A DNA stretch of 64,000 nt, taken from Eggerthellaceae bacterium. GTDB taxonomy: Bacteria > Bacillota > Clostridia > Christensenellales > UBA1242. The notes below the pieces were generated by a model. It was not told the DNA's origin and did no database searches. It saw only the letters and a program-made list of their open reading frames with translations. Location of the stretch: contig CAVCJG010000002.1 of the NCBI GenBank assembly GCA_963602685.1, forward strand, positions 34,547 through 98,546, read 5' to 3'. The position numbers and the translations under genes are program-made. Shown piece by piece: positions 1-64,000 of this stretch (positions within the stretch are counted from its first letter, which is position 1; every line of letters starts with the position of its first letter).

Positions 1-555
1 AGAGTTCATTTAAAAATCGGCGGCGTTTATAATGTTGAAAATGCGTTGTTTGCAATCCGCGCCTGCGAAATGCTTGGAATAAATAAGTGTATGATAAAAC
101 TCGGACTAGAAAATTTTTGCGGTCTTGAAAAGCGTTTTGAACGCGTGAAAAGTCAGTCGGGATGTAAAACCTTTGTCGACTATGCTCACCATCCAAAAGA
201 AATTTCAAAAGCCTTTAATTCAATCAAAAAATTGGGCGGCAAAAACGTGGTTCTTTTTCAGCCGCACACCTATTCGCGCACAGCCGCTTTTATGGACGAT
301 TTCGTTAAGCAACTTTCAAAATTTGACGAGATAATATTGTTTAAAACTTACGCCGCTCGCGAAAAGGAGCAAACACAGGTTGAAATTGAGTTGGTTCAAA
401 AACTTTCCAAAACTGGCAAGAAAGTTATGCTGTTTTATGATTTAAATGCTTTAATCTCACGACTTCAAGGCATAAAAGATGGCAATTTAGTGATTTTAGG
501 GGCGGGAGATTTGCCCGAAATGCTGAAAGAGCGGAATTTTATTTGGAAAGATTGA
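1..555 (+). CDS. murC: UDP-N-acetylmuramate--L-alanine ligase, C-terminal part (5' end lies outside the window)
   Basis: Frame is open from the window edge. Motifs FVDYAHHPKEI and FQPHTYSRT are typical of the Mur ligase C-terminal domain. Confidence 0.8.
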   Translation, partial: RVHLKIGGVYNVENALFAIRACEMLGINKCMIKLGLENFCGLEKRFERVKSQSGCKTFVDYAHHPKEISKAFNSIKKLGGKNVVLFQPHTYSRTAAFMDDFVKQLSKFDEIILFKTYAAREKEQTQVEIELVQKLSKTGKKVMLFYDLNALISRLQGIKDGNLVILGAGDLPEMLKERNFIWKD

Positions 556-592
556 TGATTTTGTTGTATAGTAAAATATACGGGAGAAAGTT

Positions 593-1774
593 ATGCGAAC
601 TGTTACTACTACGGCAATGGGCGTGCGTGCACCAATCATCAGACCTGGCGACGACCTTGTAGAAATTGTTGCTGATTGCGTTATGGCAACTTGCGAAGAA
701 AAAAATATTGTTTTAAAAGATAAAGATATCATTACTGTCACCGAAGCGGTCGTGGCAAAAAGCCAAGGCAACTTTGCTACAATCGACGATATATGCGCTG
801 ATGTGAAAAAGCAGATGGGCAAAGGCACAGTCGGCCTTATTTTTCCGATTTTGTCGCGCAATCGTTTTTCTCAAATTTTGCGCGGAATTGTTGAAGGCGT
901 TGACAAACTTGTGATTCAACTTTCTTATCCATTTGACGAAGTTGGCAACCCACTTGTTTCAATCGACAAACTTTATGAACTTGGCATTCACAATTTCAGC
1001 CAAGCATTTTCGGCAAAACAATTTTATCAACTTGTTGGCAGTGTAGAGCACCCATTTACAGGCATTGACTACATAAAAACATATCTCGACATTTGCGGGG
1101 ATAAAGCCGAAGTAATTTTAAGCAACGACCCATGCGAAATTTTGAAATATACAAACAAAGTTATTTGCGCCGACATTCATTCGCGTTTTAGAAGCAAAAA
1201 ACTTTTGCTTGCGCACGGAGCAAAAAAGGTTATTTGCCTTGATGAAATCTTAAATAAAAAATCAAAAAAACATGGCTATCATCCTCAATTTGGCGTGCTT
1301 GGCTCGAATATGTCAAGTGAAGGGAAAATCAAATTGTTCCCACGCGATTGCCAACCTTTTGTAGACAAATTGCAAGCCGAATTTTTGAAAAGAACAGGCG
1401 CACACGTTGAATGCATGGTTTATGGGGACGGCGCATTCAAAGACCCTGTTGGTGGAATTTGGGAACTTGCCGATCCTGTTGTAAGCCCAGCATACACCGA
1501 CGGACTTACTGGCACTCCAAACGAAATCAAACTTAAATATGTAGCCGACAATCAAATCGCAAACTTAAACGGCGAAGAAGCGGTAAACAAAATGAAAGAA
1601 CTTATCCGCAAAAAAGACGGCAATCTTAAAAAGCAAAATGTATCGCTTGGAACTACACCAAGAAGAATAACCGACCTTGTGGGCTCGCTTTCTGACCTTG
1701 TCAGTGGAAGCGGTGATAAAGGAACGCCAATCGTGCTTATCACAGGTTATTTTGACAATTACGCATCAGAATAA
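593..1774 (+). CDS. CofE-like (F420-0:gamma-glutamyl ligase family) protein
   Basis: 393 aa. N-terminus ...GVRAPIIRPGDDLVEIV resembles the CofE-family N-terminus. SD GGGAGAAAG lies upstream of the ATG. Confidence 0.45.
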   Translation: MRTVTTTAMGVRAPIIRPGDDLVEIVADCVMATCEEKNIVLKDKDIITVTEAVVAKSQGNFATIDDICADVKKQMGKGTVGLIFPILSRNRFSQILRGIVEGVDKLVIQLSYPFDEVGNPLVSIDKLYELGIHNFSQAFSAKQFYQLVGSVEHPFTGIDYIKTYLDICGDKAEVILSNDPCEILKYTNKVICADIHSRFRSKKLLLAHGAKKVICLDEILNKKSKKHGYHPQFGVLGSNMSSEGKIKLFPRDCQPFVDKLQAEFLKRTGAHVECMVYGDGAFKDPVGGIWELADPVVSPAYTDGLTGTPNEIKLKYVADNQIANLNGEEAVNKMKELIRKKDGNLKKQNVSLGTTPRRITDLVGSLSDLVSGSGDKGTPIVLITGYFDNYASE

Positions 1775-1781
1775 AAAAATA

Positions 1782-1803
1782 AACCGCTAAATGCGGTTTT
1801 TTT
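1782..1803 (+). terminator. Intrinsic terminator
   Basis: Hairpin AACCGC-taaat-GCGGTT followed by a T-run, directly after the stop at 1774. Confidence 0.6.
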
Positions 1804-1829
1804 GATGTAATTTTGCAAAAAATACAAAT

Positions 1830-2045
1830 ATGTATTTTAATTATCATGCCAAAGCGAAATCGCTGATAAAAAGCGGCGAACTTGAATATGTTGAAATTAT
1901 GGACGACTATCATGGAATAAAACCCGCGATGGTGCTTTATTTTTCGTTGCATAAACCAATGCCCATTCGCCAAGAACATTGGGATGAATATTATAAATTG
2001 ATTGAACAGTTGGGGGATGCGCAAAATCAACAAGACAAATTTTAA
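1830..2045 (+). CDS. Small hypothetical protein (71 aa)
   Basis: ORF with its own downstream terminator. No family recognised. Confidence 0.4.
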   Translation: MYFNYHAKAKSLIKSGELEYVEIMDDYHGIKPAMVLYFSLHKPMPIRQEHWDEYYKLIEQLGDAQNQQDKF

Positions 2046-2057
2046 TAATATAAAAAA

Positions 2058-2080
2058 GCCTGGCGGTTGCCAGGTTTTAT
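2058..2080 (+). terminator. Intrinsic terminator
   Basis: Hairpin CCTGGC-ggtt-GCCAGG followed by TTTT. Confidence 0.6.
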
Positions 2081-2088
2081 TGATTGTA

Positions 2089-2163
2089 TGGTACTCCCTA
2101 GGGGAATCGAACCCCTGATTCCACCGTGAGAGGGTGGCGTCTTAACCGCTTGACCAAGGGAGC
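2089..2163 (-). tRNA. tRNA-Glu (anticodon CUC)
   Basis: The reverse complement folds as a cloverleaf. Anticodon arm is CCACC-CTCTCAC-GGTGG, T-loop is GGTTCGATTCC, and CCA is encoded. Confidence 0.9.
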
Positions 2164-2245
2164 TAATTGAGACTTTTATATTCTAGCAAATAAATAAAAA
2201 AATAGCAAGAGATTTTATAAAAAATAACCGCTTATAGGGCGGTCG

Positions 2246-2557
2246 TTATTTTTTAAGCATACTTGCTATTAAATCTTGAATCATGCTTTTGTCGCGTTTT
2301 GAAAGTTTTTTAAAATTGGCAAGCAAAAGATGTTCTTCACTTGAAAGTTCTTTTCCGCCATCATCAAAAAATTCAGACAAAGTTATGCCAAACGCATCGC
2401 ATATTTGTTCAAGCGAACTTATTGATGGAAAACTGTCTCTTGCAAACATATTTGTAAGCGTTGATTGAGTCATGCCTGCTTCTTCTGCAAGTTTGTAAAT
2501 TGACCAGCCACGTTGATTTTTTAATTGCTCTATTCTTTCTAATACATAATTCTTCAT
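2246..2557 (-). CDS. XRE-family helix-turn-helix transcriptional regulator
   Basis: 103 aa. The stretch WSIYKLAEEAGMTQSTLTNM...ICDAFGITLSEFF is a classic HTH_3 pattern. A terminator hairpin lies at about 2222-2250 on the minus strand. Confidence 0.8.
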   Translation of the reverse strand: MKNYVLERIEQLKNQRGWSIYKLAEEAGMTQSTLTNMFARDSFPSISSLEQICDAFGITLSEFFDDGGKELSSEEHLLLANFKKLSKRDKSMIQDLIASMLKK

Positions 2558-2574
2558 ACAAACATAATAATATA

Positions 2575-2633
2575 CAAATGTAAATTATTTAAAACCCAAA
2601 TGTATTGACATACAGTTTACAAATGTGTATTAT
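2575..2633 (+). promoter_or_regulatory. Promoter TTGACA-N17-TATTAT with three phased CAAATGT repeats
   Basis: -35 at 2605-2610 and -10 at 2628-2633. CAAATGT occurs at 2575-2581, 2597-2603 and 2620-2626, spaced 22-23 bp apart. Confidence 0.5.
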
Positions 2634-2666
2634 TGTAATATACAAAATAAACGTGGGAGAAAAAGA

Positions 2667-2903
2667 GTGAGAATTACGGGGATAGAAAAAGATTATGTAG
2701 TTGCTGTTGACGGGGCGTGGCGATGTTATACAATAAATAAAAAATATTTTTCATGGAAGCCACAGATTTTTGACGAGATAGAAGTTTTTGAAAAGAATGG
2801 CGAATACATGGTTTCAAAAATAGAAAAAGTCATTCCACAAAGACCGCACAGGGAAGGGGACATGACTATAGAAGAATGGTTGAAAATTACTTTAAATCAT
2901 TAA
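2667..2903 (+). CDS. Hypothetical protein (78 aa from the GTG start)
   Basis: The ORF-track ATG at 2625 lies inside the predicted promoter. GTG 2667 follows GGGAG. The 3' end overlaps the mazF stop convergently by 4 nt. Confidence 0.4.
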
Positions 2904-3262
2904 CTTTTTTCGGCGAAACCAAGCGAAATTAAAATTGCGCGGTTGATTTCTTTCATTTTGTTGTCTTCAAGGCTTGTGATTTTTTCGCGAAGACGACGTT
3001 TGTCGAGTGTTCGAATTTGTTCTAAAAGTGCCACACTGTCTTTTGGCAGGTGGTATTTTTCTGATGGAAGTTCAATGTGCGTTGGCAACTTTGCTTTGTC
3101 AAGGCGGCTTGTGATGGCTGAGACGATTACGGTTGGCGAAAAACGATTTCCAACGTTGTTTTGAATGATTAAAACTGGCCTTACGCCTCCCTGTTCGCTT
3201 CCCACAACAGGGCTAAGATCAGCCATATAAATTTCTCCACGTCTAACGTTAAGTTCTTCCAT
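2900..3262 (-). CDS. mazF: MazF/PemK-family endoribonuclease toxin
   Basis: 120 aa. [30 protein letters not shown]...[10 protein letters not shown] matches the MazF/EndoA signature. Confidence 0.85.
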
Positions 3263-3485
3263 CGCTCCTCATAAGGTCGATTAGATCTGCCATTTCAAGT
3301 TCGGCTAGTTCGCGTCTGACTGAAGCGGGCAGCAAAAAATCTTCCTTTTTTAGCAGTTTATGCTGGTTGGGCTTAATTGTTGCATCGCAAGCAATATTCG
3401 CCACATCGCCATATTTTTCTTCAAATTCTTTTACTGTGCGAATAAGATTCTTGCAAAAATTTTCTTTATCGCTCATGTTATTCAC
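3249..3485 (-). CDS. Putative cognate antitoxin (unrecognised fold)
   Basis: 78 aa. It sits immediately upstream of mazF and overlaps it by 14 nt. I see no RHH or AbrB N-terminal motif. Confidence 0.5.
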
Positions 3486-3507
3486 CTCTTTTTTGCCGTT
3501 TATTCAA

Positions 3508-3629
3508 GTTTAGATTGAGAATTTTGGCGGATTATATGCACAAGCGAAATGCGAAGAAAGTAGAAAATTGTAAAAAACATTAGACAAAAATTGTCTAAGC
3601 GGCTAAAATTAGTTAAAAATAATCTAAAC
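3508..3629. promoter_or_regulatory. Divergent control region with inverted repeats
   Basis: GTTTAGATT (3508-3516) and AATCTAAAC (3621-3629) form a perfect 9-bp inverted repeat. The palindrome TTAGACA-aaaat-TGTCTAA lies at 3580-3598. Confidence 0.35.
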
Positions 3630-3637
3630 TGCATTGT

Positions 3638-3850
3638 ATGGAAACTATCAATTTTAACGAACGACTAAAAGAACTCAGACAAGAAGTGGGGCTTACACAA
3701 ACTGCTCTCGCTTCTGAAATTGGCGCAACTCAAAGACAGGTTAGTTTTTGGGAAAAGGGGCAAATTGAACCCAATATTTTTTGGCTGAATGCTCTGGCTG
3801 ATTTCTTTAATGTATCAGTAGATTATTTAATAGGAAGAGTTAAAGACTAA
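3638..3850 (+). CDS. XRE-family HTH regulator (70 aa)
   Basis: LKELRQEVGLTQTALASEIGATQRQVSFWEKG is an HTH_3 pattern. Confidence 0.75.
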   Translation: METINFNERLKELRQEVGLTQTALASEIGATQRQVSFWEKGQIEPNIFWLNALADFFNVSVDYLIGRVKD

Positions 3851-3867
3851 TTTTTTAGGCGAGTGGC

Positions 3868-5883
3868 ATGTTTGCAAAAGAGAGAGCAAAAATTAAAATA
3901 AATTTTCGACCCTTAGTGGTCGTATTTTTAAGTCTAATGTTTGGCATTGTCTCTGCAAGAAAACTTTACAGCGGAGATGGTGTTTATATTGCGCTTACTG
4001 CAATCGTGCTTGTTGCAACTGCGGCATATTGCATAGCAAAGAAGAAGTATGTGCCTATTTTGCTTGTTGTCATATTCTGTTTTGGTGGGCATGGCTTGTA
4101 TTTTGCTTCGCTTTCGCACTTTATGGGCAAGGAATATTCTGATGCAACAATCAGCGCTCGTGTTTGTGAAATTGATTGCAATGACGATTATACATATTTG
4201 CGTCTTGAGAATATCGTCGCGGATGGCGATAAGGTAAGTGGCGCAATAATTTATGTTCGCGGTGCAGAAGAAGGTGACTTTTCGGTTGGTGACAGCATAG
4301 TTTGCACTGGCGATCTTAGTCATGTAAAGTTGTTTGAAGTTGGCAAATTTTATTCTACTTATTATCGCAACAAGGTTGCATACAAAATGAATGCCGACAT
4401 TTCTACTTTCACGATTGTAAAAGGCAATCCACATTTGGACGAAAGTGCGCGTGCCAAAATCAAGGAAGTTCTGCTAGAAAACATGAGTGAGAAAACAGCG
4501 GGCGTCGCTTATGCTGTTTTGACTGGTGGCAAAGATGAAATCGACAGCGACGTCAACGATGTTTATCGCTCTGCCGGCATTGTGCATTTGATTACTGTTT
4601 CAGGTTTACATATCACTTTCTTGTCAGGCTTGATTGCTTGGATTTTAAAGAAATTGCGTGTCAACAGATTTGTAAATTTTTCGGTTATCACGATTATTTT
4701 GCTGCTTTACAGTTATATCTGCGGATTTGCTCCGTCGGTTGTAAGAGCAACAATCATGGGAATTTGTTTTAATTTGTCGCTTGTGTTTGGAAGAGAATAT
4801 GACGGGCTGAATTCGCTTTCGCTCGCCGGAATTTTGACGCTGCTCATTTCTCCGCTGACGGCTTATGACGTCGGCTTTCAAATGAGTTATGCTTGCGTTG
4901 GTGCGATATTGCTTATCGCAAGACCAATTTCTGAATTGTTTAGAAAGTTTCTTCCAAGATCGGTTGCTGGAACGTTGGCCGTTTCAGTTGCTGCGCAAAT
5001 TGGAGTGCTTCCATTCTTGGCAAGTTTCTTTTCGACTTTCAATTTGCTGAGCGTGTTTGCAAATTTATTGATCATTCCTTTCTTTAGTGTGCTGTTTCCG
5101 CTGCTTGTTGTGCTTATGGTTGTCGCGTTGATAATTCCTCCGATCGCTCCGATTTTGAAAGTGGGCGAGTGGGGATTTACTGCGATTGAATATGTCGCAC
5201 GCTTCTTTGCTGGCACAAACGCAAAAATAAATTTGATTCCTTTTGACGCGATTGTGACAACTTTGATTTTCGCGGCGACTGTGATTTTCAGTTATTATGT
5301 TTTGACAAACGCACGCATGAAGTGGATTATCGTTGCGGCGATTACTCTGATGATGGGCACATACATGATGATCCGTCCAAATCTTTATTCGGACAGCGCG
5401 AGCGTTGGCATTTATGAAAATCGCGCTTCTACTTCGCTTGTTTTGAAAACCGAGTCGGGTGAAGTGCTGGTTGTTGGCTTTGATGGAAGCAACACAAAAT
5501 ATTATCTTTCCGCCATTGGCGAAAGCAAAGTTGATTATGTGATTAGCCCTGTTGATTATCTAAGCGACTATTATGGCGCTAAGGTTTTGTTAGACAGCGA
5601 AGGCTTTGCCGGCTCGATTAAATACAGCATTGACAGCGGAATTTATACTTTTGAGTTTGACGGGCATAAAATTCTCTTTACAAATTTGTCAAAATCAGGC
5701 TATAATTGTTCTAGGATAGAACAAGTTTTGTCCAGCGACAAATATGATTTTGTGTATGCAAAAAACTATGATGTAACTGGCGATTATTTTCTAGCCAACA
5801 GCCTAAGCAGTGGCGATTATTCGCTGAGCAGCGGAAGTTTTAATTTTGACTTAGCAAACAAAAGAGTTAGGAGCATAGATTGA
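3868..5883 (+). CDS. comEC: ComEC/Rec2 DNA internalisation channel protein with a degenerate C-terminal MBL-like domain
   Basis: 671 aa and multi-TM. The competence-domain stretch is GIVHLITVSGLHITFL. The position upstream of holA matches the Firmicutes comEC-holA synteny. Confidence 0.8.
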   Translation: MFAKERAKIKINFRPLVVVFLSLMFGIVSARKLYSGDGVYIALTAIVLVATAAYCIAKKKYVPILLVVIFCFGGHGLYFASLSHFMGKEYSDATISARVCEIDCNDDYTYLRLENIVADGDKVSGAIIYVRGAEEGDFSVGDSIVCTGDLSHVKLFEVGKFYSTYYRNKVAYKMNADISTFTIVKGNPHLDESARAKIKEVLLENMSEKTAGVAYAVLTGGKDEIDSDVNDVYRSAGIVHLITVSGLHITFLSGLIAWILKKLRVNRFVNFSVITIILLLYSYICGFAPSVVRATIMGICFNLSLVFGREYDGLNSLSLAGILTLLISPLTAYDVGFQMSYACVGAILLIARPISELFRKFLPRSVAGTLAVSVAAQIGVLPFLASFFSTFNLLSVFANLLIIPFFSVLFPLLVVLMVVALIIPPIAPILKVGEWGFTAIEYVARFFAGTNAKINLIPFDAIVTTLIFAATVIFSYYVLTNARMKWIIVAAITLMMGTYMMIRPNLYSDSASVGIYENRASTSLVLKTESGEVLVVGFDGSNTKYYLSAIGESKVDYVISPVDYLSDYYGAKVLLDSEGFAGSIKYSIDSGIYTFEFDGHKILFTNLSKSGYNCSRIEQVLSSDKYDFVYAKNYDVTGDYFLANSLSSGDYSLSSGSFNFDLANKRVRSID

Positions 5884-6821
5884 AAACATTAAAAAAGCGT
5901 TTATCTGAAGGGCTTGCAAGAGTTTATGTCGTTGAAGGTGATGACTATTATCTTTTCGACAAAGCCTTTTTAATGATAAAAAACGCCTGTGGCATAACTC
6001 TCGACGATTTCAACGTTAATGTTTTTGACGAAGAGAGTTTTTCGACCGACAAATTGTTTGCTGCAACCGAACTTTTGCCAATAATTGATGAAAAACGCTT
6101 GGTTGTCATTAAAGGCGGCAAACTTAGTGAAGGCGATAAAAAACGCACAACCGAAATTCTGCTCCACATTCCAAAAACAACTGTTGTTGTAGTCTTGGAT
6201 TACAACAAAAACTTTGAATTTTTGAAAAAAGATTTTGTGCTTGTCGATGCAAATCGAATGGACAAAGAGTTAGTTAAAAAACTCATCACGGCATATCTTG
6301 CAAGAATAAGCAAAAAGATTGATGCCGACGCAATGGACGAACTTATTGAAAGTTGCAATGGCTATTTGACCAGAATAATGAACGAACTCAACAAACTTGT
6401 TTGCTTTGACCTTGACAGTGAAAACATAACAAAAGAAAGCGTCGACAAACTTGTCAATAAAGATATTGAGTTTTCGGTTTTCGAACTCACCGAAGCCCTT
6501 TCAAAAAAAGATGGCGACAAAGCGATAAGATTGCTTAAACTTATGGAAAAAGACCAAGGCGTGTTTGCGCTTATTTCAAATCAGTTTAGAAGACTGTTTT
6601 ATGCGTCAATTTCTGACCTTACAAACGCCGAACTTGCCGGGCTTTTAGGCGTAAAAGAGTTTGCTATCATGAAAGCACGACAACTTGCAAAAGGTTTTTC
6701 AAAAGCGCAACTTAAAAAGATTTGTTCGCTGCTTGAAGAAATGGACTATGCTGTTAAATCTGGGGCAATGTTGCAAACAAACGCGCTTTATTTGCTGGTT
6801 TTCAACATTTTGTATGTGTAA
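5880..6821 (+). CDS. holA: DNA polymerase III delta subunit
   Basis: 313 aa. The TTG start overlaps the comEC stop. Size, delta-like N-terminus (VYVVEGDDYYL) and synteny with comEC support the call. Confidence 0.7.
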   Translation: MKTLKKRLSEGLARVYVVEGDDYYLFDKAFLMIKNACGITLDDFNVNVFDEESFSTDKLFAATELLPIIDEKRLVVIKGGKLSEGDKKRTTEILLHIPKTTVVVVLDYNKNFEFLKKDFVLVDANRMDKELVKKLITAYLARISKKIDADAMDELIESCNGYLTRIMNELNKLVCFDLDSENITKESVDKLVNKDIEFSVFELTEALSKKDGDKAIRLLKLMEKDQGVFALISNQFRRLFYASISDLTNAELAGLLGVKEFAIMKARQLAKGFSKAQLKKICSLLEEMDYAVKSGAMLQTNALYLLVFNILYV

Positions 6822-6845
6822 CATAATTTAATAAAAGGAAATAAT

Positions 6846-7676
6846 ATGTCTATGTTTAAACGACGACCAAAAATTGGTATCGCATTTGGCGGTGGTGGAG
6901 CGCGCGGCTTCACTCATATTGGCGTGATAAAAGCACTTGAAGAATATGGCTTAAAGTTTGACTATGTTGCGGGCACAAGCGTTGGAAGCATGGTTGGCGC
7001 GGCATATGCGGCAGGCAAGACCTGGGAAGAAATTTACAACATCGCCAAAGACATAAAAATCAAAGATATTCGCACAAGCAAAATTCCGCTTTTGCCATCA
7101 AAAACGGACGGCATCGAAAAGGTGATGAAAGACTTTTTAGGCGACATCAACATCGAAGATTTGCCAACGCCTTTCTCGGCGGTTGCCGTTGATATTAAAT
7201 CTACAAAAGAAATCTGCATTTCGCATGGGAATCTTGCAAAAGCGGTGGCGGGTTCGTGCTGCGTTCCCGGCATATTTATTCCTGTCGAATTTGATGATAT
7301 GCTGCTTTGCGACGGCGGACTGCAAAACACAATTCCGTCAGATATTCCAAAGCATTTTGGATGCGACTATGTTGTTTGCGTTGACTGCAACAAATCTCGA
7401 ACCTATGGCACTGAGTCGTCAAAGGTTTTTGATGTTGTCACTTGCGCAATTCGAATTTTGATGAAATCAAACGCCGTAAAGGGCTATTATGCCGCCGACG
7501 TTGTTATCGCGCCGGAAACAAAACGCTTTAAATCAACCAAAACTAGGGGCTTTGAAGAGATGATTGATGAAGGCTATAAAGCGACCATTGATTGCATGCC
7601 AGATATCATGAACGTTTTTAAAAGGGGAAAACCATTTTTTAAGAAAAAATTTGAAAGTGAGATAGAGTTTAGATGA
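6846..7676 (+). CDS. Patatin-like phospholipase
   Basis: GIAFGGGGARGFTHIGV (oxyanion GGGxRG), the GTSVGS nucleophile elbow and a DGG motif are present. Confidence 0.85.
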   Translation: MSMFKRRPKIGIAFGGGGARGFTHIGVIKALEEYGLKFDYVAGTSVGSMVGAAYAAGKTWEEIYNIAKDIKIKDIRTSKIPLLPSKTDGIEKVMKDFLGDINIEDLPTPFSAVAVDIKSTKEICISHGNLAKAVAGSCCVPGIFIPVEFDDMLLCDGGLQNTIPSDIPKHFGCDYVVCVDCNKSRTYGTESSKVFDVVTCAIRILMKSNAVKGYYAADVVIAPETKRFKSTKTRGFEEMIDEGYKATIDCMPDIMNVFKRGKPFFKKKFESEIEFR

Positions 7677-8803
7677 AAACAGCAAAAAGTCTTAAACGAA
7701 AGTTGTCACATTTTTCAAAAGTGTCACTGATAGTTAGAATAATTATCAGTGTTTTTCTAATTGCGGCTATCGCACTGACAATTTTGTATAAAGAAGAAAT
7801 TTCTAAAAAGGTTTACAACTGGAGCGGCGAAACTTCAATCGAAAACGCTGATTTTGAAGTGCATTTTATTGACGTAGGTCAAGGTGATTCGACTTTGATT
7901 AAACTTGACGACGGCAAAAATATGCTTGTAGATTGCGGGCCAAAGACATCACGCGACAAACTTGTAAATTATTTAAACGACCAAAAGGTTGAAACTATTG
8001 ACTACTTCTTATTAACTCACGCAGACTCCGATCATGTTGGCGGAGGGAAGGCGGTTTTTGAAAATTTTGACATCAAAAACTTTTATCGTCCTATGATGAG
8101 ATCTTCGTCAGAAACGACTCCCGCCGAATATCCATCGCACGACACAGCAACCTATAATGACGTGATTGTCGCTTATCAAAACGAAGAAGGCGCAAATATG
8201 TTTTACAACAGCGACGCGATAAACATAACCGGTGAAAACTATTCAATCAAATTGCTTTATCCCGATGCTGTTTACACTGAAAACAATGATACGTCGGCAG
8301 TTATCATGGCTGACCTTGGCGGAAAGAAATTTTTGCTTATGGGCGATGCTGAAATTAAAGTCGAAAACAAACTTGCAGACAAATTTTCGTCCCAGCTAAA
8401 ATGCGACGTAATTAAAATCGGCCATCATGGAGCAAAGACTTCGACTGGCGAAAAATTGCTTAGCGTGGCAAAACCTACATATGCCGCAATCAGTGTCGGC
8501 AAAAATAATTACGGTCATCCAACGCAAGAAGCACTGACAAATCTTAAAAATTACAACGTTCAATATTTCACAACTATGGAATGTGGAAGTTTAGTTTTTG
8601 ACGTCAAAGATGAAAAGCTTGTTTGCAGCGCAGGCGGCGGCAAGATGATTGATTATGCTTTGATTTGTTCAATTTTGGGAGCGGCACTTCTTTTGTGTTG
8701 GGGCGTCCCAGATTTTTGGCGCAAAAAAGCAAAAACGCAAAACGAAACAAATTCAGGCGAAAATACTTCGACAAAAAAGAAATTAAAAAATAGTCGTAAA
8801 TAA
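7673..8803 (+). CDS. Membrane-anchored MBL-fold hydrolase of the ComEC C-terminal-domain type
   Basis: N-terminal TM helix. HFIDVGQGDSTLI...LVDCG...LLTHADSDHVGGG is the intact ComEC-type metallo-beta-lactamase motif set. ATGA overlap with the patatin gene. Confidence 0.8.
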   Translation: MKTAKSLKRKLSHFSKVSLIVRIIISVFLIAAIALTILYKEEISKKVYNWSGETSIENADFEVHFIDVGQGDSTLIKLDDGKNMLVDCGPKTSRDKLVNYLNDQKVETIDYFLLTHADSDHVGGGKAVFENFDIKNFYRPMMRSSSETTPAEYPSHDTATYNDVIVAYQNEEGANMFYNSDAINITGENYSIKLLYPDAVYTENNDTSAVIMADLGGKKFLLMGDAEIKVENKLADKFSSQLKCDVIKIGHHGAKTSTGEKLLSVAKPTYAAISVGKNNYGHPTQEALTNLKNYNVQYFTTMECGSLVFDVKDEKLVCSAGGGKMIDYALICSILGAALLLCWGVPDFWRKKAKTQNETNSGENTSTKKKLKNSRK

Positions 8804-8804
8804 T

Positions 8805-8832
8805 TTGGTATTAAATTAAATTATGCTAAAAT
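8805..8832 (+). promoter_or_regulatory. Promoter TTGGTA-N16-TGcTAAAAT placed 6 nt from the ATG (leaderless geometry)
   Basis: -35 at 8805-8810 and extended -10 at 8824-8832. ATG at 8839 has no SD. Confidence 0.45.
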
Positions 8833-8838
8833 AAAAAT

Positions 8839-9306
8839 ATGGAAAAACTTGGAACAAGCATTTTAATAACATGTTTAGACGAAGTGGTCGGCAGCAATCT
8901 TGCGCAGCAGTTTGCAAATTTTTTGGGGTTGCATTTTGCTTGCTGCAAAGAGATTATCGAATATGACCTTTTTGACAGTGGGGCAATACTGCAAAAGTGC
9001 GGAGCCGAATACTTTGCCAAGCGCGAACAATCTGTCATGAAAGATATTTCAAGATATGAAGACAGCGTGATATTTATAAATTTTGACCTATACAAAAACA
9101 ACATCAAGTTGTTTAAAGACATTCATCCAAGCATATATCTCAACTTGCCAAAGAAAAAACTGTCTGCAAAAGAGACGGTCAATTCGATTGCATACGACGA
9201 ACATAGTGCTTTTTTAAAAGCAAAATGCGACATAATTGTCGACATAAACTCAGCAAACAAAAGTGCCCTTTCAAAGGTTATAAAGGAGATTAACTCAAAA
9301 TTATGA
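8839..9306 (+). CDS. Shikimate-kinase-fold protein with a degenerate P-loop
   Basis: 155 aa that aligns by eye with AroK. AroK GPMGAGKSTIGRQLAQQL aligns with TCLDEVVGSNLAQQFANFL. The GGG lid position reads NFD. Confidence 0.4.
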   Translation: MEKLGTSILITCLDEVVGSNLAQQFANFLGLHFACCKEIIEYDLFDSGAILQKCGAEYFAKREQSVMKDISRYEDSVIFINFDLYKNNIKLFKDIHPSIYLNLPKKKLSAKETVNSIAYDEHSAFLKAKCDIIVDINSANKSALSKVIKEINSKL

Positions 9307-11270
9307 AAAAAATCGCTCAAAAATCGTTAAATTATCTTAAAGCGTTGACAGCAGAGACAATTTCTCATGCCGGCTCGGGACACACGGGCGCTTCGCTTGG
9401 AGCAAGCAGCATTTTGTTTGCACTTTTTAAAGACCACTATAAATTTGATGTTTCAGACACCGATTTCTTAAATCGTGACCGCTTTGTTTTGTCGGCTGGA
9501 CATGCCAGTGCGCTTTATTATTCGTTGCTTGCTATGTTTGGCTTTGAAGTTACGATTGAAGACCTTAAAAATTTCAGAAAATATGGCTCAATTACTTCGG
9601 GACATCCAGAATTTAGACTTATAAATGCAGTTGAAACAACAACTGGACCTTTGGGCGAAGGCGTTGCAAACGCAGTGGGAATGGCTATGGCAGAAAGCAT
9701 TATGGAAGAAAAGTTTAATGCTATCGGATTTCCTATCATAAACAATTACACATACTGCCTTGCAGGCGACGGCGATTTGATGGAAGGCGTTGCGCAAGAA
9801 GCGTGCTCGCTTGCCGGAACTTACAGCTTAAAACGCTTGATTATTTTGTATGATTCAAACGACGTCACTATGGACGGCAGCATCAACTTGTCAAATCGTG
9901 AAAACATGGCGAAAAAATTTAAAGCGATGGGCTTTAAAGTCATCAATGTTCCAAAAGGCAACAATTTGACAGATTGCTCAAACGCGATTGCAAAAGCAAA
10001 ACGCAATCAAAAACCAACATTGATTATTTTCCACACAACTATCGGAATTGGAACAAACAAAGAGGGAACAAGCGCTGTTCACGGCTATGCAATGTCAAAC
10101 GAAGAATTGCAAGAATACAAAAAGAAACTTGAAGTTAAAGAAAGCTTCTTCATCCCAAACGACGTGCGTGAATATTGCATGGAGTCAACAATCAACGGCA
10201 AACTCTATCACGACAAATGGAATCAAGAACTTGCCGTTTATGGAACAACACACCCTGAACTTTACAAAAAATTGCTTGCATTTTTCGATAACAAAAGAAT
10301 TGATTACGAAAAAATTGCAGAAGACGAAAAATTTGCTTCGCTTTCAATGCGCGAAATCAACGAAATCGTGTTAAATGACATCGCCGAAAAACTTCAATTT
10401 GTTATTGGCGGAACAGGCGACGTTGCGCCTTCGTCAAAAGCATACATTCACGGCGGCGGAGATTTTGTCGCAGGCAACAAACGCGGCAGAAACATTCACT
10501 TTGGTATTCGCGAACACGCAATGGCTGCAATTTGCAACGGCATAAGCCTTTATGAAGACTTTTTGCCTTTTGATTCAACATTCTTGTCATTTTCAAACTA
10601 TATGCTTCCAGCACTTAGATTGCGCGCTATGATGGGGCTTCCTGTGCTTGACATTTTCACACACGACAGCGTCATTATCGGCGAAGACGGCCCAACACAT
10701 CAACCAATCGAACAACTTGGCATGCTTCGCAGCATTCCAAATTTGAATGTGTTTAGACCATGTGACGCAAACGAACTTTTGGCGGCTTATAAATTTTATT
10801 TAACCGAACGCAAGCCACTTTCGCTTGTTTTAGCAAAACAAAAAATTCAAAATACGGGCCTTACATCTATCAAATCAGCACTGCTTGGCGGCTATGTTTT
10901 AAAACCAGCAAAAAAACAAGCAGAAATTGTTTTGATGGCATCGGGCAGTGAAGTTCCACTTGCATTAAATGTTGCAGCCGAACTTGAAAAGACTTTTGAC
11001 GTAAGCGTAGTAAGCATGCCTTGCTTTGATCTTTTCGAGCAACAATCATCTGCTTACAAAGACAAAGTTTTGCAACCAAATGCAAAATTGCACGTTGCAA
11101 TCGAAGCGTCAAACGACACAATTTGGTATAAATATCTTTCGCCAAGCGATTTAAGAATCGAACTTAACGACTATATGGGCAGTGGCAAAGGTGAAGACCT
11201 TTATCAAAAAGCAGGCTTCTCAACAAAGCAAATTTTGAAGCAAATAAACAAAAAACTTAAAGTGCGATAG
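9303..11270 (+). CDS. tkt: Transketolase
   Basis: 655 aa with HAGSGHTGASLG, GDGDLMEG and EDGPTHQPIE motifs. Confidence 0.9.
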   Translation: MKKIAQKSLNYLKALTAETISHAGSGHTGASLGASSILFALFKDHYKFDVSDTDFLNRDRFVLSAGHASALYYSLLAMFGFEVTIEDLKNFRKYGSITSGHPEFRLINAVETTTGPLGEGVANAVGMAMAESIMEEKFNAIGFPIINNYTYCLAGDGDLMEGVAQEACSLAGTYSLKRLIILYDSNDVTMDGSINLSNRENMAKKFKAMGFKVINVPKGNNLTDCSNAIAKAKRNQKPTLIIFHTTIGIGTNKEGTSAVHGYAMSNEELQEYKKKLEVKESFFIPNDVREYCMESTINGKLYHDKWNQELAVYGTTHPELYKKLLAFFDNKRIDYEKIAEDEKFASLSMREINEIVLNDIAEKLQFVIGGTGDVAPSSKAYIHGGGDFVAGNKRGRNIHFGIREHAMAAICNGISLYEDFLPFDSTFLSFSNYMLPALRLRAMMGLPVLDIFTHDSVIIGEDGPTHQPIEQLGMLRSIPNLNVFRPCDANELLAAYKFYLTERKPLSLVLAKQKIQNTGLTSIKSALLGGYVLKPAKKQAEIVLMASGSEVPLALNVAAELEKTFDVSVVSMPCFDLFEQQSSAYKDKVLQPNAKLHVAIEASNDTIWYKYLSPSDLRIELNDYMGSGKGEDLYQKAGFSTKQILKQINKKLKVR

Positions 11271-11350
11271 TATTCAACAAAAAACAAGATTTTTCTTATG
11301 TGGGCATATTTCATTAGAAAAGTAGAATAGAAATATATACGAGGTGAAAT

Positions 11351-12304
11351 ATGTTTACAAAAAAAAGTCTTGTTCTTTTAAGCGAAAATTCAGACAACGA
11401 AAAGGCAGTTTTAACTCTTGAAAACGACGGCGAACTGATTACGGGCAGATTGCGACTTTACAATTTTGGACGCGAGCCCGAAGGGATTTTAAGCCTGGGC
11501 ATTTATTCAAATCAAAAAGTGATAAAATGCGGATTGGTTCACATTTCGACCATGCTTTATTCGTTTAAAACAAAGCCTGAAATTGGCAACGAATTTTCAT
11601 GCGCCGTTGTAAACATAAACGGAGCGAATGCTGAGCCGATTTTGTTTGGTTCGACCGACGAAAAGCCTAGCGCGCAAAAACTGCTTGAAGTGATTTCAAA
11701 CGAAGCGCTTGATGCCAAAACTGCAAAAGAAGCGGAGCAAGTGCTTGATGAAAATCACATCGAGTATGATAAGTCATTGCAAGATGACATCGACGCAGCA
11801 ATCGACAGCGAAATGGCTAAAAATGACCAAGTGGCAGAGGTGGAGCAGCTTTATACAAAGCTCAGCGCACTGGCAGAAAAAGAAAATCCGCCAAAAGAAA
11901 GCAAATGTGAAAACTGCAAATATAAAAAATGTTTTTTCGGAGAAGAAGAGCAAGAGCAAAAACCTAAATTTTTTGAAGAAATTTCAACTCAAATTGACAA
12001 ACTCTTTTCAGACTCGCCCAAAGAAGAATATCTTGAAAACGCGATTCCTTCGTCTAAGTGGGTGAGAGTTGAGTTTGACGGCAACGGCGACTACTATATT
12101 TTAGGCTTAATATTTGACGAAGACGAAAATGTTAGATATGTTTGCTATGGAGTGCCTGGAATCTATCAAAAACAACCGCCAAAAAATTTGTCTGGCTTTC
12201 CTGTATGGTTCCCACTTGACAAAACCAGACCTGAAAGTTTTGGATATTGGCTGACCTATCAAGACGCCGAAAGCGGAGAAAGCATAAAGGCGATTGTAGA
12301 ATAA
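11351..12304 (+). CDS. Hypothetical protein (317 aa) with an acidic middle region
   Basis: Good SD (GAGGTG). The conserved-looking C-terminus is YVCYGVPG...GYWLTYQDAESGE. No family name recognised. Confidence 0.5.
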   Translation: MFTKKSLVLLSENSDNEKAVLTLENDGELITGRLRLYNFGREPEGILSLGIYSNQKVIKCGLVHISTMLYSFKTKPEIGNEFSCAVVNINGANAEPILFGSTDEKPSAQKLLEVISNEALDAKTAKEAEQVLDENHIEYDKSLQDDIDAAIDSEMAKNDQVAEVEQLYTKLSALAEKENPPKESKCENCKYKKCFFGEEEQEQKPKFFEEISTQIDKLFSDSPKEEYLENAIPSSKWVRVEFDGNGDYYILGLIFDEDENVRYVCYGVPGIYQKQPPKNLSGFPVWFPLDKTRPESFGYWLTYQDAESGESIKAIVE

Positions 12305-12314
12305 AGGAGAACAA

Positions 12315-13259
12315 ATGAAAATCTTATCAATAGTGATATTAAGCATTGTTGGGCTGATACTGCTTTGCATGATAGCATATTTAATCATAGGCTCGGTTTG
12401 CTTTAAAATCGCTCTTTCGCGAAAGAGCACGGCCAAGCGCATCGTCAACAAAACTATGGCCAAGTCGCTTCAAAACTATAAGATCGACCTTTGTTGGTGG
12501 GATAAATTTGAGTTTGAAACCTTGACGCTCATAACAAAAAAAGACGGGTTAAAACTTGTTGGACATTATTTTAGTGGCGGCAATCAAAAACTTGCAATCA
12601 TCGTTCATGGCTATGGCGCAGATTATCGTGAAATGCAAAAATATGCCAAATATTTCTTAGAAAAAAATTATGACATCTTAGCAGTTGAAAACCGCGCGCA
12701 CGGCAACAGCGAAGGCAAGATGATGGGCATGGGTTGGCTGGATAGGTTAGACTTGTTGCAATGGATCGATTTGATGGTTGAAAAAAATCCGAATTATCAA
12801 ATCGTTTTGATGGGGCTTTCAATGGGCGCCAGCACGGTGTGCATGGTTTCAGGCGAAAACCTGCCAAACAATGTAAAAGCAATAATTTCAGATTGCGGCT
12901 ATGCCAATGCCTATGAAGAATTTAAATATGTTTTTAAGTCAAAAGCACACTTGCCAGCGTGGCCAATTTTAAATATTTTTAACATGTATTTAAAAAGCGC
13001 ATACAAGTTTGATTTAAAACAAGCTGACGCAACAGCGCAACTTAAAAAGTGCAAACTTCCAGTTTTGTTTATCCATGGCGACAGCGACAAGTTTGTCCCA
13101 GTCGAAAATGTTTACAAGCTCTCGTCTGCGATAAGTGAAGACAAACGACAGGTGTATATTGCGCCAGGGGCGGACCATGCGATGAGTTATCCAATCGATG
13201 AAATGGCCTATGAAATGGAGCTTAAAAAATTCTTAAATAAATATATGAAAAATAAATAA
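12315..13259 (+). CDS. Alpha/beta hydrolase with an N-terminal TM anchor
   Basis: 314 aa with HGYG, the nucleophile elbow GLSMGAS, and a late D/H (IHGDSD...DH). Confidence 0.75.
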   Translation: MKILSIVILSIVGLILLCMIAYLIIGSVCFKIALSRKSTAKRIVNKTMAKSLQNYKIDLCWWDKFEFETLTLITKKDGLKLVGHYFSGGNQKLAIIVHGYGADYREMQKYAKYFLEKNYDILAVENRAHGNSEGKMMGMGWLDRLDLLQWIDLMVEKNPNYQIVLMGLSMGASTVCMVSGENLPNNVKAIISDCGYANAYEEFKYVFKSKAHLPAWPILNIFNMYLKSAYKFDLKQADATAQLKKCKLPVLFIHGDSDKFVPVENVYKLSSAISEDKRQVYIAPGADHAMSYPIDEMAYEMELKKFLNKYMKNK

Positions 13260-13260
13260 A

Positions 13261-13378
13261 AAATTAAAAATAAAATAAATTAAATTAAAAAATATTTATT
13301 TAATTAAAAACAAAAAATAATAAAATAAATAAAAAATAATCAAAAATGATTAAAAATATTAAAAAAATCAATAAAAAA
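13261..13378. repeat. Near-pure A/T low-complexity tract
   Basis: 118 bp containing only 4 G/C, A-biased on the plus strand. It lies between two convergent genes and ends in a bidirectional hairpin GGCGATTAA/TTAATCGCC. Confidence 0.8.
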
Positions 13379-13391
13379 GGCGATTAAATTG

Positions 13392-16300
13392 TTAATCGCC
13401 TTTATTTTTGCCTGATGTGCGCTCTAAACTTTTGTAAGAAATATAATTTTCGTTTATTTTTTCTTTTGATTTTTTAAACAATTTTTTCGCCCTTTCGCTT
13501 TCGCGTTCGTTTAGATAGGCATATCTTCTTTCGCCAAGCAGGAAAGGCAAGAATTTGTTGTTGATTTCACCGCGGTCGAGGGTGAATCCTTCTTTTGGGT
13601 GATATCTATAAAGCATAACGTATCCTGCTTCGACAGCTTTGCGCATTTCGGTTAATGATTTTGACATTTCAAAGCCATGGTTTACGCAAGTGCAATATGC
13701 AATGATTAAACTTGGGCCGTTGTATGCTTCGGCTTCTCTAAACGCCTTGATGCATTGGTTCATGTCAGCGCCAAGTGCAACGGATGCAACATAAACATTG
13801 CCATAAGTCATTGCCATAAGTCCAAGGTTTTTCTTGCAGGTCTCTTTTCCACCGTCAGCAAGTTTTACTGCTGCGCCAGCAGGGGTGGCTTTTGATGCTT
13901 GCCCGCCAGTGTTTGCATAGCATTCGTTGTCCAAAACTAAAATGTTGACATTTGCGCCACTTGCCAAAACGTGGTCAAGTCCGCCAAATCCGATGTCGTA
14001 TGCCCAGCCGTCACCGCCGATGATCCATACGCTTTCGGATGAGTTTTGTTTTTGCTTTGCAAGTTTGATGCCAAGTCCGAATTCTGCGTTGTCTTCAAAC
14101 AGACTGTTTGCCCAAGCTGGACCTCTGCCGTTGTCGTCTTTTGCAAAAGGACATGATGGATAACTTCCGCCATAGATGCTTGAGCAGCCAGTTGCGTTTG
14201 CTATCACCATTTTGTTTCCAAAAAGCATTGATGCAAGTTTGATGTAAGGTGTTTCGCCGCAGCCAGCACAAGCGCCAGGGAACGAGAAATAATTCTTTTC
14301 AAATTGCAGACCTTTTGTGGTTGATTTTGAGAAAGGTGTTTTGGTGAGTTTTTTAAGTTTTTCAACTTTTTCGAGATTTGATTTTTCTGTTTCAAGCACT
14401 TCTTTTGCTTCTTTTAATATCAGCGCTTTTCCAAGTGCAGGGCAGATTTCTTGGCACAAGCCGCAACCCGTGCAATCTTCTGGCGAAATTTGAATTCTGT
14501 AATATCCGTCAACACCATATGCTTTAACAAAAGGCACGTCTTTTGGCTGTTCTTTTACAAGCACTGCTTTTATTGCGCCATGTGGGCAGGCCAGAACGCA
14601 TTGTCCGCATTGCAAGCATTTGCTTGGTTGCCATTCAGGAATTTTTTCGGCTATCCCGCGTTTTTCAAACTTGGCTGTGTCAGTCTGCACGCTGCCGTCC
14701 TTAGAAAACTCTGAAACAGGTTTTGCATTATAGTTTTCAGCAAATTTTGTTTTAACGTCGTTTTCTGAAATTGAAATGAGTGAAAGTGGCACATTTTTAA
14801 CCGATTTTTTGCCCATTTTTGCCGCTTGAATGTTGTTTTCAACCACTTTTTCGCCTTTGCGAGCAAAGTTGGAATGAATTTCTTCAAAAAGTTTGTTTTC
14901 ATAATCTGGACAAAGCGAAGTCGCCGTGAAAAGCGCGCTTGTCATGATGATGTTGATTTTTTCTTTAAGCGAGCATTCATTTGCAATTTTGTGGCCGTTG
15001 ATTACATATATTTTAGCCTTGCAATCAATCAGTTTTTGCTTATATTTGTTAGGGAGAATTTGCGACAATTCGTCAGGTTCAAAAACTGTGTTAAAGATTA
15101 CAGTTCCGCCTTTTTTAAGCCCGTCAAGGCAGTCATAGCGATGAACAAACGAAAAGTTGTTTATCATAATCACGTCGGCTTCGTGGCATAGATATGTGCT
15201 GTGAATTGGCTTGTCTGAAATGCGCAGGTGTGAAACGGTCATGCTTCCAGATTTTTTGCTGTCATATTCAAAATAGCCCTGAACGTATCTGTCGCCAGAA
15301 GAGCCCAAAATTTTGGTGATAGTTTTGCTTGCAGAAACTGAGCCGTCCGAGCCAAGCCCGAAAATTTTGATTTCTGTTTGTTGAAGTCCCAATGAAACAG
15401 GGATAAGTGGCAGACTTTTGCCTTTTACGTCGTCGACAATTCCGACTGAAAAATCGTCAATCATAGTTTCAAAGTTTGCAATCACAGCCTCCGCCTCGGT
15501 TGGAGAAAATTCTTTTCCGCCGATGCCATAAACGCCGCCGATTATTTGCAAAGAACTTGAAGCAAGCGCGTTTTTAACGTCTAAATAAAGTGGCTCTCTT
15601 GCTCCGCTTTCGCGCGTGCGGTCAAGCACGATAATCTTCTTTGCCGATTTAGGAATTGCCGCCTTAAATGCTTCTTCGTCGAATGGACGATAAAGGTGAA
15701 CTCTAACAAGCCCCAAATTTTTGTGTTTCTGAGTCATTTCAAGCATTGCTTCGCTGCCTGAGCCCATCATAACAACAATGTTTTCGGCGTTTTTGTTGCC
15801 AAAATAGTCAAACTTTGAATATTTTCTGCCAGTAACTTGCTTAAACTTTTTAAAGCAGTCGTCAATGGCTGATAAAACGTTGTCATAAAGTGGTTCTCTT
15901 GCTTCGCGATTTTGGAAAAACACGTCAGGATTTTGCGCTGTTCCAAATTGAAGAGGTTTAAGAGATGTAAGTGCGCTTTGTGGAGGCCATTTTAAAGGGA
16001 AGAGCGCTTTCATTTGCTCTTCGCTGAGCGCTTCAATTTTTTGATATTCGTGGCTTGTTCTAAATCCGTCAAAAAAGTGCAAAACTGGCAGTGAGCACGA
16101 GTGCGCAAGCATGTGTGAAATCATAGCCATGTCTTGGGCTTCTTGAACAGATGAAGAGCAAAGCATATTAAAGCCGGTCATTCTAACGCTCATTACGTCT
16201 GAATGGTCGCCGAAAATTGAAAGGGCGTGTGATGCAACGCTGCGCGCCGCAACATGAATAACTGCAGGCAAACATTCGCCAGCAATTTTATACATATTTG

Positions 16301-16574
16301 GAATCATCAAAAGCAGACCTTGGCTTGAAGTAAAGGTGCAACTAAGTGCGCCACCTAAAAGCGCGCCGTGCAACGTTCCCGCAACGCCGGCTTCTGACTG
16401 CATTTCGATTGTAGTTACTTTTTCGCCAAAGATATTTGTTTTTCCTGCGGCTGAACTTTTTGAAGAGTATTCTGCCATAGGTGAAGAAGGCGTGATTGGG
16501 TAGATTGGAATAATCTCGCTTAAATAATAGGCGACATTGCCGACGGCTGAAGTTGCATCAACTGTTGTTTTCAT
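13392..16574 (-). CDS. nifJ: Pyruvate:ferredoxin (flavodoxin) oxidoreductase
   Basis: About 1060 aa. Two 4Fe-4S motifs (CLQCGQCVLACP, CTGCGLCQEICP) and the TPP site GGDGWAYDIG are present. The start is set at the ATG preceded by AGGAGC. Confidence 0.9.
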   Translation of the reverse strand: MKTTVDATSAVGNVAYYLSEIIPIYPITPSSPMAEYSSKSSAAGKTNIFGEKVTTIEMQSEAGVAGTLHGALLGGALSCTFTSSQGLLLMIPNMYKIAGECLPAVIHVAARSVASHALSIFGDHSDVMSVRMTGFNMLCSSSVQEAQDMAMISHMLAHSCSLPVLHFFDGFRTSHEYQKIEALSEEQMKALFPLKWPPQSALTSLKPLQFGTAQNPDVFFQNREAREPLYDNVLSAIDDCFKKFKQVTGRKYSKFDYFGNKNAENIVVMMGSGSEAMLEMTQKHKNLGLVRVHLYRPFDEEAFKAAIPKSAKKIIVLDRTRESGAREPLYLDVKNALASSSLQIIGGVYGIGGKEFSPTEAEAVIANFETMIDDFSVGIVDDVKGKSLPLIPVSLGLQQTEIKIFGLGSDGSVSASKTITKILGSSGDRYVQGYFEYDSKKSGSMTVSHLRISDKPIHSTYLCHEADVIMINNFSFVHRYDCLDGLKKGGTVIFNTVFEPDELSQILPNKYKQKLIDCKAKIYVINGHKIANECSLKEKINIIMTSALFTATSLCPDYENKLFEEIHSNFARKGEKVVENNIQAAKMGKKSVKNVPLSLISISENDVKTKFAENYNAKPVSEFSKDGSVQTDTAKFEKRGIAEKIPEWQPSKCLQCGQCVLACPHGAIKAVLVKEQPKDVPFVKAYGVDGYYRIQISPEDCTGCGLCQEICPALGKALILKEAKEVLETEKSNLEKVEKLKKLTKTPFSKSTTKGLQFEKNYFSFPGACAGCGETPYIKLASMLFGNKMVIANATGCSSIYGGSYPSCPFAKDDNGRGPAWANSLFEDNAEFGLGIKLAKQKQNSSESVWIIGGDGWAYDIGFGGLDHVLASGANVNILVLDNECYANTGGQASKATPAGAAVKLADGGKETCKKNLGLMAMTYGNVYVASVALGADMNQCIKAFREAEAYNGPSLIIAYCTCVNHGFEMSKSLTEMRKAVEAGYVMLYRYHPKEGFTLDRGEINNKFLPFLLGERRYAYLNERESERAKKLFKKSKEKINENYISYKSLERTSGKNKGD

Positions 16575-16639
16575 ATTTTTTGCTCCTGTCATTATAGAGT
16601 TATTATATAATAAAGTATAAAAAAATCAAACGAAATTGT

Positions 16640-16668
16640 TTGGTATAAATGCAATAAAAGTGTATAAT
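16640..16668 (+). promoter_or_regulatory. Promoter TTGGTA-N17-TATAAT placed 6 nt from the ATG (leaderless geometry)
   Basis: -35 at 16640-16645 and -10 at 16663-16668. truA ATG at 16675 has no SD. Confidence 0.45.
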
Positions 16669-16674
16669 TTCGTT

Positions 16675-17406
16675 ATGCAAAGAGTGAAACTTGAAATTGA
16701 ATATGACGGCAGCAATTTTTATGGCTGGCAACGACAAAAAAACAAGCGCACCGTTCAAGGCGAAATTGAAAAAGCGCTTTCAAGTTTTTTTGGAAGAGAA
16801 GTGCTGGTCACCGGAAGCAGTCGCACAGACGCAGGAGTGCACGCGCTGGCGCAAGTTGCTCACTTTGACTTAGCCGAAGATATGCCTGCCGAAAAGATTG
16901 CGCTTGCTGTAAATCATTTGCTTGATGACGATGTTAAAATCGTTTCATCAAAAAAGGTTGCGCCTAATTTCAGTGCGCGATATGACGTAAAGAAAAAAAC
17001 TTATGTCTATCTCGTTTCGCTTTCACGTTTCAGTCCAATCAAACGCAATTATTATGCTTTTTGCGATTTGCCGCTTGATTATGACAAAATGCAAAAGTGT
17101 GCCGAAATGTTTTTAGGCGAGCATTCATTCAAAGGCTTTTGCGCAAGCGGAGCGCAAGTTAAAAATTACGAGCGCACAATCTATCAATCAAAATTCACAA
17201 AAAACAAAAATGTGCTGAAATTCACATTCACCGGCAACGGCTTTATGCAACACATGGTTCGCATTTTGGTGGGAACAATCATCGATGTTGGCAGGGGCAA
17301 ACTTTCGCTTGATGATGTGGCGGAGGCGCTTAAATGCGGGCAACGCTCAAAGGCGGGCAAAACTATGCCGCCAAACGGGCTTTACTTAAAGAAAATAGTT
17401 TTTTAG
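16675..17406 (+). CDS. truA: tRNA pseudouridine(38-40) synthase
   Basis: Motifs IEYDGSNFYGWQRQ and GSSRTDAGVHA (catalytic Asp). The internal ATG is chosen because the upstream part of the ORF overlaps the promoter. Confidence 0.85.
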   Translation: MQRVKLEIEYDGSNFYGWQRQKNKRTVQGEIEKALSSFFGREVLVTGSSRTDAGVHALAQVAHFDLAEDMPAEKIALAVNHLLDDDVKIVSSKKVAPNFSARYDVKKKTYVYLVSLSRFSPIKRNYYAFCDLPLDYDKMQKCAEMFLGEHSFKGFCASGAQVKNYERTIYQSKFTKNKNVLKFTFTGNGFMQHMVRILVGTIIDVGRGKLSLDDVAEALKCGQRSKAGKTMPPNGLYLKKIVF

Positions 17407-17415
17407 GAGAAAAAA

Positions 17416-19233
17416 ATGAAAATTACAAGCAAACAACTTCGTCAAACATGGTTAGATTTTTATAAACAACGCGGACACGTCGATATTGGCGCTGTTTCTC
17501 TTATTGGTGACGGAACAACAGGAGTTATGTTTAACGTTGCAGGAATGCAACCACTTATGCCATATCTTCTTGGCGAAAAACACCCAATGGGGACAAGACT
17601 TTGCAACGTTCAAGGTTGCGTTAGAACAATCGACATTGAATCAGTAGGCGATGCAAGCCACTGCACATTTTTTGAAATGATGGGAAACTGGAGTCTTGGC
17701 GATTATTTCAAAAAAGAAAAAACTGCATGGACTTTTGAACTTTTGACAAAAGTTTTTGGACTTGACCCAAACAAAATCTGCTCAACAGTTTTTGCAGGCG
17801 ACGAAAGCGCTCCAAGAGACGAAGAGACCGCAAACTATTTGCAACAACTCGGCATCAAAAAAGAAAACATTTTCTATCAAGGCAAAGACGACAACTGGTG
17901 GGAACTTGACGGAACAGTTCACACACCATGCGGCCCTGATAATGAATGGTTTTATCCTCTTTCAGACAAAAAATGCAGCGACACATGTGATATAAACTGC
18001 CCATGTGGCCGTTATGTTGAAATCGGAAACGATGTTTATATGCAGTATGAAAAACTTGAAAACGGCTATAGACCACTCACTCACAAAAACGTTGATACAG
18101 GATTTGGATTCGAACGCATGCTTATGTTTTTAAACGGACTTAAAGATGTTTATAAAACTGACCTTTACAGCGAAGTTATTTCGCACCTTACAAACGCGCT
18201 TGGTGTTGAATATGACGCAGACGAAGAGCAAACAAAATCAATTCGTATCATCGCCGACCATATGCGCACAGCTGTTATGCTTATTGGCGACCGCAACGGA
18301 ATCGTTCCAAGCAATGTTGGGGCGGGATATATTTTGCGCCGCATAATGCGCAGAGCAATTCGCCATGCAAACAAACTTGGACTTGACTTAAACGAACTTA
18401 TCGAAATCTCAAAGATTTTCATCGAAAAGGTTTATGACGAAGCATATCCATTGTTACTTGAAAAAGAACAATACATCTTAAACGAAATTCAAAAAGAAAT
18501 GGACAAGTTCAGCAAAGCGCTTCAACTTGGACTTAAAGAATTCGAAAAGGTTGTTGCCGGAATTGAAAGACACAAACAATTTGCAAAAGAAGGCGAAGTT
18601 GTTGAAAATGTTATTTCAGACAAAGCAGCATTCAGACTTTATGACACATTTGGATTTCCACTTGAACTGACAAAAGAACTTGCCGAAGAAAAGGGCTATG
18701 AAGTTGACGAAGAAGGCTTTAAAGAACGCTTTAAAGAGCACCAAGAAAAGTCACGTTCAACTGCTGCCGGCGAGTTTAAAGGAGGACTTGAAAATGGCGG
18801 AGAAATCACAACTCATTATCACACTGCAACACACATTATGCTTGCAGGCTTAAAAAAGATGTTTGGTGACGACGTTGTTCAAAAGGGCTCAAACATAACA
18901 AACGAAAGAATGAGATTTGACTTTAATCTCGACCATAAAATGACCGACGAAGAAATCAAACAACTTGAAAAATTTGTCAATGACACAATCGCGCGCGGAC
19001 TTGATGTCACATGCAAAGAGATGACACTTGAAGAAGCACGCAAGTTTGGCGCTCATGGCGTGTTTGATTCAAAATATGGCGAAAAAGTTAAAGTTTATAT
19101 CATCGGTGACGTCGACAAACAAATTTGCGGCGGTCCACACGTTAAAAACACAAGCGAACTTGGCAAGTTTAGAATTGTCAAAGAAGAAAGTTCGTCAGCA
19201 GGAATCAGAAGAATTAAAGCCGTGCTTGAATAG
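17416..19233 (+). CDS. alaS: Alanine--tRNA ligase, short form (605 aa, no C-Ala domain)
   Basis: Class II AlaRS motifs FNVAGMQP and FFEMMGNWSLGDYFK, plus editing-site motifs HTATHIM and CGGPHV. The protein ends about 30 aa after CGGPHV. Confidence 0.85.
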   Translation: MKITSKQLRQTWLDFYKQRGHVDIGAVSLIGDGTTGVMFNVAGMQPLMPYLLGEKHPMGTRLCNVQGCVRTIDIESVGDASHCTFFEMMGNWSLGDYFKKEKTAWTFELLTKVFGLDPNKICSTVFAGDESAPRDEETANYLQQLGIKKENIFYQGKDDNWWELDGTVHTPCGPDNEWFYPLSDKKCSDTCDINCPCGRYVEIGNDVYMQYEKLENGYRPLTHKNVDTGFGFERMLMFLNGLKDVYKTDLYSEVISHLTNALGVEYDADEEQTKSIRIIADHMRTAVMLIGDRNGIVPSNVGAGYILRRIMRRAIRHANKLGLDLNELIEISKIFIEKVYDEAYPLLLEKEQYILNEIQKEMDKFSKALQLGLKEFEKVVAGIERHKQFAKEGEVVENVISDKAAFRLYDTFGFPLELTKELAEEKGYEVDEEGFKERFKEHQEKSRSTAAGEFKGGLENGGEITTHYHTATHIMLAGLKKMFGDDVVQKGSNITNERMRFDFNLDHKMTDEEIKQLEKFVNDTIARGLDVTCKEMTLEEARKFGAHGVFDSKYGEKVKVYIIGDVDKQICGGPHVKNTSELGKFRIVKEESSSAGIRRIKAVLE

Positions 19234-19309
19234 ACGGGGCGAGATGCCTGCAAAATTTGACTTGCTTTTAGGCGCATAATTTGCTATAATAAAAATATAA
19301 GGAGAACAT

Positions 19310-20740
19310 ATGGCAAAGGACGGAGTAAAAAAAGGATTTTTCTTCTATTTTGGATTGTTTTTATTGATAATTTTAGGAGTCGTTTCGATACTGTTTATCG
19401 TTATGATGTTTATGCCTAAGACAAGCATTTTAGGGCTGCAATATTTTACAAACCACAGTGCGATCAGAGTTGACGCAACAACAGACGAAGCAAAAACTCA
19501 AATAAATTTTGAAGATCCAAACTTTTCAAGTGTGGTTATAAACTCAAATTTTGCCAGTGTTTATGTGCAAAAAAACAATGAGTTCGAACGCAACGGAATC
19601 TATTTCGTAAACAATTCAAAAGGCTTTGTATCATCAAAAAAGGCCAACAATTTTGAATACAGCGCAGTCATCGAAGATGGCGTGCTTAAAATTTCAGTAA
19701 CCGAAGAGCAAGCTTTCTTGTATTTTTCAAAAGACGTTCGCATCGTTTTCCAAATTTCAAATGAAACAATAAATCCACTTTCAAACAAACATCTGTCAAT
19801 AAACACTTCGTCAGGAGATGTTTACATCGGCGGAACATATGTTGCAGGACACAGCCACAGCCTTTTGCTTGGCGGGGTGGAAATTGAAACATCAAAAGGA
19901 TCAATCAATTTCTCAACACTTGCGCCAAACAATTATCCATACTTCTATTTAAAAACCAGAAGCGGTGATATTAACATTGGATTGCCAAGTTTGCGTGCAG
20001 ATGAAGCGTTGTTTATCGAAACCACAAATGGTGACATCAGCGCGACAAAACTTGAAAGTCCAAACACAATTTCAATCACATCAAATCGCGGGAAAATTTC
20101 AATCAGCGACATCAATGCAAACGTAAACTTTAAAGTCGTTGACGCATACATTCAAGTTTCAAACATAATTGGCAATGTTAGTTTTGCAAATTCAGTTGGC
20201 AAATTTAATGCGGCTGTTGTAAAAATCAACAGAGTTGACGGAGACTTTAACGCAACCGATGCAAAAAGCACTTATTTTGAACTTGGAAGCGTTAAAGGCA
20301 AAGCAGTTATCGAAACTGGCGCAGGTGACATTGTTATCAAAAAAACAATCTTCACAAATTGGCAATTAAAAACCGAATCGGGCAAGATTCAAGCCGAGAT
20401 CAACACTGACGCAACAAACGTCAACATTTCAACTCAAAAGGGCAGACTTGAAATAACCCTTCCAAACAACTTTTCAGCAATCACGATTGAAAACCAATCA
20501 GGAATGACAAATCTTAACGTTCCAAACAAGGGCAAATACAAAATCACATTCAAATATTATGAATCTGGTGATGATTTTAAACTTGAAGATTTCAAGTTTG
20601 ACAACGTAAATTTAAATCTTGACGTTGAAAAAACAAATCCTATGCTTTTAGAGCAAGGCGGGTCAAACCAAAGCACACTTACTTTAAAATGCAACAAACA
20701 AATCAATTTTAATTGGTATAATTTGAAACAAAGCGCCTAA
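19310..20740 (+). CDS. DUF4097-like beta-repeat protein with an N-terminal TM helix
   Basis: 476 aa with recurring short motifs SGD[IV]xI / xGxIxx (SSGDVYIGG, RSGDINIG, TNGDISAT, GAGDIVIK, ESGKIQAEI). Confidence 0.6.
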   Translation: MAKDGVKKGFFFYFGLFLLIILGVVSILFIVMMFMPKTSILGLQYFTNHSAIRVDATTDEAKTQINFEDPNFSSVVINSNFASVYVQKNNEFERNGIYFVNNSKGFVSSKKANNFEYSAVIEDGVLKISVTEEQAFLYFSKDVRIVFQISNETINPLSNKHLSINTSSGDVYIGGTYVAGHSHSLLLGGVEIETSKGSINFSTLAPNNYPYFYLKTRSGDINIGLPSLRADEALFIETTNGDISATKLESPNTISITSNRGKISISDINANVNFKVVDAYIQVSNIIGNVSFANSVGKFNAAVVKINRVDGDFNATDAKSTYFELGSVKGKAVIETGAGDIVIKKTIFTNWQLKTESGKIQAEINTDATNVNISTQKGRLEITLPNNFSAITIENQSGMTNLNVPNKGKYKITFKYYESGDDFKLEDFKFDNVNLNLDVEKTNPMLLEQGGSNQSTLTLKCNKQINFNWYNLKQSA

Positions 20741-20752
20741 ACGCGCTTTTTT
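20732..20752 (+). terminator. Intrinsic terminator
   Basis: AGCGC-ctaaac-GCGCT followed by a T-run; it spans the stop codon. Confidence 0.6.
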
Positions 20753-20789
20753 CTTTGCAACAAAACAATCAATGTGATATAATCAAGTT

Positions 20790-21866
20790 ATGAAAATCTT
20801 ACATGTTGCCGACCTTCATCTTGAAGGCGGATACAATAGAGTGGGAAGCGAGAAAAACAAGTTGCTCAAATCAGAGGGGCTTGATTATTTTTCGCAGGTT
20901 CTTGAAATAGCTGAAAGCGAGCACGTCAGCGCGGTGCTTTTATGCGGCGACCTTTTTGACAGACTCAGTGTGCGCGTTTCTTTCCGCAAAGAAATTGCAA
21001 ATCAAATTGCGGCACATCCAGACATTAAATTTTTCTATTGTCTTGGCAATCATGACCATAAATTGCTGTTTGAAGATGAAAAACCGGACAATTTAATCAT
21101 TTTTTCTACTGATTTTGAAAAATATGACCTTGGCGAAGTGGTGATTGGCGGCTCAAGCGTGCTTAAATTTTCACGACGCGATTTCGTTGATAAAATTGAT
21201 TTTGATAAAAACAGACTCAACATTTTAATGTTGCACGCCTATCTCTCACCAACAAGTTATGACGACTGTCTGTCATTTGAAGTTAAAGAATTAAAAAACA
21301 AATACATTGATTATTTGGCACTTGGACATATTCACACTCGCAGCGACGGAAAAATCGACGAGCGAGGCGTGTGGGTTTATTCCGGTAATGGTGGCAAATA
21401 TGGCTTTGGAAATTATCCAAAAGGCTGCGTCATCTTGACAATCGAAAACGGAAAAATCTCATGGGAGCGCCGCGATTTTGTTTCAAAACGCAATTTTGTG
21501 GACGCATATGTTGATATTTCAGCTTGTCAAGACAGCAAAGATATTGAAGCAGCAATCAAAAACACGTTAAAAAATTGTTCGCATAACGACCTTGTCAGAG
21601 TGTTTTTGAAAGGCGAATACGACGAAGATATTTATAAAAACATTCAATATTTAATCGAAAAATTTTCGGACGATTATTTCTATTTTGACATGCGCGATGA
21701 CAGCAAGTTGAGAATTGACATTGAGCGTCTGAAAAATGAAACGCTTTCGCTTAAAGCCGAACTTATAAAATTGGTGCTTGACCGTCAAGATTTGACCGAC
21801 GAAGAAAAAGAAAAATGCATCAAACTTGGCATAAGCGCTTTGCGCGGCGAGGAGGTGGAAGTATGA
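20790..21866 (+). CDS. SbcD/YhaO-like metallophosphoesterase (DNA repair exonuclease family)
   Basis: Calcineurin-like motifs LHVADLHLEG, CGDLFD, GNHD and GHIH. Confidence 0.75.
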   Translation: MKILHVADLHLEGGYNRVGSEKNKLLKSEGLDYFSQVLEIAESEHVSAVLLCGDLFDRLSVRVSFRKEIANQIAAHPDIKFFYCLGNHDHKLLFEDEKPDNLIIFSTDFEKYDLGEVVIGGSSVLKFSRRDFVDKIDFDKNRLNILMLHAYLSPTSYDDCLSFEVKELKNKYIDYLALGHIHTRSDGKIDERGVWVYSGNGGKYGFGNYPKGCVILTIENGKISWERRDFVSKRNFVDAYVDISACQDSKDIEAAIKNTLKNCSHNDLVRVFLKGEYDEDIYKNIQYLIEKFSDDYFYFDMRDDSKLRIDIERLKNETLSLKAELIKLVLDRQDLTDEEKEKCIKLGISALRGEEVEV

Positions 21867-23524
21867 AACTTTGCAGCCTTCACATAGAAAATTTTGGCAA
21901 ATTATCAAATTACGACCATGTGTTTACTGACGGACTAAACGTTATTAAGCACGAAAACTCTTGGGGGAAAACTACGCTTGCAACTTTTTTGAAAGCGATG
22001 TTTTATGGCATGGAGAAAAAGGGCAATTTGAAGGCTTATTGCGCCGAACGCAGCAAGTATATGCCTTGGCAAGGCGGAGTTTATGGCGGCAGTGTAATTT
22101 TTGAAGTAAATGGCAAAACTTACAGAGTGCTTCGCACATTTGCGCCAACTCCAGAAGGTGACAGATTCGAACTTATCGACCTTGAAACCAACAAGCCATC
22201 AAAAGATTACTCATCAAACCTGGGCGAAGAAATATTCAAGGTTGGCCGCGAAACATTTGCGCTTTCTACATTCTTTCCACAGGGCGAACTTGAAGGAAAG
22301 ATAAACGACGAAATAAGGTCATATTTAACAGGCGCAAACGATATTTCCGGCGACGTTGACATGCAATCAAAGGCGATTAAAAAACTTAAAAGTCTTGAAC
22401 GTGAATACAAAATAACTTGTCCAAAAACATATGATTTAATTTCGCTTGAAGATGCAATCTCTGACAATAAAGCGCAGTTGAAAACTTTGGAAGAACAGCG
22501 CGAAGAGATAAAGTCAGACGTCGCAAAATTGCAAGAAAAGATTGATAATTTCAAGCTTCCAAATGAATATGAAACAGAAAAACCGGGCAAAATTGGCTCT
22601 TTGATAAGCAATCTTGAACAAGAGAAAAACGAAATTGACTTAAAGGTTTCAAAAGCAATAAAAAGAGCAAAAGCACGCAGACTTTTGCCAATAGTCGGCA
22701 TAGCATTAAGCGCAGCACTGATGATTGTTGGAATTCTCATCGCGGCATTTGCAGTCAGCCTTGTTGCGGGAATTGTTGTTGCAGCGGCGGCAGCAATTGC
22801 AGCAGGCGTTGGCATCGGCCTTCTTTTGAGAGCAAAACACAAACTCGGCGCAGTGCTTGTTCCGCTAAAAAATCGACTTAAACAAATCGAGCAGAAAAAG
22901 ATTGAACTGCAACAAAAATATCAACAACTTGCCGCTCAAACTGAATCGCTTTTAGAAGAGGCGAAAGCCAAGAAAGATTTGCAAGTAGAACTGGCAGTTG
23001 ACAACACAAAACTTGAACATATCGAAAAAGATGTTGTTAGACTTTTAGAAAAGCTTGACGATCAAGAAACAACCCTTGCATCGCTGAAAACGCAAAAAGA
23101 AGAACTTGAAGAAAAGCAAAAAATCACCGCTTATGTGATTGAATGCTTAATTCAAGGGCAAGAAAACATTTCAAAGCGTTATGTTCAGCCTATGCAGCAG
23201 CAGTTTAATTCAATCATTTCACGCTTGTCTGACGACAAACACATAGTTCTAGACAGCGACTTAAACGTTAATCTCGACACTCAGTCTGGCCTAAAAGAAA
23301 AAGAATTTTTAAGCACGGGCAATCAAGATATGGTTGAAATTTGCAAAAGATTTGCGCTGATAAAAAGCATATTTAAACATCAAACGCCATTTATAATACT
23401 AGACGATCCTTTTGTAAATCTTGACGAAAAAGCACTTGATGGAATGCTGAAAGTTGTTAAAGATTTTTCAAATGAAATGCAAATAATATATCTGGTTTGC
23501 CACAGCAGCAGAATAGGAGAGTAA
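21863..23524 (+). CDS. SbcC/YhaN-like AAA ATPase with a central hydrophobic insertion
   Basis: The start overlaps the upstream stop (ATGA). N-terminal NFGKL...WGKTT P-loop, long coiled coils, two TM-like helices (nt about 22684-22830), and C-terminal ILDDPFVNLD Walker B. Confidence 0.65.
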   Translation: MKLCSLHIENFGKLSNYDHVFTDGLNVIKHENSWGKTTLATFLKAMFYGMEKKGNLKAYCAERSKYMPWQGGVYGGSVIFEVNGKTYRVLRTFAPTPEGDRFELIDLETNKPSKDYSSNLGEEIFKVGRETFALSTFFPQGELEGKINDEIRSYLTGANDISGDVDMQSKAIKKLKSLEREYKITCPKTYDLISLEDAISDNKAQLKTLEEQREEIKSDVAKLQEKIDNFKLPNEYETEKPGKIGSLISNLEQEKNEIDLKVSKAIKRAKARRLLPIVGIALSAALMIVGILIAAFAVSLVAGIVVAAAAAIAAGVGIGLLLRAKHKLGAVLVPLKNRLKQIEQKKIELQQKYQQLAAQTESLLEEAKAKKDLQVELAVDNTKLEHIEKDVVRLLEKLDDQETTLASLKTQKEELEEKQKITAYVIECLIQGQENISKRYVQPMQQQFNSIISRLSDDKHIVLDSDLNVNLDTQSGLKEKEFLSTGNQDMVEICKRFALIKSIFKHQTPFIILDDPFVNLDEKALDGMLKVVKDFSNEMQIIYLVCHSSRIGE

Positions 23525-23525
23525 T

Positions 23526-24059
23526 ATGGTAAAAATAGTTATTAGAAATCAAGCAGATTTAAACAAATATTTAAAACCAGGATCAAAATATATCTACGAA
23601 TTTAAAAAACTTGGCTTGCTTGCCAATGTTAAAATTAAATTCGACCTTTTTGACACCAAAAACGCCCGTGAAGACGGCAAGGAAAGCGAAAATAAGGTCA
23701 TCTTAAAGGCAAACAAGATTTCAGCAAAATGCCTTATTGTTGACCAAATCGAAGCCGATAAAATTCGCGCCAAGTCAATCGTTGCAACCTACGTTTTTGC
23801 TAAAAAGGTAAGATGCGGAACAATCAGCGTTAAAAACCTTGAAGCGGACAAGGTTCGTTGCACACTCTTCAATGGCATGGTTTTGAAAGCCAGAAAGGTT
23901 AGGGGTGAATATATCGACGTGTGCGAAATCAGAAATTGCAGCAAGATTCGCGCCAAGGCTATTAAAATGCTGACCATGAACGGCGGAAAACTCCGTGCTG
24001 GCACTGTAAACCTTGCAAAAGAAGGCGAAGAATACAAGTTGCCAGAAACAACAAACTAG
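23526..24059 (+). CDS. Repeat protein (177 aa), seven copies of a roughly 13-16 aa xAxK[IV]R[AC]xx[IV] unit
   Basis: The start lies 1 nt after the yhaN-like stop. Repeats are KANKISAKCLIV, EADKIRAKSIVA, FAKKVRCGTISV, EADKVRCTLFNG, KARKVRGEYIDV, NCSKIRAKAIKM and NGGKLRAGTVNL. Confidence 0.5.
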   Translation: MVKIVIRNQADLNKYLKPGSKYIYEFKKLGLLANVKIKFDLFDTKNAREDGKESENKVILKANKISAKCLIVDQIEADKIRAKSIVATYVFAKKVRCGTISVKNLEADKVRCTLFNGMVLKARKVRGEYIDVCEIRNCSKIRAKAIKMLTMNGGKLRAGTVNLAKEGEEYKLPETTN

Positions 24060-24124
24060 AATTGCATATTTTAAAAAAATATGTGCAAAAATAGTTGATT
24101 TTTTGATTAGATTTTGATATAGTT

Positions 24125-24195
24125 ATAAGGCAAAGTCACAAAAGAAGCTTAAAACGAATAAATATTTGTGACTGGGCATACAGATTTTGCCTTAT
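24125..24195 (+). other. Long imperfect hairpin just upstream of tRNA-Gly
   Basis: ATAAGGCAAAGTCACAAA (24125-24142) pairs with TTTGTGAC (24165-24172) and TTTGCCTTAT (24186-24195). That gives 18 bp with a 13-nt 3' bulge. Confidence 0.4.
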
Positions 24196-24203
24196 TTCGA
24201 TAT

Positions 24204-24279
24204 GCGGGAGTGGCTCAGTTGGTAGAGCGTTGCCTTGCCAAGGCAAAGGTCGCGGGTTCGAACCCCGTCTTCCGCTCCA
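24204..24279 (+). tRNA. tRNA-Gly (anticodon GCC)
   Basis: Cloverleaf with anticodon arm TTGCC-TTGCCAA-GGCAA, T-arm GCGGG-TTCGAAC-CCCGT, and encoded CCA. Confidence 0.9.
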
Positions 24280-24337
24280 TATTTGAATTACAAAGGCAGG
24301 CTGGGGGTCAAAAGGTTGCGGCTTCCATTCCGTATTT

Positions 24338-24412
24338 GGTACCATAGCCAAGTGGTAAGGCAAAGGTCTGCAAAACCTTCATTCCCCGGTTCAAATCCGG
24401 GTGGTACCTCCA
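24338..24412 (+). tRNA. tRNA-Cys (anticodon GCA)
   Basis: GGTACCATAGCCAAGTGGTAAGGC...CTGCAAA loop, T-arm CCCGG-TTCAAAT-CCGGG, and encoded CCA. Confidence 0.9.
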
Positions 24413-24428
24413 AATTAAACAGCAATAA

Positions 24429-24514
24429 GCTGGTGTGGCGGAATGGCAGACGCACAGGACTTAAAATCCTGAGAGGGCAACTTCGTGTGGGTTCAAGTCC
24501 CACCACCAGCACCA
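24429..24514 (+). tRNA. tRNA-Leu (anticodon UAA), long variable arm
   Basis: 86 nt. Anticodon arm CAGGA-CTTAAAA-TCCTG, T-arm GTGGG-TTCAAGT-CCCAC, acceptor GCTGGTG/CACCAGC, and encoded CCA. Confidence 0.9.
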
Positions 24515-24847
24515 CAAACCGAAGTAGTAACATCAGTTACTATTTTTTTTATTCAAAAACCAGAGCAAATTTTTTAGGTGGGACTTTTCAAGTCCTTCCT
24601 GTCGGACCCGGACCGCGAGCAAGTCGCTCCCGGCTTGTCGTTCGCGCTGCTCACTGGCTAAAAACAAGCGCACCGGCTTGTTTTCTTAACGCGTCGCCCC
24701 ACCAGCACCATAGACCGAAGTAGTAACATCAGTTACTATTTTTTTTATTCTAAAACCAGAGCAAATTTTTTAGGTGGGACTTTTCAAGTCCTTCCTGTCG
24801 GATCCAGACCGCGAACAAGTCGCTCCCGGCTTCGGCTAAAACAAAAC
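24497..24847 (+). repeat. About 1.75 tandem copies of a 196-bp unit that begins inside the tRNA-Leu 3' end
   Basis: The last 18 nt of tRNA-Leu (GTCCCACCACCAGCACCA) recur at 24693-24710 as GTCGCCCCACCAGCACCA. The following 122 nt (24515-24636 versus 24711-24832) differ at 6 positions. Confidence 0.85.
24525..24550 (+). terminator. Intrinsic terminator of the tRNA operon (second copy at 24721-24746)
   Basis: TAGTAAC-atca-GTTACTA followed by T8. Confidence 0.7.
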
Positions 24848-24860
24848 ATGGTTGTATGTT

Positions 24861-24890
24861 TTGACAACTTGTTTGCTTATTTGTTATAAT
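24861..24890 (+). promoter_or_regulatory. Promoter TTGACA-N18-TATAAT placed 6 nt from the ATG (leaderless geometry)
   Basis: -35 at 24861-24866 and -10 at 24885-24890. ATG at 24897 has no SD. Confidence 0.55.
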
Positions 24891-24896
24891 AAATCT

Positions 24897-25319
24897 ATGA
24901 TAAGCGAAGATAGATACAAACATATTATTGCGGTTGCAAGACTTATGAAAGAAGAATGTGTAAAGAACAAAAAATCCAAAGAATATGCTGAAGAAATGTT
25001 TACTCTTGGACTTTTACACGATATTGGATATGAGTTTGGGGAACATGCTGAACATAGTCAAGTCGGTTTTGCAATCCTAGATAGGCAAGGGTATAAATAT
25101 GCCAATGAAATAAGGTTTCACGGCGACGATAGTTGCGAATATGCTTCAAAAGAACTTGATTTGCTTAATTTTGCCGATATGCACACAAACGAAAAGGGTG
25201 AGTATGTAACTTTTGAAGAACGATTGCAAGATATCGCTGACAGGCGTGGAGTTAACTCCGATGCATACAAGTCGGCAAAGAATATTATCAATGGTTTGTT
25301 GCAAAAAGGCTATAAATAG
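24897..25319 (+). CDS. HD-domain phosphohydrolase (about 140 aa)
   Basis: H...LGLLHDIGYEF HD motif. The start is set at the ATG because the upstream TTG-initiated part of the ORF overlaps the promoter. Confidence 0.7.
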   Translation: MISEDRYKHIIAVARLMKEECVKNKKSKEYAEEMFTLGLLHDIGYEFGEHAEHSQVGFAILDRQGYKYANEIRFHGDDSCEYASKELDLLNFADMHTNEKGEYVTFEERLQDIADRRGVNSDAYKSAKNIINGLLQKGYK

Positions 25320-25374
25320 CAATAGATTTTGGATGTCAAACAACAATAAAAAATTTTAAAAGGTGAACTGCAGA

Positions 25375-26487
25375 ATGGTTAGATTTATTAAACCCAACTT
25401 TAAAAAGAGCAATCTTAACATTTCGGCGACAATGGCTGAATTTTTAGGCGCGCCAAATTCAAACCCAACTTTGCGTGTACTTAAAAGAGAACTTAACAAA
25501 AACTACAAAAATGTTGTTTTTATAATTTTTGATGGGCTTGGAATAAATCCAATTAAAATCAATTTAGAAAAAAATGCAATTCTTAGAAAAGGGATTGTGA
25601 AGACGCTTGTTTCGACATTTCCGTCAACAACAACTAATGCAACTACATCACTTGCAACCAATACATATCCGCTTCAACATGGCTGGTTGGGTTGGAGCTT
25701 AAACTTTTCTGAGATTCATCGTAACCTAGACATTTACATGGGAAAAGATTCGCAAACCGCAGAAAAGGTTGAATATAAAATGCCGCTAGCAGACAACACT
25801 GAATACTACTTTGATAAGGCGCGCACTGACTATCAGATCAACTCAATTTTTATGCCATATTGCAAGGTAAAAAACGCCGAACAAAACACATATGTTACTG
25901 ACCATTTTCAGCTGTGTGCAAAGATAAAAGAAATTATTAATCGTCCTACAGAACAATTTGTCTACGCTTATTATGAAAATCCAGATCAGATAATGCATTT
26001 GCATGGCGTTTCGAGTGTTGAAGCAAAAAACAATATTCAAAGTATAAACGACCAAATCCAAAAACTATATGATGAGAGTCAAGATACTTTGTTTGTAATC
26101 ACAGCAGACCATGGACAAATAGACATAACTGATTACATAGAATTTTACAGCGACAAAGTATTAAACGACATGTTGGTTTGTCCGGCTTATCTTGACGCGC
26201 GCGCTGTGGCATTTAGAGTTAAAGACGAATGCAAAAAAGATTTTGCAAAACAGTTTAAAGCAAAATACGGCAAGGATTTTATTTTGTTTAAGTCAAGCGA
26301 CCTTATCAAGAAAGGCTATTTTGGTAAAAGTGGGGATAAAGGTTATTTGCTGGGAGACTACATTGCGATAGGCACTTACACAAACAAGCAGTTTTTATAT
26401 AGCAAAAATTGCACGCGTTTTAAGGGACATCACACTTCACTTACAAAAGAAATGTTGGTTCCACTTATAATGCTTAAAAAACACTAA
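25375..26487 (+). CDS. Alkaline-phosphatase-superfamily protein (phosphodiesterase/nucleotide pyrophosphatase-like)
   Basis: Motifs VFIIFDGLG, TFPSTTTNATTS (nucleophile Thr region), PDQIMHLHG and ITADHGQ. Confidence 0.65.
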   Translation: MVRFIKPNFKKSNLNISATMAEFLGAPNSNPTLRVLKRELNKNYKNVVFIIFDGLGINPIKINLEKNAILRKGIVKTLVSTFPSTTTNATTSLATNTYPLQHGWLGWSLNFSEIHRNLDIYMGKDSQTAEKVEYKMPLADNTEYYFDKARTDYQINSIFMPYCKVKNAEQNTYVTDHFQLCAKIKEIINRPTEQFVYAYYENPDQIMHLHGVSSVEAKNNIQSINDQIQKLYDESQDTLFVITADHGQIDITDYIEFYSDKVLNDMLVCPAYLDARAVAFRVKDECKKDFAKQFKAKYGKDFILFKSSDLIKKGYFGKSGDKGYLLGDYIAIGTYTNKQFLYSKNCTRFKGHHTSLTKEMLVPLIMLKKH

Positions 26488-26712
26488 GCAATCATGCTAA
26501 GAACCTTTGCAAATTAAAAAGCCAGCGAGCTCATTAAGAAAAATCTTAGTGGGCTTTTTTTTCATGTAAAAATAAATACAAAGTTTTGCCGAATGTGCTA
26601 TAATGAATTTGCGCAAAAAATTGGGCCATGAAATAATGATGGACAATTAATGTAAACAAAAAATAGATGAGAAATTGATTTTTGCGTGTTAAAGTTGTTA
26701 AAAGGAGCAGAC

Positions 26713-27270
26713 ATGAAAAGAGATTTAAAGAGAGAAGAAGAGTTAAGAAAAAATTTCAAGCAGTTTGTTTTTGACCTAGCAGACTATTACGAGATTAATC
26801 GCGAAACAGACATTCGAAATTCTGGCGACAGAATTTGCGATATGCTTTTTGATGAGTTGACTTGTGGCTATTATCAAAATCCTGACAAATATTTAAAGTT
26901 TTTTGATGCGCAATTTCAGCCAACACCGCTGGTGATTGAAGATATTCCAGTTAGAAGTTTATGCGAACACCACTTCTTGCCATTTTATGGAAAGGCTAAA
27001 ATCGTAGTTAAATACAAAGAAGGGGCAAAGGTGCTGGGCTTGTCTAAATTTTTCAGAATCGTTGACAATTTCTCACGCAAATTTCAACTTCAAGAAAGGC
27101 TGACAAACGAAATTGCAGACTATCTTCTATCGCATTTAGACATTGAAGGTTGCATAGTAGAAATCAACTGCCAACACGATTGCGTTAAAGTGCGTGGCGT
27201 CAACAGCGAATCTGGGAACACAAAAACTGTTTGCGCGCGCGGATGCTATAAGGATACATTGCAAATTTAG
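26713..27270 (+). CDS. folE: GTP cyclohydrolase I
   Basis: CEHHFLPFYGKAKI active-site motif. SD AAAGGAG lies before ATG 26713. Confidence 0.85.
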   Translation: MKRDLKREEELRKNFKQFVFDLADYYEINRETDIRNSGDRICDMLFDELTCGYYQNPDKYLKFFDAQFQPTPLVIEDIPVRSLCEHHFLPFYGKAKIVVKYKEGAKVLGLSKFFRIVDNFSRKFQLQERLTNEIADYLLSHLDIEGCIVEINCQHDCVKVRGVNSESGNTKTVCARGCYKDTLQI

Positions 27271-27360
27271 TGGCAAAAAGTCGCAGCAAAATATAAGGGG
27301 TCAAACGATTTTGTTTGGCCTTTTTTATTGCGTTTTTTTGTTTAGCCACAGGCTTAACGT

Positions 27361-27389
27361 TTGACAAACGAAGTTAAAAAGAATATAAT
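27361..27389 (+). promoter_or_regulatory. Consensus sigma-A promoter TTGACA-N17-TATAAT
   Basis: -35 at 27361-27366 and -10 at 27384-27389, upstream of the AbrB-like/ABC operon. Confidence 0.6.
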
Positions 27390-27391
27390 TA

Positions 27392-27418
27392 AAGTAAGAA
27401 AAGTAAGAAAAGTAAGAC
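27392..27418 (+). repeat. Three tandem 9-nt repeats AAGTAAGAA / AAGTAAGAA / AAGTAAGAC in the 5' UTR
   Basis: The repeats are directly visible. They start 3 nt after the -10 box and end 8 nt before the SD AAGGAGG. Confidence 0.85.
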
Positions 27419-27437
27419 GAAATGCCAAGGAGGAAAT

Positions 27438-27644
27438 ATGGAAGGAAAAGACGGAAAATATATTTGGACAGCAAAAGTTAGCGACAAAGGGCAGATTGTA
27501 ATTCCAAAGCAAGCGCGTGAGGTGTTTGACATAAAAGAAGGCGACACTCTCATTTTGTTTGGCGACAAAGAAAAGGGAATTGCGATTGCAAAATATGATG
27601 AATATCTTGCGTTTGCCGATGCAATATTTAAAGCAGGGAAGTAA
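27438..27644 (+). CDS. AbrB/MazE/SpoVT-family DNA-binding protein (68 aa)
   Basis: GQIVIPKQAREVFDIKEGDTLILF is a swapped-hairpin barrel (SpoVT-AbrB) motif. Confidence 0.8.
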   Translation: MEGKDGKYIWTAKVSDKGQIVIPKQAREVFDIKEGDTLILFGDKEKGIAIAKYDEYLAFADAIFKAGK

Positions 27645-27649
27645 AAAGT

Positions 27650-28363
27650 ATGATTGAAATTCAAAACTTAACAAAAAAGTTTTCGAAGTTGACAGCCGTT
27701 GATAATGTTAATCTAAAAATCGAAGACGGAAAATGCTTTGCACTTTTGGGACTTAACGGTGCTGGGAAAACGACTCTTATAAGCATGCTTTCGACATCGT
27801 TAAAACCTTCGCAAGGAACAGCAAAGTTTGACGATTTAGATTTGATCAAAGACACTGGCAGCGTTCGAAAAATCATAAACATATCGCCGCAAGAAGTGGC
27901 AGTGGCCAAAAATTTGACTGTAAAAGAAAATTTAGATTTGATTGCTTCGCTTTATTCGTTGCAAGATAAAGAGCGCAAAATCGCTCAAATCATAAAAGAA
28001 TTTGACCTTGAAGAAAAGCAAAATGTATTGTGTAAAAAGTTAAGCGGTGGGCAAAAGAGAAGACTGAGCATAGCGCTTGCAATCATATCGGAACCTAAGA
28101 TTTTGTTTTTAGACGAGCCAACACTTGGACTGGATGTAAAAGCGCGAAATGTTCTTTGGGAAATAATTGAAAAGTTAAAATCAAACATGACGATAGTGCT
28201 AACTACGCATTATCTTGACGAAGTCGAAAAACTCGCCGACACGATTGCAATTATGAGCAAAGGCAAAATCAAGACTTGCGGAAGTTTGGATGAAATTTTA
28301 AAAAGCACCGAAAGCAAAAATTTAGAAGAAGCATTTTTAAAATTGACGGAGGAGGAAGCATGA
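27650..28363 (+). CDS. ABC transporter ATP-binding protein
   Basis: Walker A GLNGAGKTT, signature LSGGQKRRL, Walker B ILFLDEPT and an H-loop TTH. Confidence 0.85.
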   Translation: MIEIQNLTKKFSKLTAVDNVNLKIEDGKCFALLGLNGAGKTTLISMLSTSLKPSQGTAKFDDLDLIKDTGSVRKIINISPQEVAVAKNLTVKENLDLIASLYSLQDKERKIAQIIKEFDLEEKQNVLCKKLSGGQKRRLSIALAIISEPKILFLDEPTLGLDVKARNVLWEIIEKLKSNMTIVLTTHYLDEVEKLADTIAIMSKGKIKTCGSLDEILKSTESKNLEEAFLKLTEEEA

Positions 28364-29091
28364 AAAAATTATTCGCTCTTTCGAAACGTAACATAAAAGA
28401 AATGCTCCGCGATCCACTCAGTCTTGTGTTTTGCATAGCCTTTCCAGTTTTAATGCTTGTGATGATGCAAATTATTTTCAAGAACGTTGAATACATGCCC
28501 GAAAATTTTGAAATCAAAAACTATGCGGCGGGAATCTGTGTTTTTGGCTATGCGTTTACGGGACTTTTTGTCGCGCTACAAATCACTGGCGACAAATCAA
28601 ATTCGTTTATCAAACGCATCAACATTTCGCCAATTTCACCAGTGACATATTTGCTGAGTTTTCTTGTTTCGGCACTGCCTGTCACATTTGTTCAGACGAT
28701 ATTGTTTTATGCGATCGCGCTGATCTTCGGCTTTCCATTTGACATCAATTTGCTTATCAGCATTTTCTATTTAATCCCATCGGCAGTGATGTATATTTCG
28801 TTTGGAATATTGGTCGGAAGCCTTTGCAAAAACGAAAAACAAACCGGTCCAATCACTTCAATTTTCATTTCGCTTGCAGGAATTTTCGGCGGCGTGTTTA
28901 TGCCTCTTTCATCATTCAAAGGCGGCTTTGCTGAGTTTGTGAATTTGCTGCCTTTTGCGCATTCTGTCTCAATCGCAAGTCAGTTGCCACAACTCGGAGC
29001 GGCGTGCATTTATCCGCATATTCTATTTTTGATTGGATATATTGCCGTTGCATGGATTATTATTTTTGTAACAAGAAAAATTAAAAATTAA
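28360..29091 (+). CDS. ABC-2-type transporter permease
   Basis: 243 aa with about 6 TM helices. ATGA overlap with the ATPase gene. Confidence 0.75.
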   Translation: MKKLFALSKRNIKEMLRDPLSLVFCIAFPVLMLVMMQIIFKNVEYMPENFEIKNYAAGICVFGYAFTGLFVALQITGDKSNSFIKRINISPISPVTYLLSFLVSALPVTFVQTILFYAIALIFGFPFDINLLISIFYLIPSAVMYISFGILVGSLCKNEKQTGPITSIFISLAGIFGGVFMPLSSFKGGFAEFVNLLPFAHSVSIASQLPQLGAACIYPHILFLIGYIAVAWIIIFVTRKIKN

Positions 29092-29113
29092 CACTAAAAC
29101 ATTGAAAAATAAT

Positions 29114-29142
29114 AAAAAAAGCAGCAAAAATGCTGCTTTTTT
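29114..29142. terminator. Bidirectional terminator between convergent genes
   Basis: A-run, GCAGCA-aaaa-TGCTGC, then T-run. Confidence 0.6.
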
Positions 29143-29158
29143 AATGTTTTAAGTTAAA

Positions 29159-30154
29159 TTATAGCAATTCAACGTCATGTGCTTTGCAATCTTTAACTGT
29201 TGCTTCGTCCCAATAAGACGCTTGAACTTCGCCTATGTGTGCTCTTCCTAAAAGTAACTGACAAAGTCTGCTTTGGCCGATTCCGCCACCAATAGTAAGT
29301 GGAAGTTTGTCTTCTAAAATCATCTTGTGATAAGCATATTTCATGCGCTCTTGCTTGCCAGATTTTTCGATTTGTTTAACCAGCGAATCTTTGTCAACTC
29401 GGATGCCCATGCTTGAAATTTCAAGCGCCATATCAAGCACTTCGTGATAAAACATAAGGTCGCCATCAAGTGCCCAATCGTCATAATCCGGCGCACGCAA
29501 ATCGTGTGGCTGACCATCTGAAAGAACGTCACCAATTTGCATGATAAACACTGTTTTGTATTTTTTGACGATTTCATATTCGCGTTGCTTTGGAGTAAGT
29601 GAAGGATAAAGATCCAGCAATTCTTGTGTGGTTATGAATTTCACATCTTCGCAAATGTCAACGCCGCTAAAGCCTTTTGCCTGCAAATATTTGCTTGTGT
29701 CGCAAACAGCCTTAACAATTTTTTTAACTGTTTTTTGCAAATAAGCAATCGTGCGGTCGCGCTTTAAAATAACTTTTTCCCAATCCCATTGGTCAACATA
29801 AATGGAGTGTGTTTCATCCATTTTGTCGTCACGGCGGATTGCGGTCATGTCGGTGTAAATGCCTTTGTGAGTGGCAATTTGATATTTCGCCAAAGCAAAG
29901 CGTTTCCACTTTGCAAGAGATTGAACAATTTCAAGTTCTTTCCCGTCTTTTAAAATGTCAAAGCAAACTTTTCTTTCAACTCCGCTTAAATCATCTTGGA
30001 GTCCCGACTCTTGTGTCACAAGAAGTGGGGCAGAGACGCGAGTTAAATCAAGGCGTTTTGCAAGTTCCTTTTCAAATTTGTCTTTAATAAGTTTTATATA
30101 TTTTTGTTTTTCCATTACGCTAAGTTTTGCGTATTTATCTTTTATAATTTTCAT
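29159..30154 (-). CDS. asnA: Aspartate--ammonia ligase (asparagine synthetase A)
   Basis: 331 aa. AsnA-type class-II-synthetase-like sequence (GGGIGQSRLCQLLL near the C-terminus). SD AAGGAG. Confidence 0.9.
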   Translation of the reverse strand: MKIIKDKYAKLSVMEKQKYIKLIKDKFEKELAKRLDLTRVSAPLLVTQESGLQDDLSGVERKVCFDILKDGKELEIVQSLAKWKRFALAKYQIATHKGIYTDMTAIRRDDKMDETHSIYVDQWDWEKVILKRDRTIAYLQKTVKKIVKAVCDTSKYLQAKGFSGVDICEDVKFITTQELLDLYPSLTPKQREYEIVKKYKTVFIMQIGDVLSDGQPHDLRAPDYDDWALDGDLMFYHEVLDMALEISSMGIRVDKDSLVKQIEKSGKQERMKYAYHKMILEDKLPLTIGGGIGQSRLCQLLLGRAHIGEVQASYWDEATVKDCKAHDVELL

Positions 30155-30241
30155 TGTTTTTTCTCCTTAAATTTTTTTGATTTTTATTTTTTTTGTGTGT
30201 GAAAGCCTGTGCATTTAAGGATAAAAAACAAAGCATGATTT

Positions 30242-30316
30242 TTAACTTTTGCGTTTAATCCTTAAATGTAAAAAATTATTATTGTCTTCGCCCGCTACGG
30301 CATTTTTCTTTTTCAT
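30242..30316 (-). CDS. Candidate leader peptide 2 (24 aa, MKKKNAVAGEDNNNFLHLRIKRKS)
   Basis: SD AAAAGGAG lies 8 nt before the ATG. Three consecutive AAT Asn codons are present. Codons 17-20 are part of an 11-nt segment complementary to downstream sequence. Confidence 0.5.
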   Translation of the reverse strand: MKKKNAVAGEDNNNFLHLRIKRKS

Positions 30317-30350
30317 AGTAAAATTCTCCTTTTAATTTGGTATATAAAAA

Positions 30351-30379
30351 AGCACCTTCCTGAGTTTCAAGAAGGTGCT
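30351..30379 (-). terminator. Terminator/attenuator hairpin between the two leader ORFs
   Basis: On the minus strand, AGCACCTTC-ttgaaactcag-GAAGGTGCT is followed by TTTTTTAT. Confidence 0.6.
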
Positions 30380-30409
30380 GATTTATTGATTTGGTTTAAT
30401 TAAATAGCA

Positions 30410-30478
30410 TCAAAAAGAAACCCACTGATTTCGTGTGTTTGAGTTGTTTGAATTGTTGCTATTTAAAATTCTAAACAT
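30410..30478 (-). CDS. Candidate leader peptide 1 (22 aa, MFRILNSNNSNNSNTRNQWVSF)
   Basis: SD AAAGGAGAG lies 6 nt before the ATG. 7 of 22 codons are Asn. It sits directly downstream of a consensus-like promoter. Confidence 0.5.
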   Translation of the reverse strand: MFRILNSNNSNNSNTRNQWVSF

Positions 30479-30491
30479 TTTTGTCTCTCCT

Positions 30492-30531
30492 TTGACATTT
30501 TTATAATATGCCATAAAATTGTGTTTGTCAA
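30492..30531. promoter_or_regulatory. Interdigitated divergent promoters bounded by inverted TTGACA hexamers
   Basis: Minus strand: TTGACA (30531-30526)-N17-TATTAT (30508-30503). Plus strand: TTGACA (30492-30497)-N16-TAAAAT (30514-30519). Confidence 0.5.
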
Positions 30532-30732
30532 CTCTTTTTTTTAAAAATTTATGCGCAAAAAAACGCAATCGCCATTTTCTTTTAAAAAATAAGGGCACAA
30601 AACAATGCAACCGATTGCATTTTGCGGCCAACTTGTGCTATTATTTTTATGAGCAAAGAATATGCATTTAATTGCAGCTATTCACATTTCTTAACAATCA
30701 ACAAAAAACTTAAGCTATAAAAGGAGAACCAC

Positions 30733-31524
30733 ATGAATCTTATCTTAACAAGCTGCTTAAATTTTTATCATAAAGATAATGATGGCAAAAAAATAGCACA
30801 AAATTTTGGTAATGAAAATGGTATAATGAATCTCATTAAAAAGTTAACACCAAAACATGACAATTTTGTTTTTGTCGCAAGTTCTGAATTCGGTTACAAT
30901 GCGACAGATATTTATGCCAGTCTAACATTTGATTCTTTTAGGATTTCATTTCCTTTTAAAAATTACGTTGTTTTAGACGGAAGAACAAAAGATAAAACAA
31001 AAGAAATTATTGAAAATGCTGATTTAATCTTTTTATGTGGGGGACACGTTCCAACACAGAATAAATTTTTTCAAAACATCAATTTGAAAGAAATAATAAA
31101 AAACACAAAAGCATTGATTATTGGTCAAAGTGCAGGTTCGATGAACTCGGCCGATGTTGTGTATGCGCAGCCAGAGATTGAAGGAGAATCAGTCGATCCA
31201 ACTTATAAAAGATATCTTAAAGGATTAGGATTGACTAAAATAAGCATTCTTCCTCATTTCGAGCAATGCATAGATGATGTCGTTGACGGCAAAAACATAT
31301 TTAAAGAGATTTCTATACCAGACAGTAAAATAAGACCATTTATAGCCTATTCTGATGGCGCCTATATTTATGATGATGGAGTGCAGCAACTTATGTATGG
31401 CAAGGCATATTTGTTTGAAAATGGAAGTTATCATCTAATATCACAAGAAAATGCAGTAACAGACATTACACAACTTGTTAAAAACAAATTTTGCAAGAAC
31501 AATTGCGATTTAATTAAAGAGTAA
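30733..31524 (+). CDS. Peptidase E-like (S51 / type 1 glutamine amidotransferase-like) protein
   Basis: 263 aa. LIFLCGGHVPTQ...ALIIGQSAGSMN resembles the dipeptidase E nucleophile region. Confidence 0.6.
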   Translation: MNLILTSCLNFYHKDNDGKKIAQNFGNENGIMNLIKKLTPKHDNFVFVASSEFGYNATDIYASLTFDSFRISFPFKNYVVLDGRTKDKTKEIIENADLIFLCGGHVPTQNKFFQNINLKEIIKNTKALIIGQSAGSMNSADVVYAQPEIEGESVDPTYKRYLKGLGLTKISILPHFEQCIDDVVDGKNIFKEISIPDSKIRPFIAYSDGAYIYDDGVQQLMYGKAYLFENGSYHLISQENAVTDITQLVKNKFCKNNCDLIKE

Positions 31525-31546
31525 AACTCAAAGTTTTACTCTTTAT
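31518..31546 (+). terminator. Intrinsic terminator
   Basis: 11-bp stem AGAGTAAAACT-caa-AGTTTTACTCT spanning the stop codon, followed by TTAT. Confidence 0.6.
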
Positions 31547-31702
31547 GTAGCCGTAGCTTAGTAAGATAGAAATAATATGTAATAAAAATGCAGTTCTTTA
31601 TTTACTTGTTTTTTCGTAAGTCTTGATTAAATTTTTGAAAGTATCAAAAATTTATCAATAGGTTTGTTTTAAATCTAGTTTTAAATTTTAAAAATTTTAT
31701 AT

Positions 31703-31777
31703 GTTCTCGTAGTTCAACGGATAGAACAAGAGCCTCCTAAGCTCTAGATGTGGTTTCGATTACCGCCGGGAACACCA
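31703..31777 (+). tRNA. tRNA-Arg (anticodon CCU)
   Basis: Cloverleaf with acceptor GTTCTCG/CGGGAAC, anticodon arm AGAGC-CTCCTAA-GCTCT, T-arm GTGGT-TTCGATT-ACCGC, and encoded CCA. Confidence 0.85.
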
Positions 31778-31799
31778 AAACTAAAACAAAGGATAATGT

Positions 31800-32573
31800 A
31801 TGGATAAGTATTTAATTTTATTTGATGTTGATGGAACGCTGACTCACCGCGGGGATCATGACGTGGCAAAAACAATTTTAGACAGCATTAAAATGGCAAA
31901 ACAAAAAGGCCATATTGTTGCTATTTCGACGGGCAGGTCACTTAAAAATACGCTCGCGTTGCAAGGCAGTGAAGTGTTTGACTATATTGTTTGCCTTATG
32001 GGAACTGAAGTTTATGATGTCAAACAGAAAAGGGTTGTTTATCAATATCCAGAGCACATGAACAACGAATACATTAAGCCGCTTATTGAATATTTGATTT
32101 CAACTGGCAAAGAGTGGACGTACAAAGATTGCTATGGCGACAAAACCACTTATGACATCAGCAAATATGGCGGAAAATTTAACGCTGTGCAAGTTGACAG
32201 GGCTGAAATGGAAAACGACCTTAAAAACAACAACATTATGCAACTTCTTGCAGTTGAAGGGGCGATAACGCAAGACGTGATTGATAGATTTAAAGAACTT
32301 GACTTTATCAAGATGCCACCGGACTATTACGACATTTTAAAGAAAGGTCAAAACAAAGGCATTGCGATTGAATATTTCAAAAAATGCTATCCTGGATATA
32401 AAACCGTTGCAGTTGGCGACTCATTCAATGACATCGGAATGTTTGAAACCTGCGACATTTCGATAGCGATGGGAAACTCTGCTGACGCAATTAAAAATAT
32501 GACAACTTATGTAACCAAACCTTTAGACGATGACGGCGTGCCATACGCACTCAAGCATATTTTAAAAATTTAA
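31800..32573 (+). CDS. Cof-type HAD-IIB family hydrolase
   Basis: LILFDVDGTL motif I, STGR motif II, and GDSFNDIGMF motif IV. Confidence 0.8.
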   Translation: MDKYLILFDVDGTLTHRGDHDVAKTILDSIKMAKQKGHIVAISTGRSLKNTLALQGSEVFDYIVCLMGTEVYDVKQKRVVYQYPEHMNNEYIKPLIEYLISTGKEWTYKDCYGDKTTYDISKYGGKFNAVQVDRAEMENDLKNNNIMQLLAVEGAITQDVIDRFKELDFIKMPPDYYDILKKGQNKGIAIEYFKKCYPGYKTVAVGDSFNDIGMFETCDISIAMGNSADAIKNMTTYVTKPLDDDGVPYALKHILKI

Positions 32574-32583
32574 GGAGAGCAAA

Positions 32584-33078
32584 ATGACAGATGAAGAACT
32601 TATGCGCTTGCCACCAAAGGACTTAACAGACATGGGGATATGTCCAACGTGTTTTGATAGGGCGCACGGCGGCAAATATTTTGGAGATCCGACCAATATT
32701 CGAACCTACCAAGACCGCGACATAGAATGCTTTTTCATTTTCAATCCACGCGCTGCTGGGCACATGGCAATCAGCACAATGACCCACTATCACGACATGA
32801 GCGAAGCGCCAGATGAATTGAATGAAAAGATTATAAGGTTTGCAAAGGCTTACATGAACATTTTAAAACAGGTTTATGGTTGTGAAAGAGTTTATCTTTG
32901 CACAATGAGCGACGGACCGATGAACCATTATCACATTCAACTGATTCCACGCTATTCAAACGAAAAACGAGGTTCAACCAACTTTGTAAAACCTCGTGGG
33001 AAATATGTGTTTGACGCAGAAAAGTTCAACATGGTTAAAAAACTTATCAGTGAGTATGCAAAAAACTCTGAAAAGTAA
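32584..33078 (+). CDS. HIT-family-like protein
   Basis: NHYHIQLIPR resembles the HxHxHxx histidine triad with the third His replaced by Gln. An N-terminal CPTC pair is present. Confidence 0.55.
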   Translation: MTDEELMRLPPKDLTDMGICPTCFDRAHGGKYFGDPTNIRTYQDRDIECFFIFNPRAAGHMAISTMTHYHDMSEAPDELNEKIIRFAKAYMNILKQVYGCERVYLCTMSDGPMNHYHIQLIPRYSNEKRGSTNFVKPRGKYVFDAEKFNMVKKLISEYAKNSEK

Positions 33079-33138
33079 ATTTTAAAACTAACAAAACAAA
33101 ACTTTATAAGATCGCGATGACTTCGAGGTCTTTTTTTG

Positions 33139-33747
33139 TTAGGTTGCAATATATTTTGAAATTTCATTTCGGCGCGAGTAAGCAGTCGCAACCGCTTCTT
33201 GATGGGCCTCATCTACGCGTTTTGTGCCGTGAGTTTTGCTGAGCAGAAAATGTATGCACGTATGCCCATCCATTCCATTTCCGGAAATATAACCTTTGCC
33301 GTGAGGATAGCCGTTTATCGACGCGGCGACAAAATTACCTTCGCCAAGTTCCACCCAAACAGGTCGGCGCGCCCAACTCCATGTTCCGTTGTAAAGGCTC
33401 TTGAAAATTTCTGTGTTTTGGACATCGATTGGCTCGACGTCGGCGTGATTGTGCCCGCCGTTGCGATATACGAAATACGTTTTGCCGCTTTGAATGTCAA
33501 TTACACGCGTTTTTTGATAGGTCTTGAACATCGTGTTGACGCTTTCAAACCAGTTTAAATTTGACACGCTTACGGGCGCATTTGGCGAGTAAATTTCGCT
33601 TTCGCCTTCGTGCGAATTGTTTATGTTGTAAACATCGCCAGCAGTGATGTTTGTATACTTTGAAACAACAGGATATGGAAAAAAACAGCACAGCGTGCCG
33701 CACACAACTAAAACGATAAAAACATAAAATGGGAAAAGTTTTTTCAT
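33139..33747 (-). CDS. Membrane-anchored/secreted hypothetical protein (202 aa)
   Basis: N-terminal hydrophobic helix. PHG...GHTCIHF is faintly reminiscent of the YkuD HG...HGCIR motif, but this is not convincing. Confidence 0.45.
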   Translation of the reverse strand: MKKLFPFYVFIVLVVCGTLCCFFPYPVVSKYTNITAGDVYNINNSHEGESEIYSPNAPVSVSNLNWFESVNTMFKTYQKTRVIDIQSGKTYFVYRNGGHNHADVEPIDVQNTEIFKSLYNGTWSWARRPVWVELGEGNFVAASINGYPHGKGYISGNGMDGHTCIHFLLSKTHGTKRVDEAHQEAVATAYSRRNEISKYIAT

Positions 33748-33789
33748 TTATATGTATGTTCTGCTAAAAACAAAAATATATTTGTTTTA

Positions 33790-34749
33790 ATGAAAAAAAC
33801 TTTTTCGGCGATTATGATTATTATCGGGACAATCATTGGCTCGGGATTTGCAACGGGAAAAGAAGTTGCCGTTTATTTTTCACGCTTTGGCGCGGTGTCA
33901 TATTTTTTGATTGCAATGACGGGAGCACTGTTTTTTGCAATCATATATTTTTTTCTTAGTCGCGGCTCGCACGCGTTTGAAAAGGTTTCGTCGTCAAAGT
34001 TTTTTCTGGCGCTGTGTGTGATTATTTCGCTTATTTTTACTTCGTCAATGTTTGCCGGAACTATCAACATTTTGCCGCAAAACATCTATCTTAAAATCGC
34101 ATTTGGAATAGGGTTATGCCTAAGTTGTTTGGTGATTGCAAAGCGGGGAATGAAGTCGCTTGCGCTTGCAAACAACTTTTTAGTGCCGGCGCTTATTATA
34201 TGCATGTTTGTTGTGCTTTCAAAGATAATTAGCCCTCCAACACTTAAAATTGGCAGTCAAAACGCATTTTTAGGGCTATTTTTTGCAATTTTGTATTGTT
34301 TGCTCAATTTTTCAACAAGTGGAATCGTGTTTGCAAAACTTGGCGACAACATGACTAAAAAGCAAAAAGTGTGGGCTAGTTTAATTTCCAGCCTCACACT
34401 TTGTGCATTTTTAATGTTGACGAATAACGCGCTTTTGTCACACCCTTCAAGTATATCGCAAGAGATGCCCCTTGTCTTTTTGTCGAGTGGTGCAAGCTCG
34501 CATTTTATAAAGTTTGTAGTTTTTTCGGGTTGCGTTACCACGCTTTTTTCTTTGGTGGTCGCGACTTCACTTAGCCTTGAAAAATTGCATTTCCCAAAAT
34601 TTTGGTGCGGATTTATCGCGGTGGTTTTGCCATCGCTGACATCAATTTTTGGCTTCGGAAGAATCGTGAGTTTTCTTTATCCCTTAGCAAGCGTTGTGGG
34701 AATATTTGTTTTTGTCGGGCTTGTTTTTTCTGCCCAAAAATCCGGTTAG
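33790..34749 (+). CDS. YkvI-family membrane protein
   Basis: 319 aa and multi-TM. The N-terminus IIGTIIGSGFATGKEVAVYF matches the YkvI-type GAGFASGQE motif. Confidence 0.6.
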   Translation: MKKTFSAIMIIIGTIIGSGFATGKEVAVYFSRFGAVSYFLIAMTGALFFAIIYFFLSRGSHAFEKVSSSKFFLALCVIISLIFTSSMFAGTINILPQNIYLKIAFGIGLCLSCLVIAKRGMKSLALANNFLVPALIICMFVVLSKIISPPTLKIGSQNAFLGLFFAILYCLLNFSTSGIVFAKLGDNMTKKQKVWASLISSLTLCAFLMLTNNALLSHPSSISQEMPLVFLSSGASSHFIKFVVFSGCVTTLFSLVVATSLSLEKLHFPKFWCGFIAVVLPSLTSIFGFGRIVSFLYPLASVVGIFVFVGLVFSAQKSG

Positions 34750-35564
34750 CGGTTGTGCCATTTTTCGATTAAACACACCACCATATACATCAGCGCTGCA
34801 AGAACGCACAGTATTACAGTGCTGGTCATAACCAAATCAATTTTGAAAATTTGGCTGCCATACACAATTAAATATCCCAGTCCTGCGCTGCTGGAAAGAT
34901 ATTCGCCCATGATAGTGCCGACCCAACTCATGCCCACGTTTATTTTGAGCACTGAGATAAATTCAGCCGTAGCATTGGGGAGAATTAGTTTCCAAAAAAT
35001 TTGGAATTTGTTTGCGTGCATAGATTTCATCAGTTGAATTTTGTCAGCATCGCATGAGTTGAAAGCATTAAGCATAGTTATTGTGGTCAGGATTATACAT
35101 ATAAGCACACACATAACAATTATCGCACTCATTCCTGCGCCGACCCAAAGGATAATTATAGGTCCAAGCGCGATTTTTGGAAGAGAGTTTAACACCACAA
35201 TATAAGGCTCTAAAATGCGTCTCAGCCTTTTGTTCCACCACAATAAAACTGCAACCAGTGTGCCGCCTATGGTGGCGACTATAAAGCCGACTATTGTTTC
35301 CAGCAGAGTTATTCCGATATGCTTCCAGATGACCCCGCTGCCGACAAGTTCGGCAAACATGTTGCATATTCTTGATGGGCTGCTGACGAAAAATGGGTCG
35401 ATGACCTTTGTCGCTGCCAACAATTCCCAAAGTCCGATAAACAAAACTAAAATAGCAATCTGAAACAGCAAAACAAATATTTTATCGTTGCGAAGGCGTT
35501 TTAAATACTTGCTATGCGCTTTTGAGTAAGGGGCGTGAGCATTAGGTGTGATTTTCTTTTTCAT
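34746..35564 (-). CDS. ABC transporter permease (NitT/TauT-type)
   Basis: Multi-TM with a BPD_transp_1-like core. The start is set at the internal ATG (MKKKITP), giving a 23-nt overlap with the upstream ATPase. Confidence 0.7.
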   Translation of the reverse strand: MKKKITPNAHAPYSKAHSKYLKRLRNDKIFVLLFQIAILVLFIGLWELLAATKVIDPFFVSSPSRICNMFAELVGSGVIWKHIGITLLETIVGFIVATIGGTLVAVLLWWNKRLRRILEPYIVVLNSLPKIALGPIIILWVGAGMSAIIVMCVLICIILTTITMLNAFNSCDADKIQLMKSMHANKFQIFWKLILPNATAEFISVLKINVGMSWVGTIMGEYLSSSAGLGYLIVYGSQIFKIDLVMTSTVILCVLAALMYMVVCLIEKWHNR

Positions 35565-36318
35565 TTGTAAGTTTTTTCCAAATAAGGTCGAAAAGGGCTC
35601 CAAAAGTTGGATCTTCACGCCTTGCAAGTGGAGTTTCTCCATTTAGTTTTAGTTTTTGAACATGTTTGACAGAGGCTGGTCTCGATGAAAGAACGATAAC
35701 TTTGTCAGACATCGAAATTGCTTCTGAAATGTCATGCGTCACAAGTATGGCAGTTTTTTTCTCGCTTTTGATGATGCTGTGAACATCGTCGCAAACTTTT
35801 AACCTTGTTTGAAAGTCAAGTGCGGAAAAAGGTTCGTCAAGCAGCAGCAAACTTGGCTCCATAACAAGCGTTCGAATAAGTGCCACTCTTTGGCGCATGC
35901 CTCCGCTCAGTGAACGGGGTTTAGAAGAGATAAAGTCGTAGAGGTCATATTTTTTTAGCAGTTGTTTTGCAAACTCGCGCTTTTCGTCAGCATTTTTAGG
36001 TTTTGAAAGTTCTATTCCGAGTGTGACGTTTTGCCAAATGGTTCGCCATTCAAAAAGATGATCTTTTTGAAACATATATCCAATTCGGTCATCGTTTTTT
36101 TGAATAGGTTTGTCTGCCAGTAAAATTTCACCAGAACTTTTTTCAAGCAGACCTGCAATCAACGACAAAATAGTAGTTTTCCCGCAACCACTTGGACCTA
36201 CAATCGAGGCAAACTCTTCGTTTTCCACCATAAAAGAAAGGTCTTTCAAAGCCTGAATTTCCTCTTTTACAGTCTGATAACAAAAGTTTACATTTTTAAA
36301 TTCTAGCATTGCGTCCAT
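35542..36318 (-). CDS. ABC transporter ATP-binding protein (NitT/TauT-type)
   Basis: Walker A GPSGCGKTT, signature LSGGMRQRV and Walker B LLLLDEPF. Confidence 0.85.
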   Translation of the reverse strand: MDAMLEFKNVNFCYQTVKEEIQALKDLSFMVENEEFASIVGPSGCGKTTILSLIAGLLEKSSGEILLADKPIQKNDDRIGYMFQKDHLFEWRTIWQNVTLGIELSKPKNADEKREFAKQLLKKYDLYDFISSKPRSLSGGMRQRVALIRTLVMEPSLLLLDEPFSALDFQTRLKVCDDVHSIIKSEKKTAILVTHDISEAISMSDKVIVLSSRPASVKHVQKLKLNGETPLARREDPTFGALFDLIWKKLTNEKENHT

Positions 36319-36386
36319 AAAATTGCCTCTACATTATCATTCTACTCCCGCAAAAAAATTGTGTGATTAAAAAGTGGCACTGATGT

Positions 36387-36415
36387 TTGAAATCCAACTT
36401 TTTTGCGTTTACAAT
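36387..36415 (+). promoter_or_regulatory. Promoter TTGAAA-N17-TACAAT for the phage-like operon
   Basis: -35 at 36387-36392 and -10 at 36410-36415. SD AAGGAGG at 36431-36437. Confidence 0.5.
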
Positions 36416-36446
36416 GAAACCGAATTTGCAAAGGAGGAGCAGGATT

Positions 36447-36764
36447 TTGGACGAAATTGATCATGAAAAAATCAAAAACGCGCTTTTAAAAAAGGCGCTT
36501 GGCGGTGTTTCAAGTGAGCAAGTGTGCGAATACAGCATTGACGAAAACGGCGAGCCTGTTTTGTCAAAGAAGAAAGTTACAAAAAAGCACATCTCGCCCG
36601 ACCTTGCCGCGCTCAAACTGCTGCTTGAAGAATTTAGCCATGATTTCGATGTCGAAAAAATGACAGATTCTCAGTTGCGAGCAGAACGCAGCCGCCTGTT
36701 GCAATTATTAAAAGAGGAGGAAGAAGATGCAGATAGAGAAATGCACGAGGATGACGAAATGTGA
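36447..36764 (+). CDS. Terminase-small-subunit-like / DNA-binding protein (about 105 aa, TTG start)
   Basis: The pattern ALGG...E...KKKVTKKHISPDLAALKLLLE resembles Firmicutes phage TerS proteins, with an acidic tail. It is first in the operon. Confidence 0.35.
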   Translation: MDEIDHEKIKNALLKKALGGVSSEQVCEYSIDENGEPVLSKKKVTKKHISPDLAALKLLLEEFSHDFDVEKMTDSQLRAERSRLLQLLKEEEEDADREMHEDDEM

Positions 36765-36960
36765 CTTTTTAGGTTGCAACAACCTTGCTGATTATTGTTT
36801 CAGCACAAAGGGCGTGTTGCGCAGAGAACTGGCATTTTGCAAAGATTGCTTAAAAGGCATGTATGAAGAAATTGGCAAAATTCAAGTTCCTAAAGCCACC
36901 AACTCGCCATTCAAATTAAGATCAAGGATAAGGAAGGACAGATATGAAGAAGACAATTAA
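36751..36960 (+). CDS. Cys4 zinc-ribbon-like miniprotein (69 aa)
   Basis: CDFLGC...FCKDC (Cx4C...Cx2C). It overlaps both neighbours and occupies the slot where a large terminase is normally found. Confidence 0.4.
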   Translation: MTKCDFLGCNNLADYCFSTKGVLRRELAFCKDCLKGMYEEIGKIQVPKATNSPFKLRSRIRKDRYEEDN

Positions 36961-38800
36961 AAACGAACAAATAGTAAAAGAAGTCAAAGACGATTTTGCG
37001 GCAAGACAAATGGCGCGCAAACCATTTGAGTCGCAGTGGCTTATGAACATGAACTTTTATATGGGCAATCAATTTTGCGACATCGGCTATGGCGGAAACG
37101 TTGAAGAAGTTGACAAACAATTTTTCTGGCAAGAGCGTGAAATTTTCAACCACATTTCGCCGCTTGTTGATGTTAGACTTGCAAAATTAGGAAAAATAAA
37201 GCCAAAAACAACAGTTTTGCCAGCAACAAATGACGAAAAAGACATAAGCGCGGCAAAAGTATCAAAAAAGATTATTGAAAGTGTAACAAGCAAACTTGAT
37301 TTAAACCACAAAATCATCGAAGCGTTGCAGTGGAGCGAAATTTGCGGAACAAGTTTTTACAAAGTGACTTGGAATCCGAATGCGGGTCAAATAATCGCAC
37401 AAGATGCCGACGGAAAACCAGTTCGCAGTGGTGAAGTGGACATCTCAGTTTGCTCGCCATTCGAAATTTATCCCGACTCGTTTACTTGCGAAACTCTCGA
37501 CAGTTGCCAAAGCATAATTCATGCACGTGCGGTCGACGCTAAAAAAGTTGCCAGCGATTATGGCTTGCAAGTAGAAGGCGAAAATTTAAGCATATATTCG
37601 CTTGATTCAACAACAGTCGGATTTGGCGGACTTGGCTATTCGTCAGCAGCGCCAAAAATCAGCAAAGGCATCAAACAAAACAGTGTGCTTGTGCTTGAAA
37701 GATACGAGCGCCCAACCGAAGATTATCCTTTCGGCAGACTTACAATAGTTGTCGGCGACAATCTTGTTTACGACGGCGAACTGCCTTATAAACTTGGCAG
37801 CGATTACGAACGCGATTTTCCATTTGTTAAACAAACTTCGCTCAATCAAGTTGGCTCTTTTTGGGGAGTCAGTGTAATCGACAGATTGATTCCAATTCAA
37901 CGCGCATTCAACTCGGTTAAAAATCGCAAGCACGAATTTATGAACCGACTCACAATGGGCGTGCTTAAAGTTGAAGACGGCTCGGTCGACATCGAAAACC
38001 TTGAAGATGAAGGAGTTTGCCCAGGCAAGATTTTAGTTTATCGTCAAGGCTCAACAGCGCCTGAATTTTTAGAGGGCGACAATGTTTCATCAAGTTTTAG
38101 CGACGAAGAAGAAAAGTTGCTTGCCGAATTTAGAAGCATAAGCGGCGTAAAAGATTTTGACTATGACTATGCTTCATCAAATGTTTCAGGTGTGACACTT
38201 CAACTCATGCTCGAACAAGACGAGTTAAGACTCAACAACACAGCCGAAAACATGAAACGTTGTGTTCGCAAAATTGCACAGGACGTGCTTAGACTTTACA
38301 AGCAGTTTGCGCTTATTCCACGCCTTGCAAGAATAGTGGGTGACAACGGCGAAATTGAACTTTTCTATTTCAATTCAAACGACATTTCAAGTGACGATAT
38401 TTCACTTGAAGCGACAGCCGAACTTGGCGAAAGCATAACTCAACGCCGTCAAATGGTGTTTGACCTTATAAATGCCGGACTTCTTAACGACAACGGCAAC
38501 GAAATGAGCGATAAGATGAAAGTTAAAGCACTTGAACTTCTTGGACTCGGCGTCTGGGAAAACGCGCAAGACACAAACGAATTGCACATCAAAAAAGCGG
38601 ACAGCGAAAACGTTAAGTTGCTTGGTGGCAAAAGTGTAGAACCAAGTCAAATCGACGACCATGCGCTTCACATCGACCGTCATATCGCGTTTATGCTTAA
38701 TGGCGATTATGAAAAGAAACTTGCAGTTCGTCCTGAACTTGAAAGCATCTTTTTGGCACATATAAACAAACACAAAAGCATGCTTAAAGAGCAGCAATAA
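36944..38800 (+). CDS. Phage portal protein (618 aa)
   Basis: The N-terminal ARQMARKPFESQWLMNMNFYMGNQ motif is typical of podovirus-type portals. Size and position before the scaffold and coat genes fit. Confidence 0.7.
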   Translation: MKKTIKNEQIVKEVKDDFAARQMARKPFESQWLMNMNFYMGNQFCDIGYGGNVEEVDKQFFWQEREIFNHISPLVDVRLAKLGKIKPKTTVLPATNDEKDISAAKVSKKIIESVTSKLDLNHKIIEALQWSEICGTSFYKVTWNPNAGQIIAQDADGKPVRSGEVDISVCSPFEIYPDSFTCETLDSCQSIIHARAVDAKKVASDYGLQVEGENLSIYSLDSTTVGFGGLGYSSAAPKISKGIKQNSVLVLERYERPTEDYPFGRLTIVVGDNLVYDGELPYKLGSDYERDFPFVKQTSLNQVGSFWGVSVIDRLIPIQRAFNSVKNRKHEFMNRLTMGVLKVEDGSVDIENLEDEGVCPGKILVYRQGSTAPEFLEGDNVSSSFSDEEEKLLAEFRSISGVKDFDYDYASSNVSGVTLQLMLEQDELRLNNTAENMKRCVRKIAQDVLRLYKQFALIPRLARIVGDNGEIELFYFNSNDISSDDISLEATAELGESITQRRQMVFDLINAGLLNDNGNEMSDKMKVKALELLGLGVWENAQDTNELHIKKADSENVKLLGGKSVEPSQIDDHALHIDRHIAFMLNGDYEKKLAVRPELESIFLAHINKHKSMLKEQQ

Positions 38801-38818
38801 AAATTTAGGAGAAAAATT

Positions 38819-39430
38819 ATGGAAGAAGAAATCAAAGAGGAACAACCAGTCATAGAACAGGCAAATGTTTCAGACGAGACGAGTGATAAGAGTGCCGCTA
38901 GTTTGACAGGCTCCTCACAAGAAAAAGGCTTTGGAAAGTTTAAGTCGGCGGAGGCGCTCTTAGAGGCCTATAAGGCGCTTGAAGCGGAATTTACAAGAAA
39001 AAGCCAACAACTAAGCGAACTTGAGAAAGAAAAAGCGGAAGCAGCAACCGTCAACGAACAAAAAGTCGAAGACGAACTGAACACGTTCCTTTCAAAAAAC
39101 AGCGATGCAAAGCCATATGCCGACCAGCTTAAAGCAAAAAGTTTGGCAGAAGGCGGGAGAGTTGATTTTGACAATATTTATGCCGGAGTTATGGTTGAAA
39201 ACCTTGCATCTGGCGGGTCAAAACTCGACAATCCGATTGTAAAAAAGTATGTCGTTCAAGACGACGAACTTAGAAATTATGTAATAGAAACTTACATGCA
39301 AAACCTTAAACAAAATCAACCACCATATCTCATCAGTGGCGACAAAGGCGAAAAAGTGACCGGTCAAAAGCCGGCCACTCCAATGTCGCTGAAAGACGCA
39401 AAGAGAATGGTTGAGGAAATGTTTAGTTAA
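38819..39430 (+). CDS. Phage scaffolding protein (GP20-like)
   Basis: Acidic, coiled-coil protein. FKSAEALLEAYKALEAEFTRKSQ matches the GP20/scaffold motif. Confidence 0.6.
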   Translation: MEEEIKEEQPVIEQANVSDETSDKSAASLTGSSQEKGFGKFKSAEALLEAYKALEAEFTRKSQQLSELEKEKAEAATVNEQKVEDELNTFLSKNSDAKPYADQLKAKSLAEGGRVDFDNIYAGVMVENLASGGSKLDNPIVKKYVVQDDELRNYVIETYMQNLKQNQPPYLISGDKGEKVTGQKPATPMSLKDAKRMVEEMFS

Positions 39431-39444
39431 TTTAGGAGGAAAAA

Positions 39445-40722
39445 ATGGTTACATTAACAAACGTAGAAAATGCTCTTAAAGACGTTTATCTTGGAGTTGT
39501 TGCAAACCAACTTAACGTTTCAACAAACCCACTTCTTGCAAAAATCAAACGCACAACAAAAGACGTTTGGGGCAAAGAAATCGTAAAAATGGCACCTTAT
39601 GGACTTAACGGTGGCGTAGGCGCTGGTGGCGAAACATCAATGCTTCCAGGGGCATTTGGAAATAAATACGCTCAATTTAGAGCAACACTTAAAAACCTTT
39701 ATGGTAAAATCGAAATTTCAGACAAAGCAGTGCGCAGCACAGCAAACAACATGGGCGCTTTTGTAAATCTTTTACAAGACGAAATGGAAGGCCTTTTGAA
39801 GGCAAGCTCTTTCAACCTTGGCAGAATGCTTTATGGCGACGGAACAGGCAAGTTGGGAACTGCACTTTACACAGAATCTGACGGCGGAAATATCGTCTGC
39901 GACAAAGTAAACAACCTTGTTGAAGGAATGGTTATTGACATGGTCAACCAAACAACCGGACTTGCAGATTATTCTAGATGCAGAGTTACATATGTAGACA
40001 GAGTAAACAAAAAAATCCGCGTAGACAAAATGAACATCAGAGTTTTGGAATCTAAACCTTATGGAATGTATGTCCAAGGCTCATACAACAACGAAATCAC
40101 AGGAATTGGAGCACTTTTCAATGGCTCTACAACACTTTATGGGCTTACAAGAGCCGACTATTTGTGGCTTAACCCATACAAGTCAACCGAAGAAAAAGAA
40201 GTTTCTGACAATATGATTCAAACAGCGATTGACTTCCTTGATGAAAATGCAGATTCAAAAGTAAACTACATTTCTTGCTCAAGCAAAGTTAGACGCGCTT
40301 ATCAACAATACATGAACGCTTACAAATCAAACATCGAAATCGTTGATTTAGGTGAAGGCTTCAAAGCAATTTCTTACAATGGAATTCCAATGTTTGCCGA
40401 CAGATTTGTTGACGAAGACACAATGTATTTGTTAAACACAAACGACTTTACAATGCACGAACTTTGCGACTGGCAATGGATTGAAGGTGACAGCGGTCAC
40501 ATTCTTAAACAAAACGCAAGCTATCCAACATACTCTGCAACTCTTGTTAAGTATGCTGAACTTATCTGCGACAGACCAAATGGACAAGCAAAGATTTCAG
40601 GCATCAAATCAACAATCACAAATCCATTAAACCTTACCGCAAATGTTACCTGTGAATGCAACTGCGCAAGCAGCTCAACAACAACAGACACACAAGATCC
40701 AAGCGGAAGCGACGGAGAATAA
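39445..40722 (+). CDS. Phage major capsid (coat) protein (425 aa)
   Basis: It follows the scaffold gene and has a strong SD. Size and N-terminal pattern are coat-like. The C-terminal Cys/Ser/Thr-rich tail is unusual. Confidence 0.65.
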   Translation: MVTLTNVENALKDVYLGVVANQLNVSTNPLLAKIKRTTKDVWGKEIVKMAPYGLNGGVGAGGETSMLPGAFGNKYAQFRATLKNLYGKIEISDKAVRSTANNMGAFVNLLQDEMEGLLKASSFNLGRMLYGDGTGKLGTALYTESDGGNIVCDKVNNLVEGMVIDMVNQTTGLADYSRCRVTYVDRVNKKIRVDKMNIRVLESKPYGMYVQGSYNNEITGIGALFNGSTTLYGLTRADYLWLNPYKSTEEKEVSDNMIQTAIDFLDENADSKVNYISCSSKVRRAYQQYMNAYKSNIEIVDLGEGFKAISYNGIPMFADRFVDEDTMYLLNTNDFTMHELCDWQWIEGDSGHILKQNASYPTYSATLVKYAELICDRPNGQAKISGIKSTITNPLNLTANVTCECNCASSSTTTDTQDPSGSDGE

Positions 40723-40727
40723 GATTT

Positions 40728-40756
40728 AAGAGGCACATTGATGCCTCTTAATTTTT
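40728..40756 (+). terminator. Hairpin plus T-run immediately after the coat gene (partial terminator?)
   Basis: AAGAGGCA-cattga-TGCCTCTT followed by AATTTTT, 11 nt before the next ATG. Confidence 0.5.
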
Positions 40757-40766
40757 AGGAGAAAAA

Positions 40767-41090
40767 ATGAAAAACCAAATTTTGCTCGAAAACGACCCAT
40801 ATTACATTTCATCACGAATAAAAGAGGTTGATGAGAGTTACTTTATAGTCTATTCCAAAAAGCGTAACGTTTTTGAATTGCATTCGTCACGCCAACTTTT
40901 TTCGACATATGCGCTTACAATTCCATACGATCAACTTGACGAGCGCACAATTTTTTTAGCGCGCAAAACGCGCCGCGAAAACGCAGATGAACTTATAAGG
41001 AAGATGGACGAAGATAACGCTCGCCTTGAAAACAAGATGAGAAACAACGCGTTAGAGCAAATAAAAGAGGTGAAAAATGAAATTAAATGA
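40767..41090 (+). CDS. Phage-module hypothetical protein (107 aa)
   Basis: Good SD. Coiled-coil C-terminus. No family recognised. Confidence 0.5.
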   Translation: MKNQILLENDPYYISSRIKEVDESYFIVYSKKRNVFELHSSRQLFSTYALTIPYDQLDERTIFLARKTRRENADELIRKMDEDNARLENKMRNNALEQIKEVKNEIK

Positions 41091-41628
41091 CGCAATCAAA
41101 CTCAGTTGTGATTTTTTAGATTTAGAGCAACTTAAATCCAAAATCGGAGCGCAAGAGGTTGACGACGAATCATCAAAACAGTTGAATAAATTGCTTTGCT
41201 GCGCCAACCTTGCATATGAAGAAATCGTCACTGAATATCTTCCAATTTTGCATACAGAAACGCTTGATGTGACAAACGGGCAAATCTCATTTGGCTTGCT
41301 TGCAAAGCCAATTTGTGGGATTATTTCAGTTCAAGACGAAAACGGAAGTGACATAAAATATTCGCTCTCAGCCGACCACATTTCGTTGTCGGCACAGAAA
41401 GCGACAATCACTTATCAAACAATTCCAAGCGCCCTTGCTTACGGCGCCGAAGTCAGCGTGCTTTTCCCGGAAAGATTGCTTGCTTATGGAATTGCGCGTG
41501 AATATCTCTTTTTGCAAGACAAGTCCGACGAAGCGTTGATATTTGAAAAACGCTTTAAAGACGGGCTTACAAGTTTTGTTCGCAAAAAAAGCGCATTGAT
41601 TTTGCCAAGAAGAAGATGGCACGCATAG
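41077..41628 (+). CDS. Possible head-to-tail adaptor (183 aa)
   Basis: The call rests on position and size only (compare P22 gp4 and T7 gp11). Overlaps the upstream gene by 14 nt. Confidence 0.35.
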   Translation: MKLNDAIKLSCDFLDLEQLKSKIGAQEVDDESSKQLNKLLCCANLAYEEIVTEYLPILHTETLDVTNGQISFGLLAKPICGIISVQDENGSDIKYSLSADHISLSAQKATITYQTIPSALAYGAEVSVLFPERLLAYGIAREYLFLQDKSDEALIFEKRFKDGLTSFVRKKSALILPRRRWHA

Positions 41629-41638
41629 GGAGGGGAAA

Positions 41639-43069
41639 ATGTTCAACAGAAAAACTCTTCCAACAAGATCGGGAAAACTCCAAACCGCGCAAATCGACGA
41701 TTACAACGAAATCGAACAACTCAGTTACAACGTCAGAGTGACCGAAAACGGCATCGAAGACGGCTATGGTTTTGAAAGATTGACCCTTCCGACATCGGCG
41801 CTTTCGCCCGAGCAAACCTTTTCGTTAAACGCCACCCAAATTTATGGATTATGGCAGTTTAAGTGGTTTGACAACACCGCAAACGTTGATAAATATTACA
41901 TTTATTACATGAACGAAAACAGACAAATAAAATACATCAACATCTTGTCAAAAAAGACGATTTATGTGACAAACATAACTCTGAATTCTTACACGCCTTC
42001 GTGCGCGACTTTTAGAATCAATGATGACAATGACATGATATTTTTCTCTTCCGAAACCGACCAAACTATCGGCCACGGCGGAAGCGGAAAGCAGGTTTTT
42101 GAAAACATTCCGAAGTTTATTTCGGGTTGCTGGCATGGCCCATATCTGTTTTTAGTGACAACTGGCGCGGCAAACAAACTTATTTACAGCCGTTCAAAAA
42201 TCGACATTTGGAACGACGACAACACCGAAGAAGTTGTGATTCCCGATGTGCGCGGTGGCATGAAAAAGGTCATATCAGTCAACGACAATTTGTATCTGTT
42301 TTATGAATATGGAATCGTTAAACTTTCGCTTTATTCGACTGATGCAAAAGTTGCTTACAGCCACATATTCAATTCGTCGGCATACATCTATCCAAACACG
42401 ATTGCAAAATGCGGCAACAGCATTTATTTTCTGACTTCCGAAGGAATTTTCTCTCTCGAAGGCGGACAAGTTAAAAAACTTGCCGCGCAGTCAGAATATA
42501 TTTGCGAGTCCAACTCAAAAGCGTGCGGAGAATGCTATGACGACAAATACTTTTTGGCGTGCAAATGCAACTTTGCAGACGGCAAAACGATAGGCGAAGA
42601 AAACACTTCAAACCATCAAAACAACGCGCTTGTTGTTCTTGATTTAAAAACGCAAAAGTTTTCATACACGCGCGGAATTGATATTGTGAGTTTGCTTGAT
42701 ATCAAAACTCCACAAGTGCAAAAACTTTGCGCCATTTTCCGCGGCAACAGCAAATCGCTGATTGGCCAACTTACAACCGACGGCAAATTCTTTGGCGAGC
42801 AACTTCCAAAATGCTGGCAAAGCAAGCCGCTCGATTTTGGCTCGCTTGACGAAAAAGAGATTGTTGAAATCGGTTTCAAAAGTGGCGCAGTTGGAGATAT
42901 GAGCATATCTTCTTTTGACCGGACAAAATCGCTTGCGCTGTCAAATGGGCAGTCACAGCCGGTCAAATGCAAAGCAAAAGTGCTTGGCGAAGTTTTCACT
43001 TTGTCTTTTAGTTCTTCATCAAGTTTAAAAATATCTTATCCAAAAATAAAGGTTAAGCATTTTGAATGA
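41639..43069 (+). CDS. Possible tail hub/nozzle protein (476 aa), beta-propeller-like repeats
   Basis: The call rests on position and size (compare P22 gp10). Recurring strand motifs are YYIYYMNE, LYLFYEYGIVKL, IYFLTSEGIFSL and YFLACK. Confidence 0.35.
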   Translation: MFNRKTLPTRSGKLQTAQIDDYNEIEQLSYNVRVTENGIEDGYGFERLTLPTSALSPEQTFSLNATQIYGLWQFKWFDNTANVDKYYIYYMNENRQIKYINILSKKTIYVTNITLNSYTPSCATFRINDDNDMIFFSSETDQTIGHGGSGKQVFENIPKFISGCWHGPYLFLVTTGAANKLIYSRSKIDIWNDDNTEEVVIPDVRGGMKKVISVNDNLYLFYEYGIVKLSLYSTDAKVAYSHIFNSSAYIYPNTIAKCGNSIYFLTSEGIFSLEGGQVKKLAAQSEYICESNSKACGECYDDKYFLACKCNFADGKTIGEENTSNHQNNALVVLDLKTQKFSYTRGIDIVSLLDIKTPQVQKLCAIFRGNSKSLIGQLTTDGKFFGEQLPKCWQSKPLDFGSLDEKEIVEIGFKSGAVGDMSISSFDRTKSLALSNGQSQPVKCKAKVLGEVFTLSFSSSSSLKISYPKIKVKHFE

Positions 43070-43134
43070 AAATTACAGACCTAAACTATTCGTTGTTTTT
43101 GAAGCGGCAGGCTATGAAAGGAGAAAGGGCAGAA

Positions 43135-43206
43135 ATGAAGAAATTATTGCAAGTTTGCGATAATGGTGGTGAAGGAAAGATAAAATGGAACTCTGGCAAG
43201 AAATAA
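43135..43206 (+). CDS. Possible 23-aa miniORF (MKKLLQVCDNGGEGKIKWNSGKK)
   Basis: SD AAAGGAG lies upstream. It overlaps the start of the BhlA-like gene. Too short for the ORF track, so it is speculative. Confidence 0.2.
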   Translation: MKKLLQVCDNGGEGKIKWNSGKK

Positions 43207-43442
43207 TAAGCGTGATAATCAGCAACGGCATATTTGCCATATTGTTTGTTTATCTGTTTTATTATCAACTTAGAGACAGCAAACGACGTGAAGAAAAATA
43301 TCAAAAGACAATCGAACAACTTTCTGAGCACCTTGGTGTGATTGAGCAAATCAAAGAAGACGTTGAATATTTAAAAGACGTTGTTACACCTAAAAGGAGA
43401 AGAAAAGATGAAGTTCACGACCAAACTCAAACAAATGATTAA
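43185..43442 (+). CDS. BhlA/UviB-family holin-like protein (85 aa)
   Basis: One N-terminal TM (IISNGIFAILFVYLFYYQL) followed by RDSKRREEKY, as in BhlA/UviB. Confidence 0.6.
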   Translation: MELWQEIISVIISNGIFAILFVYLFYYQLRDSKRREEKYQKTIEQLSEHLGVIEQIKEDVEYLKDVVTPKRRRKDEVHDQTQTND

Positions 43443-43812
43443 ATCTTACAGTTTTTGGACGACGCTTGCAGGTTCACTTGCACTTGTTGCCAGCGCAATA
43501 GGCAAAGCGTTCAGCATAAAAGTTGAAGAAAAAATCATAATCGATATAGTCATGGCAATCGCTGGCGTGCTTGTCGCAGTGGGCGTTGTTACAATGCCAT
43601 CTGATAAAAGCAAAACCGACGAAAAAGAAGATGCTTCGAAAGAAGAAATCGTAAAAGATGACGCGTCAAAACAAGGCGAAGAAAAGTTAATCGAAGCGGC
43701 CGACCAAATCCAAGCCGAGATTTCCCAAAAAGAAGAAATCAGTCAAGAGCAGGCAAAAGAAGAATCCCCAAAGCCTGTTTCTGACTCTAGCCATGATAAA
43801 GACGAAAAATAA
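43408..43812 (+). CDS. SPP1-type holin-like protein with a long acidic/lysine-rich tail
   Basis: Two TM helices (FWTTLAGSLALVASAIG; IVMAIAGVLVAVGVV). The start is set at the ATG after AAAGGAGA. Confidence 0.5.
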   Translation: MKFTTKLKQMIKSYSFWTTLAGSLALVASAIGKAFSIKVEEKIIIDIVMAIAGVLVAVGVVTMPSDKSKTDEKEDASKEEIVKDDASKQGEEKLIEAADQIQAEISQKEEISQEQAKEESPKPVSDSSHDKDEK

Positions 43813-43817
43813 AGAAA

Positions 43818-43844
43818 AGAGGGCACAAACGCCCTCTTTTTTTA
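43818..43844 (+). terminator. Intrinsic terminator ending the phage-like operon
   Basis: AGAGGGC-acaaac-GCCCTCT followed by T7. Confidence 0.7.
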
Positions 43845-43899
43845 TTGAATGTTGACAAAAGAGGCAAATTATGATAAAATAAAAAAGTAGGAGAGAGAA

Positions 43900-44334
43900 A
43901 TGGAAGAAAATAAGAAAACAATGGCAGAAACCTTTCTTTATGAAGATGTAAAAATAAATAAAGACTTTGTCAGCAAAGTTCTTGATGTAACGATGCCAGA
44001 TAAATTTGGCGCAAGCACGGTTCTTTTTAAAGACGGAAGCACTTGCACAGCACATTGGAAAACTTTTTTCATTGCAAACAAGCCAATGGCGCCTATATTC
44101 CGATTTGACCAACATGTCATTCAAGACGTTCAAGGCGACTGCTCATTGATTAACCTTCCACTTTTTAAAATAATTCTTGCTTATGGTATAGCATTGCCAA
44201 ATAAATTAATATCAGCAGCATTTGACCAGGATATAATAGCCGATGGTGACCTTGCTACAATATACACGCTCAACAAGGCGTGCGACGCAGTCGATAAATA
44301 CTACGAACACAAAAACACTCCACCTCAAATTTAA
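43900..44334 (+). CDS. Hypothetical protein (144 aa) with its own promoter
   Basis: TTGACA (43852-43857)-N17-TAAAAT, SD GTAGGAGAG, and terminator at 44343-44369. No lysin motif recognised. Confidence 0.5.
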   Translation: MEENKKTMAETFLYEDVKINKDFVSKVLDVTMPDKFGASTVLFKDGSTCTAHWKTFFIANKPMAPIFRFDQHVIQDVQGDCSLINLPLFKIILAYGIALPNKLISAAFDQDIIADGDLATIYTLNKACDAVDKYYEHKNTPPQI

Positions 44335-44422
44335 TAAATAAAACGGCCACGAAATGTGGTCGTTTTTTGTTATCTTATTCGATATTTTTGTATAGAAAGA
44401 AAAAAAATCGGGGAGCCCGATT

Positions 44423-44698
44423 TTAGTTTTGGTTTGATTTGATTGCGTCAAGTTCTTTAGCGAATCTTGATTTCTTTCTTGCAGCGCAATTTGCATGAAT
44501 AACTCCATCTGCAACGGCTGAGTCAAGAACAGATGTCACTTCACTGTATGCCTTTTCACTGAGAGCAATATCTTTTGATGCTACTGCTGCTTGGAATTTT
44601 TTAGCATAAGTTGAAATCTTAGATTTTACTGCTTTATTCTTAGCACGCTTTTTTTCAATCACCAAAATTCTCTTCTTCGCTGATTTGATGTTTGCCAT
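44423..44698 (-). CDS. rpsT: 30S ribosomal protein S20
   Basis: MANIKSAKKRILVIEKKRAKNKAVKS is a canonical S20 N-terminus. Confidence 0.9.
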   Translation of the reverse strand: MANIKSAKKRILVIEKKRAKNKAVKSKISTYAKKFQAAVASKDIALSEKAYSEVTSVLDSAVADGVIHANCAARKKSRFAKELDAIKSNQN

Positions 44699-44743
44699 GT
44701 TTCTCTCCTTTTGAAGTGTCTAGGGTAGTATAGCATAATAAAA

Positions 44744-45547
44744 ATGAATTTGCAAGTGAAAATAAATAAAATTTTGCAATCGACGCAAAATAATTGCATG
44801 ATAGATTTAATTGACGAATGTTCAACCGATTTAAGCGAACTTGGTTACAGCCAAACTTCGACGGGAAAATACGGGCTTCTTATAGGCAAAGTTGATGTAG
44901 AAACTGACGAAAAAGCAGAGCTTACAGGCTTTGACAAGGGCAGTTATATGATTTTTAATTGCCCGCTTTTGCACAAAGTCGGAGATGAGTGCATCAGTTA
45001 TGTTTCAAGCGAAGTCGAAAAGGGGTTAAAGTGGCTTTTTAAAAAGCATCATCTTGGCAAAAGGTCGCGCATTTTAATAGTGGGGCTCGGCAATCCGCAA
45101 ATCTTGGCAGATGCGCTTGGCAATAAGGTTCTTGCGCAAATCGAACTTGATGTTTTCAGACGCGCAAGCCGCGTATTTAAATTTGAACCTAACATTTTTA
45201 TAAACACAGGCATCAACTCTTTTGACGCCGTGCATATGCTTTCGCTTTGGCTCGACGTCGACGCTGTGGTCGTGTTTGATTCGCTTGGCACAAATTCGTT
45301 TTCAAGACTGACTCATTCTGTGCAAATAAATGATGCTGGCATGACTCCGGCAAGCGCGGTCAACAACTTAGGCCGAAAAATAAGCGAATTTTCGCTCGGC
45401 GTTCCGTGCATTTCAGTCGGCGTTCCAACAATGCTGATAACCGACAAATTTTCAAAAAAGCAGGCGATTTTGACGCCAAAGGATATCCATGTCGAACTTG
45501 ACAATTTGGCGAGATTGCTTTCGCAAGCGATTTCGTTTATTTTATAG
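44744..45547 (+). CDS. gpr: GPR (germination protease, peptidase A25)-like protein, short form
   Basis: IVGLGNPQILADALGNK, FDSLG and ISVGVPTML align with the GPR catalytic-Asp regions. The rpsT-gpr synteny matches Bacillus. Confidence 0.65.
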   Translation: MNLQVKINKILQSTQNNCMIDLIDECSTDLSELGYSQTSTGKYGLLIGKVDVETDEKAELTGFDKGSYMIFNCPLLHKVGDECISYVSSEVEKGLKWLFKKHHLGKRSRILIVGLGNPQILADALGNKVLAQIELDVFRRASRVFKFEPNIFINTGINSFDAVHMLSLWLDVDAVVVFDSLGTNSFSRLTHSVQINDAGMTPASAVNNLGRKISEFSLGVPCISVGVPTMLITDKFSKKQAILTPKDIHVELDNLARLLSQAISFIL

Positions 45548-45580
45548 CAATTTCGCTTGCAACAATCATATATTTAAAAT

Positions 45581-46288
45581 GTGAAAAAAGTAGCAGTAAT
45601 CGACAGCGGCAGTGGCGGTGTAAACGTGCTTAAATACTTGTTTAAAAACGTTCAAGGTTGCCAGTTTTTATATCTAGCCGACGACAAAAATTCGCCATAT
45701 GGTGAAAAAAGCAAGAAGCAACTAAAAAAGATAGGCGAAGATCTCGTCATCTTTTTGCAGTCTTTTTTTAATCCAGACATTATCATCATCGCGTGCAACA
45801 CTTTGACCAGCACGGCAATTGAGCACTTGCGAAAAACATTTCCAGACATAGTTTTTATCGGTTGCGAGCCTGCGATAAAGCCTGCCTGCGAAAAATACGA
45901 CCAAACGGACGTGCTCTTGCTTGCAACGCCTGCAACGATAAAGCACAATCATTTAATTGGCTTATATCCACAAGTGCGCACACTTGCAATTAAAAATTTG
46001 CCAAAACTAATCGACGAAAATTTGTTTGAACTTGATTGTTTGCAACCACTTATAAACCAGCAGTTGCAACCTTTCGAGCCAAAGGCAATCGTGCTTGGCT
46101 GCACGCACTTTGAAGCGATTAGAAGCCAAATTTTGCGCGCTCAAAACGTCGAATTGTTTTCAAGTTGCGAGGGCATAGCAAAAAGGCTTCGACAGTATTT
46201 AGACGAAACAGAAAAATCAAACGAAGTCAGTTTTATGTGCACGCAAGAGATGTCGCCCGCAAAATATTATCACTATTTTAATTCTTGA
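45581..46288 (+). CDS. murI: Glutamate racemase
   Basis: VIDSGSGG, IIACNTLT (Cys 1) and GCTHF (Cys 2). GTG start. Confidence 0.8.
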   Translation: MKKVAVIDSGSGGVNVLKYLFKNVQGCQFLYLADDKNSPYGEKSKKQLKKIGEDLVIFLQSFFNPDIIIIACNTLTSTAIEHLRKTFPDIVFIGCEPAIKPACEKYDQTDVLLLATPATIKHNHLIGLYPQVRTLAIKNLPKLIDENLFELDCLQPLINQQLQPFEPKAIVLGCTHFEAIRSQILRAQNVELFSSCEGIAKRLRQYLDETEKSNEVSFMCTQEMSPAKYYHYFNS

Positions 46289-46998
46289 ATCATATTTTGA
46301 TAAATTTCAATCAGTTCAATTCCGTGATAGTTTAAATCGCTTTCGCTGGTTTTTGTCAGCATAAGACATTCAAGTTCGTCGGCCAAATATTCGCCTAGCG
46401 CTGTAAGTTTTGCCGAAGCATTTTCAAAGGTTTCGGCGTATTTTTTTTGCAACGAAGCCGTTTTGTCGCACAATTTTTGCAGTTTTTCATTAACATCGTC
46501 AAGGCTGTAAACCTTTGTAGAAAAGCCTACGCTTATGTCAGAAAGCGACTTGAAAGCCGCGAAAAAACTGTTCAGCGCTTCGCTCAGTAAATTGCGATTT
46601 TCTGCCGATAAGTCTTCTTCTATGAAAATTTTTGGAAATGAAAGTTGCAAAATTTCGCTTTGCGTTCCGCCTTTTTTCAAATGCTCAGCAAACAGCGTCG
46701 CATCGTTTTTGTTTGCATAAGCGGAATGAACAGCATAATAATAGTCGCCATGCTTAAATATATAGCCCGCATTTCCAGCGTCAACAAAATCGCCAGCAAT
46801 GACTTCGACTTCGTGGCTGTTTTGCGATTTGTTTAAACAAACCAAAAAGCATTCTTCCGCCATGGCATAAACGCCGCCGCCATTAAAAGATGCCGAGCCT
46901 ATAAAAAGCGACGAACTAAAAAAGTTGGCAATGCATCCGGCAGCCAAAACGACGGCCAGCGCCAAAACGATCAAAACAATTTTAAAACCCTTTTTCAT
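46273..46998 (-). CDS. Membrane-anchored hypothetical protein, possible SPOR-like region
   Basis: N-terminal TM. YYYAVHSAYANKNDATLFAEHLKKGG is weakly SPOR-like. Confidence 0.4.
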   Translation of the reverse strand: MKKGFKIVLIVLALAVVLAAGCIANFFSSSLFIGSASFNGGGVYAMAEECFLVCLNKSQNSHEVEVIAGDFVDAGNAGYIFKHGDYYYAVHSAYANKNDATLFAEHLKKGGTQSEILQLSFPKIFIEEDLSAENRNLLSEALNSFFAAFKSLSDISVGFSTKVYSLDDVNEKLQKLCDKTASLQKKYAETFENASAKLTALGEYLADELECLMLTKTSESDLNYHGIELIEIYQNMIQELK

Positions 46999-47105
46999 AG
47001 TTTTAATTTATGACCAAATCCGACAAACTATGTGCAGTTTGTGGCACTTTCGCTTTACAAAAAGGCAGAGTAATAGTAAAATATATTTGACCAAAGGAGG
47101 AGAGT

Positions 47106-49012
<1,907 letters not shown>

Positions 49013-49065
49013 GAAAATGTTTAATCTCTCCCTGTGATGGCAATAACAACGCAGGGAGATTTTTT

Positions 49066-49578
49066 ATGAAAAAATTAAAATATTTGTTGTTGCCGCTTTT
49101 TGTTTTGTGCCTAATTTTTGCCGGGTGCGAAACAAACAATCAGTTGCGAGTCGCTTCCATTTCAAACATCACAGCGGCGGGCAGTGAAGATTTTGCAATT
49201 AGAATCAATTATCAAGAAGACGAAAGACTTGAAAACAAAGAATTTGACGTGCAAGTCAAATGTGACGCCAGCGATGTAAAACTGACGTTTTGGAAGGAAA
49301 ATGAACAAAAGGTCACATCAAATATAACTGTAAAAGAAAGATGGGTTTCGCTGACAAGCCTAAAAGCCGATTCGGCGGGACTAAGCGGGCAGGAAACTTT
49401 TAAAAAACTTAAAGATGCGGTTGATGAAAGTTATATTTTCAATGTATCAAAATCTTGCAAACTTATTTTTAGAGTTGTCGCGGGCGAAGCGACCGAAAAC
49501 TCGGCAAAAACGGGTCAGATTTTGGCAAATTTTGAACCTGTAAGCGATGATTTTGTGCTTGAGTGCAAACTAAAATAA
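49066..49578 (+). CDS. Lipoprotein (170 aa)
   Basis: Signal peptide with lipobox LIFAGC. Confidence 0.65.
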   Translation: MKKLKYLLLPLFVLCLIFAGCETNNQLRVASISNITAAGSEDFAIRINYQEDERLENKEFDVQVKCDASDVKLTFWKENEQKVTSNITVKERWVSLTSLKADSAGLSGQETFKKLKDAVDESYIFNVSKSCKLIFRVVAGEATENSAKTGQILANFEPVSDDFVLECKLK

Positions 49579-49644
49579 AAGCGTCATGTAAAAACGCTTT
49601 TATTTTTTTGTAAATTGTAGTAAAATCTCTTGTAGGAGTTAAAA

Positions 49645-50304
49645 ATGCTTTTAATCAAACATCTTTATCACAAATACACAAGAGAGTTTTATGCACTTTA
49701 TGATGTAAATATGGAAGTTGCAGACGGTGAGCGCGTGGCTCTTGTCGGCGCTGATGACAGCGGCAAAACCAGTCTTTTGCGCATAATTTCAAAACTTGAA
49801 AAACCAAGCAAAGGCGAAGTATATCTCAAAGACCGCCCACTTAAAAAGGTGAATTTCCGTTCAGACATCAGTGCGGGCTATGTTCCAGCAACGCCAGTAT
49901 TTTTAGAAAACAAAACGGTTTATGAAAACCTGAAATTTATCTTGTCAGAGCGCAAAATCAGCCCTATGGAAATTGAAAGCAAAATCAACGAAGCAATCAT
50001 CGACTTTTCGCTTGAAAAAATCAAAGATGAAAAAATCAGCAATTTGACCGTAGAAGAAAAATACATTCTTTCGCTCATTCGTTTGACATTCAGAAAACTC
50101 GACTTTTTAATGGTCGACAACATTTTCGAACATCTTTCAGAGTTTTACATTGAAATCATCGAAGAACTTATCGACCGCTTAGTAGGGCCAAACACAACGC
50201 TGCTTTTGGCAACAACAGACGAAAAAATTGCAGACAGATTCTGCAAACGTAAAATATATTTTAAATCGGGCTCAATCGTTTCGCCAAACGAGTATGCCGA
50301 ATAA
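49645..50304 (+). CDS. Orphan ABC-ATPase-like protein with degenerate catalytic motifs
   Basis: Walker A GADDSGKT is intact. The signature reads LTVEE (not LSGGQ), Walker B reads FLMVDN (no catalytic Glu), and the H-loop position reads TD. Confidence 0.6.
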   Translation: MLLIKHLYHKYTREFYALYDVNMEVADGERVALVGADDSGKTSLLRIISKLEKPSKGEVYLKDRPLKKVNFRSDISAGYVPATPVFLENKTVYENLKFILSERKISPMEIESKINEAIIDFSLEKIKDEKISNLTVEEKYILSLIRLTFRKLDFLMVDNIFEHLSEFYIEIIEELIDRLVGPNTTLLLATTDEKIADRFCKRKIYFKSGSIVSPNEYAE

Positions 50305-50306
50305 AT

Positions 50307-50645
50307 TTAGTCGTTAGGAAATTGCTTTTCGCCAACATCTTCTGTTGGCGTTTTTTTATTCGAAAAATTTGCCAGCGCGCTTAAAATCGGATTTCCGCCG
50401 TCGCCGCCGAGAGATTTAAACAAATCTTGCATATTTGAATTTCCGCCGCTCATTGTTTTTAATAAAAGCGGCAAAATCAAATTTCCGATTCCGCCTGAAA
50501 AGTTGGATTGCAAACCCATTGGCTGCTGGCAAGAAGGGCATGACGTTGATTTGCCCATGCAGTCATTTTGACCTTGAAAAAATTGCGAGCTGTTTTGCTC
50601 GGGATATGCCTCTTGCGGATAGAGAGGTGGAAAAGATGAATTCAT
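50307..50645 (-). CDS. Low-complexity hypothetical protein (start uncertain)
   Basis: Rich in Q, N, G and S, with a CPSC pair. Neither the TTG at 50708 nor the ATG at 50645 has a clear SD. Confidence 0.3.
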   Translation of the reverse strand: MNSSFPPLYPQEAYPEQNSSQFFQGQNDCMGKSTSCPSCQQPMGLQSNFSGGIGNLILPLLLKTMSGGNSNMQDLFKSLGGDGGNPILSALANFSNKKTPTEDVGEKQFPND

Positions 50646-50738
50646 GTTAATTGTATATGCTTTAAATGCCAAAATTGTAACTGAAATGTAGAATTTATTG
50701 CGACGCAAACATATAATTCAAAATAGGTCGGAGGCAAT

Positions 50739-51035
50739 ATGAGCAAAAACTTTGCGGATTTTGAATACAAAAGGGCGACTGATGAGAGTGCAAGCGCAAA
50801 CAAAACAGATAAGAAAAAAGTTTCAGACGCCGAGCAAATGAAGCAAACATACGATCAGCTAAAGGATTTAGACGCAAGCAGTTTGCAAGCAAAACTTGCC
50901 GAAGAAGTTGCACAGCAAAAAGCAAATGGCACGTTCAACTATCCGCTTTTGCAATCAAGTCTTGAAAGCATGAAAGCATTTTTGCCGCCCGAAAATTATG
51001 AAAATTTAAAAAGGCTGCTTGAAAGCATAAAATGA
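50739..51035 (+). CDS. Hypothetical protein (98 aa)
   Basis: SD GGAGG. ATGA overlap with the downstream S8 peptidase gene. Confidence 0.45.
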   Translation: MSKNFADFEYKRATDESASANKTDKKKVSDAEQMKQTYDQLKDLDASSLQAKLAEEVAQQKANGTFNYPLLQSSLESMKAFLPPENYENLKRLLESIK

Positions 51036-52177
51036 TAAATCCTAAAATTGACAAATTATTGTTTGGCCAAACGCTAGCCCTTGGCAGCGACAAAAAGATA
51101 ACTTGTTTAGTCAGTGCGTCGGCGTTTAACCAACTTAAAAAGGTGTTAAAAAAACAAAACATCGAAATATTAAATGAATATTTATTCATAAAATCTTTTT
51201 TCATTTCTGCAACCAAACAGCAAATAATGTTTCTTGCGCGCCATGCAAGCGTCAAATTTATATCATCAAACACATGCGCACTTGCGCTTATGAACGTGTC
51301 AAAAAAAGTGTTAAAACTTCCGCCTAAAAATTTGACAGGTGCGGGGGTGGGTGTTGCGTTTATTGATACAGGCATAACCAATCACTATGATTTTTGTTTA
51401 GGGCAAAACCGCATCAAAGGTTTCGTCGATTTTGTCGCAGAAGGAAAATATCCTTATGACGATAATGGTCACGGCACATTTGTCGCTGGCGTGTGCGCGG
51501 GCAGCGGAGCAGTAAGCGGCGGTACATATTCGGGACTTGCGCCATGTTGCGACATCTATTCGCTGAAAGCGCTTGATAAAAATGGCGAAGCATATTCAAA
51601 CAAAATTTTGTCTGCCATGGAGTGGGTCTATCTCAATCATAAAGAGAAAAACATCAAGGTTGTTTGCATGAGTTTTGGAAGCGAGCCGCTTGGAATAAAC
51701 GACCCAATTATGGTTGGCGCCGAACAACTTTGGAATAGTGGAGTGATAGTCGTTGCCGCTGCTGGAAACAGTGGGCCGGAATATCAAACAATAAAATCTC
51801 CGGGCGTCAGTCGCAAAATAATTACAGTTGGCGGAATGGACGACAATCGCATGGACGATCAGTCTTTTTCAAGCGCGCTTTTTGAAATTGCATCTTTCTC
51901 ATCACGCGGGCCGTCGTTTCGCTCATATAAACCTGACGTGGTTGCGCCAGCTGTTGAAATCACATCTTGCAGCACCAATTTTGGCTACACGACTTTAAGC
52001 GGAACAAGCGTCGCCACGCCAATGATTGCGGGCATCATGGCACTGCTGTGCGAGCGCTATCCAAACATCACGCCAGACGAAGCAAAGCGCAAATTGCTTT
52101 CATCGTGCAGACCTATTTGTTATAATAAAAATCTGGAAGGCTTTGGCTATCCAGATTTAACTAAACTTTTCGATTAA
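51032..52177 (+). CDS. S8-family (subtilisin-like) serine peptidase, no signal peptide seen
   Basis: Catalytic triad contexts VAFIDTGI (D), HGTFVAG (H) and GTSVATP (S). Confidence 0.85.
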   Translation: MINPKIDKLLFGQTLALGSDKKITCLVSASAFNQLKKVLKKQNIEILNEYLFIKSFFISATKQQIMFLARHASVKFISSNTCALALMNVSKKVLKLPPKNLTGAGVGVAFIDTGITNHYDFCLGQNRIKGFVDFVAEGKYPYDDNGHGTFVAGVCAGSGAVSGGTYSGLAPCCDIYSLKALDKNGEAYSNKILSAMEWVYLNHKEKNIKVVCMSFGSEPLGINDPIMVGAEQLWNSGVIVVAAAGNSGPEYQTIKSPGVSRKIITVGGMDDNRMDDQSFSSALFEIASFSSRGPSFRSYKPDVVAPAVEITSCSTNFGYTTLSGTSVATPMIAGIMALLCERYPNITPDEAKRKLLSSCRPICYNKNLEGFGYPDLTKLFD

Positions 52178-53194
52178 CTCAATAATTTTAGCATTTGCAT
52201 CATTTTTTCCTGCTTTTTGCAGGTTTTTTTTGTAAAAATTGGCATTTTTAAACATTTTATCAATAGTTTGCTTTAAACTTTGCTTGTTTAAAGATTCATC
52301 TAAAATCATTTCGCCATAGCCAAGTTTTGAAAATAATTTTGCGTTTTCTATTTGGTCGCCGCGTGACGCAGCCTTTGAAAGTGGTAGCATCAGCATAGGT
52401 TTTTGCAGCGCCAACAATTCGTTTATCACGCCCGAACCGGCACGTGTCACAACAAGGTCGGCAGCGGCATAATAGTCGCAAATAGGGTCGAGATATGCAA
52501 ACGGGAAATAACTATCTTTTGGTTGAATTGATGAGATGTTGTTTTTTCCAACAGAGTGAATTATGCAGTAATCTTTGGTCAAATATTCCGGCTCTGCAAG
52601 AAGTTCGTTCATGCGCACCGAACCCAAACTTCCGCCCACAAAAAGAATGATCGGCTTGTTTGGATAGCGAAGTTTTGCCAGCACTTTGCTCTTGTCGCCA
52701 TGAAACATATTTTCGCGAATCGGCTGTCCGGTGAAAATGTATGACGGCGAAATTTTGCTGGTCTCATGAAAGGTTGTGCACACAGCGCAGGCCGTGCGAG
52801 CGATGATTTTGTTTGCCAGCCCAAGCGTCAAATCTGACTCGTGAGTGATAAGTGGAATCTTCAATTTTTTTGCAGCGCGTGCAACTGGCAGCGCAACAAA
52901 TCCGCCTTTTGAAAAAATGATGTCAGGCTTGATTTCTTTTAAAATCTTTTTCGCCTGCTTGATTGACGAGTAAAGTTTAAAGGGAACTTTAAAATTTTTA
53001 ATCAGCTTGCTTCGGTCAAATTTCACGCACTCAATTTCATGAAAAGTGATGTTTTGAAATTTCGACACGATGTCTTTTTCCATGCCGTTTGATCCGATAT
53101 AATGAATTTCCCAATTTTTTAATTGCCCCGCGATGGCAAGGTTGGGATAGATGTGTCCCGCCGTTCCGCCACCTGTAAATACTATTTTTTTCAT
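52157..53194 (-). CDS. murG: Undecaprenyldiphospho-muramoylpentapeptide beta-N-acetylglucosaminyltransferase
   Basis: FTGGGTAGHIYPNLAI N-terminus, 345 aa. Confidence 0.85.
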   Translation of the reverse strand: MKKIVFTGGGTAGHIYPNLAIAGQLKNWEIHYIGSNGMEKDIVSKFQNITFHEIECVKFDRSKLIKNFKVPFKLYSSIKQAKKILKEIKPDIIFSKGGFVALPVARAAKKLKIPLITHESDLTLGLANKIIARTACAVCTTFHETSKISPSYIFTGQPIRENMFHGDKSKVLAKLRYPNKPIILFVGGSLGSVRMNELLAEPEYLTKDYCIIHSVGKNNISSIQPKDSYFPFAYLDPICDYYAAADLVVTRAGSGVINELLALQKPMLMLPLSKAASRGDQIENAKLFSKLGYGEMILDESLNKQSLKQTIDKMFKNANFYKKNLQKAGKNDANAKIIELIEKFS

Positions 53195-53358
53195 ACTACC
53201 TCAAAAAATATTTTATGTATATTTTTTGGTTTTTATTTACGAAATAATATTCAATAATATGAATAAAAATACAAATTTACAAATCGCAAAAATTCTTTGT
53301 TAAAAGTTAAAAATGTGATACAATAATTTGTAAGTAATTTGATTTTACAGGAGATATT

Positions 53359-55305
53359 ATGGCTGAATACAAATCAAAAGACATCGTTGTGCTTGAAGGG
53401 CTTGATGCGGTTAGACTTCGTCCGGGCATGTATATTGGCACAACAGGTGCAAAAGGTTTCCATCACATTTTGTGGGAAATCGTTGACAATGCTATTGACG
53501 AAATCTCAAGCGGCTATGGCGACACCATCAACATTACAATCAATCCTGATGGCAGCGCAACAGTAGAAGACAACGGCCGCGGAATCCCAGTTGATAAACA
53601 TCCAACATTAAAAAAATCGGGCGTAGAAGTTGTTTACACAACCTTGCACGCCGGCGGAAAATTCAACAATTCAAACTACAAATTCTCTGGCGGGCTCCAC
53701 GGCGTAGGCGCATCGGTTACAAACGCGCTTTCTTCATGGTGCGATGTTACTGTTTATCGTGAAGGCAAAGAATACAATATGCGTTTTGTTTCAAAAGAAG
53801 GCGCAGACGGCAAGGTCCACGGCGGAATTGTAGAAAAGTCGCTTGAAGTTGTTGGCCCATCAAAAAAGACGGGAACAAAAGTAACATTCTTGCCCGACGA
53901 GCGCATTTTTGGCAAACAAAATTTCAGTTTTGAAACCATTTCGCGTCGCGCTAGAGAACTTGCATTCTTAAACAAAAATCTTAAAATCAACGTTGTCGAC
54001 AAAATTGATGGTGGACAAGCGTTTTTCCATTATGAAGGCGGAATAGCCGATTTTGCTGACTATTTAGTTGAAGGCAAAAACAAACTTTTCCCAAAACCTG
54101 TTTATATTGAAGAAGAAGACAAAGATTTTCAAATGGAACTTGCGCTCATCTACACAGACGGCTACACTGAAAACTGTTTTTCATATGTAAACAACATTCC
54201 AACCACCGAAGGTGGAACTCACGAAACTGGCGCAAAATCAGCGATCACAAAGGTTTTCAACGATTATGCCCGCGCCAACAACTTTTTAAAAGAAAAAGAA
54301 GCTAATTTCTTGGGCGAAGATTTCAGAGAAGGCGTGACAATGGTTTTGTCAGTCAAAATGAACAACGTTCAGTTTGAAGGTCAAACCAAAACAAAACTCG
54401 GAAACCCAGAAGCAAGAGTCAAAGTTGAAGCGCTTGCAATCAAAGGGCTCAGCGATTATCTTGCAAACAAAAAAGCAGCCCCAGTGGCAGACGCAATCTT
54501 AACAAAAGCAAAAGGCGCTGCAAAAACCAGAGAAGCGGCAAAGCGCGCCAAAGAACTTACTCGTGCCAAAAACTCAGCAGACAATTTCAACCTTGTGGGA
54601 AAACTCGCCGCATCATCATCACGCAATCGTGAAAAAGCGGAACTGTTTATCGTCGAAGGGGATTCTGCCGGAGGCAGTGCAAAACAGGGAAGAGACCGTT
54701 CTTTCCAAGCAATCTTGCCTTTGCGCGGCAAGCCATTAAACGCAGAAAAGAAACGTATCGACCAAGTGCTTGGCAATGAAGAAATCCGCACAATTATCTC
54801 AGCACTTGAAACAGGAATCGGCGAGGATTTTGACCTTAGTTCGCTTCGTTACAACAAAGTCATCATCCTGTCCGATGCCGACCAAGACGGTGCTCACATC
54901 AGAGCGATACTTCTTACATTCTTCTTTAGATATATGCGCGAACTTATCAATGACGGGCATGTGTTTATTGGGCTTCCACCACTTTATAAGGTTTACAAAA
55001 AGGGTTATGAAGAATATGTCTATTCCGACGCCGAACTTGCCGACGCAGTTGCACGTTGCGGCAAAGGATATATGATTCAAAGATATAAAGGTCTTGGTGA
55101 AATGAACCCTGACCAACTTTACGAAACAACAATGGATCCAGAAAAACGCTCACTCATACAAGTTACAATCGATGATGCTGCCGAAGCAGAAAAAATGGTT
55201 GTTACACTTATGGGCGATGACATCGACGCACGTAAAGAATACATTTCTCAGCACGCAAACTTTGACCGTGTCGATTCGTTTATGGATGAATACAAGGGAG
55301 GCTAA
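53359..55305 (+). CDS. Type IIA topoisomerase subunit B (GyrB/ParE)
   Basis: Motifs [33 protein letters not shown] and PLRGK. Confidence 0.9.
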
Positions 55306-55307
55306 GC

Positions 55308-57686
55308 ATGGAAGAAATTATTTACAAATCGTTAGACGAGGTGCTTCATGACTCTATGATTCCATACACCGAACACGTAGTGCTCGATCGTGCTCTTCCT
55401 CGTGTAGAAGACGGCTTAAAACCCGTTCAAAGAAGAATTCTCTATTCAATGTTAGAACTTGGCTTGCAGCCAGAAAAACCATATCGTAAATCGGCAAGAA
55501 TCGTCGGTGATTGCATGGGTAAATATCATCCTCACGGCGACAGTTCTGTTTATGATGCTATGGTCAGAATGAGCCAAGATTTCGTTTTGCGCGCACCACT
55601 CGTTGACGGCCACGGAAACTTTGGATCGGTAGACGGCGACAGCGCAGCGGCAATGCGTTACACCGAAGCGCGCCTTGCTCCGCTTGCAATGGAACTTTTG
55701 CGTGATCTTGAAAAAGACACTGTAAAATGGAGCCTTAACTTCGACGACACATTAAAAGAGCCTGATATGCTTCCGGGCAGATTTCCAAATCTGCTTGTAA
55801 ACGGCGCATCGGGAATCGCGGTCGGCGTTGCCACAAACATACCGCCACACAACCTTGGCGAAGTCATCGACGGAGTTGTCGCATACATTGACAATCCAAA
55901 AATAACTCTCGACGAAATGATGAACATCATCAAAGGCCCAGATTTCCCAACAGGCGGCGAACTCATTTACGGCGAAGGCCTTAAAGACGCATACCGCACA
56001 GGCAAAGGCAAAATCACAATCCGTGCCAAAGTGGGAATAGAAGGCGCTGGCGACAAACAAAATCTTGTCATCACCGAACTTCCATATCAAGTCAACAAAG
56101 CCGCACTCCTGCAAAAAATTGTAGAACTCAAAGAAGCCAACAAAGACAAACTTTCAGTTATCAGTGAAATCCGCGACGAAAGTGATAAAAACGGCATGAG
56201 AGCGGTTATTAAACTTAAAAAAGAAGCAAATCCTAAAAAGATTTTGGAAATGCTTTTCAAGTCAACCAATATGCAAATCTCATATGCAATCAACATGGTT
56301 GCAATCGCCGGCGGAAAGCCAAGACTTATGCCACTTATGGACATAATCTCATATTACACAAACTATCAACGCGAAGTTATCATTCGCCGCACAAAGTTTG
56401 ACCTTAATGCAGCAAAAGAACGCGCGCACATCGTCGAAGGTCTGCTTAAAGCGATTGCCAACATTGATGCTGTTATAAAAATCATCAAATCAAGCCCAAC
56501 AATCGCCGAAGCAAAAACGCGATTGAAAGCAAAATTCGGTTTTTCAGAAAAACAAACTCAGGCGATATTGGATATGCGCCTTGCTCGTCTTGTAAACCTT
56601 GAAGAAGACAAGTTGAAAGCCGAACTTAAAGAACTCAACGAAACAATCGATCGCCTTACAAAAATTTTAGGCAGCAAAACTCTTCAAAACGGAGTCGTTA
56701 AAAAAGAAATTCTTGAAATAAAGAAAGCGTTTGCAACACCAAGAAAGAGCCATGTGCTTAAAAATGCGGACATAAAAGTTAAAGAAGTCGAAGCCGAAGT
56801 TGTCAGCGTTCAAAACTATATGCTTGCAATCACGGCAGGCGGAACAGTTAAAAAAGTGACTGCTAAAAACTATTCAATGTCAAACAAAGCGCTCAGCGAC
56901 AACTCAGCGCTCACAGACGTTCACTCACAAGTGCTCAGTTGCACATCTGCTGATACGATTTTAATCTTCTCAGATGCTGGCAATGTTATAAAAGTGCCTG
57001 TTGACAAACTTAAAGAATGCAAATGGCGCGACAAAGGCTTTGCAATGAACGAAATTGATAAAGCCGCATCAACAAAAGAAACAGCCATCGCAGCGCTTGT
57101 TGCAGGAAAGGGAACAGACGTGCTCTTCTTTACCAAGGCAGGGATGGTGAAACGTTCAACGCTCGCTGACACCTTGACGCAAAAATCATATTATCAGGCA
57201 GTTAAGATTGCCGAAGGCGACTCACTTATCGGAGTTGAATATCTTGACAGCAAGAAAAAAATTCTCATGCTTTCAGCAAATGGGATGAGCCTTGCATTTG
57301 ACGCAGCCGAAGTTCCAAGCCAAGGCAGAGTGTCGGGCGGCGTAAAAGGAATCAACCTTGACGACGGCGACAGCGTTGTGTTTGCTGGACAGTTTGCAGA
57401 AAACGAAGAAGTTATTGCCACATCAAGCAACGGCTATTTAAAGAAAATTCCATGCTCAGCATTTGCACTTTCATCTCGTTATCGCAAAGGATTGAAATAT
57501 TTTGCTTTAACAGGAAAAGCGGTCGTATGCTTTGCAATGCTTGCTTCATCGTCAACAACACTCGCAGTAGATTTCGGGCTTAAAATACTTCCACTTGAAA
57601 CCAAAAAGTTTAAGCAGTCTGACAGATTGTCGGAAGGCGAACTTATAATCAAGCGCAAAGCACTCGGAATATATAAATTCTGCTAA
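55308..57686 (+). CDS. Type IIA topoisomerase subunit A, ParC-like (no GyrA box seen)
   Basis: Motifs [29 protein letters not shown] and [11 protein letters not shown] found no QRRGGKG-like GyrA box in the C-terminal domain. Confidence 0.85.
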
Positions 57687-57711
57687 ACAAAAACCAAATA
57701 AAATGAAATAA

Positions 57712-57741
57712 AGACATGCAAACGGGCATGTCTTTTTTTTT
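57712..57741 (+). terminator. Intrinsic terminator
   Basis: AGACATGC-aaacgg-GCATGTCT followed by T9. Confidence 0.7.
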
Positions 57742-57879
57742 GCATAATTTTAGGCGCGGACAAATACAAATAGTTATGACCGCACTTTTCGACAACAATC
57801 GACCCAACTAGACAGTAAAGACAACTCAATTCAATTTGTCAAAAGTGGCGTTTATTCTATTATTGAAAGCGAGGTTGAC

Positions 57880-58644
57880 ATGCATTTTGCAGTTGTTAAA
57901 TCTAGAACCATTAAAATCGTAATTGCAATGATTATCGTATGCGCATTGCTTGCTGCAACGTTCAGCGGGGCACATCTGGCAGAAGTGTTTTTCGGCTATT
58001 CGACAAGGCTAGTTCCAATCTACAACGTCGAAACGGATGAGAAAAAAGTGGCCATAAGTTTTGATGCAGCATGGGGAGCAGATAAGACGGAAGGAATCTT
58101 AGATATTCTCAAAGAATATGACGTGAAAGCGACATTTTTCTTGGTAGGATTTTGGGTCGATGAATATCCCGACACTGTCAAAAAGATAGATGAAGCGGGA
58201 ATTGAAATCGGCACGCACTCCAACAAGCATCCAGACATGGTCAAACTCAGCCGTGAAAACATTGCGCAAGAATTGACCACGTCAATGTCAAAAATCGAAG
58301 CGATTACAAACAAAAAAGTGAAACTTTTCCGTCCGCCATTTGGCTCATACAACAACACTTTGATTGAAGAAAGTGAAAAGTTGGGGCTAAAAACAATCCA
58401 ATGGGATGTCGACACCTTGGATTGGAAAGGGCTTTCGGGCTCGGAGATGTGCAAAAGGGTCACAAACAAAGTTAAAAATGGCTCAATCATTTTGATGCAC
58501 AACAACTCTGACAACATTTTAGACGGGTTAAGACAAATTCTTGATCGCCTTAAAATGCAGGGCTATGAAGTCACAAGTGTAGGCAATCTCGTTTATGAAA
58601 GCGATTATTCAATCGACCGCAATGGTGTTCAACATAAAAATTAA
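57880..58644 (+). CDS. Polysaccharide deacetylase (PdaA/PdaB-like)
   Basis: NodB-domain motifs FDAAWG, ATFFLVG, IGTHS and FRPPFG. Confidence 0.85.
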   Translation: MHFAVVKSRTIKIVIAMIIVCALLAATFSGAHLAEVFFGYSTRLVPIYNVETDEKKVAISFDAAWGADKTEGILDILKEYDVKATFFLVGFWVDEYPDTVKKIDEAGIEIGTHSNKHPDMVKLSRENIAQELTTSMSKIEAITNKKVKLFRPPFGSYNNTLIEESEKLGLKTIQWDVDTLDWKGLSGSEMCKRVTNKVKNGSIILMHNNSDNILDGLRQILDRLKMQGYEVTSVGNLVYESDYSIDRNGVQHKN

Positions 58645-58656
58645 AAGGAGAAAAAT

Positions 58657-59325
58657 ATGGATTACGAAAAAACAAACTTAGTCGTAATTTCAGGCAAAAT
58701 TACAAGTGAACCTGAATTCAGTCACGAAATATTAGGTGGCGAAAAATTTTATGAATTTGATGTGGAGGTGAGAAGACTCTCTGGCGCGACCGATACAATT
58801 CCAGTTACTGTTTCCGAAAAAATCATAGCCGCTCAACCAGAAGATTTTAAACTTGGAAGACAAGTCGAAGTGAATGGCGAATATCGTTCACACAACCGCG
58901 AAGAAGAAGGGAAGAGCAAACTTTTGCTTTCAGTCTTTTGCAAACAAATCGGACCAAAAACTGGCGCGGACAAAAACATAATCAAACTTGTTGGATATGT
59001 GTGCAAGCCAACCATCTATCGCATCACTCCATTCAACCGTCAAATCAGTGACATCTTGCTCGCAGTCAATCGCCCAGTCTACAAAAAGACGGATTATATT
59101 CCTGTCATAGCATGGGGCAGAAACGCAGTGTTTGCGCAAAAGTTTGAAGTGGGCGATCGTGTCTATATCGAAGGCAGAGTTCAGTCCCGCCCATTCACAA
59201 AAGTCATTGATGGCGTGGCGTATGACAAAACGGCATACGAAGTAAGCGTTCAGGATATTTCACTTCTTGAAGAGGATGTTGACGCCCACATTTCATACGA
59301 AGAAGACATGGTGCTTGGTGACTAA
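58657..59325 (+). CDS. SSB-like protein with two tandem OB folds
   Basis: Both halves resemble the SSB OB fold (LVVISGKITSEPEF...; IKLVGYVCKPTIYR...YIPVIAWGRNA...VYIEGRVQSR). The tail is acidic but lacks a DIPF tip. Confidence 0.5.
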   Translation: MDYEKTNLVVISGKITSEPEFSHEILGGEKFYEFDVEVRRLSGATDTIPVTVSEKIIAAQPEDFKLGRQVEVNGEYRSHNREEEGKSKLLLSVFCKQIGPKTGADKNIIKLVGYVCKPTIYRITPFNRQISDILLAVNRPVYKKTDYIPVIAWGRNAVFAQKFEVGDRVYIEGRVQSRPFTKVIDGVAYDKTAYEVSVQDISLLEEDVDAHISYEEDMVLGD

Positions 59326-59519
59326 AAATTGTTAAAATAATGCAAAAATAATATACAAAAATAAACAAATAAATTATTATTTTTCGAATTTATTTTAAAT
59401 TTTTTCATTTTTCTATAATTTTATTCATAATTCGACAAAAAATTAAATAATTAAATAAAAAAAGCATTTAATCTCCTTTATTTTAGGGCAGTTTAAATGC
59501 TTTATTTTTTATTATTAAA
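59326..59519. repeat. A/T-rich low-complexity tract ending in a bidirectional hairpin
   Basis: About 90% A+T over 59326-59463. Hairpin AGCATTTAA (59463-59471) / TTAAATGCT (59493-59501) is flanked by A- and T-runs, between convergent genes. Confidence 0.75.
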
Positions 59520-61016
59520 TTAAATCAAAGGCTTTTCCATTGTTTTTGGAATTTCCAAATTCAGCAGTTTAAGCACGGTTGGAGCAATATTTGCAATGCT
59601 TGCTTTTTTATTTTTTATTTTAATTTTTTTGTTGTTTGAAACAATCACAACAGGCACTTTGTTTGTGGTGTGGCTTGTAATAGGTGTGCCCACTGAGTCA
59701 TACATAAGTTCGGCATTGCCATGGTCGGCAGTGATTATGCAAGTTCCGCCAACCATCAAGGTTGCAAGTGCAACGGCATAGGCTTGTTTGTCTACGCACT
59801 CCGCCGCTTCTTTGGCTGCATTAAAGTTTCCAGTGTGACCAAGCATATCAGTGTTTGAATAGTTGATAAGCACAAAATCATATTCGTTTTTTGCAATCGC
59901 ATCAAGCGCGCCGTTTGTGATTTCAATCGCTCTCATTCTAGGATAAGGGGTGTAGTCAGTTGTCTCAATGCTTTCAATCAGTTGGCGCTCTTCTCCGGGA
60001 TATGGTGTTTCAATCGTGCCGTTGAAAAAGAAGGTCACATGTGCATATTTGGTTGTTTCGGCAATGTGAAATTGTTTAAGTCCCGCTTTTGAAATAAGCG
60101 CAGAAAGGTTGTCTTGGATTCTTTCAGGTGGGAATATAACATTCACATTTTCAAGTTTTGCGTCATAACTTTCCATGCTGCTAAACATAAGATTTTTATA
60201 TTTTTTGGTTTTAAATTTATCAAAATTTGGATCGGTAAACGCAAACGAAATTTCGCGCGCTCTATCCGATCTAAAATTATAAAATATCACGCTGTCGCCG
60301 TCTTTAATAATCCCATCTTTGTCGATAAGGCAAGGCTCCATAAATTCATCCGTGATGCCGCGCGAGTAGTTTGTTTTGATTGCATCAAGTGCGCTGTCAA
60401 ACTTTTCGCCTTTGCCCGCGGTCATCAAATCATAGCCCTTTTTAAGTCGGTCATAGCGTTGCTCTCTGTCCATTGTGAAGATTCTTCCGCAAACAGTTGC
60501 GATCTTGGCGTTCTTTGGCATAACGTCCATCAAATCTTCAACATAATATTGTCCCGATGTCGTTCCTGTGTCGCGTCCGTCGGTGATGACATGAACAAAA
60601 ACGGGAATATCGCGGTCGCCTGCGACTTTTAAAATTGCTTCCAAGTGGCTGATGTGGCTGTGAACGCCGCCGTCAGAAAGCAGTCCCATCAAATGCAATC
60701 TTGTCCCGTTCTTTTCGGCATAATCAATCGCCTTTAAAAGGTTTGGATTACTAAAAAAACTTTCGTCCGCGATTGCACGGTCGATTTTTTCAAGGTTTTG
60801 AAGAACAACTCGTCCAGCCCCAAGTGTGAGGTGCCCAACTTCTGAGTTTCCCATTTGTCCAGCAGGCAACCCAACAGCGTTTCCGCTTGCTAAAAGTTGC
60901 GAGTGCGGATATTTCTTCTCCAATTTTTTAAGATAGGGTGTTCCGCTTGCTTTGATTGCATTGCCAAAGCGCGATTTATTTATGCCAAATCCGTCTAAAA
61001 CGATTAAAGTAACCAT
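59520..61016 (-). CDS. gpmI: 2,3-bisphosphoglycerate-independent phosphoglycerate mutase
   Basis: Motifs LIVLDGFG, GNSEVGH and ITADHGN. The start is set at the ATG after GAGGAAAA. Confidence 0.9.
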   Translation of the reverse strand: MVTLIVLDGFGINKSRFGNAIKASGTPYLKKLEKKYPHSQLLASGNAVGLPAGQMGNSEVGHLTLGAGRVVLQNLEKIDRAIADESFFSNPNLLKAIDYAEKNGTRLHLMGLLSDGGVHSHISHLEAILKVAGDRDIPVFVHVITDGRDTGTTSGQYYVEDLMDVMPKNAKIATVCGRIFTMDREQRYDRLKKGYDLMTAGKGEKFDSALDAIKTNYSRGITDEFMEPCLIDKDGIIKDGDSVIFYNFRSDRAREISFAFTDPNFDKFKTKKYKNLMFSSMESYDAKLENVNVIFPPERIQDNLSALISKAGLKQFHIAETTKYAHVTFFFNGTIETPYPGEERQLIESIETTDYTPYPRMRAIEITNGALDAIAKNEYDFVLINYSNTDMLGHTGNFNAAKEAAECVDKQAYAVALATLMVGGTCIITADHGNAELMYDSVGTPITSHTTNKVPVVIVSNNKKIKIKNKKASIANIAPTVLKLLNLEIPKTMEKPLI

Positions 61017-61066
61017 ATTTTCCTCACTTAAAAAAATATTAGCATTTTGGCATAACAAAAGTCAAA

Positions 61067-61528
61067 TTATTTTCGGTCAAAATGTTCGTCAAAAAGTCCG
61101 CCCGAGCCATCTTGCTCGCTGCTCTTTCCGCCGCGTCGCTCGTCATAGCCCCTTGATCGGTCATAGCGGTCATCATATCGATAATCATCGTAATAATCGT
61201 CTCTTGGTTTTTCGCGATATCCGCTGTCGCGACGTCGAATGCTTTCTTTTGACGCTTCAATGTCAGCCGCTTGCATTTGTCTGTATTCTTCGCGCTGCCT
61301 AGCAAGGCGTTTCTTTTTGCCGCCCCAAACATAAATTGCGCCTTTGTCCATAAACATTCTAACGACCAAATAAACGGCAGCCGCGCCCACTATAATGTAA
61401 ATAATTCTTGAAAAAACACTGCCTTGATATCCAAAAATTCCGGCCACGAAATCATATTGCAACAGGCCGATAAGCAGCCAGTTTACGCAGCCAGCGACCA
61501 CCAAAGCAAAGGCGATAAAAGTAATCAT
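61067..61528 (-). CDS. DUF378-family membrane protein with a 90-aa Arg/Asp/Tyr-rich tail
   Basis: AGCVNWLLIGLLQYDFVAGIFG matches the DUF378 core. SD CAGGAGGAAA. The tail contains PRDDYYDDYRYDDRYDRSRGYDERRGG. Confidence 0.7.
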   Translation of the reverse strand: MITFIAFALVVAGCVNWLLIGLLQYDFVAGIFGYQGSVFSRIIYIIVGAAAVYLVVRMFMDKGAIYVWGGKKKRLARQREEYRQMQAADIEASKESIRRRDSGYREKPRDDYYDDYRYDDRYDRSRGYDERRGGKSSEQDGSGGLFDEHFDRK

Positions 61529-61657
61529 AATTTCCTCCTGAAGATAGTATGGATAAAAGAAGTATAAAAATTCTTTAAAAAAGAAAATATGAAAATTATT
61601 TGACAAAACGAAAAAAATGAATATAATATTGTGTATTATGTTTCTTGGAGGTAGGAC

Positions 61658-62131
61658 ATGGCAACAGCAAAATACTTAACACCAGAAGGCAAAAAACAAC
61701 TTGAAGAAAAACTCCAATACTTAAAGACAGTTAAACGTCCAGAAGTAGTAAAAAAGATTGGATATGCACGTGAATTTGGCGATCTTTCAGAAAACTCTGA
61801 ATACGATGCAGCAAAAGAAGAACAAGCGCTTGTAGAAAGCCAAATTGCTGAAATCGAAGACACACTTTTAAATGCAATCATCATCAAAAAATCAAGCATT
61901 GACACATCAAAAGTAAGCATCGGAACAAAAGTAAAACTTTATGATGAAGAATTTGATGAAGAAGTTGAATACAAGATAATTGGTTCAAACGAAAGCGACC
62001 CTAAAAACGGATTGATTTCAAACGAATCTCCAGTTGGAGCAGCACTTTTAGGACACAAAGAAGGGGAAATTGTTACAGTAGCAACTCCAAACGGAAATTG
62101 TGTTTACAAAATTTTAGCAATCAGTGTTTAA
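61658..62131 (+). CDS. greA: Transcription elongation factor GreA
   Basis: LTPEGKKQLEEKLQYLK...GDLSENSEYDAAKEEQ is canonical. Confidence 0.9.
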   Translation: MATAKYLTPEGKKQLEEKLQYLKTVKRPEVVKKIGYAREFGDLSENSEYDAAKEEQALVESQIAEIEDTLLNAIIIKKSSIDTSKVSIGTKVKLYDEEFDEEVEYKIIGSNESDPKNGLISNESPVGAALLGHKEGEIVTVATPNGNCVYKILAISV

Positions 62132-62234
62132 AAAAGTTAAATATTCAGCCTAAAAAACCAAAAAACGCATTTAAATATGTGTTTTTTGTTGCCTAAAAAA
62201 AGATATTTTGCTATACTAAATGCAAGGCAGAAGT

Positions 62235-63161
62235 ATGACATTTAAAAACTATATGAAAATTTCATTCTCAAACTTTGACAAGACATGGAAGCTTGTTCTT
62301 TATCGCATTGTCGTTTGGGCTGTAATTTGTGCATTGATGGCTCCGTGCTTTAATCCAATCAAACAGGTTGTCACCAGCATTTGGGATTATGATTTGTTTG
62401 TTGAATTTGCTGGGGCAGGCCTGTTTTTTGGCAAAAACATAGCAGTGACATTTGCCAGCGTAGCATCTGTTTTGGTCGCAGGGCTTACAAAACTTTTTAC
62501 TGACTATTTGGCAGCAGGAATTTATCTTACAATCGTTCTGTTTGTAATCAAGCCATTTTTGATGAACCTTGGCAGATTTGTTGTCAACGAACAAATGTAT
62601 GGATATATGTCCAGCCATGCAAAACATGGATTTTGCTCAACATTCATTCGCACATTAAAAAAATCGTCACTCTATTCAGTTTTCAGAATGCTTTTCACAC
62701 TTCCTTTCAACTTCTCAGTCGCAACAATCTTCTATTTCATGCTTGGCGCTGGGGGAGATGCCTTTGCAATAGCAATGCCATTTGTTTTCTTGGCAATCGC
62801 AACAATCGTGTTAACCATAAAACAACTGCTTATCACAGGTTGGGCTCCAGCATACGTAGTCAGCGGTGAAAACATTTTCAGATCGTTCGGAATTGGGCTT
62901 ATGGCAACTCTTCGTGGCATTTCAAGCACTCTCATCTTTTCACTTGCCGTTTATTTTACAATGACCTTGCTCGCTCTTGGATTTGGAGTGTTCAGCTTGA
63001 TCATAATCGTTCCATTGTTTGCAATCATCACATCAATCTATGAAATGATGAACTATTTTTCATGCCAAGGCATGCGTTATTATGTCGATCGCGACACAGT
63101 TTTGTCTTCTAAAAAACTTGAAGAACAAGACACAATCTCAAAAGCAAAATTTTTGCTGTAA
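62235..63161 (+). CDS. Multi-pass membrane protein, hypothetical
   Basis: About 7 hydrophobic helices. The ATG at 62220 lies 2 nt after a TATACT -10 box, so ATG 62235 is preferred. Confidence 0.5.
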   Translation: MTFKNYMKISFSNFDKTWKLVLYRIVVWAVICALMAPCFNPIKQVVTSIWDYDLFVEFAGAGLFFGKNIAVTFASVASVLVAGLTKLFTDYLAAGIYLTIVLFVIKPFLMNLGRFVVNEQMYGYMSSHAKHGFCSTFIRTLKKSSLYSVFRMLFTLPFNFSVATIFYFMLGAGGDAFAIAMPFVFLAIATIVLTIKQLLITGWAPAYVVSGENIFRSFGIGLMATLRGISSTLIFSLAVYFTMTLLALGFGVFSLIIIVPLFAIITSIYEMMNYFSCQGMRYYVDRDTVLSSKKLEEQDTISKAKFLL

Positions 63162-63288
63162 TTTTCTGCGCATTTTCGGCACACAAACAAAAGAAACATC
63201 GCTCGCAAAAAGCGAGTAAAATTTTAATTGAATTTTGAAAATTCCGGCTTTTTTGCCGTTAAATTTTTATTGTTAAAAAAGGAGAAAT

Positions 63289-64000
63289 ATGAACAACAAA
63301 GTAAAAGTAACCTTCCTTGGCGGGGTGGGTGAAATCGGAAAAAATATGACCGCCATTGAATACAACGACGAAATAATCGTAATCGACGCAGGGCTCACAT
63401 TCCCAGGCGAAGACTTGCCGGGCGTTGACGTTGTTATTCCAGACATAAGCTATTTAAAAGCAAACAAAGACAAAGTTAAAGCCATCATTTTGACACACGG
63501 ACACGAAGACCACATCGGCGCGCTTCCATTTGTGTTAAACGAAATCAACGTTCCAATTTATGGTTCACGCCTTACACTTGCACTTGTCGACAACAAGATG
63601 CGTGAATATGAAAAAATCAAATACAAAGCCATTTCTGTAAAGCCTAAAAACGTGCTTAAACTTGGCTCGTTCACAATCGAATTTATCAAAGTAAGCCACT
63701 CAATCGCGGGCTCGCTTGCTCTTTGCATAACAACCCCAGTGGGCAACATCTTGCACACAGGTGACTTTAAGATTGATTTTGAACCTATCGACGGCGTTAT
63801 GACCGACCTTGCTCGCATCGGCGAACTTGGCAAACGCGGAATCAAGCTTTTGCTTTGCGAAAGCACAAACGTTACAAGAAAGGGCTATTCGATGAGCGAA
63901 CGTTCGGTTGGAAGAACGCTTAACACAATTTTTGAAAAGAACCCTGACAAACGTCTGTTTATCGCAACATTCGCATCAAACATTCACCGTTTGCAACAAA
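63289..64000 (+). CDS. rnj: Ribonuclease J, N-terminal part (3' end lies outside the window)
   Basis: SD GGAGAAAT. MNNKVKVTFLGGVGEIGKNM...LTHGHEDHIGALPF is the beta-CASP MBL motif. The frame is open to the window end. Confidence 0.85.
   Translation, partial: MNNKVKVTFLGGVGEIGKNMTAIEYNDEIIVIDAGLTFPGEDLPGVDVVIPDISYLKANKDKVKAIILTHGHEDHIGALPFVLNEINVPIYGSRLTLALVDNKMREYEKIKYKAISVKPKNVLKLGSFTIEFIKVSHSIAGSLALCITTPVGNILHTGDFKIDFEPIDGVMTDLARIGELGKRGIKLLLCESTNVTRKGYSMSERSVGRTLNTIFEKNPDKRLFIATFASNIHRLQQ

Follow-up and report, generated by a model that had tools for sequence, protein, structure and literature searches.

The last 18 nt of a tRNA-Leu(UAA) gene recur 196 bp downstream of their original position, together with the DNA that follows them, and a GC-rich block lies between the two copies. 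The question raised by this locus is what kind of genetic unit has been repeated. The initial annotation proposed two readings: an attL/attR-type scar of integration at the tRNA 3' end, or an analogue of the tyrT-rtT locus of Escherichia coli. Both were weighed using the whole stretch of DNA under study (64 kb; hereafter the window) and related loci found in public genomes and metagenomes.

The tRNA cluster and its direct repeat

The repeat begins within the last gene of a Gly-Cys-Leu tRNA operon, in which the following features were distinguished:

24095-24123, promoter-like site (promoter scan)
24204-24279, + strand, tRNA-Gly(GCC), first gene of the operon (ARAGORN and Rfam tRNA)
24338-24412, + strand, tRNA-Cys(GCA), second gene of the operon (ARAGORN and Rfam tRNA)
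24429-24514, + strand, tRNA-Leu(UAA), third gene of the cluster (ARAGORN)
24497-24514, + strand, B0, the first copy of the repeated end (last 18 nt of tRNA-Leu(UAA))

B0 is composed of the end of the T-loop, the 3' strand of the T-stem, the 3' strand of the acceptor stem and ACCA. The sole direct-repeat family reported by the repeat search pairs 24497-24636 with 24693-24832 (140 nt, 94% identity, period 196). Recounting confirmed the values given initially: 16 of 18 positions agree between the two copies of the tRNA end (GTCCCACCACCAGCACCA vs GTCGCCCCACCAGCACCA), and 116 positions match in the adjoining 122-nt blocks (24515-24636 and 24711-24832). The six mismatches of the blocks fall at positions 24515, 24517, 24555, 24607, 24610 and 24619, the last of which lies, as had been observed, in the loop of a GCGA-n5-TCGC hairpin. 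TRF did not score the repeat because only 1.8 copies are present. Within the window, a 27-nt piece of the GC-rich block occurs in these two copies only, with none expected by chance.

The contrast in base composition is equally clear, with 63% GC at 24598-24700, compared with 39.5% for the window and 26% for the spacer at 24515-24576. Two further statements needed correction. Of the complementary motifs GGTGGG and CCCACC, the latter is located as described (24698-24703), while the former occupies 24577-24582 and does not start at 24578. The 19 nt said to be missing from copy 2 correspond to a piece of 18-19 nt (24637-24655), and copy 2 is also truncated after ~24850.

Anatomy of the repeat unit

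Each unit is built, in order, of a spacer with a putative terminator, a hairpin made of inverted and direct T-arm sequence, a scaffold of ~105 nt ending in CTTAACGCGTCGCCCC, and a copy of the tRNA 3' end (T-stem 3' strand, acceptor 3' strand and NCCA). In the window these parts are placed as follows:

24515-24576, + strand, spacer X of unit 1 (A/U-rich putative intrinsic terminator and AT-rich linker)
24577-24595, + strand, tRNA-derived hairpin P0 of unit 1 (-9.9 kcal/mol; local alignment to the tRNA in both orientations)
24596-24700, + strand, conserved scaffold of unit 1 (family alignments, covariation counts and covariance model)
24601-24605 with 24630-24634, + strand, helix P1 of the scaffold
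24615-24627, + strand, P2 hairpin of the scaffold
24637-24655, + strand, optional 19-nt segment of the scaffold
24661-24669 with 24676-24684, + strand, helix P3 of the scaffold
24685-24700, + strand, tail CTTAACGCGTCGCCCC of the scaffold
24693-24710, + strand, B, the second copy of the tRNA-Leu 3' end (16/18 to the tRNA)
24711-24850, + strand, truncated unit 2 (spacer X with putative terminator, 24711-24772; P0, 24773-24791; scaffold P1/P2, to 24832)

Spacer X, which is homologous to the spacers of other tRNA-Leu units, contains a stem (24521-24531 with 24536-24546) followed by a U-run. Folding of the hairpin (24521-24546) with its U-run gave -10.2 kcal/mol (z = -6.6), and the structure looks like an intrinsic terminator. 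The left part of P0, GGTGGGACTT (24577-24586), is the reverse complement of tRNA positions AAGTCCCACC, and its right part, TTCAAGTCC (24587-24595), is a direct copy of the T-loop. The last 11-12 nt of B (acceptor 3' strand and ACCA) match tRNA-Leu exactly.

Unit 2 is without the optional segment, which some members of the family described below carry and others do not. It breaks inside P3 (~24850), with neither a tail nor a third copy of the tRNA end, and the truncation lies at the same place in three close relatives (L002, L031 and L036). The 64-kb window holds one locus with one full core, matched by the covariance model with 72 bits at 24655-24700.

A family of units in gut Clostridia

The scaffold of ~105 nt is shared by 35 public loci of gut Clostridia, where it occurs singly or in tandem. 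When genomes were scanned with a 20-mer from the 5' part of the repeat, the corresponding locus turned up in Clostridiales UBA11517, further units were found after tRNA-Leu(AAG), and a single MAG carried units at two of its tRNA-Leu genes. A tail-derived 20-mer, run against metagenomes, added 29 further loci. The adjoining tRNA genes are of at least 10 kinds (Leu-UAA, Leu-AAG, Leu-CAG, Thr-GGU, Asn, Ser-CGA, Tyr, Met, Lys and Gly). Common to the family are the helices P1, P2 and P3 and the tail CTTAACGCGTCGCCCC, whose invariance across all full units recovered is partly an ascertainment effect of the search pattern.

The tail is always followed directly by a copy of the local tRNA end, 11-18 nt in length (45 nt in the variant L025/L028). 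This copy switches with the tRNA, as illustrated by the local ends CACCAGCACCA, CGCTCGCACCA, CATCGGCACCA and GTCACCAGCTCCA, and in most loci it terminates at the mature end of the tRNA. On the 5' side of the scaffold most units carry an inverted copy of the T-arm of the local tRNA; in some (L016, L019 and L034) the left tRNA-matching segment is direct, not inverted. The number of units per locus among the relatives ranges from 1 to 2 or more, and at single-unit loci a second terminator lies 3' of the copied end. No recurrent neighbouring protein was found near any of the 35 loci.

Structure and conservation of the scaffold

The GC-rich block had been described as having the composition of a structured RNA. 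Covariation bears this out, and the block matches no Rfam family. Pairing in P3 amounts to 95.8%, vs 74.6% in shuffled alignments and at most 53% in slid controls; double changes were found at 7 of its 9 pairs, a number reached by none of 500 shuffles. P1-P3 are jointly 94.4% paired, and RNAalifold showed series of the types U·G/C-G and G-C/G·U/A-U in the helices. These data support the maintenance of helices P1-P3 by compensatory changes. G·T combinations also outnumber A·C in the helices (25 vs 2), and therefore the + strand, i.e., the sense strand of the tRNA, is the folded strand. Comparison of the window with L002 gave 131 of 134 identical positions for segments A, E and B together, 1065 of 1125 for the adjacent gene, and 55 of 62 for spacer X.

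Searching the whole window against Rfam 15 at gathering thresholds returned tRNAs only, with no match to the rtT family. At E-values up to 10, the region 24400-24950 gave nothing credible, and in 12 related loci nothing overlapped the scaffold. Weak matches to Phage_DGR, STnc370 and PhrS were at chance level.

Two other interpretations of the scaffold were considered and rejected. (i) One reading frame ends at a conserved TAA, and the 18-nt indel is in frame; a coding function was dropped because the frame is disrupted by other indels (-1 nt in L005; also in L016 and L020), whereas pairing in the helices persists. (ii) A tRNA-like or minihelix closing stem, formed by the inverted T-arm piece and the copied end, comprises 6-10 bp in Leu, Ser, Tyr and Leu-CAG units; it is weak in Thr and Asn units and therefore not universal.

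A putative trailer RNA

The tRNA-linked repeats (TLRs) of enterobacteria, with rtT as the type example, belong to tRNA or rRNA operons, where by definition they follow directly on a stable-RNA gene, share its orientation and form a multi-locus family within a genome, with 1-5 units per locus (PMC8144298). In E. coli their expression by read-through and their processing at the repeat have been demonstrated (PMC8144298). We consider it fairly likely that the repeat in the window is the clostridial counterpart of these elements, a variant unrelated in sequence, with a trailer RNA produced by read-through. By analogy with RrA/B/F and rtT of E. coli, the unit would be co-transcribed with the tRNA operon whenever RNA polymerase continues past the first terminator; on the trailer RNA, the end copied from the tRNA would serve as a tRNA-type 3' processing site; unit-length structured RNAs would be released in proportion to the activity of the tRNA operon; and tandem copies could expand or shrink via unequal recombination between the copies of the tRNA end.

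Generation of the trailer RNA by terminator read-through is probable on the strength of the same analogy. No promoter for the unit itself was found in the window. The first terminator seems competent, so read-through may be low, and the truncation of unit 2 in the window, together with its lack of a second terminator, counts against the trailer-RNA reading. A pure RNA-gene model, moreover, explains neither the inverted T-arm copy nor the scaffolds that lie within partial tRNA copies, far from any intact tRNA (L015, L016, L023 and L034).

Alternative explanations

The alternative that survives best concerns the origin and spread of the units, and is compatible with their also being transcribed. 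According to it, the family is primarily a non-autonomous mobile element, which inserts in single-stranded loops of tRNA genes or their copies (T-loop, anticodon loop, D-loop) or directly at their ends; insertion would double the gene terminus and deposit the neighbouring tRNA segment in inverted form. It could proceed by target-primed reverse transcription of a CCA-ending trailer RNA or by an ssDNA/HUH-type process. We judge this account possible, if on balance doubtful.

Mobility is suggested by the module X-A-E, which is 93% identical between the Leu-UAA and Leu-AAG loci of one sample although the two tRNAs are only 76% alike, each copy retaining the local acceptor sequence; L004 and L005 of one MAG show the same pattern. 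Several loci were also found within single samples: at least 7 loci lie on contigs of one sample with similar coverage (~3-4x; contig L022 is the contig of L003, MAG CALCWV01), at least 5 were found in a second sample (Ga0256404), and MAG CALVMJ01 has two. The variable length of the duplicated end and its usual stop at the mature tRNA terminus point in the same direction, as do (i) locus L019, which has two partial tRNA-Met copies, identical except that a scaffold splits one of them exactly after TTCAAATCC; (ii) type-2 scaffolds in the opposite orientation, facing the 5' ends of Lys and Gly genes; (iii) the cassette-like exchange of the apical part of P3 between adjacent units (L012); and (iv) the difference in unit number between close relatives (one in L003, two in L008).

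Against mobility, no transposase, reverse transcriptase or integrase is encoded near any of the 35 loci or among the window ORFs of at least 220 aa, and there are no terminal inverted repeats. The many compensatory changes and the tail, identical in every full unit, would be unexpected for a young element. To our knowledge, no bacterial mechanism yields target duplications of variable length that end at a mature RNA terminus, which we also count against this account. The same holds for the failure to recover an empty site among homologues of the alkaline-phosphatase-family gene downstream of the window locus: in close relatives the site is occupied or the contigs are broken at the repeat, and at 63-68% identity the homologues no longer adjoin the tRNA cluster. 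Such breaks are of practical importance, as the units disrupt metagenomic assemblies at tRNA loci.

The ends of several known types of element were also considered, and all were left as speculation. An attC site is at odds with the flanks of P3, which deviate from the consensus RYYYAAC/GTTRRRY. For IS200/605 and IS91 ends no transposase is present; the left boundary GGTTC| resembles the GTTC target of IS91 for T-loop insertions only.

A broader version of the mobile-element account would unite the enterobacterial TLRs, the clostridial family and the 5'-side family of the same genomes in one widespread, self-propagating class, with a structured core that would be copied to stable-RNA gene ends by a mechanism templated by RNA or ssDNA. 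The mature gene terminus would be duplicated in the process and the adjoining loop or stem left behind in inverted form; the segments matching the tRNA would represent a footprint of this mechanism or serve for its targeting. We find this generalization unlikely.

It is quite improbable that the units are guide RNAs for an RNA-guided nuclease or recombinase that is encoded elsewhere and uses them to recognise tRNA gene ends, whether they consist of a scaffold with a programmable 3' segment (the type of TnpB omega-RNA and Cas12 crRNA) or have two arms like the IS110 bridge RNA. As in omega-RNA and other scaffold-plus-guide RNAs, the conserved structured scaffold runs directly into a variable segment, here of 11-18 nt, that matches the neighbouring DNA and changes with the tRNA; in addition, another stretch matching the tRNA is found 5' of the scaffold on the opposite strand, and the + strand is the one that folds. 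However, neither omega-RNA nor any other Rfam family was matched, a gene for TnpB, IscB, Cas or IS110 was seen neither at the loci nor in the window, and the units would have to target an intact, essential tRNA gene in cis, i.e., self-targeting. The matching segment, moreover, varies from 11 to 45 nt, and the left segment is direct in the three loci named above. Finally, this architecture is shared by the E. coli units, and in the study of TLRs, which dates back to 1978, no effector has become known (PMC8144298).

The attL/attR reading, in which a phage, ICE or island left a scar at the tRNA-Leu 3' end with an HD-domain gene and an alkaline-phosphatase-family gene as remnant cargo, also involves the DNA downstream of the repeat:

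24861-24890, + strand, perfect sigma-70-type promoter (promoter scan; outside the element, abutting truncated unit 2)
24897 (ATG) to 25319, + strand, HD-domain gene (outside the element)

Exact look-up of the HD and phosphatase-family proteins found neither on record. The stretch 24861-25319 is missing from the three close relatives in which unit 2 is truncated at the same place, and there the phosphatase-family gene is the usual downstream neighbour. The HD gene is a separate indel, and the cargo suggestion is unsupported.

tRNA 3' ends, T-loops and anticodon loops are classical sublocations of integration. The locus shares with tRNA-integrating islands and cis-mobilisable elements the direct repetition of the 3' part of a tRNA, breakpoints at the T-loop or anticodon loop, and tandem accretion, and the HD gene, as an indel, could be counted in favour of a scar. 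Unlike such elements, it has only ~180 nt between the repeats and no integrase in the window or at the related loci, and the same internal scaffold is found at 10 or more kinds of tRNA, which is not expected of integrase-specific arm regions. Nor was a match obtained in 50,697 phage and 72,556 plasmid records (blastn) or in IMG/VR (two pattern scans). With no recurrent protein nearby either, this reading is largely refuted and very improbable; the units can nonetheless be mistaken for att sites of genomic islands.

A neutral, lineage-specific and functionless tandem duplication of ordinary spacer, to which the 1.8 copies, the truncated copy 2 and the missing TRF score might point, is hardly credible and already refuted by the family data, i.e., the wide distribution at many tRNAs, the compensatory changes and the conservation above that of the flanks.

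Comparison with known systems

A functional RNA is already associated with the corresponding operon of E. coli. The sRNA sponge 3'ETS-leuZ is a short native trailer that includes the terminator. It stems from glyW-cysT-leuZ (mentioned in PMC8144298), the conserved Gly-Cys-Leu(UAA) tRNA operon that the window unit also follows, but differs from the clostridial units in lacking a copied tRNA end, tandem units and a conserved scaffold shared by several loci.

The closest parallel to the putative clostridial trailer RNA is offered by the TLRs (Egan & Landy 1978; Bosl & Kersten 1991; Rudd 1999; Stenum et al. 2021, PMC8144298), which include the rrn-linked RrA/B/F sRNAs. E. coli has 22 TLR copies at 10 loci, most without a known function, and rtT is one of the 22 (PMC8144298). 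The 3' end of the E. coli unit is identical over 18-19 bp to that of the upstream gene (PMC8144298). Re-reading of the K-12 locus upheld the suggested analogy to tyrT-rtT, as its anatomy is the same as that of the clostridial units. At tyrT/tyrV-rttR there are three copies with a 178-bp period, each ending in the 19-nt tRNA-Tyr 3' end; the unit contains an inverted T-arm copy (19/22), and its GC-rich insert lies between two halves of a T-loop copy. In the rrnB trailer the order is 5S end, T1, core, repeat of the 5S end, and T2; left of this core only a 7-nt match to 5S was found, which is unconvincing as a partial copy.

The features common to both groups are: (i) a position directly downstream of a stable-RNA gene, in the same orientation (unit 1 of the window and most related loci); (ii) single units or short tandem arrays; (iii) a unit that ends in a copy of the upstream gene end (18-19 bp in E. 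coli, 11-18 bp in Clostridia); (iv) a multi-locus family (in Clostridia, as seen among the related loci) with a common GC-rich core and a locus-specific end; and (v) frequent location between a first and a second terminator. With tyrT the clostridial units further share the core placed between halves of the T-loop copy and the inverted T-arm copy before the core.

The differences are as clear. The hosts belong to Firmicutes/Clostridia, as opposed to Enterobacteria; the clostridial scaffold has its own P1-P2-P3 fold and 16-nt tail; and the clostridial family also has members at tRNA 5' ends (in the opposite orientation) and one form located in a tRNA-Leu pseudo-copy, at its anticodon loop. For the clostridial units, expression and processing of the kind shown in E. 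coli are predicted. The clostridial covariance model scored at most 9.4 bits on the tyrT-rtT and rrnB trailers, matching generic hairpins only. As there is no detectable homology to the E. coli TLR cores or to Rfam rtT, the analogy rests on architecture, and we therefore classify the clostridial family as an analogue or variant of the TLRs, not as a homologous member.

The anatomy thus recurs in detail in a sequence-unrelated family of a distant phylum, where the units likewise form tandem arrays, carry a copy of the stable-RNA end and an inverted piece of the T-arm, and have a structured, GC-rich core. The architecture is therefore unlikely to be just an accident of a single E. coli locus. 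Next to the enterobacterial repeats, the clostridial family provides a second, highly multi-copy system in which to ask what role the trailer RNA plays and how the module comes to carry the local tRNA end.

A repeat unit downstream of tRNA-Leu(UAA)

A repeat search of the window revealed one direct-repeat family, which starts within the last gene of a tRNA operon. The features of this region are:

24204-24514, genes for tRNA-Gly(GCC), tRNA-Cys(GCA) and tRNA-Leu(UAA)
24497-24636 and 24693-24832, two direct-repeat copies (140 nt, 94% identical, 196 nt apart)
24598-24700, GC-rich scaffold of the repeat unit

The initial annotation had reported that the tRNA end recurs at 16 of 18 positions, that the following block matches at 116 of 122, and that one substitution falls in the loop of a GCGA-n5-TCGC hairpin; our recount agrees on all three points. 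GC content reaches 63% in the scaffold, compared with 39.5% over the whole window and 26% in the spacer. Directly 3' of tRNA-Leu lies a hairpin (-10.2 kcal/mol, z -6.6) followed by a U-run, a credible intrinsic terminator as predicted from its folding. The second copy lacks an 18-19-nt segment and ends within the last helix, and only one full core was found in the window by covariance-model search. Among the five tRNAs of the window, only tRNA-Leu has partial copies nearby. The operon leader (24117-24203) carries a 21-nt inverted repeat with 81% complementary arms, which include TAAGGCAAAG, a 10-mer of the tRNA-Cys anticodon-arm region that occurs in nearly the same form in tRNA-Gly.

Distribution of the repeat family

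The repeat is a member of a family and not a local accident. A search of one-genome-per-species contigs with a 20-mer from the block start identified (i) the orthologous locus of Clostridiales bacterium UBA11517 (L002), with two copies, (ii) a unit 3' of another gene, tRNA-Leu(AAG) (L003), and (iii) a MAG in which both tRNA-Leu genes carry units or remnants (L004 and L005). With a 20-mer from the block end, 29 further metagenomic loci were found, many labelled human gut. Neither 20-mer was present in IMG/VR, and blastn gave no match among phage and plasmid records. Tandem arrays occur at five loci (L005, L008, L012, L021 and L035). One sample contains seven unit-carrying contigs of similar low coverage (~3-4x), one of which (L022) is the same 22,093-nt contig as L003 (MAG CALCWV01), and a second sample contains five; the family is therefore multi-copy within genomes.

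The tandem neighbours 566-700 and 733-867 of L012 are ~96% identical except for the apex of scaffold helix P3, which is wholly swapped (TTAATAACATTAAG vs. TTGCCACCGGCAAC). Both variants reappear at other loci of the same sample, and the exchange suggests cassette-like recombination between units. Directly downstream of a tRNA-Ser-linked unit, L027 (1480-1549, minus strand) shows a sub-threshold match to the Rfam Gut-1 RNA (41.8 bits, gathering score 50, E 6e-5).

Anatomy of the units

Comparison of the flanks of the loci, with their tRNAs located, showed that the scaffold ends in ...GGCTAAAAAC-[hairpin]-GTTTTCTTAACGCGTCGCCCC and that the next 11-18 nt invariably duplicate the end of the adjoining tRNA gene. 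The length of this copied end is variable, with the mature terminus as the usual stopping point. Units of tRNA-Tyr, tRNA-Leu(CAG) and tRNA-Met obey the same rule.

Copied tRNA ends following the scaffold
Leu-UAA (window): CACCAGCACCA
Leu-AAG: CGCTCGCACCA
Leu-UAA, another species: CATCGGCACCA
Thr-GGU: GTCACCAGCTCCA
Asn: ACCTGGGGAGCCA
Ser-CGA: CTCTTTGCGCCA

When each unit was aligned locally with its own tRNA, two tRNA-derived pieces could be distinguished left of the scaffold, the first inverted and the second direct. The inverted piece covers the T-loop, the 3' strand of the T-stem and the beginning of the acceptor strand. Its length rises from an exact 10 nt in Leu units (window 24577-24586, GGTGGGACTT) through 11 nt (Thr), 16 nt (Ser), 18 nt (Asn) and ~20 nt (Leu-CAG) to 26-29 nt (Tyr). 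The direct T-loop piece adjoins the inverted one and is often diverged (window 24587-24595, TTCAAGTCC). Together with the copied end, these pieces give the order of a unit: terminator spacer, inverted T-arm piece, direct T-loop piece, scaffold, and T-stem 3' strand with acceptor 3' strand and NCCA. The scaffold is thus embedded in a partly duplicated tRNA 3' region, where T-loop and T-stem join. The plainest case is L019, where it breaks the last tandem copy directly after TTCAAATCC. In this locus (12900-13430), tRNA-Met(CAU) is followed by two tandem 185-nt units composed of the tRNA 3' half (from the anticodon loop) and spacer; since the scaffold is present in the last copy only, partial tRNA duplication is separable from scaffold presence.

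Variant units

A second scaffold type, sharing its 3' module with the first, lies in the opposite orientation facing the 5' ends of tRNA-Lys or tRNA-Gly; next to it come the first 17-18 nt of the tRNA in reverse complement. L025 and L028 have the scaffold at the anticodon loop in a pseudo-copy of tRNA-Leu(UAA), with the whole 45-nt 3' half after it. Four loci (L015, L016, L023 and L034) carry units with partial tRNA pieces (a Thr 3' half; an Ile-GAU-like piece from anticodon loop to T-loop) and no intact tRNA gene in the 1.5-7.8 kb examined (reaching at most ~6.5 kb 5' of the unit); promoter-like sequences lie upstream in two of the four. In L026 (1-60), a contig that lacks the upstream part, the post-scaffold segment is CTCCGTCTCCACCA, which matches the usual firmicute tmRNA 3' end (..CGTCTCCACCA), so a unit may also lie downstream of ssrA.

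Another repeat family, sometimes tandem, occupies the 5' side of tRNA-Leu(UAA) or tRNA-Leu(AAG) (L014, 3180-3345; L003, ~320-600, minus strand; L008, L022 and L029). Its units open with the initial 16 nt of the adjoining tRNA (GCCGAAGTGGCGGAAT or GCGAGCGTGGCGGAAT), continue with ATCTCCA... and close with TCGATGCGTCGGAAA..TTTCCTCCTAGTGCAG..CGTCTGCCATCCGCCAC. This block is conserved, and its last part corresponds to the tRNA D-arm in reverse complement. The logic is that of the 3' family: the terminus is copied directly and the adjoining arm inverted.

Structure and strand of the scaffold

RNAalifold analysis of 21 units predicted three helices: P1 (GUCGG with CCGGC), hairpin P2 and long hairpin P3. 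Across 22 distinct cores, 95.8% of P3 cells are paired, as against 74.6% in shuffles and at most 53% in slid registers, and seven of nine pairs have changes on both sides; the observed values were reached by none of 500 shuffles. P1-P3 are jointly 94.4% paired in 17 units (shuffles, 82.5%). The structured block proposed by the initial annotation is thus borne out by helix compensation, and no Rfam family matches the scaffold. A strand test over the helices gave 25 G·T and two A·C, an excess identifying the + strand (the tRNA sense strand) as the folded one, whether the folded molecule is RNA or single-stranded DNA. One diverged copy has compensated two pairs within the A-run/U-run part of P3, so this part is a stem and more than a terminator tract. 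A coding scaffold is ruled out by indels of -1 and other non-multiples of three that leave the helices paired.

The 16-nt tail that closes the scaffold (CTTAACGCGTCGCCCC) is identical in all full units, partly as an effect of searching with the tail pattern; it is also present in all five full units found by the 5' pattern, and TTAACGCGTCGCCCC is kept in two diverged copies. Identity between the window and L002 is 131/134 in the tRNA-derived pieces and scaffold, 1065/1125 in the neighbouring gene and 55/62 in the spacer.

Genomic neighbourhood and spread of the units

The initial annotation had also considered an attL/attR-type scar of integration and excision, with the adjacent HD-domain and phosphatase-family genes as possible cargo. 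The perfect sigma-70-type promoter of the HD gene (24861-24890; TTGACA-18-TATAAT) does adjoin the truncated second copy. When the stretch 24833-25340 was compared with three close relatives (L002, L031 and L036), both gene and promoter were absent, and the phosphatase-family promoter came immediately after the truncated unit. It follows that the HD gene is an indel of its own and that its phosphatase-family neighbour is not cargo. All-against-all comparison of the ORFs of all loci detected ordinary synteny only, with no protein recurring across different tRNA contexts. The gene content of the window is that of housekeeping DNA in a spore-forming clostridium (ComEC, AlaRS, PFOR, SbcCD-like proteins, FolE, AsnA, GroEL, gyrase, germination protease), and its ORFs of at least 220 aa include no integrase, transposase, TnpB or reverse transcriptase. 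The attL/attR reading is rejected as well.

The ATG of the HD gene lies ~7 nt past the -10 hexamer, and its mRNA may be leaderless. Elsewhere in this otherwise housekeeping region, an ORF with a P22-like phage portal domain (36944-38800) precedes large ORFs without Pfam match (39445-40722 and 41639-43069), ~5 kb from tRNA-Arg(CCU) (31703-31777); this may be a prophage remnant or phage-derived locus.

The unit is a multi-copy element of tRNA trailers (sometimes leaders), constrained in structure and strand and with tRNA-derived ends. One sample has Leu-UAA and Leu-AAG loci whose modules (spacer, T-arm pieces and scaffold) share 93% identity, as against 76% for the tRNAs themselves; the acceptor sequence in each copy is the local one. 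This near-identity at diverged tRNAs, the variable copied end and the accompanying inverted copy of the adjoining tRNA segment suggest duplicative insertion by a mechanism tied to tRNA loops and termini. It could be target-primed, template-switch-like or guide-like; machinery of these kinds was not found among the ORFs of all loci (window ORFs of at least 220 aa).

Comparison with the E. coli tRNA-linked repeats

The other reading of the initial annotation, an analogue of the E. coli tyrT-rtT locus, is supported and can be generalised. In E. coli K-12 (tyrT/tyrV-rttR, NC_000913 1286200-1287900; L041, unit on the minus strand at 1044-867, and its repeats), there are three copies with a 178-bp period and a 66% copy in the tyrT-tyrV spacer, each closed by the tRNA-Tyr 3' end. 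The unit reads:

spacer
GGGGAAGGATGAGAAGCTTCGA, reverse complement of the T-arm (19/22, first 10 nt exact)
CCAA
GGTTCGA, first half of the T-loop
67-nt GC-rich insert with its own hairpins
AATCCTTCCCCCACCACCA, remainder of the T-loop, T-stem, acceptor strand and CCA

The T-loop copy is split by the insert exactly between GGTTCGA and AATCC. This anatomy is the same as that of the clostridial unit, and the junction ACCAAGGTYC of the E. coli Tyr unit is found again in the Ser and Thr units of the clostridia. No statement of the inverted T-arm copy and split-T-loop insert of the tyrT unit was found in the literature searched.

Stenum et al. (2021; PMC8144298) placed rtT among the tRNA-linked repeats (TLRs), of which E. 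coli K-12 has 22. These occupy ten loci within tRNA or rRNA operons, and a locus holds between one and five of them. Their last 18-19 bp are identical to the 3' end of the upstream gene; those linked to rrn operons lie between terminators T1 and T2, are made by T1 read-through and are processed beside the repeat, while the tRNA-linked ones have no known function (PMC8144298). The rrnB trailer has the order 5S end, T1, core, 5S-end repeat, T2. [quoted passage not shown]

The clostridial family falls within the architectural definition of TLRs. Its scaffold covariance model found nothing in the E. coli tyrT or rrnB trailers, and it is therefore an analogue and no detectable homologue of the E. 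coli repeats. No description of TLRs outside enterobacteria was found in the literature searched. The clostridial repeat is a new family of the TLR kind, unrelated in sequence to those of E. coli, and it shows that the design of the tyrT repeats, odd as it is, recurs and is present in two phyla.

Follow-up and report, generated by a model that had tools for sequence, protein, structure and literature searches.

A conserved leader with two asparagine-rich ORFs upstream of asnA in uncultured Bacillota is predicted to act as a two-tier ribosome-mediated attenuator

The aspartate–ammonia ligase gene asnA is preceded by a leader of about 330 bases that contains two tiny Asn-rich ORFs (ORF1 and ORF2) and alternative RNA hairpins. 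We consider it probable that ribosomes translating this leader regulate asnA in response to asparagine, at two levels in succession, with the caveat that there are no expression data. Most likely, the leader turns asnA on when asparagine runs short, acting first on transcription (tier 1) and then on translation (tier 2). The original prediction, namely trpL/hisL-type leader logic applied to Asn in two tiers, is supported by conserved pairings and covariation; the physiological response to Asn is inferred.

The features of the locus are collected in Table 1, with the window denoting the whole 64,000-nt stretch of DNA that was analysed. The AsnA protein scores 312 bits against TIGR00669 (cut-off 293), with PF03590 also found, and the gene is monocistronic in the window. 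In one related lineage (L097) asnS follows asnA in the same operon, a layout shared by L105, so that asparagine is charged directly onto tRNA. The TTGACA-N17-TATTAT promoter on the minus strand is located where it had been predicted and agrees with the consensus at 11 of 12 positions; the distance from TTGACA to ORF1 is constant in most relatives, deviating by one base in L095 and L104. No other promoter-like site was found on the minus strand between this promoter and asnA. The folding z-score of the 361-nt leader is -5.2, beyond what chance would give.

Table 1. Elements of the asnA leader and neighbouring features, numbered from the first letter of the window.
Feature	Coordinates	Strand	Details or basis
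Sigma-70-type promoter	30503..30531	-	TTGACA 30531-30526, 17-nt spacer, TATTAT 30508-30503
ORF1 Shine-Dalgarno (SD) AAAGGAGAGAC	30483..30493	-	AAGGAG 8 nt before ATG
Leader ORF1, 22 codons + stop, MFRILNSNNSNNSNTRNQWVSF	30410..30478	-	
Putative regulatory Asn-codon cluster, ORF1 codons 6-14	30437..30463	-	Within protector 5' arm
Segment 1, protector (1:2) 5' arm, core UUAAAUAGCA 30466-30457	30433..30476	-	MFE folds, RNAalifold, pair counts
Segment 2, protector 3' arm and antiterminator 5' strand	30394..30425	-	
Segment 2 blocks		-	A1 UGGGUUUC 30424-30417; A2 UGCUAUUUA 30409-30401
Segment 3, antiterminator partner	30361..30385	-	Overlaps T1 5' arm and loop
Segment 3 blocks		-	B1 UAAAUCAGCA 30385-30376; B2 GAAACUCA 30368-30361
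Intrinsic terminator T1 (3:4)	30346..30379	-	13-bp stem 30379-30351, loop AAC, TTTTT
ORF2 SD region AAAAGGAGAATTTTACT	30317..30333	-	Begins 12 nt past T1 T-tract; kept in relatives
Leader ORF2, 24 codons + stop, MKKKNAVAGEDNNNFLHLRIKRKS	30242..30316	-	
GC island GCCGUAGCGGGC, ORF2 codons 6-9	30290..30301	-	Small hairpin, role unexplained
seg1 (anti-anti-SD), ORF2 codons 16-24, core CAUUUAAGGAU 30268-30258	30244..30269	-	seg2 duplex, covariation
seg2 (anti-SD), core AUCCUUAAAUG 30222-30212, 5' extension GCUUUGUUUUUU	30211..30235	-	Pairs with seg1 or seg3
seg3, asnA SD through AUG, AAUUUAAGGAGAAAAAACAAUG	30152..30173	-	19 bp with seg2 in MFE
asnA, aspartate--ammonia ligase, 331 aa	29159..30154	-	TIGR00669 + PF03590
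Bidirectional-hairpin terminator 3' of asnA	29115..29142	-	

We compared the leader with those of 14 related lineages in which AsnA is 77–98% identical to that of the window, giving 15 leaders when the window is counted. The lineages were retrieved for 11 of some 50 AsnA clusters, from a single GTDB locus and from two loci of pattern scans; a metagenome scan with the GC-island pattern of ORF2 returned five loci, three of them near-identical to the window. Most of the leader diversity comes from 12 exact-protein look-ups, and that of ORF1 from fetched loci only. ORF1 with its Asn run, the terminator T1 and ORF2 are kept in all 14 related lineages, and in every lineage both ORFs retain their ATG, reading frame and a strong SD. 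The one weaker case is the SD of ORF1 in L081 (AAAGGGG), the other 14 leaders having a GGAG-type SD at this position. A covariance model of tier 1 found no match in the rest of the window or at any of 79 asnA loci that are more distant, and neither a leader nor an Rfam element is present in L001, where AsnA is 74% identical. The element appears, on these sequences, to end at the clade boundary of about 76% AsnA identity. The effective sequence number of the model is 1.58, i.e. the leaders are closely related, and the compensatory changes reported below therefore represent few independent events.

The 22-codon ORF1 was correctly described in the original prediction as having a strong SD and seven Asn codons, which occupy positions 6, 8, 9, 11, 12, 14 and 17. 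This content (7/22) has P = 8e-5 against the window background, in which Asn makes up 5.1% of the residues of 53 long ORFs, and no other stretch in any of the six frames of the 64-kb window reaches six Asn codons in ten. The ORF1 homologues of the relatives (MFRxINNNNNNNxNAxNMGFIFVVEN..) contain 6–12 Asn codons. A chance origin is ruled out by the Asn statistics together with the conservation. Gene callers have annotated the ORF1 equivalents as proteins of 29–43 aa in some contigs. The Asn codon AAY is the reverse complement of the Val and Ile codons GUU and AUU, and nearby AAA stands opposite Phe UUU, so that ORF1 can fold on itself; this ability to self-pair explains the conserved IFVV tail. 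In L104 a premature stop removes the tail of the peptide and leaves segment 2 intact, which indicates that it is the RNA, not the peptide tail, that is conserved.

The termination fold consists of the 1:2 hairpin (the protector) and T1, both of which are present in the minimum free energy (MFE) structures of all 15 leaders; RNAalifold gives the same fold. Across the alignment 88.7% of cells are paired, compared with 45–52% for slid partners, and nine pairs change on both sides. In the protector the Asn codons pair with the 3' half of ORF1 in all leaders, the helix being formed in the window by other sequences (UUAAAUAGCA:UGCUAUUUAA in place of AACAACAAUAAU:AUUUUUGUUGUU). For T1, a 9-bp stem followed by six T had been predicted: hairpin and T-tract are both present, but the stem has 13 bp including one G-U pair, closed by a 3-nt loop (-19.3 kcal/mol), and the tract has five T, or six only if the last T of the stem is counted. 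In the relatives 96% of the T1 cells are paired, with compensatory changes in four pairs.

To model the antiterminator, we folded the RNA masked as if a ribosome had stalled in the Asn run, with the 3' arm of T1 left untranscribed. Under these conditions A1:B2 forms in every leader and A2:B1 in nearly all (L102 excepted), and RNAalifold also predicts both helices. In the 15 leaders 92.2% of the antiterminator cells are paired versus 34–51% for slid partners; compensation is seen in a U-A to C-G swap in L087 and in the ACUCA and AUCCA variants, both of which pair with UGGGU. The original prediction had found no convincing antiterminator and offered only a tentative 8-bp pairing of TGGGTTTC with GAAACTCA. 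This pairing turns out to be the outer helix of the two-helix antiterminator, predicted in every lineage, and the gap is closed. Antiterminator energies range from -12 to -17 kcal/mol as compared to -15 to -19 kcal/mol for T1. The antiterminator of the window (-12.6 kcal/mol) uses the 5' arm and loop of T1 and is thus mutually exclusive with it; since T1 is the more stable of the two, antitermination must be kinetic. As modelled, tier 1 is a complete trp/his-type attenuator, its conserved pairings forming the full 1:2 / 2:3 / 3:4 set, with the read-through response to Asn-tRNA being inferred.

In the proposed mechanism, transcription would start at the TTGACA/TATTAT promoter and ORF1 would be translated. 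With Asn-tRNA(Asn) plentiful, the ribosome would pass the Asn codons and reach the ORF1 stop, covering segment 2, so that T1 (3:4) could form and RNA polymerase would terminate about 130 nt into the transcript; without translation, self-folding of ORF1 (1:2) would likewise result in termination at T1. When Asn-tRNA is scarce, the ribosome is inferred to stall on the hungry Asn codons 6–14 within segment 1, leaving segment 2 free. A1 and A2 would then engage the loop and the 5' arm of T1 (2:3) while its 3' arm is still to be made, a folding order that is also inferred, and with T1 blocked the polymerase would read on. One difficulty is Asn17 of ORF1, where a stalled ribosome would mask A1, not free it. 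Expression of asnA needs this read-through, as merely 12 nt separate T1 from the ORF2 SD and no promoter-like site is present; a separate asnA promoter after T1 is ruled out on the same grounds.

ORF2 has the 24 codons, strong SD and three consecutive AAT codons (30283-30275) that had been predicted, its Asn codons being 5, 12, 13 and 14. Taken alone, the Asn content of ORF2 in the window is weak evidence (4/24, P = 0.03), and support comes from the relatives, in which M[KR]KxNAVAG[ED] precedes a D/N tract that contains as many as six Asn in a row (eight in all in L105). The tract changes length in 3-nt steps only, that is, by whole codons. We refer to the SD, anti-SD and anti-anti-SD of the triplet as seg3, seg2 and seg1; the Asn run of ORF2 adjoins the 5' edge of seg1 in almost every leader that has the triplet.

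The triplet had been proposed from three copies of one motif, and all three were found: CATTTAAGGAT at 30268-30258 (ORF2 codons 17-20), its complement ATCCTTAAATG at 30222-30212 and ATTTAAGGAG at 30172-30163, the asnA SD. The middle segment can indeed pair with either flank. In the window the seg1:seg2 and seg2:seg3 duplexes have energies of -18.5 and -17.5 kcal/mol, respectively, and the whole-leader MFE structure pairs seg2 with seg3 over 19 bp, sequestering the asnA SD; both duplexes exist in 14 leaders, in most of which the two are near in energy, and the MFE flips between them. Thus, the folding of alternative structures that had been suggested as a check predicts 1:2 with T1, the antiterminator and the tier-2 alternatives. 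The seg2:seg3 core is ~100% paired in 12 lineages. The seg1:seg2 core is ~100% paired as well; in it G-C becomes U-A in three lineages without the SD following, and L095 has a matched 1-nt insertion in both the seg1 and seg2 arms: seg1, an SD look-alike, covaries with the anti-SD independently of the SD. The triplet is kept in 12 of the 14 related lineages and in the tier-2-only fragment L091. Conservation in relatives, the lack of which was to have refuted the original prediction, therefore holds for the Asn-rich ORFs (14/14) and, with covariation, for the complementary segments. L002 and L101 have neither seg1 nor seg2, and their ORF2 ends just before the asnA SD.

We propose that tier 2 would act by translational attenuation on the read-through transcripts, which carry ORF2. 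If ORF2 is translated freely, ribosomes would run over seg1 and seg2 would pair with the asnA SD and start (seg3), making asnA translation poor; if ribosomes are detained on the Asn run of ORF2, the end of which borders seg1 on its 5' side, seg1 would stay free to hold the anti-SD and the asnA SD would remain open. This direction is an inference; no experiment exists. Were the stall to occur on the final Asn codons of ORF2, the ribosome would cover seg1, with the opposite effect, and during termination at the ORF2 stop its footprint extends into the 5' end of seg2 (most leaders have a gap of -2 to 9 nt). The overlap of these footprints with seg1 or seg2 leaves the sign of tier 2 ambiguous.

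This ambiguity leaves room for an alternative that we regard as unlikely but cannot set aside, in which only tier 1 senses Asn and ORF2 with its triplet is constitutive, serving for instance in mRNA stabilisation, in a fixed damping of asnA translation or in translational coupling, with the ribosomes on ORF2 merely opening up the structured region at the asnA SD. It fits the weak Asn enrichment of ORF2 in the window as well as the two lineages without seg1 and seg2, where the end of ORF2 close to the asnA SD resembles coupling or occlusion. It does not sit well with the consecutive Asn codons of ORF2 in the relatives ending where seg1 begins, with covariation that ties the SD look-alike to the anti-SD and not to the SD, or with two pairings that are close to isoenergetic, as for a switch.

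The GC island within ORF2 is a feature that two-tier attenuation does not account for. Located at +16 to +27 of ORF2, it has the same sequence in the L091 fragment and 12 of the 15 leaders. A single synonymous A-to-U change is found in each of L097 and L102, and the variant of L084, GCUUUGGCAAGC, still folds. This conservation at synonymous sites points to a constraint at the RNA level that the ribosome model does not explain. It could be taken to mean that the leader RNA binds a ligand, a tRNA or a protein (as a riboswitch, a T-box-like element or the target of an RNA-binding protein) and that the short ORFs are incidental, and Asn-specific T-boxes are the known solution in Firmicutes (PMC2494555). 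We find this very hard to credit, since both ORFs keep their translation signals and frame, ORF1 has 5–7 consecutive codons for the product of the very enzyme encoded downstream, the conserved pairings already complete the 1:2 / 2:3 / 3:4 set and a search of 29000-31800 with Rfam 15 matched no family, T-box (RF00230) included, at E <= 10. The best Rfam scores in the leader region were those of PyrG_leader (24.9 bits, threshold 65) and Trp_leader (17.7 bits, gathering threshold 41); without an Rfam match, a T-box or riboswitch is ruled out. Among more distant asnA loci a T-box lies nearby in just 1 of 20. Least credible of all is that ORF1 and T1 make up a small gene or small RNA of their own, its Asn richness being that of a functional peptide, and that asnA is expressed separately: ORF1 equivalents carry protein annotations in some contigs and terminated leader RNAs and peptides act in trans elsewhere, e.g. 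rnTrpL/peTrpL (PMC7298713), but asnA needs read-through of T1, in the DNA searched the unit occurs only in front of asnA and always there, L104 dispenses with the C-terminal peptide while keeping the RNA, and the 3' half of ORF1 is complementary to T1 as well as to the 5' half of the same ORF.

Neither Rfam 15 nor the literature searched contains an Asn leader-peptide attenuator; our literature coverage was limited, and this is absence of evidence only. With this limit, we infer that the two-tier leader is an apparently undescribed, Asn-specific version of ribosome-mediated attenuation. The leaders hisL (E. coli/Salmonella), trpL, leuL, thrL and pheL are ribosome-mediated transcription attenuators. 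As in the hisL/trpL family, a short ORF in the asnA leader contains some seven codons specifying the amino acid that the pathway makes, an intrinsic terminator precedes the structural gene, and the 1:2 / 2:3 / 3:4 pairings are mutually exclusive and read by ribosome position. The asnA leader differs in sensing Asn, in its uncultured low-GC Bacillota host, in having no sequence similarity to that family, in that its middle hairpin is itself a terminator and in the second, translational tier that follows. In ten relatives a second terminator has been added and is linked to T1 by a his-like relay, in which 1:2, 3:4 and 5:6 versus 2:3 and 4:5 mirror A:B, C:D and E:F versus B:C and D:E of the his attenuator. 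A further helix present in most relatives, X:X' (GUAAAUUUU:AAAAUUUAC), is absent from the window and hence falls outside the mechanism of the window.

Like ermC and cat, tier 2 has a leader ORF just upstream of the gene and an SD that is sequestered in a hairpin and freed by an alternative pairing that depends on ribosome position. The ermC/cat leaders have four segments with the stalled ribosome masking segment 1; tier 2, in contrast, has three, of which seg1 resembles an SD, and a stall could be productive only upstream of it. In erm/cat-type leaders the stall, which requires antibiotic and nascent peptide, lacks amino-acid specificity (PMC2965389), and ORF2, for which the implied stall is at the Asn run upstream of seg1, has no similarity to the Erm and Cat leader peptides. 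Tier 2 thus works like translational attenuation without being a member of the erm/cat families.

The Salmonella mgtCBR and mgtA leaders are tandem attenuators with two short ORFs (PMC3641672), and as in the asnA case one long leader harbours both ORFs and the translation of each selects stem-loops. The signals read by the mgtCBR/mgtA ORFs differ (proline, ATP or Mg2+ related), with transcription elongation as the target of both, whereas the ORFs of the asnA leader appear to read the same amino acid and to act on termination and translation initiation. The asnS-asnA locus of L. bulgaricus is reportedly a case of Asn-specific T-box control. In Firmicutes, T-box leaders specific for Asn precede asnA/asnS (PMC2494555) and share with our leader the regulated genes, the signal (tRNA-Asn charging) and the choice between terminator and antiterminator; a T-box, however, binds uncharged tRNA directly and needs no translation, and none is detectable in the asnA leader. 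Classical attenuators in Gram-positives, where T-boxes are more usual, are known from the Leu-rich peptide of S. aureus ilv-leu (PMC5794164), the His leader of Bacillus hisS/hisZ (PMC2965389) and the L. monocytogenes ilv leader (PMC5864092). These sense other amino acids in a single tier and are unrelated to the asnA leader in sequence.

A fuller reading, towards which we lean only slightly, is that this is the first Asn-specific leader-peptide attenuator and that it reads the same signal twice in series: ORF1 would gate termination and ORF2 the asnA SD, forming an AND gate with a steep response to which the GC hairpin may add a further input, and in most relatives the six-segment his-like relay would disarm two successive terminators at once. 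Two upstream ORFs sensing one metabolite at two levels of expression would provide a natural case for ultrasensitive control, and the two-tier leader may be a compact part for synthetic biology. For annotation, the short ORFs labelled 'hypothetical protein' in these MAGs would be leader peptides. To our knowledge, the range of leader-peptide attenuation, a textbook mechanism, is narrow, covering Trp, His, Leu, Thr, Ile/Val and Phe, with Cys and Pro as special cases, and the mechanism has been regarded as rare in Firmicutes, where T-boxes dominate. If our reading is true, an Asn version would widen the amino-acid range known for leader-peptide attenuation, and the design would have been invented again in an uncultured clade of gut Bacillota.

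The gene starting at 30154 was identified as asnA (312 bits against TIGR00669, above the cut-off, with PF03590 matching too), and is monocistronic in the window. Upon re-reading the sequence we recovered all minus-strand elements of the original prediction at the positions it gave, including two short Asn-rich leader reading frames (ORF1 and ORF2) and the intervening hairpin (T1). The hairpin's location and the presence of a T-tract held, while the stem is longer and the tract shorter than the 9 bp and six T claimed.

Features of the asnA leader and its surroundings (window positions)
Feature	Position	Strand	Remarks
Promoter	TTGACA 30531-30526; TATTAT 30508-30503	minus	17 nt spacer; 11/12 consensus positions
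ORF1	30478-30410	minus	MFRILNSNNSNNSNTRNQWVSF; AAGGAG upstream
T1 hairpin	30379-30351	minus	13 bp stem, 3-nt loop, then five T
ORF2	30316-30242	minus	MKKKNAVAGEDNNNFLHLRIKRKS; AAGGAG upstream
CATTTAAGGAT	30268-30258	minus	exact complement at 30222-30212
asnA SD	30172-30163	minus	ATTTAAGGAG; gene start 30154
ORF1 5′:3′ helix	30466-30457 : 30409-30400		UUAAAUAGCA : UGCUAUUUAA
Antiterminator outer helix	30424-30417 / 30368-30361	minus	masked folding
Antiterminator A2 helix	30409-30401 / 30385-30376	minus	masked folding
Segment 1	30269-30244		in ORF2
Segment 2	30235-30211		anti-SD
Segment 3	30173-30152		SD through AUG
GC island	30290-30301	minus	GCCGUAGCGGGC; ORF2 codons 6-9, +16 to +27 from ORF2 AUG
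T2 (L002, L081, L087, L095, L097, L101, L102, L103, L105, L106)	T1-ORF2 interval		absent from window
Direct repeat	30535-30571 / 30577-30613		37 nt, 73% identical, 42-nt spacing
Peptidase_S51 gene	30733-31524	plus	divergent neighbour
MazE/AbrB-like 68-aa protein, then ABC ATPase and ABC-2 permease	27438-29091	plus	unrelated
tRNA-Arg(CCU)	31703-31777	plus	unrelated

An origin of this pattern by chance is ruled out by three observations: Asn constitutes 5.1% of residues across the window's long ORFs, as compared to 7/22 in ORF1 (P = 8e-5); no other stretch with at least six Asn codons in ten was found in six frames of the 64 kb; and the leader folds far better than its shuffles (z = -5.2).

The GTDB representatives do not include the genome of the window. 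Of 80 asnA loci that we fetched from them, an Asn-rich upstream ORF was present in only one, L002, the closest (78% AsnA identity); L001 (74% identity) lacks such a leader. In the protein database an AsnA clade is densely populated at 76-80% identity, and a few further sequences reach 96-98%; we looked up 12 AsnA proteins, in 11 of about 50 sub-clusters, and ran one DNA-pattern scan. The comparison bore out the predicted layout: promoter, ORF1, T1, ORF2 and asnA recur in identical order in every related lineage sampled, with MFRLINNNNNNNLNAFNMGFIFVVENI and MKKTNAVAGEDDNNNNNNLRRRFL as typical ORF1 and ORF2 sequences, respectively. One locus, L098, was left out of the analysis: at positions 1-170 its contig has GC-rich unrelated DNA joined to the leader within ORF2, probably reflecting an assembly chimera. 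The 15 leaders (window and 14 related lineages) are closely related, with an effective sequence number of 1.58, and therefore contain few independent compensatory events.

From ORF1 through T1, all 15 leaders fold alike: the ORF1 5′ half, including the Asn codons, pairs with the 3′ half, and T1 forms separately downstream. The pairing of AAC AAC AAU AAU, the Asn codons of the majority clade, with AUU UUU GUU GUU explains the conserved IFVV tail. Around the start codon, AUGUUUAGA base-pairs with UCUAAACAU around the stop. The window retains the 5′:3′ helix with a different sequence. RNAalifold independently predicts the same termination fold, in which 88.7% of cells are paired (45-52% with slid partners) and nine pairs are altered on both sides. 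Matches to a covariance model of this termination tier are confined to these leaders; neither the remaining 79 asnA loci nor the rest of the window gave any.

With the RNA masked to mimic ribosome stalling on the Asn run, and the transcript ended before the T1 3′ arm, every leader formed a two-helix antiterminator (L102, the outer helix only). The outer helix joins block A1 of the ORF1 3′ half, UGGGUUUC(A), to UGAAAYYCA in the loop region of T1, and the other joins block A2 (UGUUGA; UGCUAUUUA in the window) to the base of the T1 5′ arm. The single 8-bp pairing originally named as a candidate antiterminator is thus correct, though it is only the outer helix of the complete structure. In the window the antiterminator reaches -12.6 kcal/mol versus -19.3 for T1. 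RNAalifold predicts it as well, with 92.2% pairing (34-51% with slid partners); in L087 a U-A pair is replaced by C-G (GGGUUCCA/UGGAAUCC), and the variants ACUCA and AUCCA both pair with UGGGU.

In L104 (1201-1338) ORF1 is cut short by a premature TGA (MIRLFNNDNNNDLNAY and stop) just before A1, while the RNA downstream (GGGUUUCAUUUUUGUUGUUGAAAA) is unchanged; conservation therefore acts on the RNA, not on the peptide. Termination at this stop would place the ribosome over A1. If ribosome coverage is taken to extend about 10 nt beyond the A site, a ribosome whose A site holds any of ORF1 Asn 6-14 would leave A1 free, and one at the ORF1 stop, which in the window comes 4 nt after A1, would cover it, a geometry that fits an attenuator. 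The ORF2 SD follows T1 by 12 nt and no promoter-like site was found in this gap, and asnA expression therefore requires read-through. Ten of the 15 lineages carry a second terminator, T2. In all ten, the T1 3′ arm is complementary to the T2 5′ arm (a pairing of -10 to -13 kcal/mol, matched by 0 to 1.3% of shuffles), and disruption of T1 would therefore also disarm T2, a relay resembling the six-segment his attenuator (1:2, 3:4, 5:6 versus 2:3, 4:5).

Further downstream, segment 2 can pair with segment 1 or with segment 3 (-18.5 and -17.5 kcal/mol in the window, where the full-leader MFE chooses the latter). The two duplexes are near-equal in energy in most leaders, the predicted MFE favours one or the other depending on the lineage, and both cores are ~100% paired. 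Segments 1 and 2 covary without the SD following: the window, L081 and L087 combine GGAU:AUCC with an SD that remains GGAG, and in L095 the two arms have matching 1-nt insertions. The ORF2 D/N tract varies in length by whole codons only, and in nearly all triplet-bearing leaders its Asn run extends just to the 5′ edge of segment 1. Ribosomes held in this run would leave segments 1 and 2 paired and the SD open, while ribosomes crossing segment 1 would close it. As masking of segment 1 could only free the anti-SD, the originally predicted direction, in which an Asn-run stall keeps the SD open, is the physiologically sensible one; it remains an inference, with the caveats that a ribosome positioned at the end of the Asn run would sit over segment 1, and that a ribosome reaching the ORF2 stop comes into contact with segment 2. 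L002 (2886-2976) and L101 (1365-1484) have neither segment 1 nor segment 2; their longer ORF2, of 29 and 39 codons, terminates ~10-20 nt short of the asnA start, just before the SD, which suggests occlusion or coupling in place of the three-segment switch.

The ORF2 GC island is identical, synonymous sites included, in 12/15 leaders and the L091 fragment, the remaining leader being AT-rich and variable; in L084 it reads GCUUUGGCAAGC, which folds into a small hairpin all the same. The island may help initiation as a hairpin close to the start codon, or the NAVAG peptide may be important. Nine relatives (L081, L084, L091, L094, L097, L102, L103, L105 and L106), not including the window, have a further helix, X:X′, between segment 1 and the asnA SD, GUAAAUUUU (holding the ORF2 stop) : AAAAUUUAC, with compensatory changes in L091 and L097. 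It crosses both segment duplexes, and so represents a pseudoknot or else a third alternative fold.

In L097 (2508-3993) asnA is followed by an unknown 232-aa protein and asnS (NCBIfam-confirmed), and L105 (2520-3996) is arranged alike, which fits sensing through direct tRNA(Asn) charging. A conserved 226-267 aa protein without a Pfam or NCBIfam match follows asnA in many relatives (L097, L105, L081, L084, L102, L103). In the window, the direct repeat lies directly upstream of the -35 hexamer, in a stretch that the 96-98% relatives L099 and L090 also conserve; a transcription factor acting on asnA or the divergent gene could bind there. The Peptidase_S51 family of that gene's product includes dipeptidase E, which frees Asp from Asp-X dipeptides; if this role applies, the neighbour would be functionally tied to AsnA substrate supply.

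No Rfam family, T-box included, matches the leader, and a T-box lies near only 1/20 distant asnA loci. In Firmicutes, the T-box is the known means of controlling asnA and asnS (PMC2494555). Firmicutes leader peptides are known for His, Leu and Ile (PMC2965389, PMC5794164, PMC5864092), and the nearest known example of two uORFs in one leader is mgtCBR (PMC3641672); neither Rfam 15 nor the literature searched, coverage of which was incomplete, yielded an Asn leader peptide. The termination tier meets all sequence-level criteria of a trpL/hisL-type attenuator, and the SD tier works similarly to erm/cat translational attenuation without belonging to those families. In the absence of experimental data, we have little doubt that the former is a real attenuator, and lean moderately towards the latter being an Asn-sensing translational switch in the direction described. 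The kind of attenuator is itself known; what we rate as new is Asn-specific leader-peptide attenuation, with asnA as a whole quite probably under Asn-responsive, ribosome-mediated control.

Follow-up and report, generated by a model that had tools for sequence, protein, structure and literature searches.

Why should a bacterial chromosome keep genes for the head and neck of a podovirus in one intact operon among housekeeping genes, with no large terminase (TerL) nearby? This question is raised by positions 36387-43848 of a 64-kb stretch of DNA (the window, by which we mean the whole stretch analysed), where the operon lies between an ABC transporter and the genes rpsT (S20) and gpr (Peptidase_A25), the same flanks that an initial annotation had named. 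That annotation proposed an intact, domesticated, host-like particle module, and the synteny, purifying selection and co-divergence with the host described below bear this out. We conclude that the operon is probably (at a probability of about 0.6) part of a GTA-like element that is spread over several loci and has its TerL block at another one, and that the element is most likely an ancient podovirus-derived, chromosomally fixed and vertically inherited GTA-like “viriform”.

The head, neck and holin operon

All eleven plus-strand ORFs of the initial annotation are present where it had placed them. Ten of these, m01 to m10, form a single operon of 7.4 kb (36447-43812) with same-strand overlapping genes, a sigma-A-type promoter and an intrinsic terminator. 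The four start/stop overlaps described earlier were recovered (36727 or 36751/36764, 36944/36960, 41077/41090, and 43381 or 43408/43442), as was the promoter TTGAAA-N17-TACAAT, located by consensus scan at 36387-36415 (+). Its -35 hexamer, spacer and -10 hexamer are kept across window-type loci, those in which the module lies beside the ABC transporter. The TTG at 36387 belongs to the -35 hexamer and was rejected as a start for the first gene. By sequence reading and scan, the operon is closed at 43815-43848 (+) by an intrinsic terminator, GAGGGC-loop-GCCCTC followed by TTTTTTTATT. The eleventh ORF (43900-44334), previously counted with the others, is excluded from the module because it lies 3′ of this terminator behind its own promoter (43852-43880) and is not conserved, its only orthologue being a 52% identical one in the closest relative. 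The G+C content of the module (0.36-0.43) matches the window level of ~0.40, in agreement with the host-like composition noted before.

Cross-locus conservation revealed a further element, TGGCAC (36375-36380, +), exactly 6 nt upstream of the -35 hexamer. The pattern TGGCA(G/C)-N6-TTG is shared by 38 of 50 window-type loci, its 6-nt spacer never varying, and an equivalent architecture precedes the sigma-like regulator gene in 18 of 39 TerL-bearing relatives (background 1.1%), so that the head operon of the window and the regulator gene of TerL-bearing loci share a promoter architecture. TGGCAC is a putative regulator-binding site. Within the operon, a scan for terminator-like structures found a hairpin with a T-run 3′ of the capsid gene (40726-40751, +), which is possibly an attenuator setting capsid-to-tail stoichiometry.

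The first gene (m01, 36447-36764, +) encodes a TerS-like protein of 105 aa and most likely starts at TTG 36447, 10 nt after GGAGG. The terminase small subunit family phrog_309 is matched by 20 of 21 m01 orthologues (best E value 6.7e-7), in support of the earlier label, the match spanning only the middle of the profile, positions 197-243 of 319. It is followed by m02 (36727-36960, +), encoding a Cys4 (CxxxxC...CxxC) mini-protein of 77 aa with a basic tail. This gene is present in nearly all loci, including those bearing TerL, with conserved cysteines, a conserved C-terminal PKxxxSPFK motif and a dN/dS of 0.07; it matched no family in Pfam, PHROGs or NCBIfam.

Both major head proteins named by the initial annotation carry clear family matches. 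The 618-aa portal protein (m03, 36944-38800, +) matches Pfam P22_portal (8.3e-17, exceeding the family cut-off) and phrog_156 (2.4e-41), and the 425-aa major capsid protein (m05, 39445-40722, +) matches NCBIfam NF033394, capsid_maj_Podo (5.6e-76), and phrog_14242 (2.2e-47). The gene between them in all loci, m04 (38819-39430, +), encodes a putative scaffolding protein of 203 aa. Its role is assigned from position, and the earlier label “GP20-like scaffold” found no sequence support, since m04 gave no significant match to a Pfam, PHROGs or NCBIfam family or to a protease.

Three further genes precede the holins. For the 107-aa protein m06 (40767-41090, +), searches of Pfam, PHROGs and PDB sequences found no significant homologue; its position is kept in 74 loci and its dN/dS is 0.056, and it is perhaps a head completion or connector protein. 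Directly 5′ of the nozzle gene in every case is m07 (41077-41628, +; 183 aa; dN/dS 0.068), a candidate portal-nozzle adaptor by position and size, which had no match in sequence searches, Pfam and PHROGs included. The structural searches suggested with the initial annotation were informative for m08, while the single-sequence model of m07 was unusable (pLDDT 35). For m08 (41639-43069, +; 476 aa), an AlphaFold2 model (pLDDT 87.9, pTM 0.89) has as its best Foldseek match in the PDB the Pa223 tail (6.8e-18, TM 0.73), with further matches to the VP1 portal-tail protein (1.3e-16), SU10, the PhiM1 nozzle and T7 gp12, and with an E value of 4e-12 against the 470-aa chain 9jg6_a of the P22 tail complex. 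Judged by this predicted fold, m08 is a podovirus tail nozzle/hub protein with a beta-propeller like that of P22 gp10 and T7 gp12.

The two holin-like genes expected at the end of the operon are also supported. The first, m09 (43185-43442, +), encodes a BhlA/UviB-family protein of 85 aa (Pfam Holin_BhlA, 5.7e-16), and the second, m10 (43408-43812, +), a phage holin of ~134 aa starting at ATG 43408 or alternatively at TTG 43381 (phrog_297, 1.2e-11; Pfam Phage_holin_1, 8e-5).

Conservation and host co-divergence

If the module were decaying, frameshifts or relaxed selection should appear in orthologues, as the initial annotation had pointed out in proposing comparisons of synteny and dN/dS. Neither sign of decay was found. 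All 80 species loci examined keep the order m01-m10 without a truncated gene, the individual genes being intact in 68-80 loci, and this synteny holds across genomes whose GroEL proteins are merely 74-86% identical. Computed against a relative with 97% identity, dN/dS values of six of the ten genes (portal, capsid, m02, m06, m07 and nozzle) fall between 0.03 and 0.08, indicating purifying selection comparable to that on the housekeeping flanks (0.02-0.12). Capsid and portal are the best-conserved genes of the module: the portal has a dN/dS of 0.029, and the capsid protein (0.077) is 58-97% identical among the 80 species loci and as conserved as the ABC transporter.

Distances of the module track those of the ABC transporter across 42 genomes (Mantel r 0.94, p 0.001), and the position beside this transporter is fixed across ~50 species. 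Housekeeping genes flank every locus inspected, and these related loci showed neither an integrase nor a replication gene. The element is widespread among uncultured Clostridia of the gut and rumen that carry the label Christensenella or Clostridia. Chromosomal structural genes of phage origin, unaccompanied by functions for replication or integration, inherited vertically and under purifying selection, are what is expected of a GTA or other viriform.

Location of the terminase

In the 64-kb window, Pfam scans of all ORFs of at least 345 aa and most smaller ones gave no domain of a TerL, an integrase, a replication protein or a lysin, and tblastn with TerLs of the family found no TerL; nor was a fibre gene found. 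The initial annotation had reported the same absences. All other window genes with a family assignment are housekeeping genes, and a few ORFs matched no family. Genes for a TerL, a sigma-like regulator, a fibre and an endolysin are likewise missing within 10 kb of ~50 window-type loci, and no TerL was linked to any window-type genome.

In contiguous relatives, however, an intact TerL (Terminase_6N, with Walker A) lies directly 5′ of m01, giving the order TerL, m01, m02, portal. Its companions in the family are genes for a sigma-like regulator and a membrane protein and, in many cases, one for a large fibre-like protein. The Cys4 gene had been thought to sit where TerL is normally found, and a TerL between the TerS-like and portal genes of relatives would have pointed to a recent deletion; instead, the TerL of relatives precedes the TerS-like gene and coexists with the Cys4 gene. 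The proposed parallel with P22 thus stands for the P22-type portal and the 476-aa gp10-like nozzle but not for the position of TerL, which in the gp3-gp2-gp1 order would fall between TerS and portal.

Many distant relatives carry the complete element, including TerL, between ssb and a gene for a 313-aa membrane protein (mem313). Two loci (L094, L181) show the full order murG-gyrB-gyrA-pda-ssb-[sigma, membrane protein, TerL, m01...holins]-mem313, and seven others (L157, L114, L116, L128, L121, L160, L171) its upstream part. Gene order in relatives places this “ancestral site” at 58657-63161 of the window, where it is empty of the element and now holds iPGM, DUF378 and greA. Contiguous and split architectures both exist among relatives: the sigma-membrane-TerL(-fibre) block is a separate locus in several genomes, and standalone TerL loci have no head genes downstream (10 kb examined in L091, L107, L110 and L124; ~2.4 kb in L103). 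Physical separation is therefore not equivalent to loss, and because the TerL block is separate in several genomes of the family, its absence here is best read as that of a split system, with the window holding one locus and the TerL block presumably elsewhere in the source genome.

The main competitor, which we regard as unlikely though deserving of consideration, is that the window-type clade has lost TerL and retains the module for a motor-independent function, borrowing a phage terminase or making empty or protein-filled particles. The lack of TerL in the window and around ~50 window-type loci and the empty ssb/mem313 site both fit this reading, as does locus L085, where only a C-terminal TerL fragment adjoins an intact head module and loss at the original site has therefore occurred. 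The same modest chance applies to its corollary, a clade of ~50 or more species that has no TerL at all and keeps a motorless, domesticated podovirus particle under strong purifying selection, which would use the motor of a phage or hold a cargo other than actively packaged DNA. Against this, the TerS-like and portal genes are intact in every locus, the family has standalone TerL loci, and GTAs are typically multi-locus (PMC12946183). Retention of the TerS-like gene and portal under selection implies that DNA packaging is still in use. The motor gene, present in relatives, lies here outside the window or has been lost; the system overall is most likely GTA-like.

Under the split-system reading, the sigma-A-type promoter, with the TGGCA(C/G) element 6 nt 5′ of its -35 hexamer, would drive transcription of the operon, and portal, scaffold and major capsid protein would build a procapsid. 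DNA would then be packaged by the TerS-like protein together with a large terminase from the separate sigma-like regulator/membrane protein/TerL/fibre-like block, the portal would be closed by the candidate adaptor and the nozzle, and the two holins would release particles that may carry random host DNA.

Other readings and related systems

The holins also allow a different product: PBSX-like killer particles, or a lysis or bacteriocin-release device, with holin-driven release and no productive DNA delivery. A BhlA-type holin, which is also typical of bacteriocin-release systems, counts against a GTA-like function, and PHROGs annotates this holin family as bacteriocin production or immunity. 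The operon also lacks a fibre, receptor-binding or ejection protein, and the authors of the study on FpGTA, a GTA of Faecalibacterium prausnitzii, voice an equal caveat on their own element (PMC12946183). Tailocin-type killing is tied to tail structures, however, whereas here capsid and portal are best conserved, and strong selection on the complete set of capsid, portal and TerS-like genes agrees with DNA packaging; we therefore consider killing or release alone improbable. PBSX of the Gram-positive Bacillus subtilis is also a particle system of phage origin that packages host DNA, as 13.4-kb chromosomal fragments, and lyses the cell producing it, but it is described as tailocin-acting and is a killing particle encoded with its own terminase at a single contiguous locus. 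PBSX is myovirus-like.

The initial annotation had also offered a capsid-forming satellite (cf-PICI-like) that uses the tail and motor of a helper. TerS-like, portal, scaffold, capsid and connector-position proteins do resemble those of such satellites, and a recent preprint remarks on the overlap in candidates from the gut (PMC13371034). Yet no integrase, replication gene, repressor or att-like feature was seen in the loci inspected, there is no sign of mobility in a position kept beside the ABC transporter in ~50 species with host co-divergence, and the module encodes its own nozzle, which makes a satellite very improbable. A recently truncated, decaying prophage, suggested by the many missing phage functions and by the TerL just 5′ of the equivalent genes in the closest cultured phages, can be dismissed, since the genes are intact in 68-80 loci without patchy distribution, dN/dS is housekeeping-like, composition is host-like, the module co-diverges with the host, and synteny persists across GroEL identities of 74-86%.

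Those phages, Arthrobacter phage Jasmine and Microbacterium phage Shocker, share the family order of TerL, two small genes, portal, scaffold-position gene and capsid, although identity to any cultured phage is only ~25%. A portal of the P22/SU10 type and a nozzle fold common to P22 gp10, SU10 and T7 gp12 link the module to podoviruses. Unlike P22-, SU10- and T7-like phages, the window locus is chromosomal and vertically inherited and lacks genes for TerL, a tailspike, a needle, ejection, replication and a lysin.

GTAs have long been known almost solely from Alphaproteobacteria and a few other lineages. Like RcGTA-type elements of that group, the module shows ancient domestication, vertical inheritance, purifying selection, a probable multi-locus organization under host control and a TerS-like protein matching part of a phage TerS profile. 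RcGTA is siphovirus-like, however, with an unrelated gene set and TerL inside its head-tail cluster, and no counterpart of its CtrA/GafA regulation was identified here.

The initial annotation knew of no comparable system built on a podovirus-type head, but FpGTA, a validated podovirus-like multi-locus GTA and the first such GTA from the gut, was published in 2026 (Borodovich et al., Nat Commun 2026, PMC12946183). Both elements consist of chromosomal podovirus-like particle genes in gut Clostridia lineages, with a portal-capsid-nozzle operon (the nozzle here recognized by the m08 fold search), no replication genes and no integrase seen; like the split loci of the present family, FpGTA genes occupy more than one locus, and they are near-ubiquitous in the host clade. 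By annotation, the capsids differ, that of FpGTA belonging to the N4-gp56 family and that of the window to capsid_maj_Podo (NF033394) with no N4-gp56 match. The portal-capsid interval holds a Prp-like protease gene in FpGTA and the 203-aa scaffold-type gene here. FpGTA operon I has TerL and operon II a holin and an endolysin, whereas the window element carries its holins in the head operon and has no TerL there. The host orders also differ, and FpGTA particles and packaged DNA have been demonstrated, while the window element is known from its genes. The module family is apparently a second, independent podovirus-derived GTA-like family with a capsid lineage of its own.

At least 195 species-level genomes were found to carry this family, and its capsid and terminase each fall into thousands of sequence clusters. 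In a nanopore study of virus-like particles from the gut, fragments of 4-7 kb from Christensenellaceae MAGs (HGM11616, QANA01) proved to be packaged in a GTA-like manner, and no element was assigned to these events; the family is an obvious candidate source of this otherwise unexplained packaging in human faecal particles. A GTA is expected to carry random host fragments too short to encode the element itself, and the head operon by itself spans 7.4 kb. If so, a large and abundant gut lineage would count among the organisms exchanging DNA in particles of their own making, and the series from contiguous through fibre-inserted to split loci would offer a natural setting in which to study how phage genomes are dismantled and rewired under host control. 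Across the family, a recognizable ancestral chromosomal site is seen together with several derived, split architectures.

Gene content and limits of the head operon

All eleven co-directional open reading frames (ORFs) that the initial annotation had placed at 36387-44334 are present, together with the overlaps it described between neighboring genes. Searches of Pfam, PHROGs and NCBIfam back its portal, capsid and holin assignments. Their matches identify the 618-aa protein as a portal (Pfam P22_portal, 8.3e-17; phrog_156, 2.4e-41), the 425-aa protein as a major capsid protein (phrog_14242, 2.2e-47; NCBIfam capsid_maj_Podo, 5.6e-76), and the 85-aa and 143-aa proteins as holins (Holin_BhlA, 5.7e-16 and phrog_297, 1.2e-11, respectively). 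The first gene had been called TerS-like, in agreement with matches to phrog_309 by 20 of 21 orthologues that cover only the central part of the profile (positions 197-243 of 319).

The 476-aa protein, likened earlier to P22 gp10, has no match in family searches by sequence. Profile searches against PDB sequences gave only a weak match to SU10 (E 0.03) for this protein and no significant match for the TerS-like, 107-aa and 183-aa proteins. An AlphaFold2 model of the 476-aa protein, made with 22 homologues in the alignment (pLDDT 87.9, pTM 0.89), resembles podovirus tail nozzle or hub proteins in a fold search. Pa223 is the best listed match (E 6.8e-18, TM 0.73), and others include VP1, Pan3, the 470-aa chain of the P22 tail complex (E 4e-12), SU10, the PhiM1 nozzle and T7 gp12. 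Judged by this predicted fold, the protein is a podovirus-type tail nozzle or hub protein, and since the model matches podovirus nozzles that include the P22 tail chain, the parallel with gp10 holds. A single-sequence model of the 183-aa protein was unusable (pLDDT 35); this protein is a candidate adaptor and the 203-aa protein a putative scaffold, both roles being assigned by position alone.

The sigma-A-type promoter proposed previously was located by a consensus scan at 36387-36415 (TTGAAA-17-TACAAT), and the longest version of the first ORF begins with the TTG of its −35 hexamer (36387). The TerS-like gene most likely starts at TTG 36447, downstream of a GGAGG on the plus strand (36432-36436), to give a 105-aa product. 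Also on the plus strand, a hairpin with a T-run lies directly 3′ of the capsid gene (40726-40751), and a clean intrinsic terminator, found by scanning and by reading the sequence, follows the second holin gene (43815-43848). The head operon therefore comprises ten genes (36387-43848). The eleventh ORF (144 aa; 43900-44334, plus strand), which lies between the module and rpsT and has no family match, does not belong to the proposed eleven-gene module: it is positioned beyond the terminator, has its own near-consensus promoter (TTGACA-17-TAAAAT; 43852-43880, plus strand) and its own terminator (44340-44366), and has a homologue, 52% identical, in the closest relative only. This gene at the 3′ edge of the module either evolves fast or was acquired recently.

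The module is flanked by an ABC transporter (ABC_tran, BPD_transp_1) and by rpsT (S20) and gpr (Peptidase_A25). Pfam scans of all window ORFs of at least 345 aa and almost all smaller ones left few ORFs without any match, and beyond the module those with a match are all housekeeping genes, among them comEC, holA, transketolase, PFOR, alaS, sbcCD, groESL, gyrBA, ssb, iPGM and greA. Searching the window by tblastn with the large terminase (TerL), sigma-like regulator, membrane protein and fibre-like proteins of relatives gave no match. By these searches, the 64-kb window indeed carries no large terminase.

Terminase genes of relatives and the ancestral site

Capsid homologues number more than 6,000 in a large protein collection, many of them on contigs of 100-450 kb, and a capsid scan using one genome per GTDB species detected relatives in 195 species. 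Of these relatives, 80 loci were fetched, which come from uncultured Clostridia or ‘Christensenella sp.’ metagenome-assembled genomes (MAGs). In about 50 of them, termed window-type, an ABC transporter is directly upstream of the head operon, as in the window. In relatives outside this group, an intact TerL of Terminase_6N type (476-487 aa; Walker A GGNRSGKTE) lies directly upstream of the TerS-like gene, with a sigma-70-region-4/RinA-like regulator and a divergently transcribed membrane protein located 5′ of TerL. With at least 4,970 clusters, TerL equals the capsid in family size. A metagenome scan with TerL found no locus whose housekeeping flanks are close to those of the window, the best having a gyrB at 72%.

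Three architectures were observed, all flanked by housekeeping genes. In the contiguous form (e.g. L094, L181 and L116), the regulator, membrane protein and TerL genes are followed by the TerS-like, Cys4 mini-protein and portal genes and so on to the holins. The fibre-inserted form of the Christensenella type, complete in L066 and L095 and represented by its TerL-fibre-TerS part in L109 and L111, adds a 760-830-aa surface/fibre-like protein with Peptidase_M26_N/Flg_new domains between TerL and the TerS-like gene, and a DUF7934 protein after the nozzle. In the split form, the regulator, membrane protein and TerL genes stand as a separate block, which includes a fibre-like protein in four of five loci and has no head genes downstream within 10 kb (L091, L107, L110 and L124) or ∼2.4 kb (L103). 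Head operons that stand alone are found in other surroundings (L051, L053, L057, L063 and the window-type loci).

The Cys4 mini-gene had been viewed as occupying the usual place of a terminase, which is not borne out: in relatives, TerL lies upstream of the TerS-like gene and coexists with the Cys4 gene, which is no stand-in for a terminase. In the closest cultured phages, Jasmine and Shocker (∼25% identity), TerL likewise precedes the portal, with two small genes between them.

The complete element, TerL block and head operon together, lies between murG-gyrB-gyrA-pda-ssb and a gene for a 313-aa polytopic membrane protein in L094 and L181, and the upstream part of this ssb-side arrangement is present in L157, L114, L116, L128, L121, L160 and L171. 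GyrA proteins of these lineages are only 51-55% identical to that of the window. The same neighborhood exists in the window, with murG (52157-53194), gyrB, gyrA, pda, ssb (58657-59325) and the membrane-protein gene (62220-63161), where iPGM, DUF378 and greA take the place of the element. This is the ancestral site of the element, empty in the window. Because the window keeps the site without the element, the head operon has relocated by ∼15 kb to the ABC-transporter site, and the TerL block of this lineage has gone elsewhere or been lost.

We consider it most likely, at a probability of about 0.6, that the window lacks TerL because the module belongs to a split, multi-locus system resembling gene transfer agents (GTAs). 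A true loss of the motor, leaving a module with a new or helper-dependent function, is possible but unlikely. One relative retains only a C-terminal part of TerL (176-aa ORF, L085 2538-3065) beside an intact head module. A PBSX-like particle that serves killing or lysis is somewhat less probable again.

The promoter bears on how the head operon may be regulated. TGGCA(G/C), TTGAAA after an invariant 6-nt spacer, and TATAAT 17-18 nt further on make up an arrangement that is present at 38 of 50 window-type loci and conserved far beyond a generic promoter match. A relaxed form of this motif, with a background of 1.1% of random windows, precedes the sigma-like regulator gene at 18 of 39 TerL-bearing loci, and none was found 5′ of the TerS-like gene where TerL is directly adjacent (0 of 41). 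These patterns suggest that the head operon here has come under the upstream signal by which complete elements drive their regulator gene. For the TGGCAC element, a sigma-54 reading was rejected, as its distance from TTG is 6 nt rather than 5 and there is a canonical −10 hexamer 17-18 nt further on.

Several other features accompany these loci. The 313-aa membrane protein has no Pfam match; homologues with 22-32% identity lie just 3′ of the last genes of the element in L094, L066, L141, L170 and L181, and it may be a mere conserved neighbor or be functionally tied to the element. A DUF7934 protein (PF25588; ∼300 aa), which the window-type operon lacks, is encoded between nozzle and holins in L066 (13772-14662) and 17 other loci and may act in lysis or as a tail plug or needle. 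In L099 (1-7496, with Flg_new repeats), L101 (1-7960) and L100 (3-7205), giant genes for surface proteins (from 2,400 to over 7,000 aa) are directly 5′ of the element. Variants of this type, located on large chromosomal contigs, have additional large genes 3′ of the nozzle (340, 692, 799 and 737 aa) and are members of the family with a richer tail. The L085 contig is 65 kb and labelled viral in IMG/VR, and its TerL remnant adjoins genes for a DinB-type polymerase and a Glug-repeat protein.

Conservation and selection

The order of the ten genes is kept in all 80 loci, with no truncated genes. Comparison with L003, the closest relative (capsid 97% identical), gives dN/dS values of 0.029 (portal), 0.077 (capsid), 0.079 (nozzle) and 0.056-0.069 (Cys4, 107-aa and 183-aa proteins), and of 0.02-0.12 for flanking housekeeping genes. 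Values are looser (0.2-0.47) for the TerS-like gene, scaffold and holins. In pairwise comparisons of 42 window-type genomes, module-protein distances follow those of the adjacent ABC transporter (Mantel r 0.94, p 0.001), and the capsid protein (mean distance 0.258) and the transporter (0.271) are equally conserved. No integrase or replication gene was found in any locus inspected.

The module is neither decaying nor a mobile element, and a phage satellite is accordingly very improbable. The synteny and dN/dS comparisons, with the Mantel correlation, also uphold the earlier view of an intact module rather than simple decay, and make a decaying prophage remnant scarcely credible. The proposal of a domesticated particle module is supported. 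‘Viral’ matches from IMG/VR (L083-L090) have a module order identical to that of chromosomal loci; the L088 type is chromosomal, as its contig measures 422 kb, and its reading as a free phage was rejected.

Relation to known gene transfer agents

The podovirus-like GTA of Faecalibacterium, FpGTA, is encoded by two operons, one of 10.5 kb for head and packaging and another, 125 kb away, for fibre, receptor-binding and lysis functions; its 40-nm capsids hold host DNA of 8.4-8.9 kb (Borodovich et al., PMC12946183; preprint November 2024). The same study reports GTA-like packaging in Christensenellaceae MAGs, at ∼4.1 and 7.1 kb in HGM11616 and ∼6.3 kb in QANA01, with no element assigned to these events (PMC12946183). 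The FpGTA capsid is annotated as N4-gp56 family, whereas that of the window is of the capsid_maj_Podo family, and between portal and capsid FpGTA has a Prp-like protease gene where the window has a scaffold-type gene. Identity with FpGTA was rejected on these grounds, and the window element thus represents a separate lineage of such systems. Our literature search yielded no paper on the Christensenellales element; a 2026 preprint (PMC13371034) presents other GTA candidates, from Clostridia of the murine gut.

In some window-type relatives, comEC and then holA are directly 3′ of the holins (L097 14723-17751), and in the window comEC-holA (3868-6821) is 30 kb from the module. ComEC is needed for uptake of DNA delivered by RcGTA, the GTA type of Alphaproteobacteria, and given this role the comEC-holin adjacency may merit attention. 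The lowest G+C content in the window (0.289, at 30001-31000) falls between asnA (29159-30154, minus strand) and a Peptidase_S51 gene (30733-31524).
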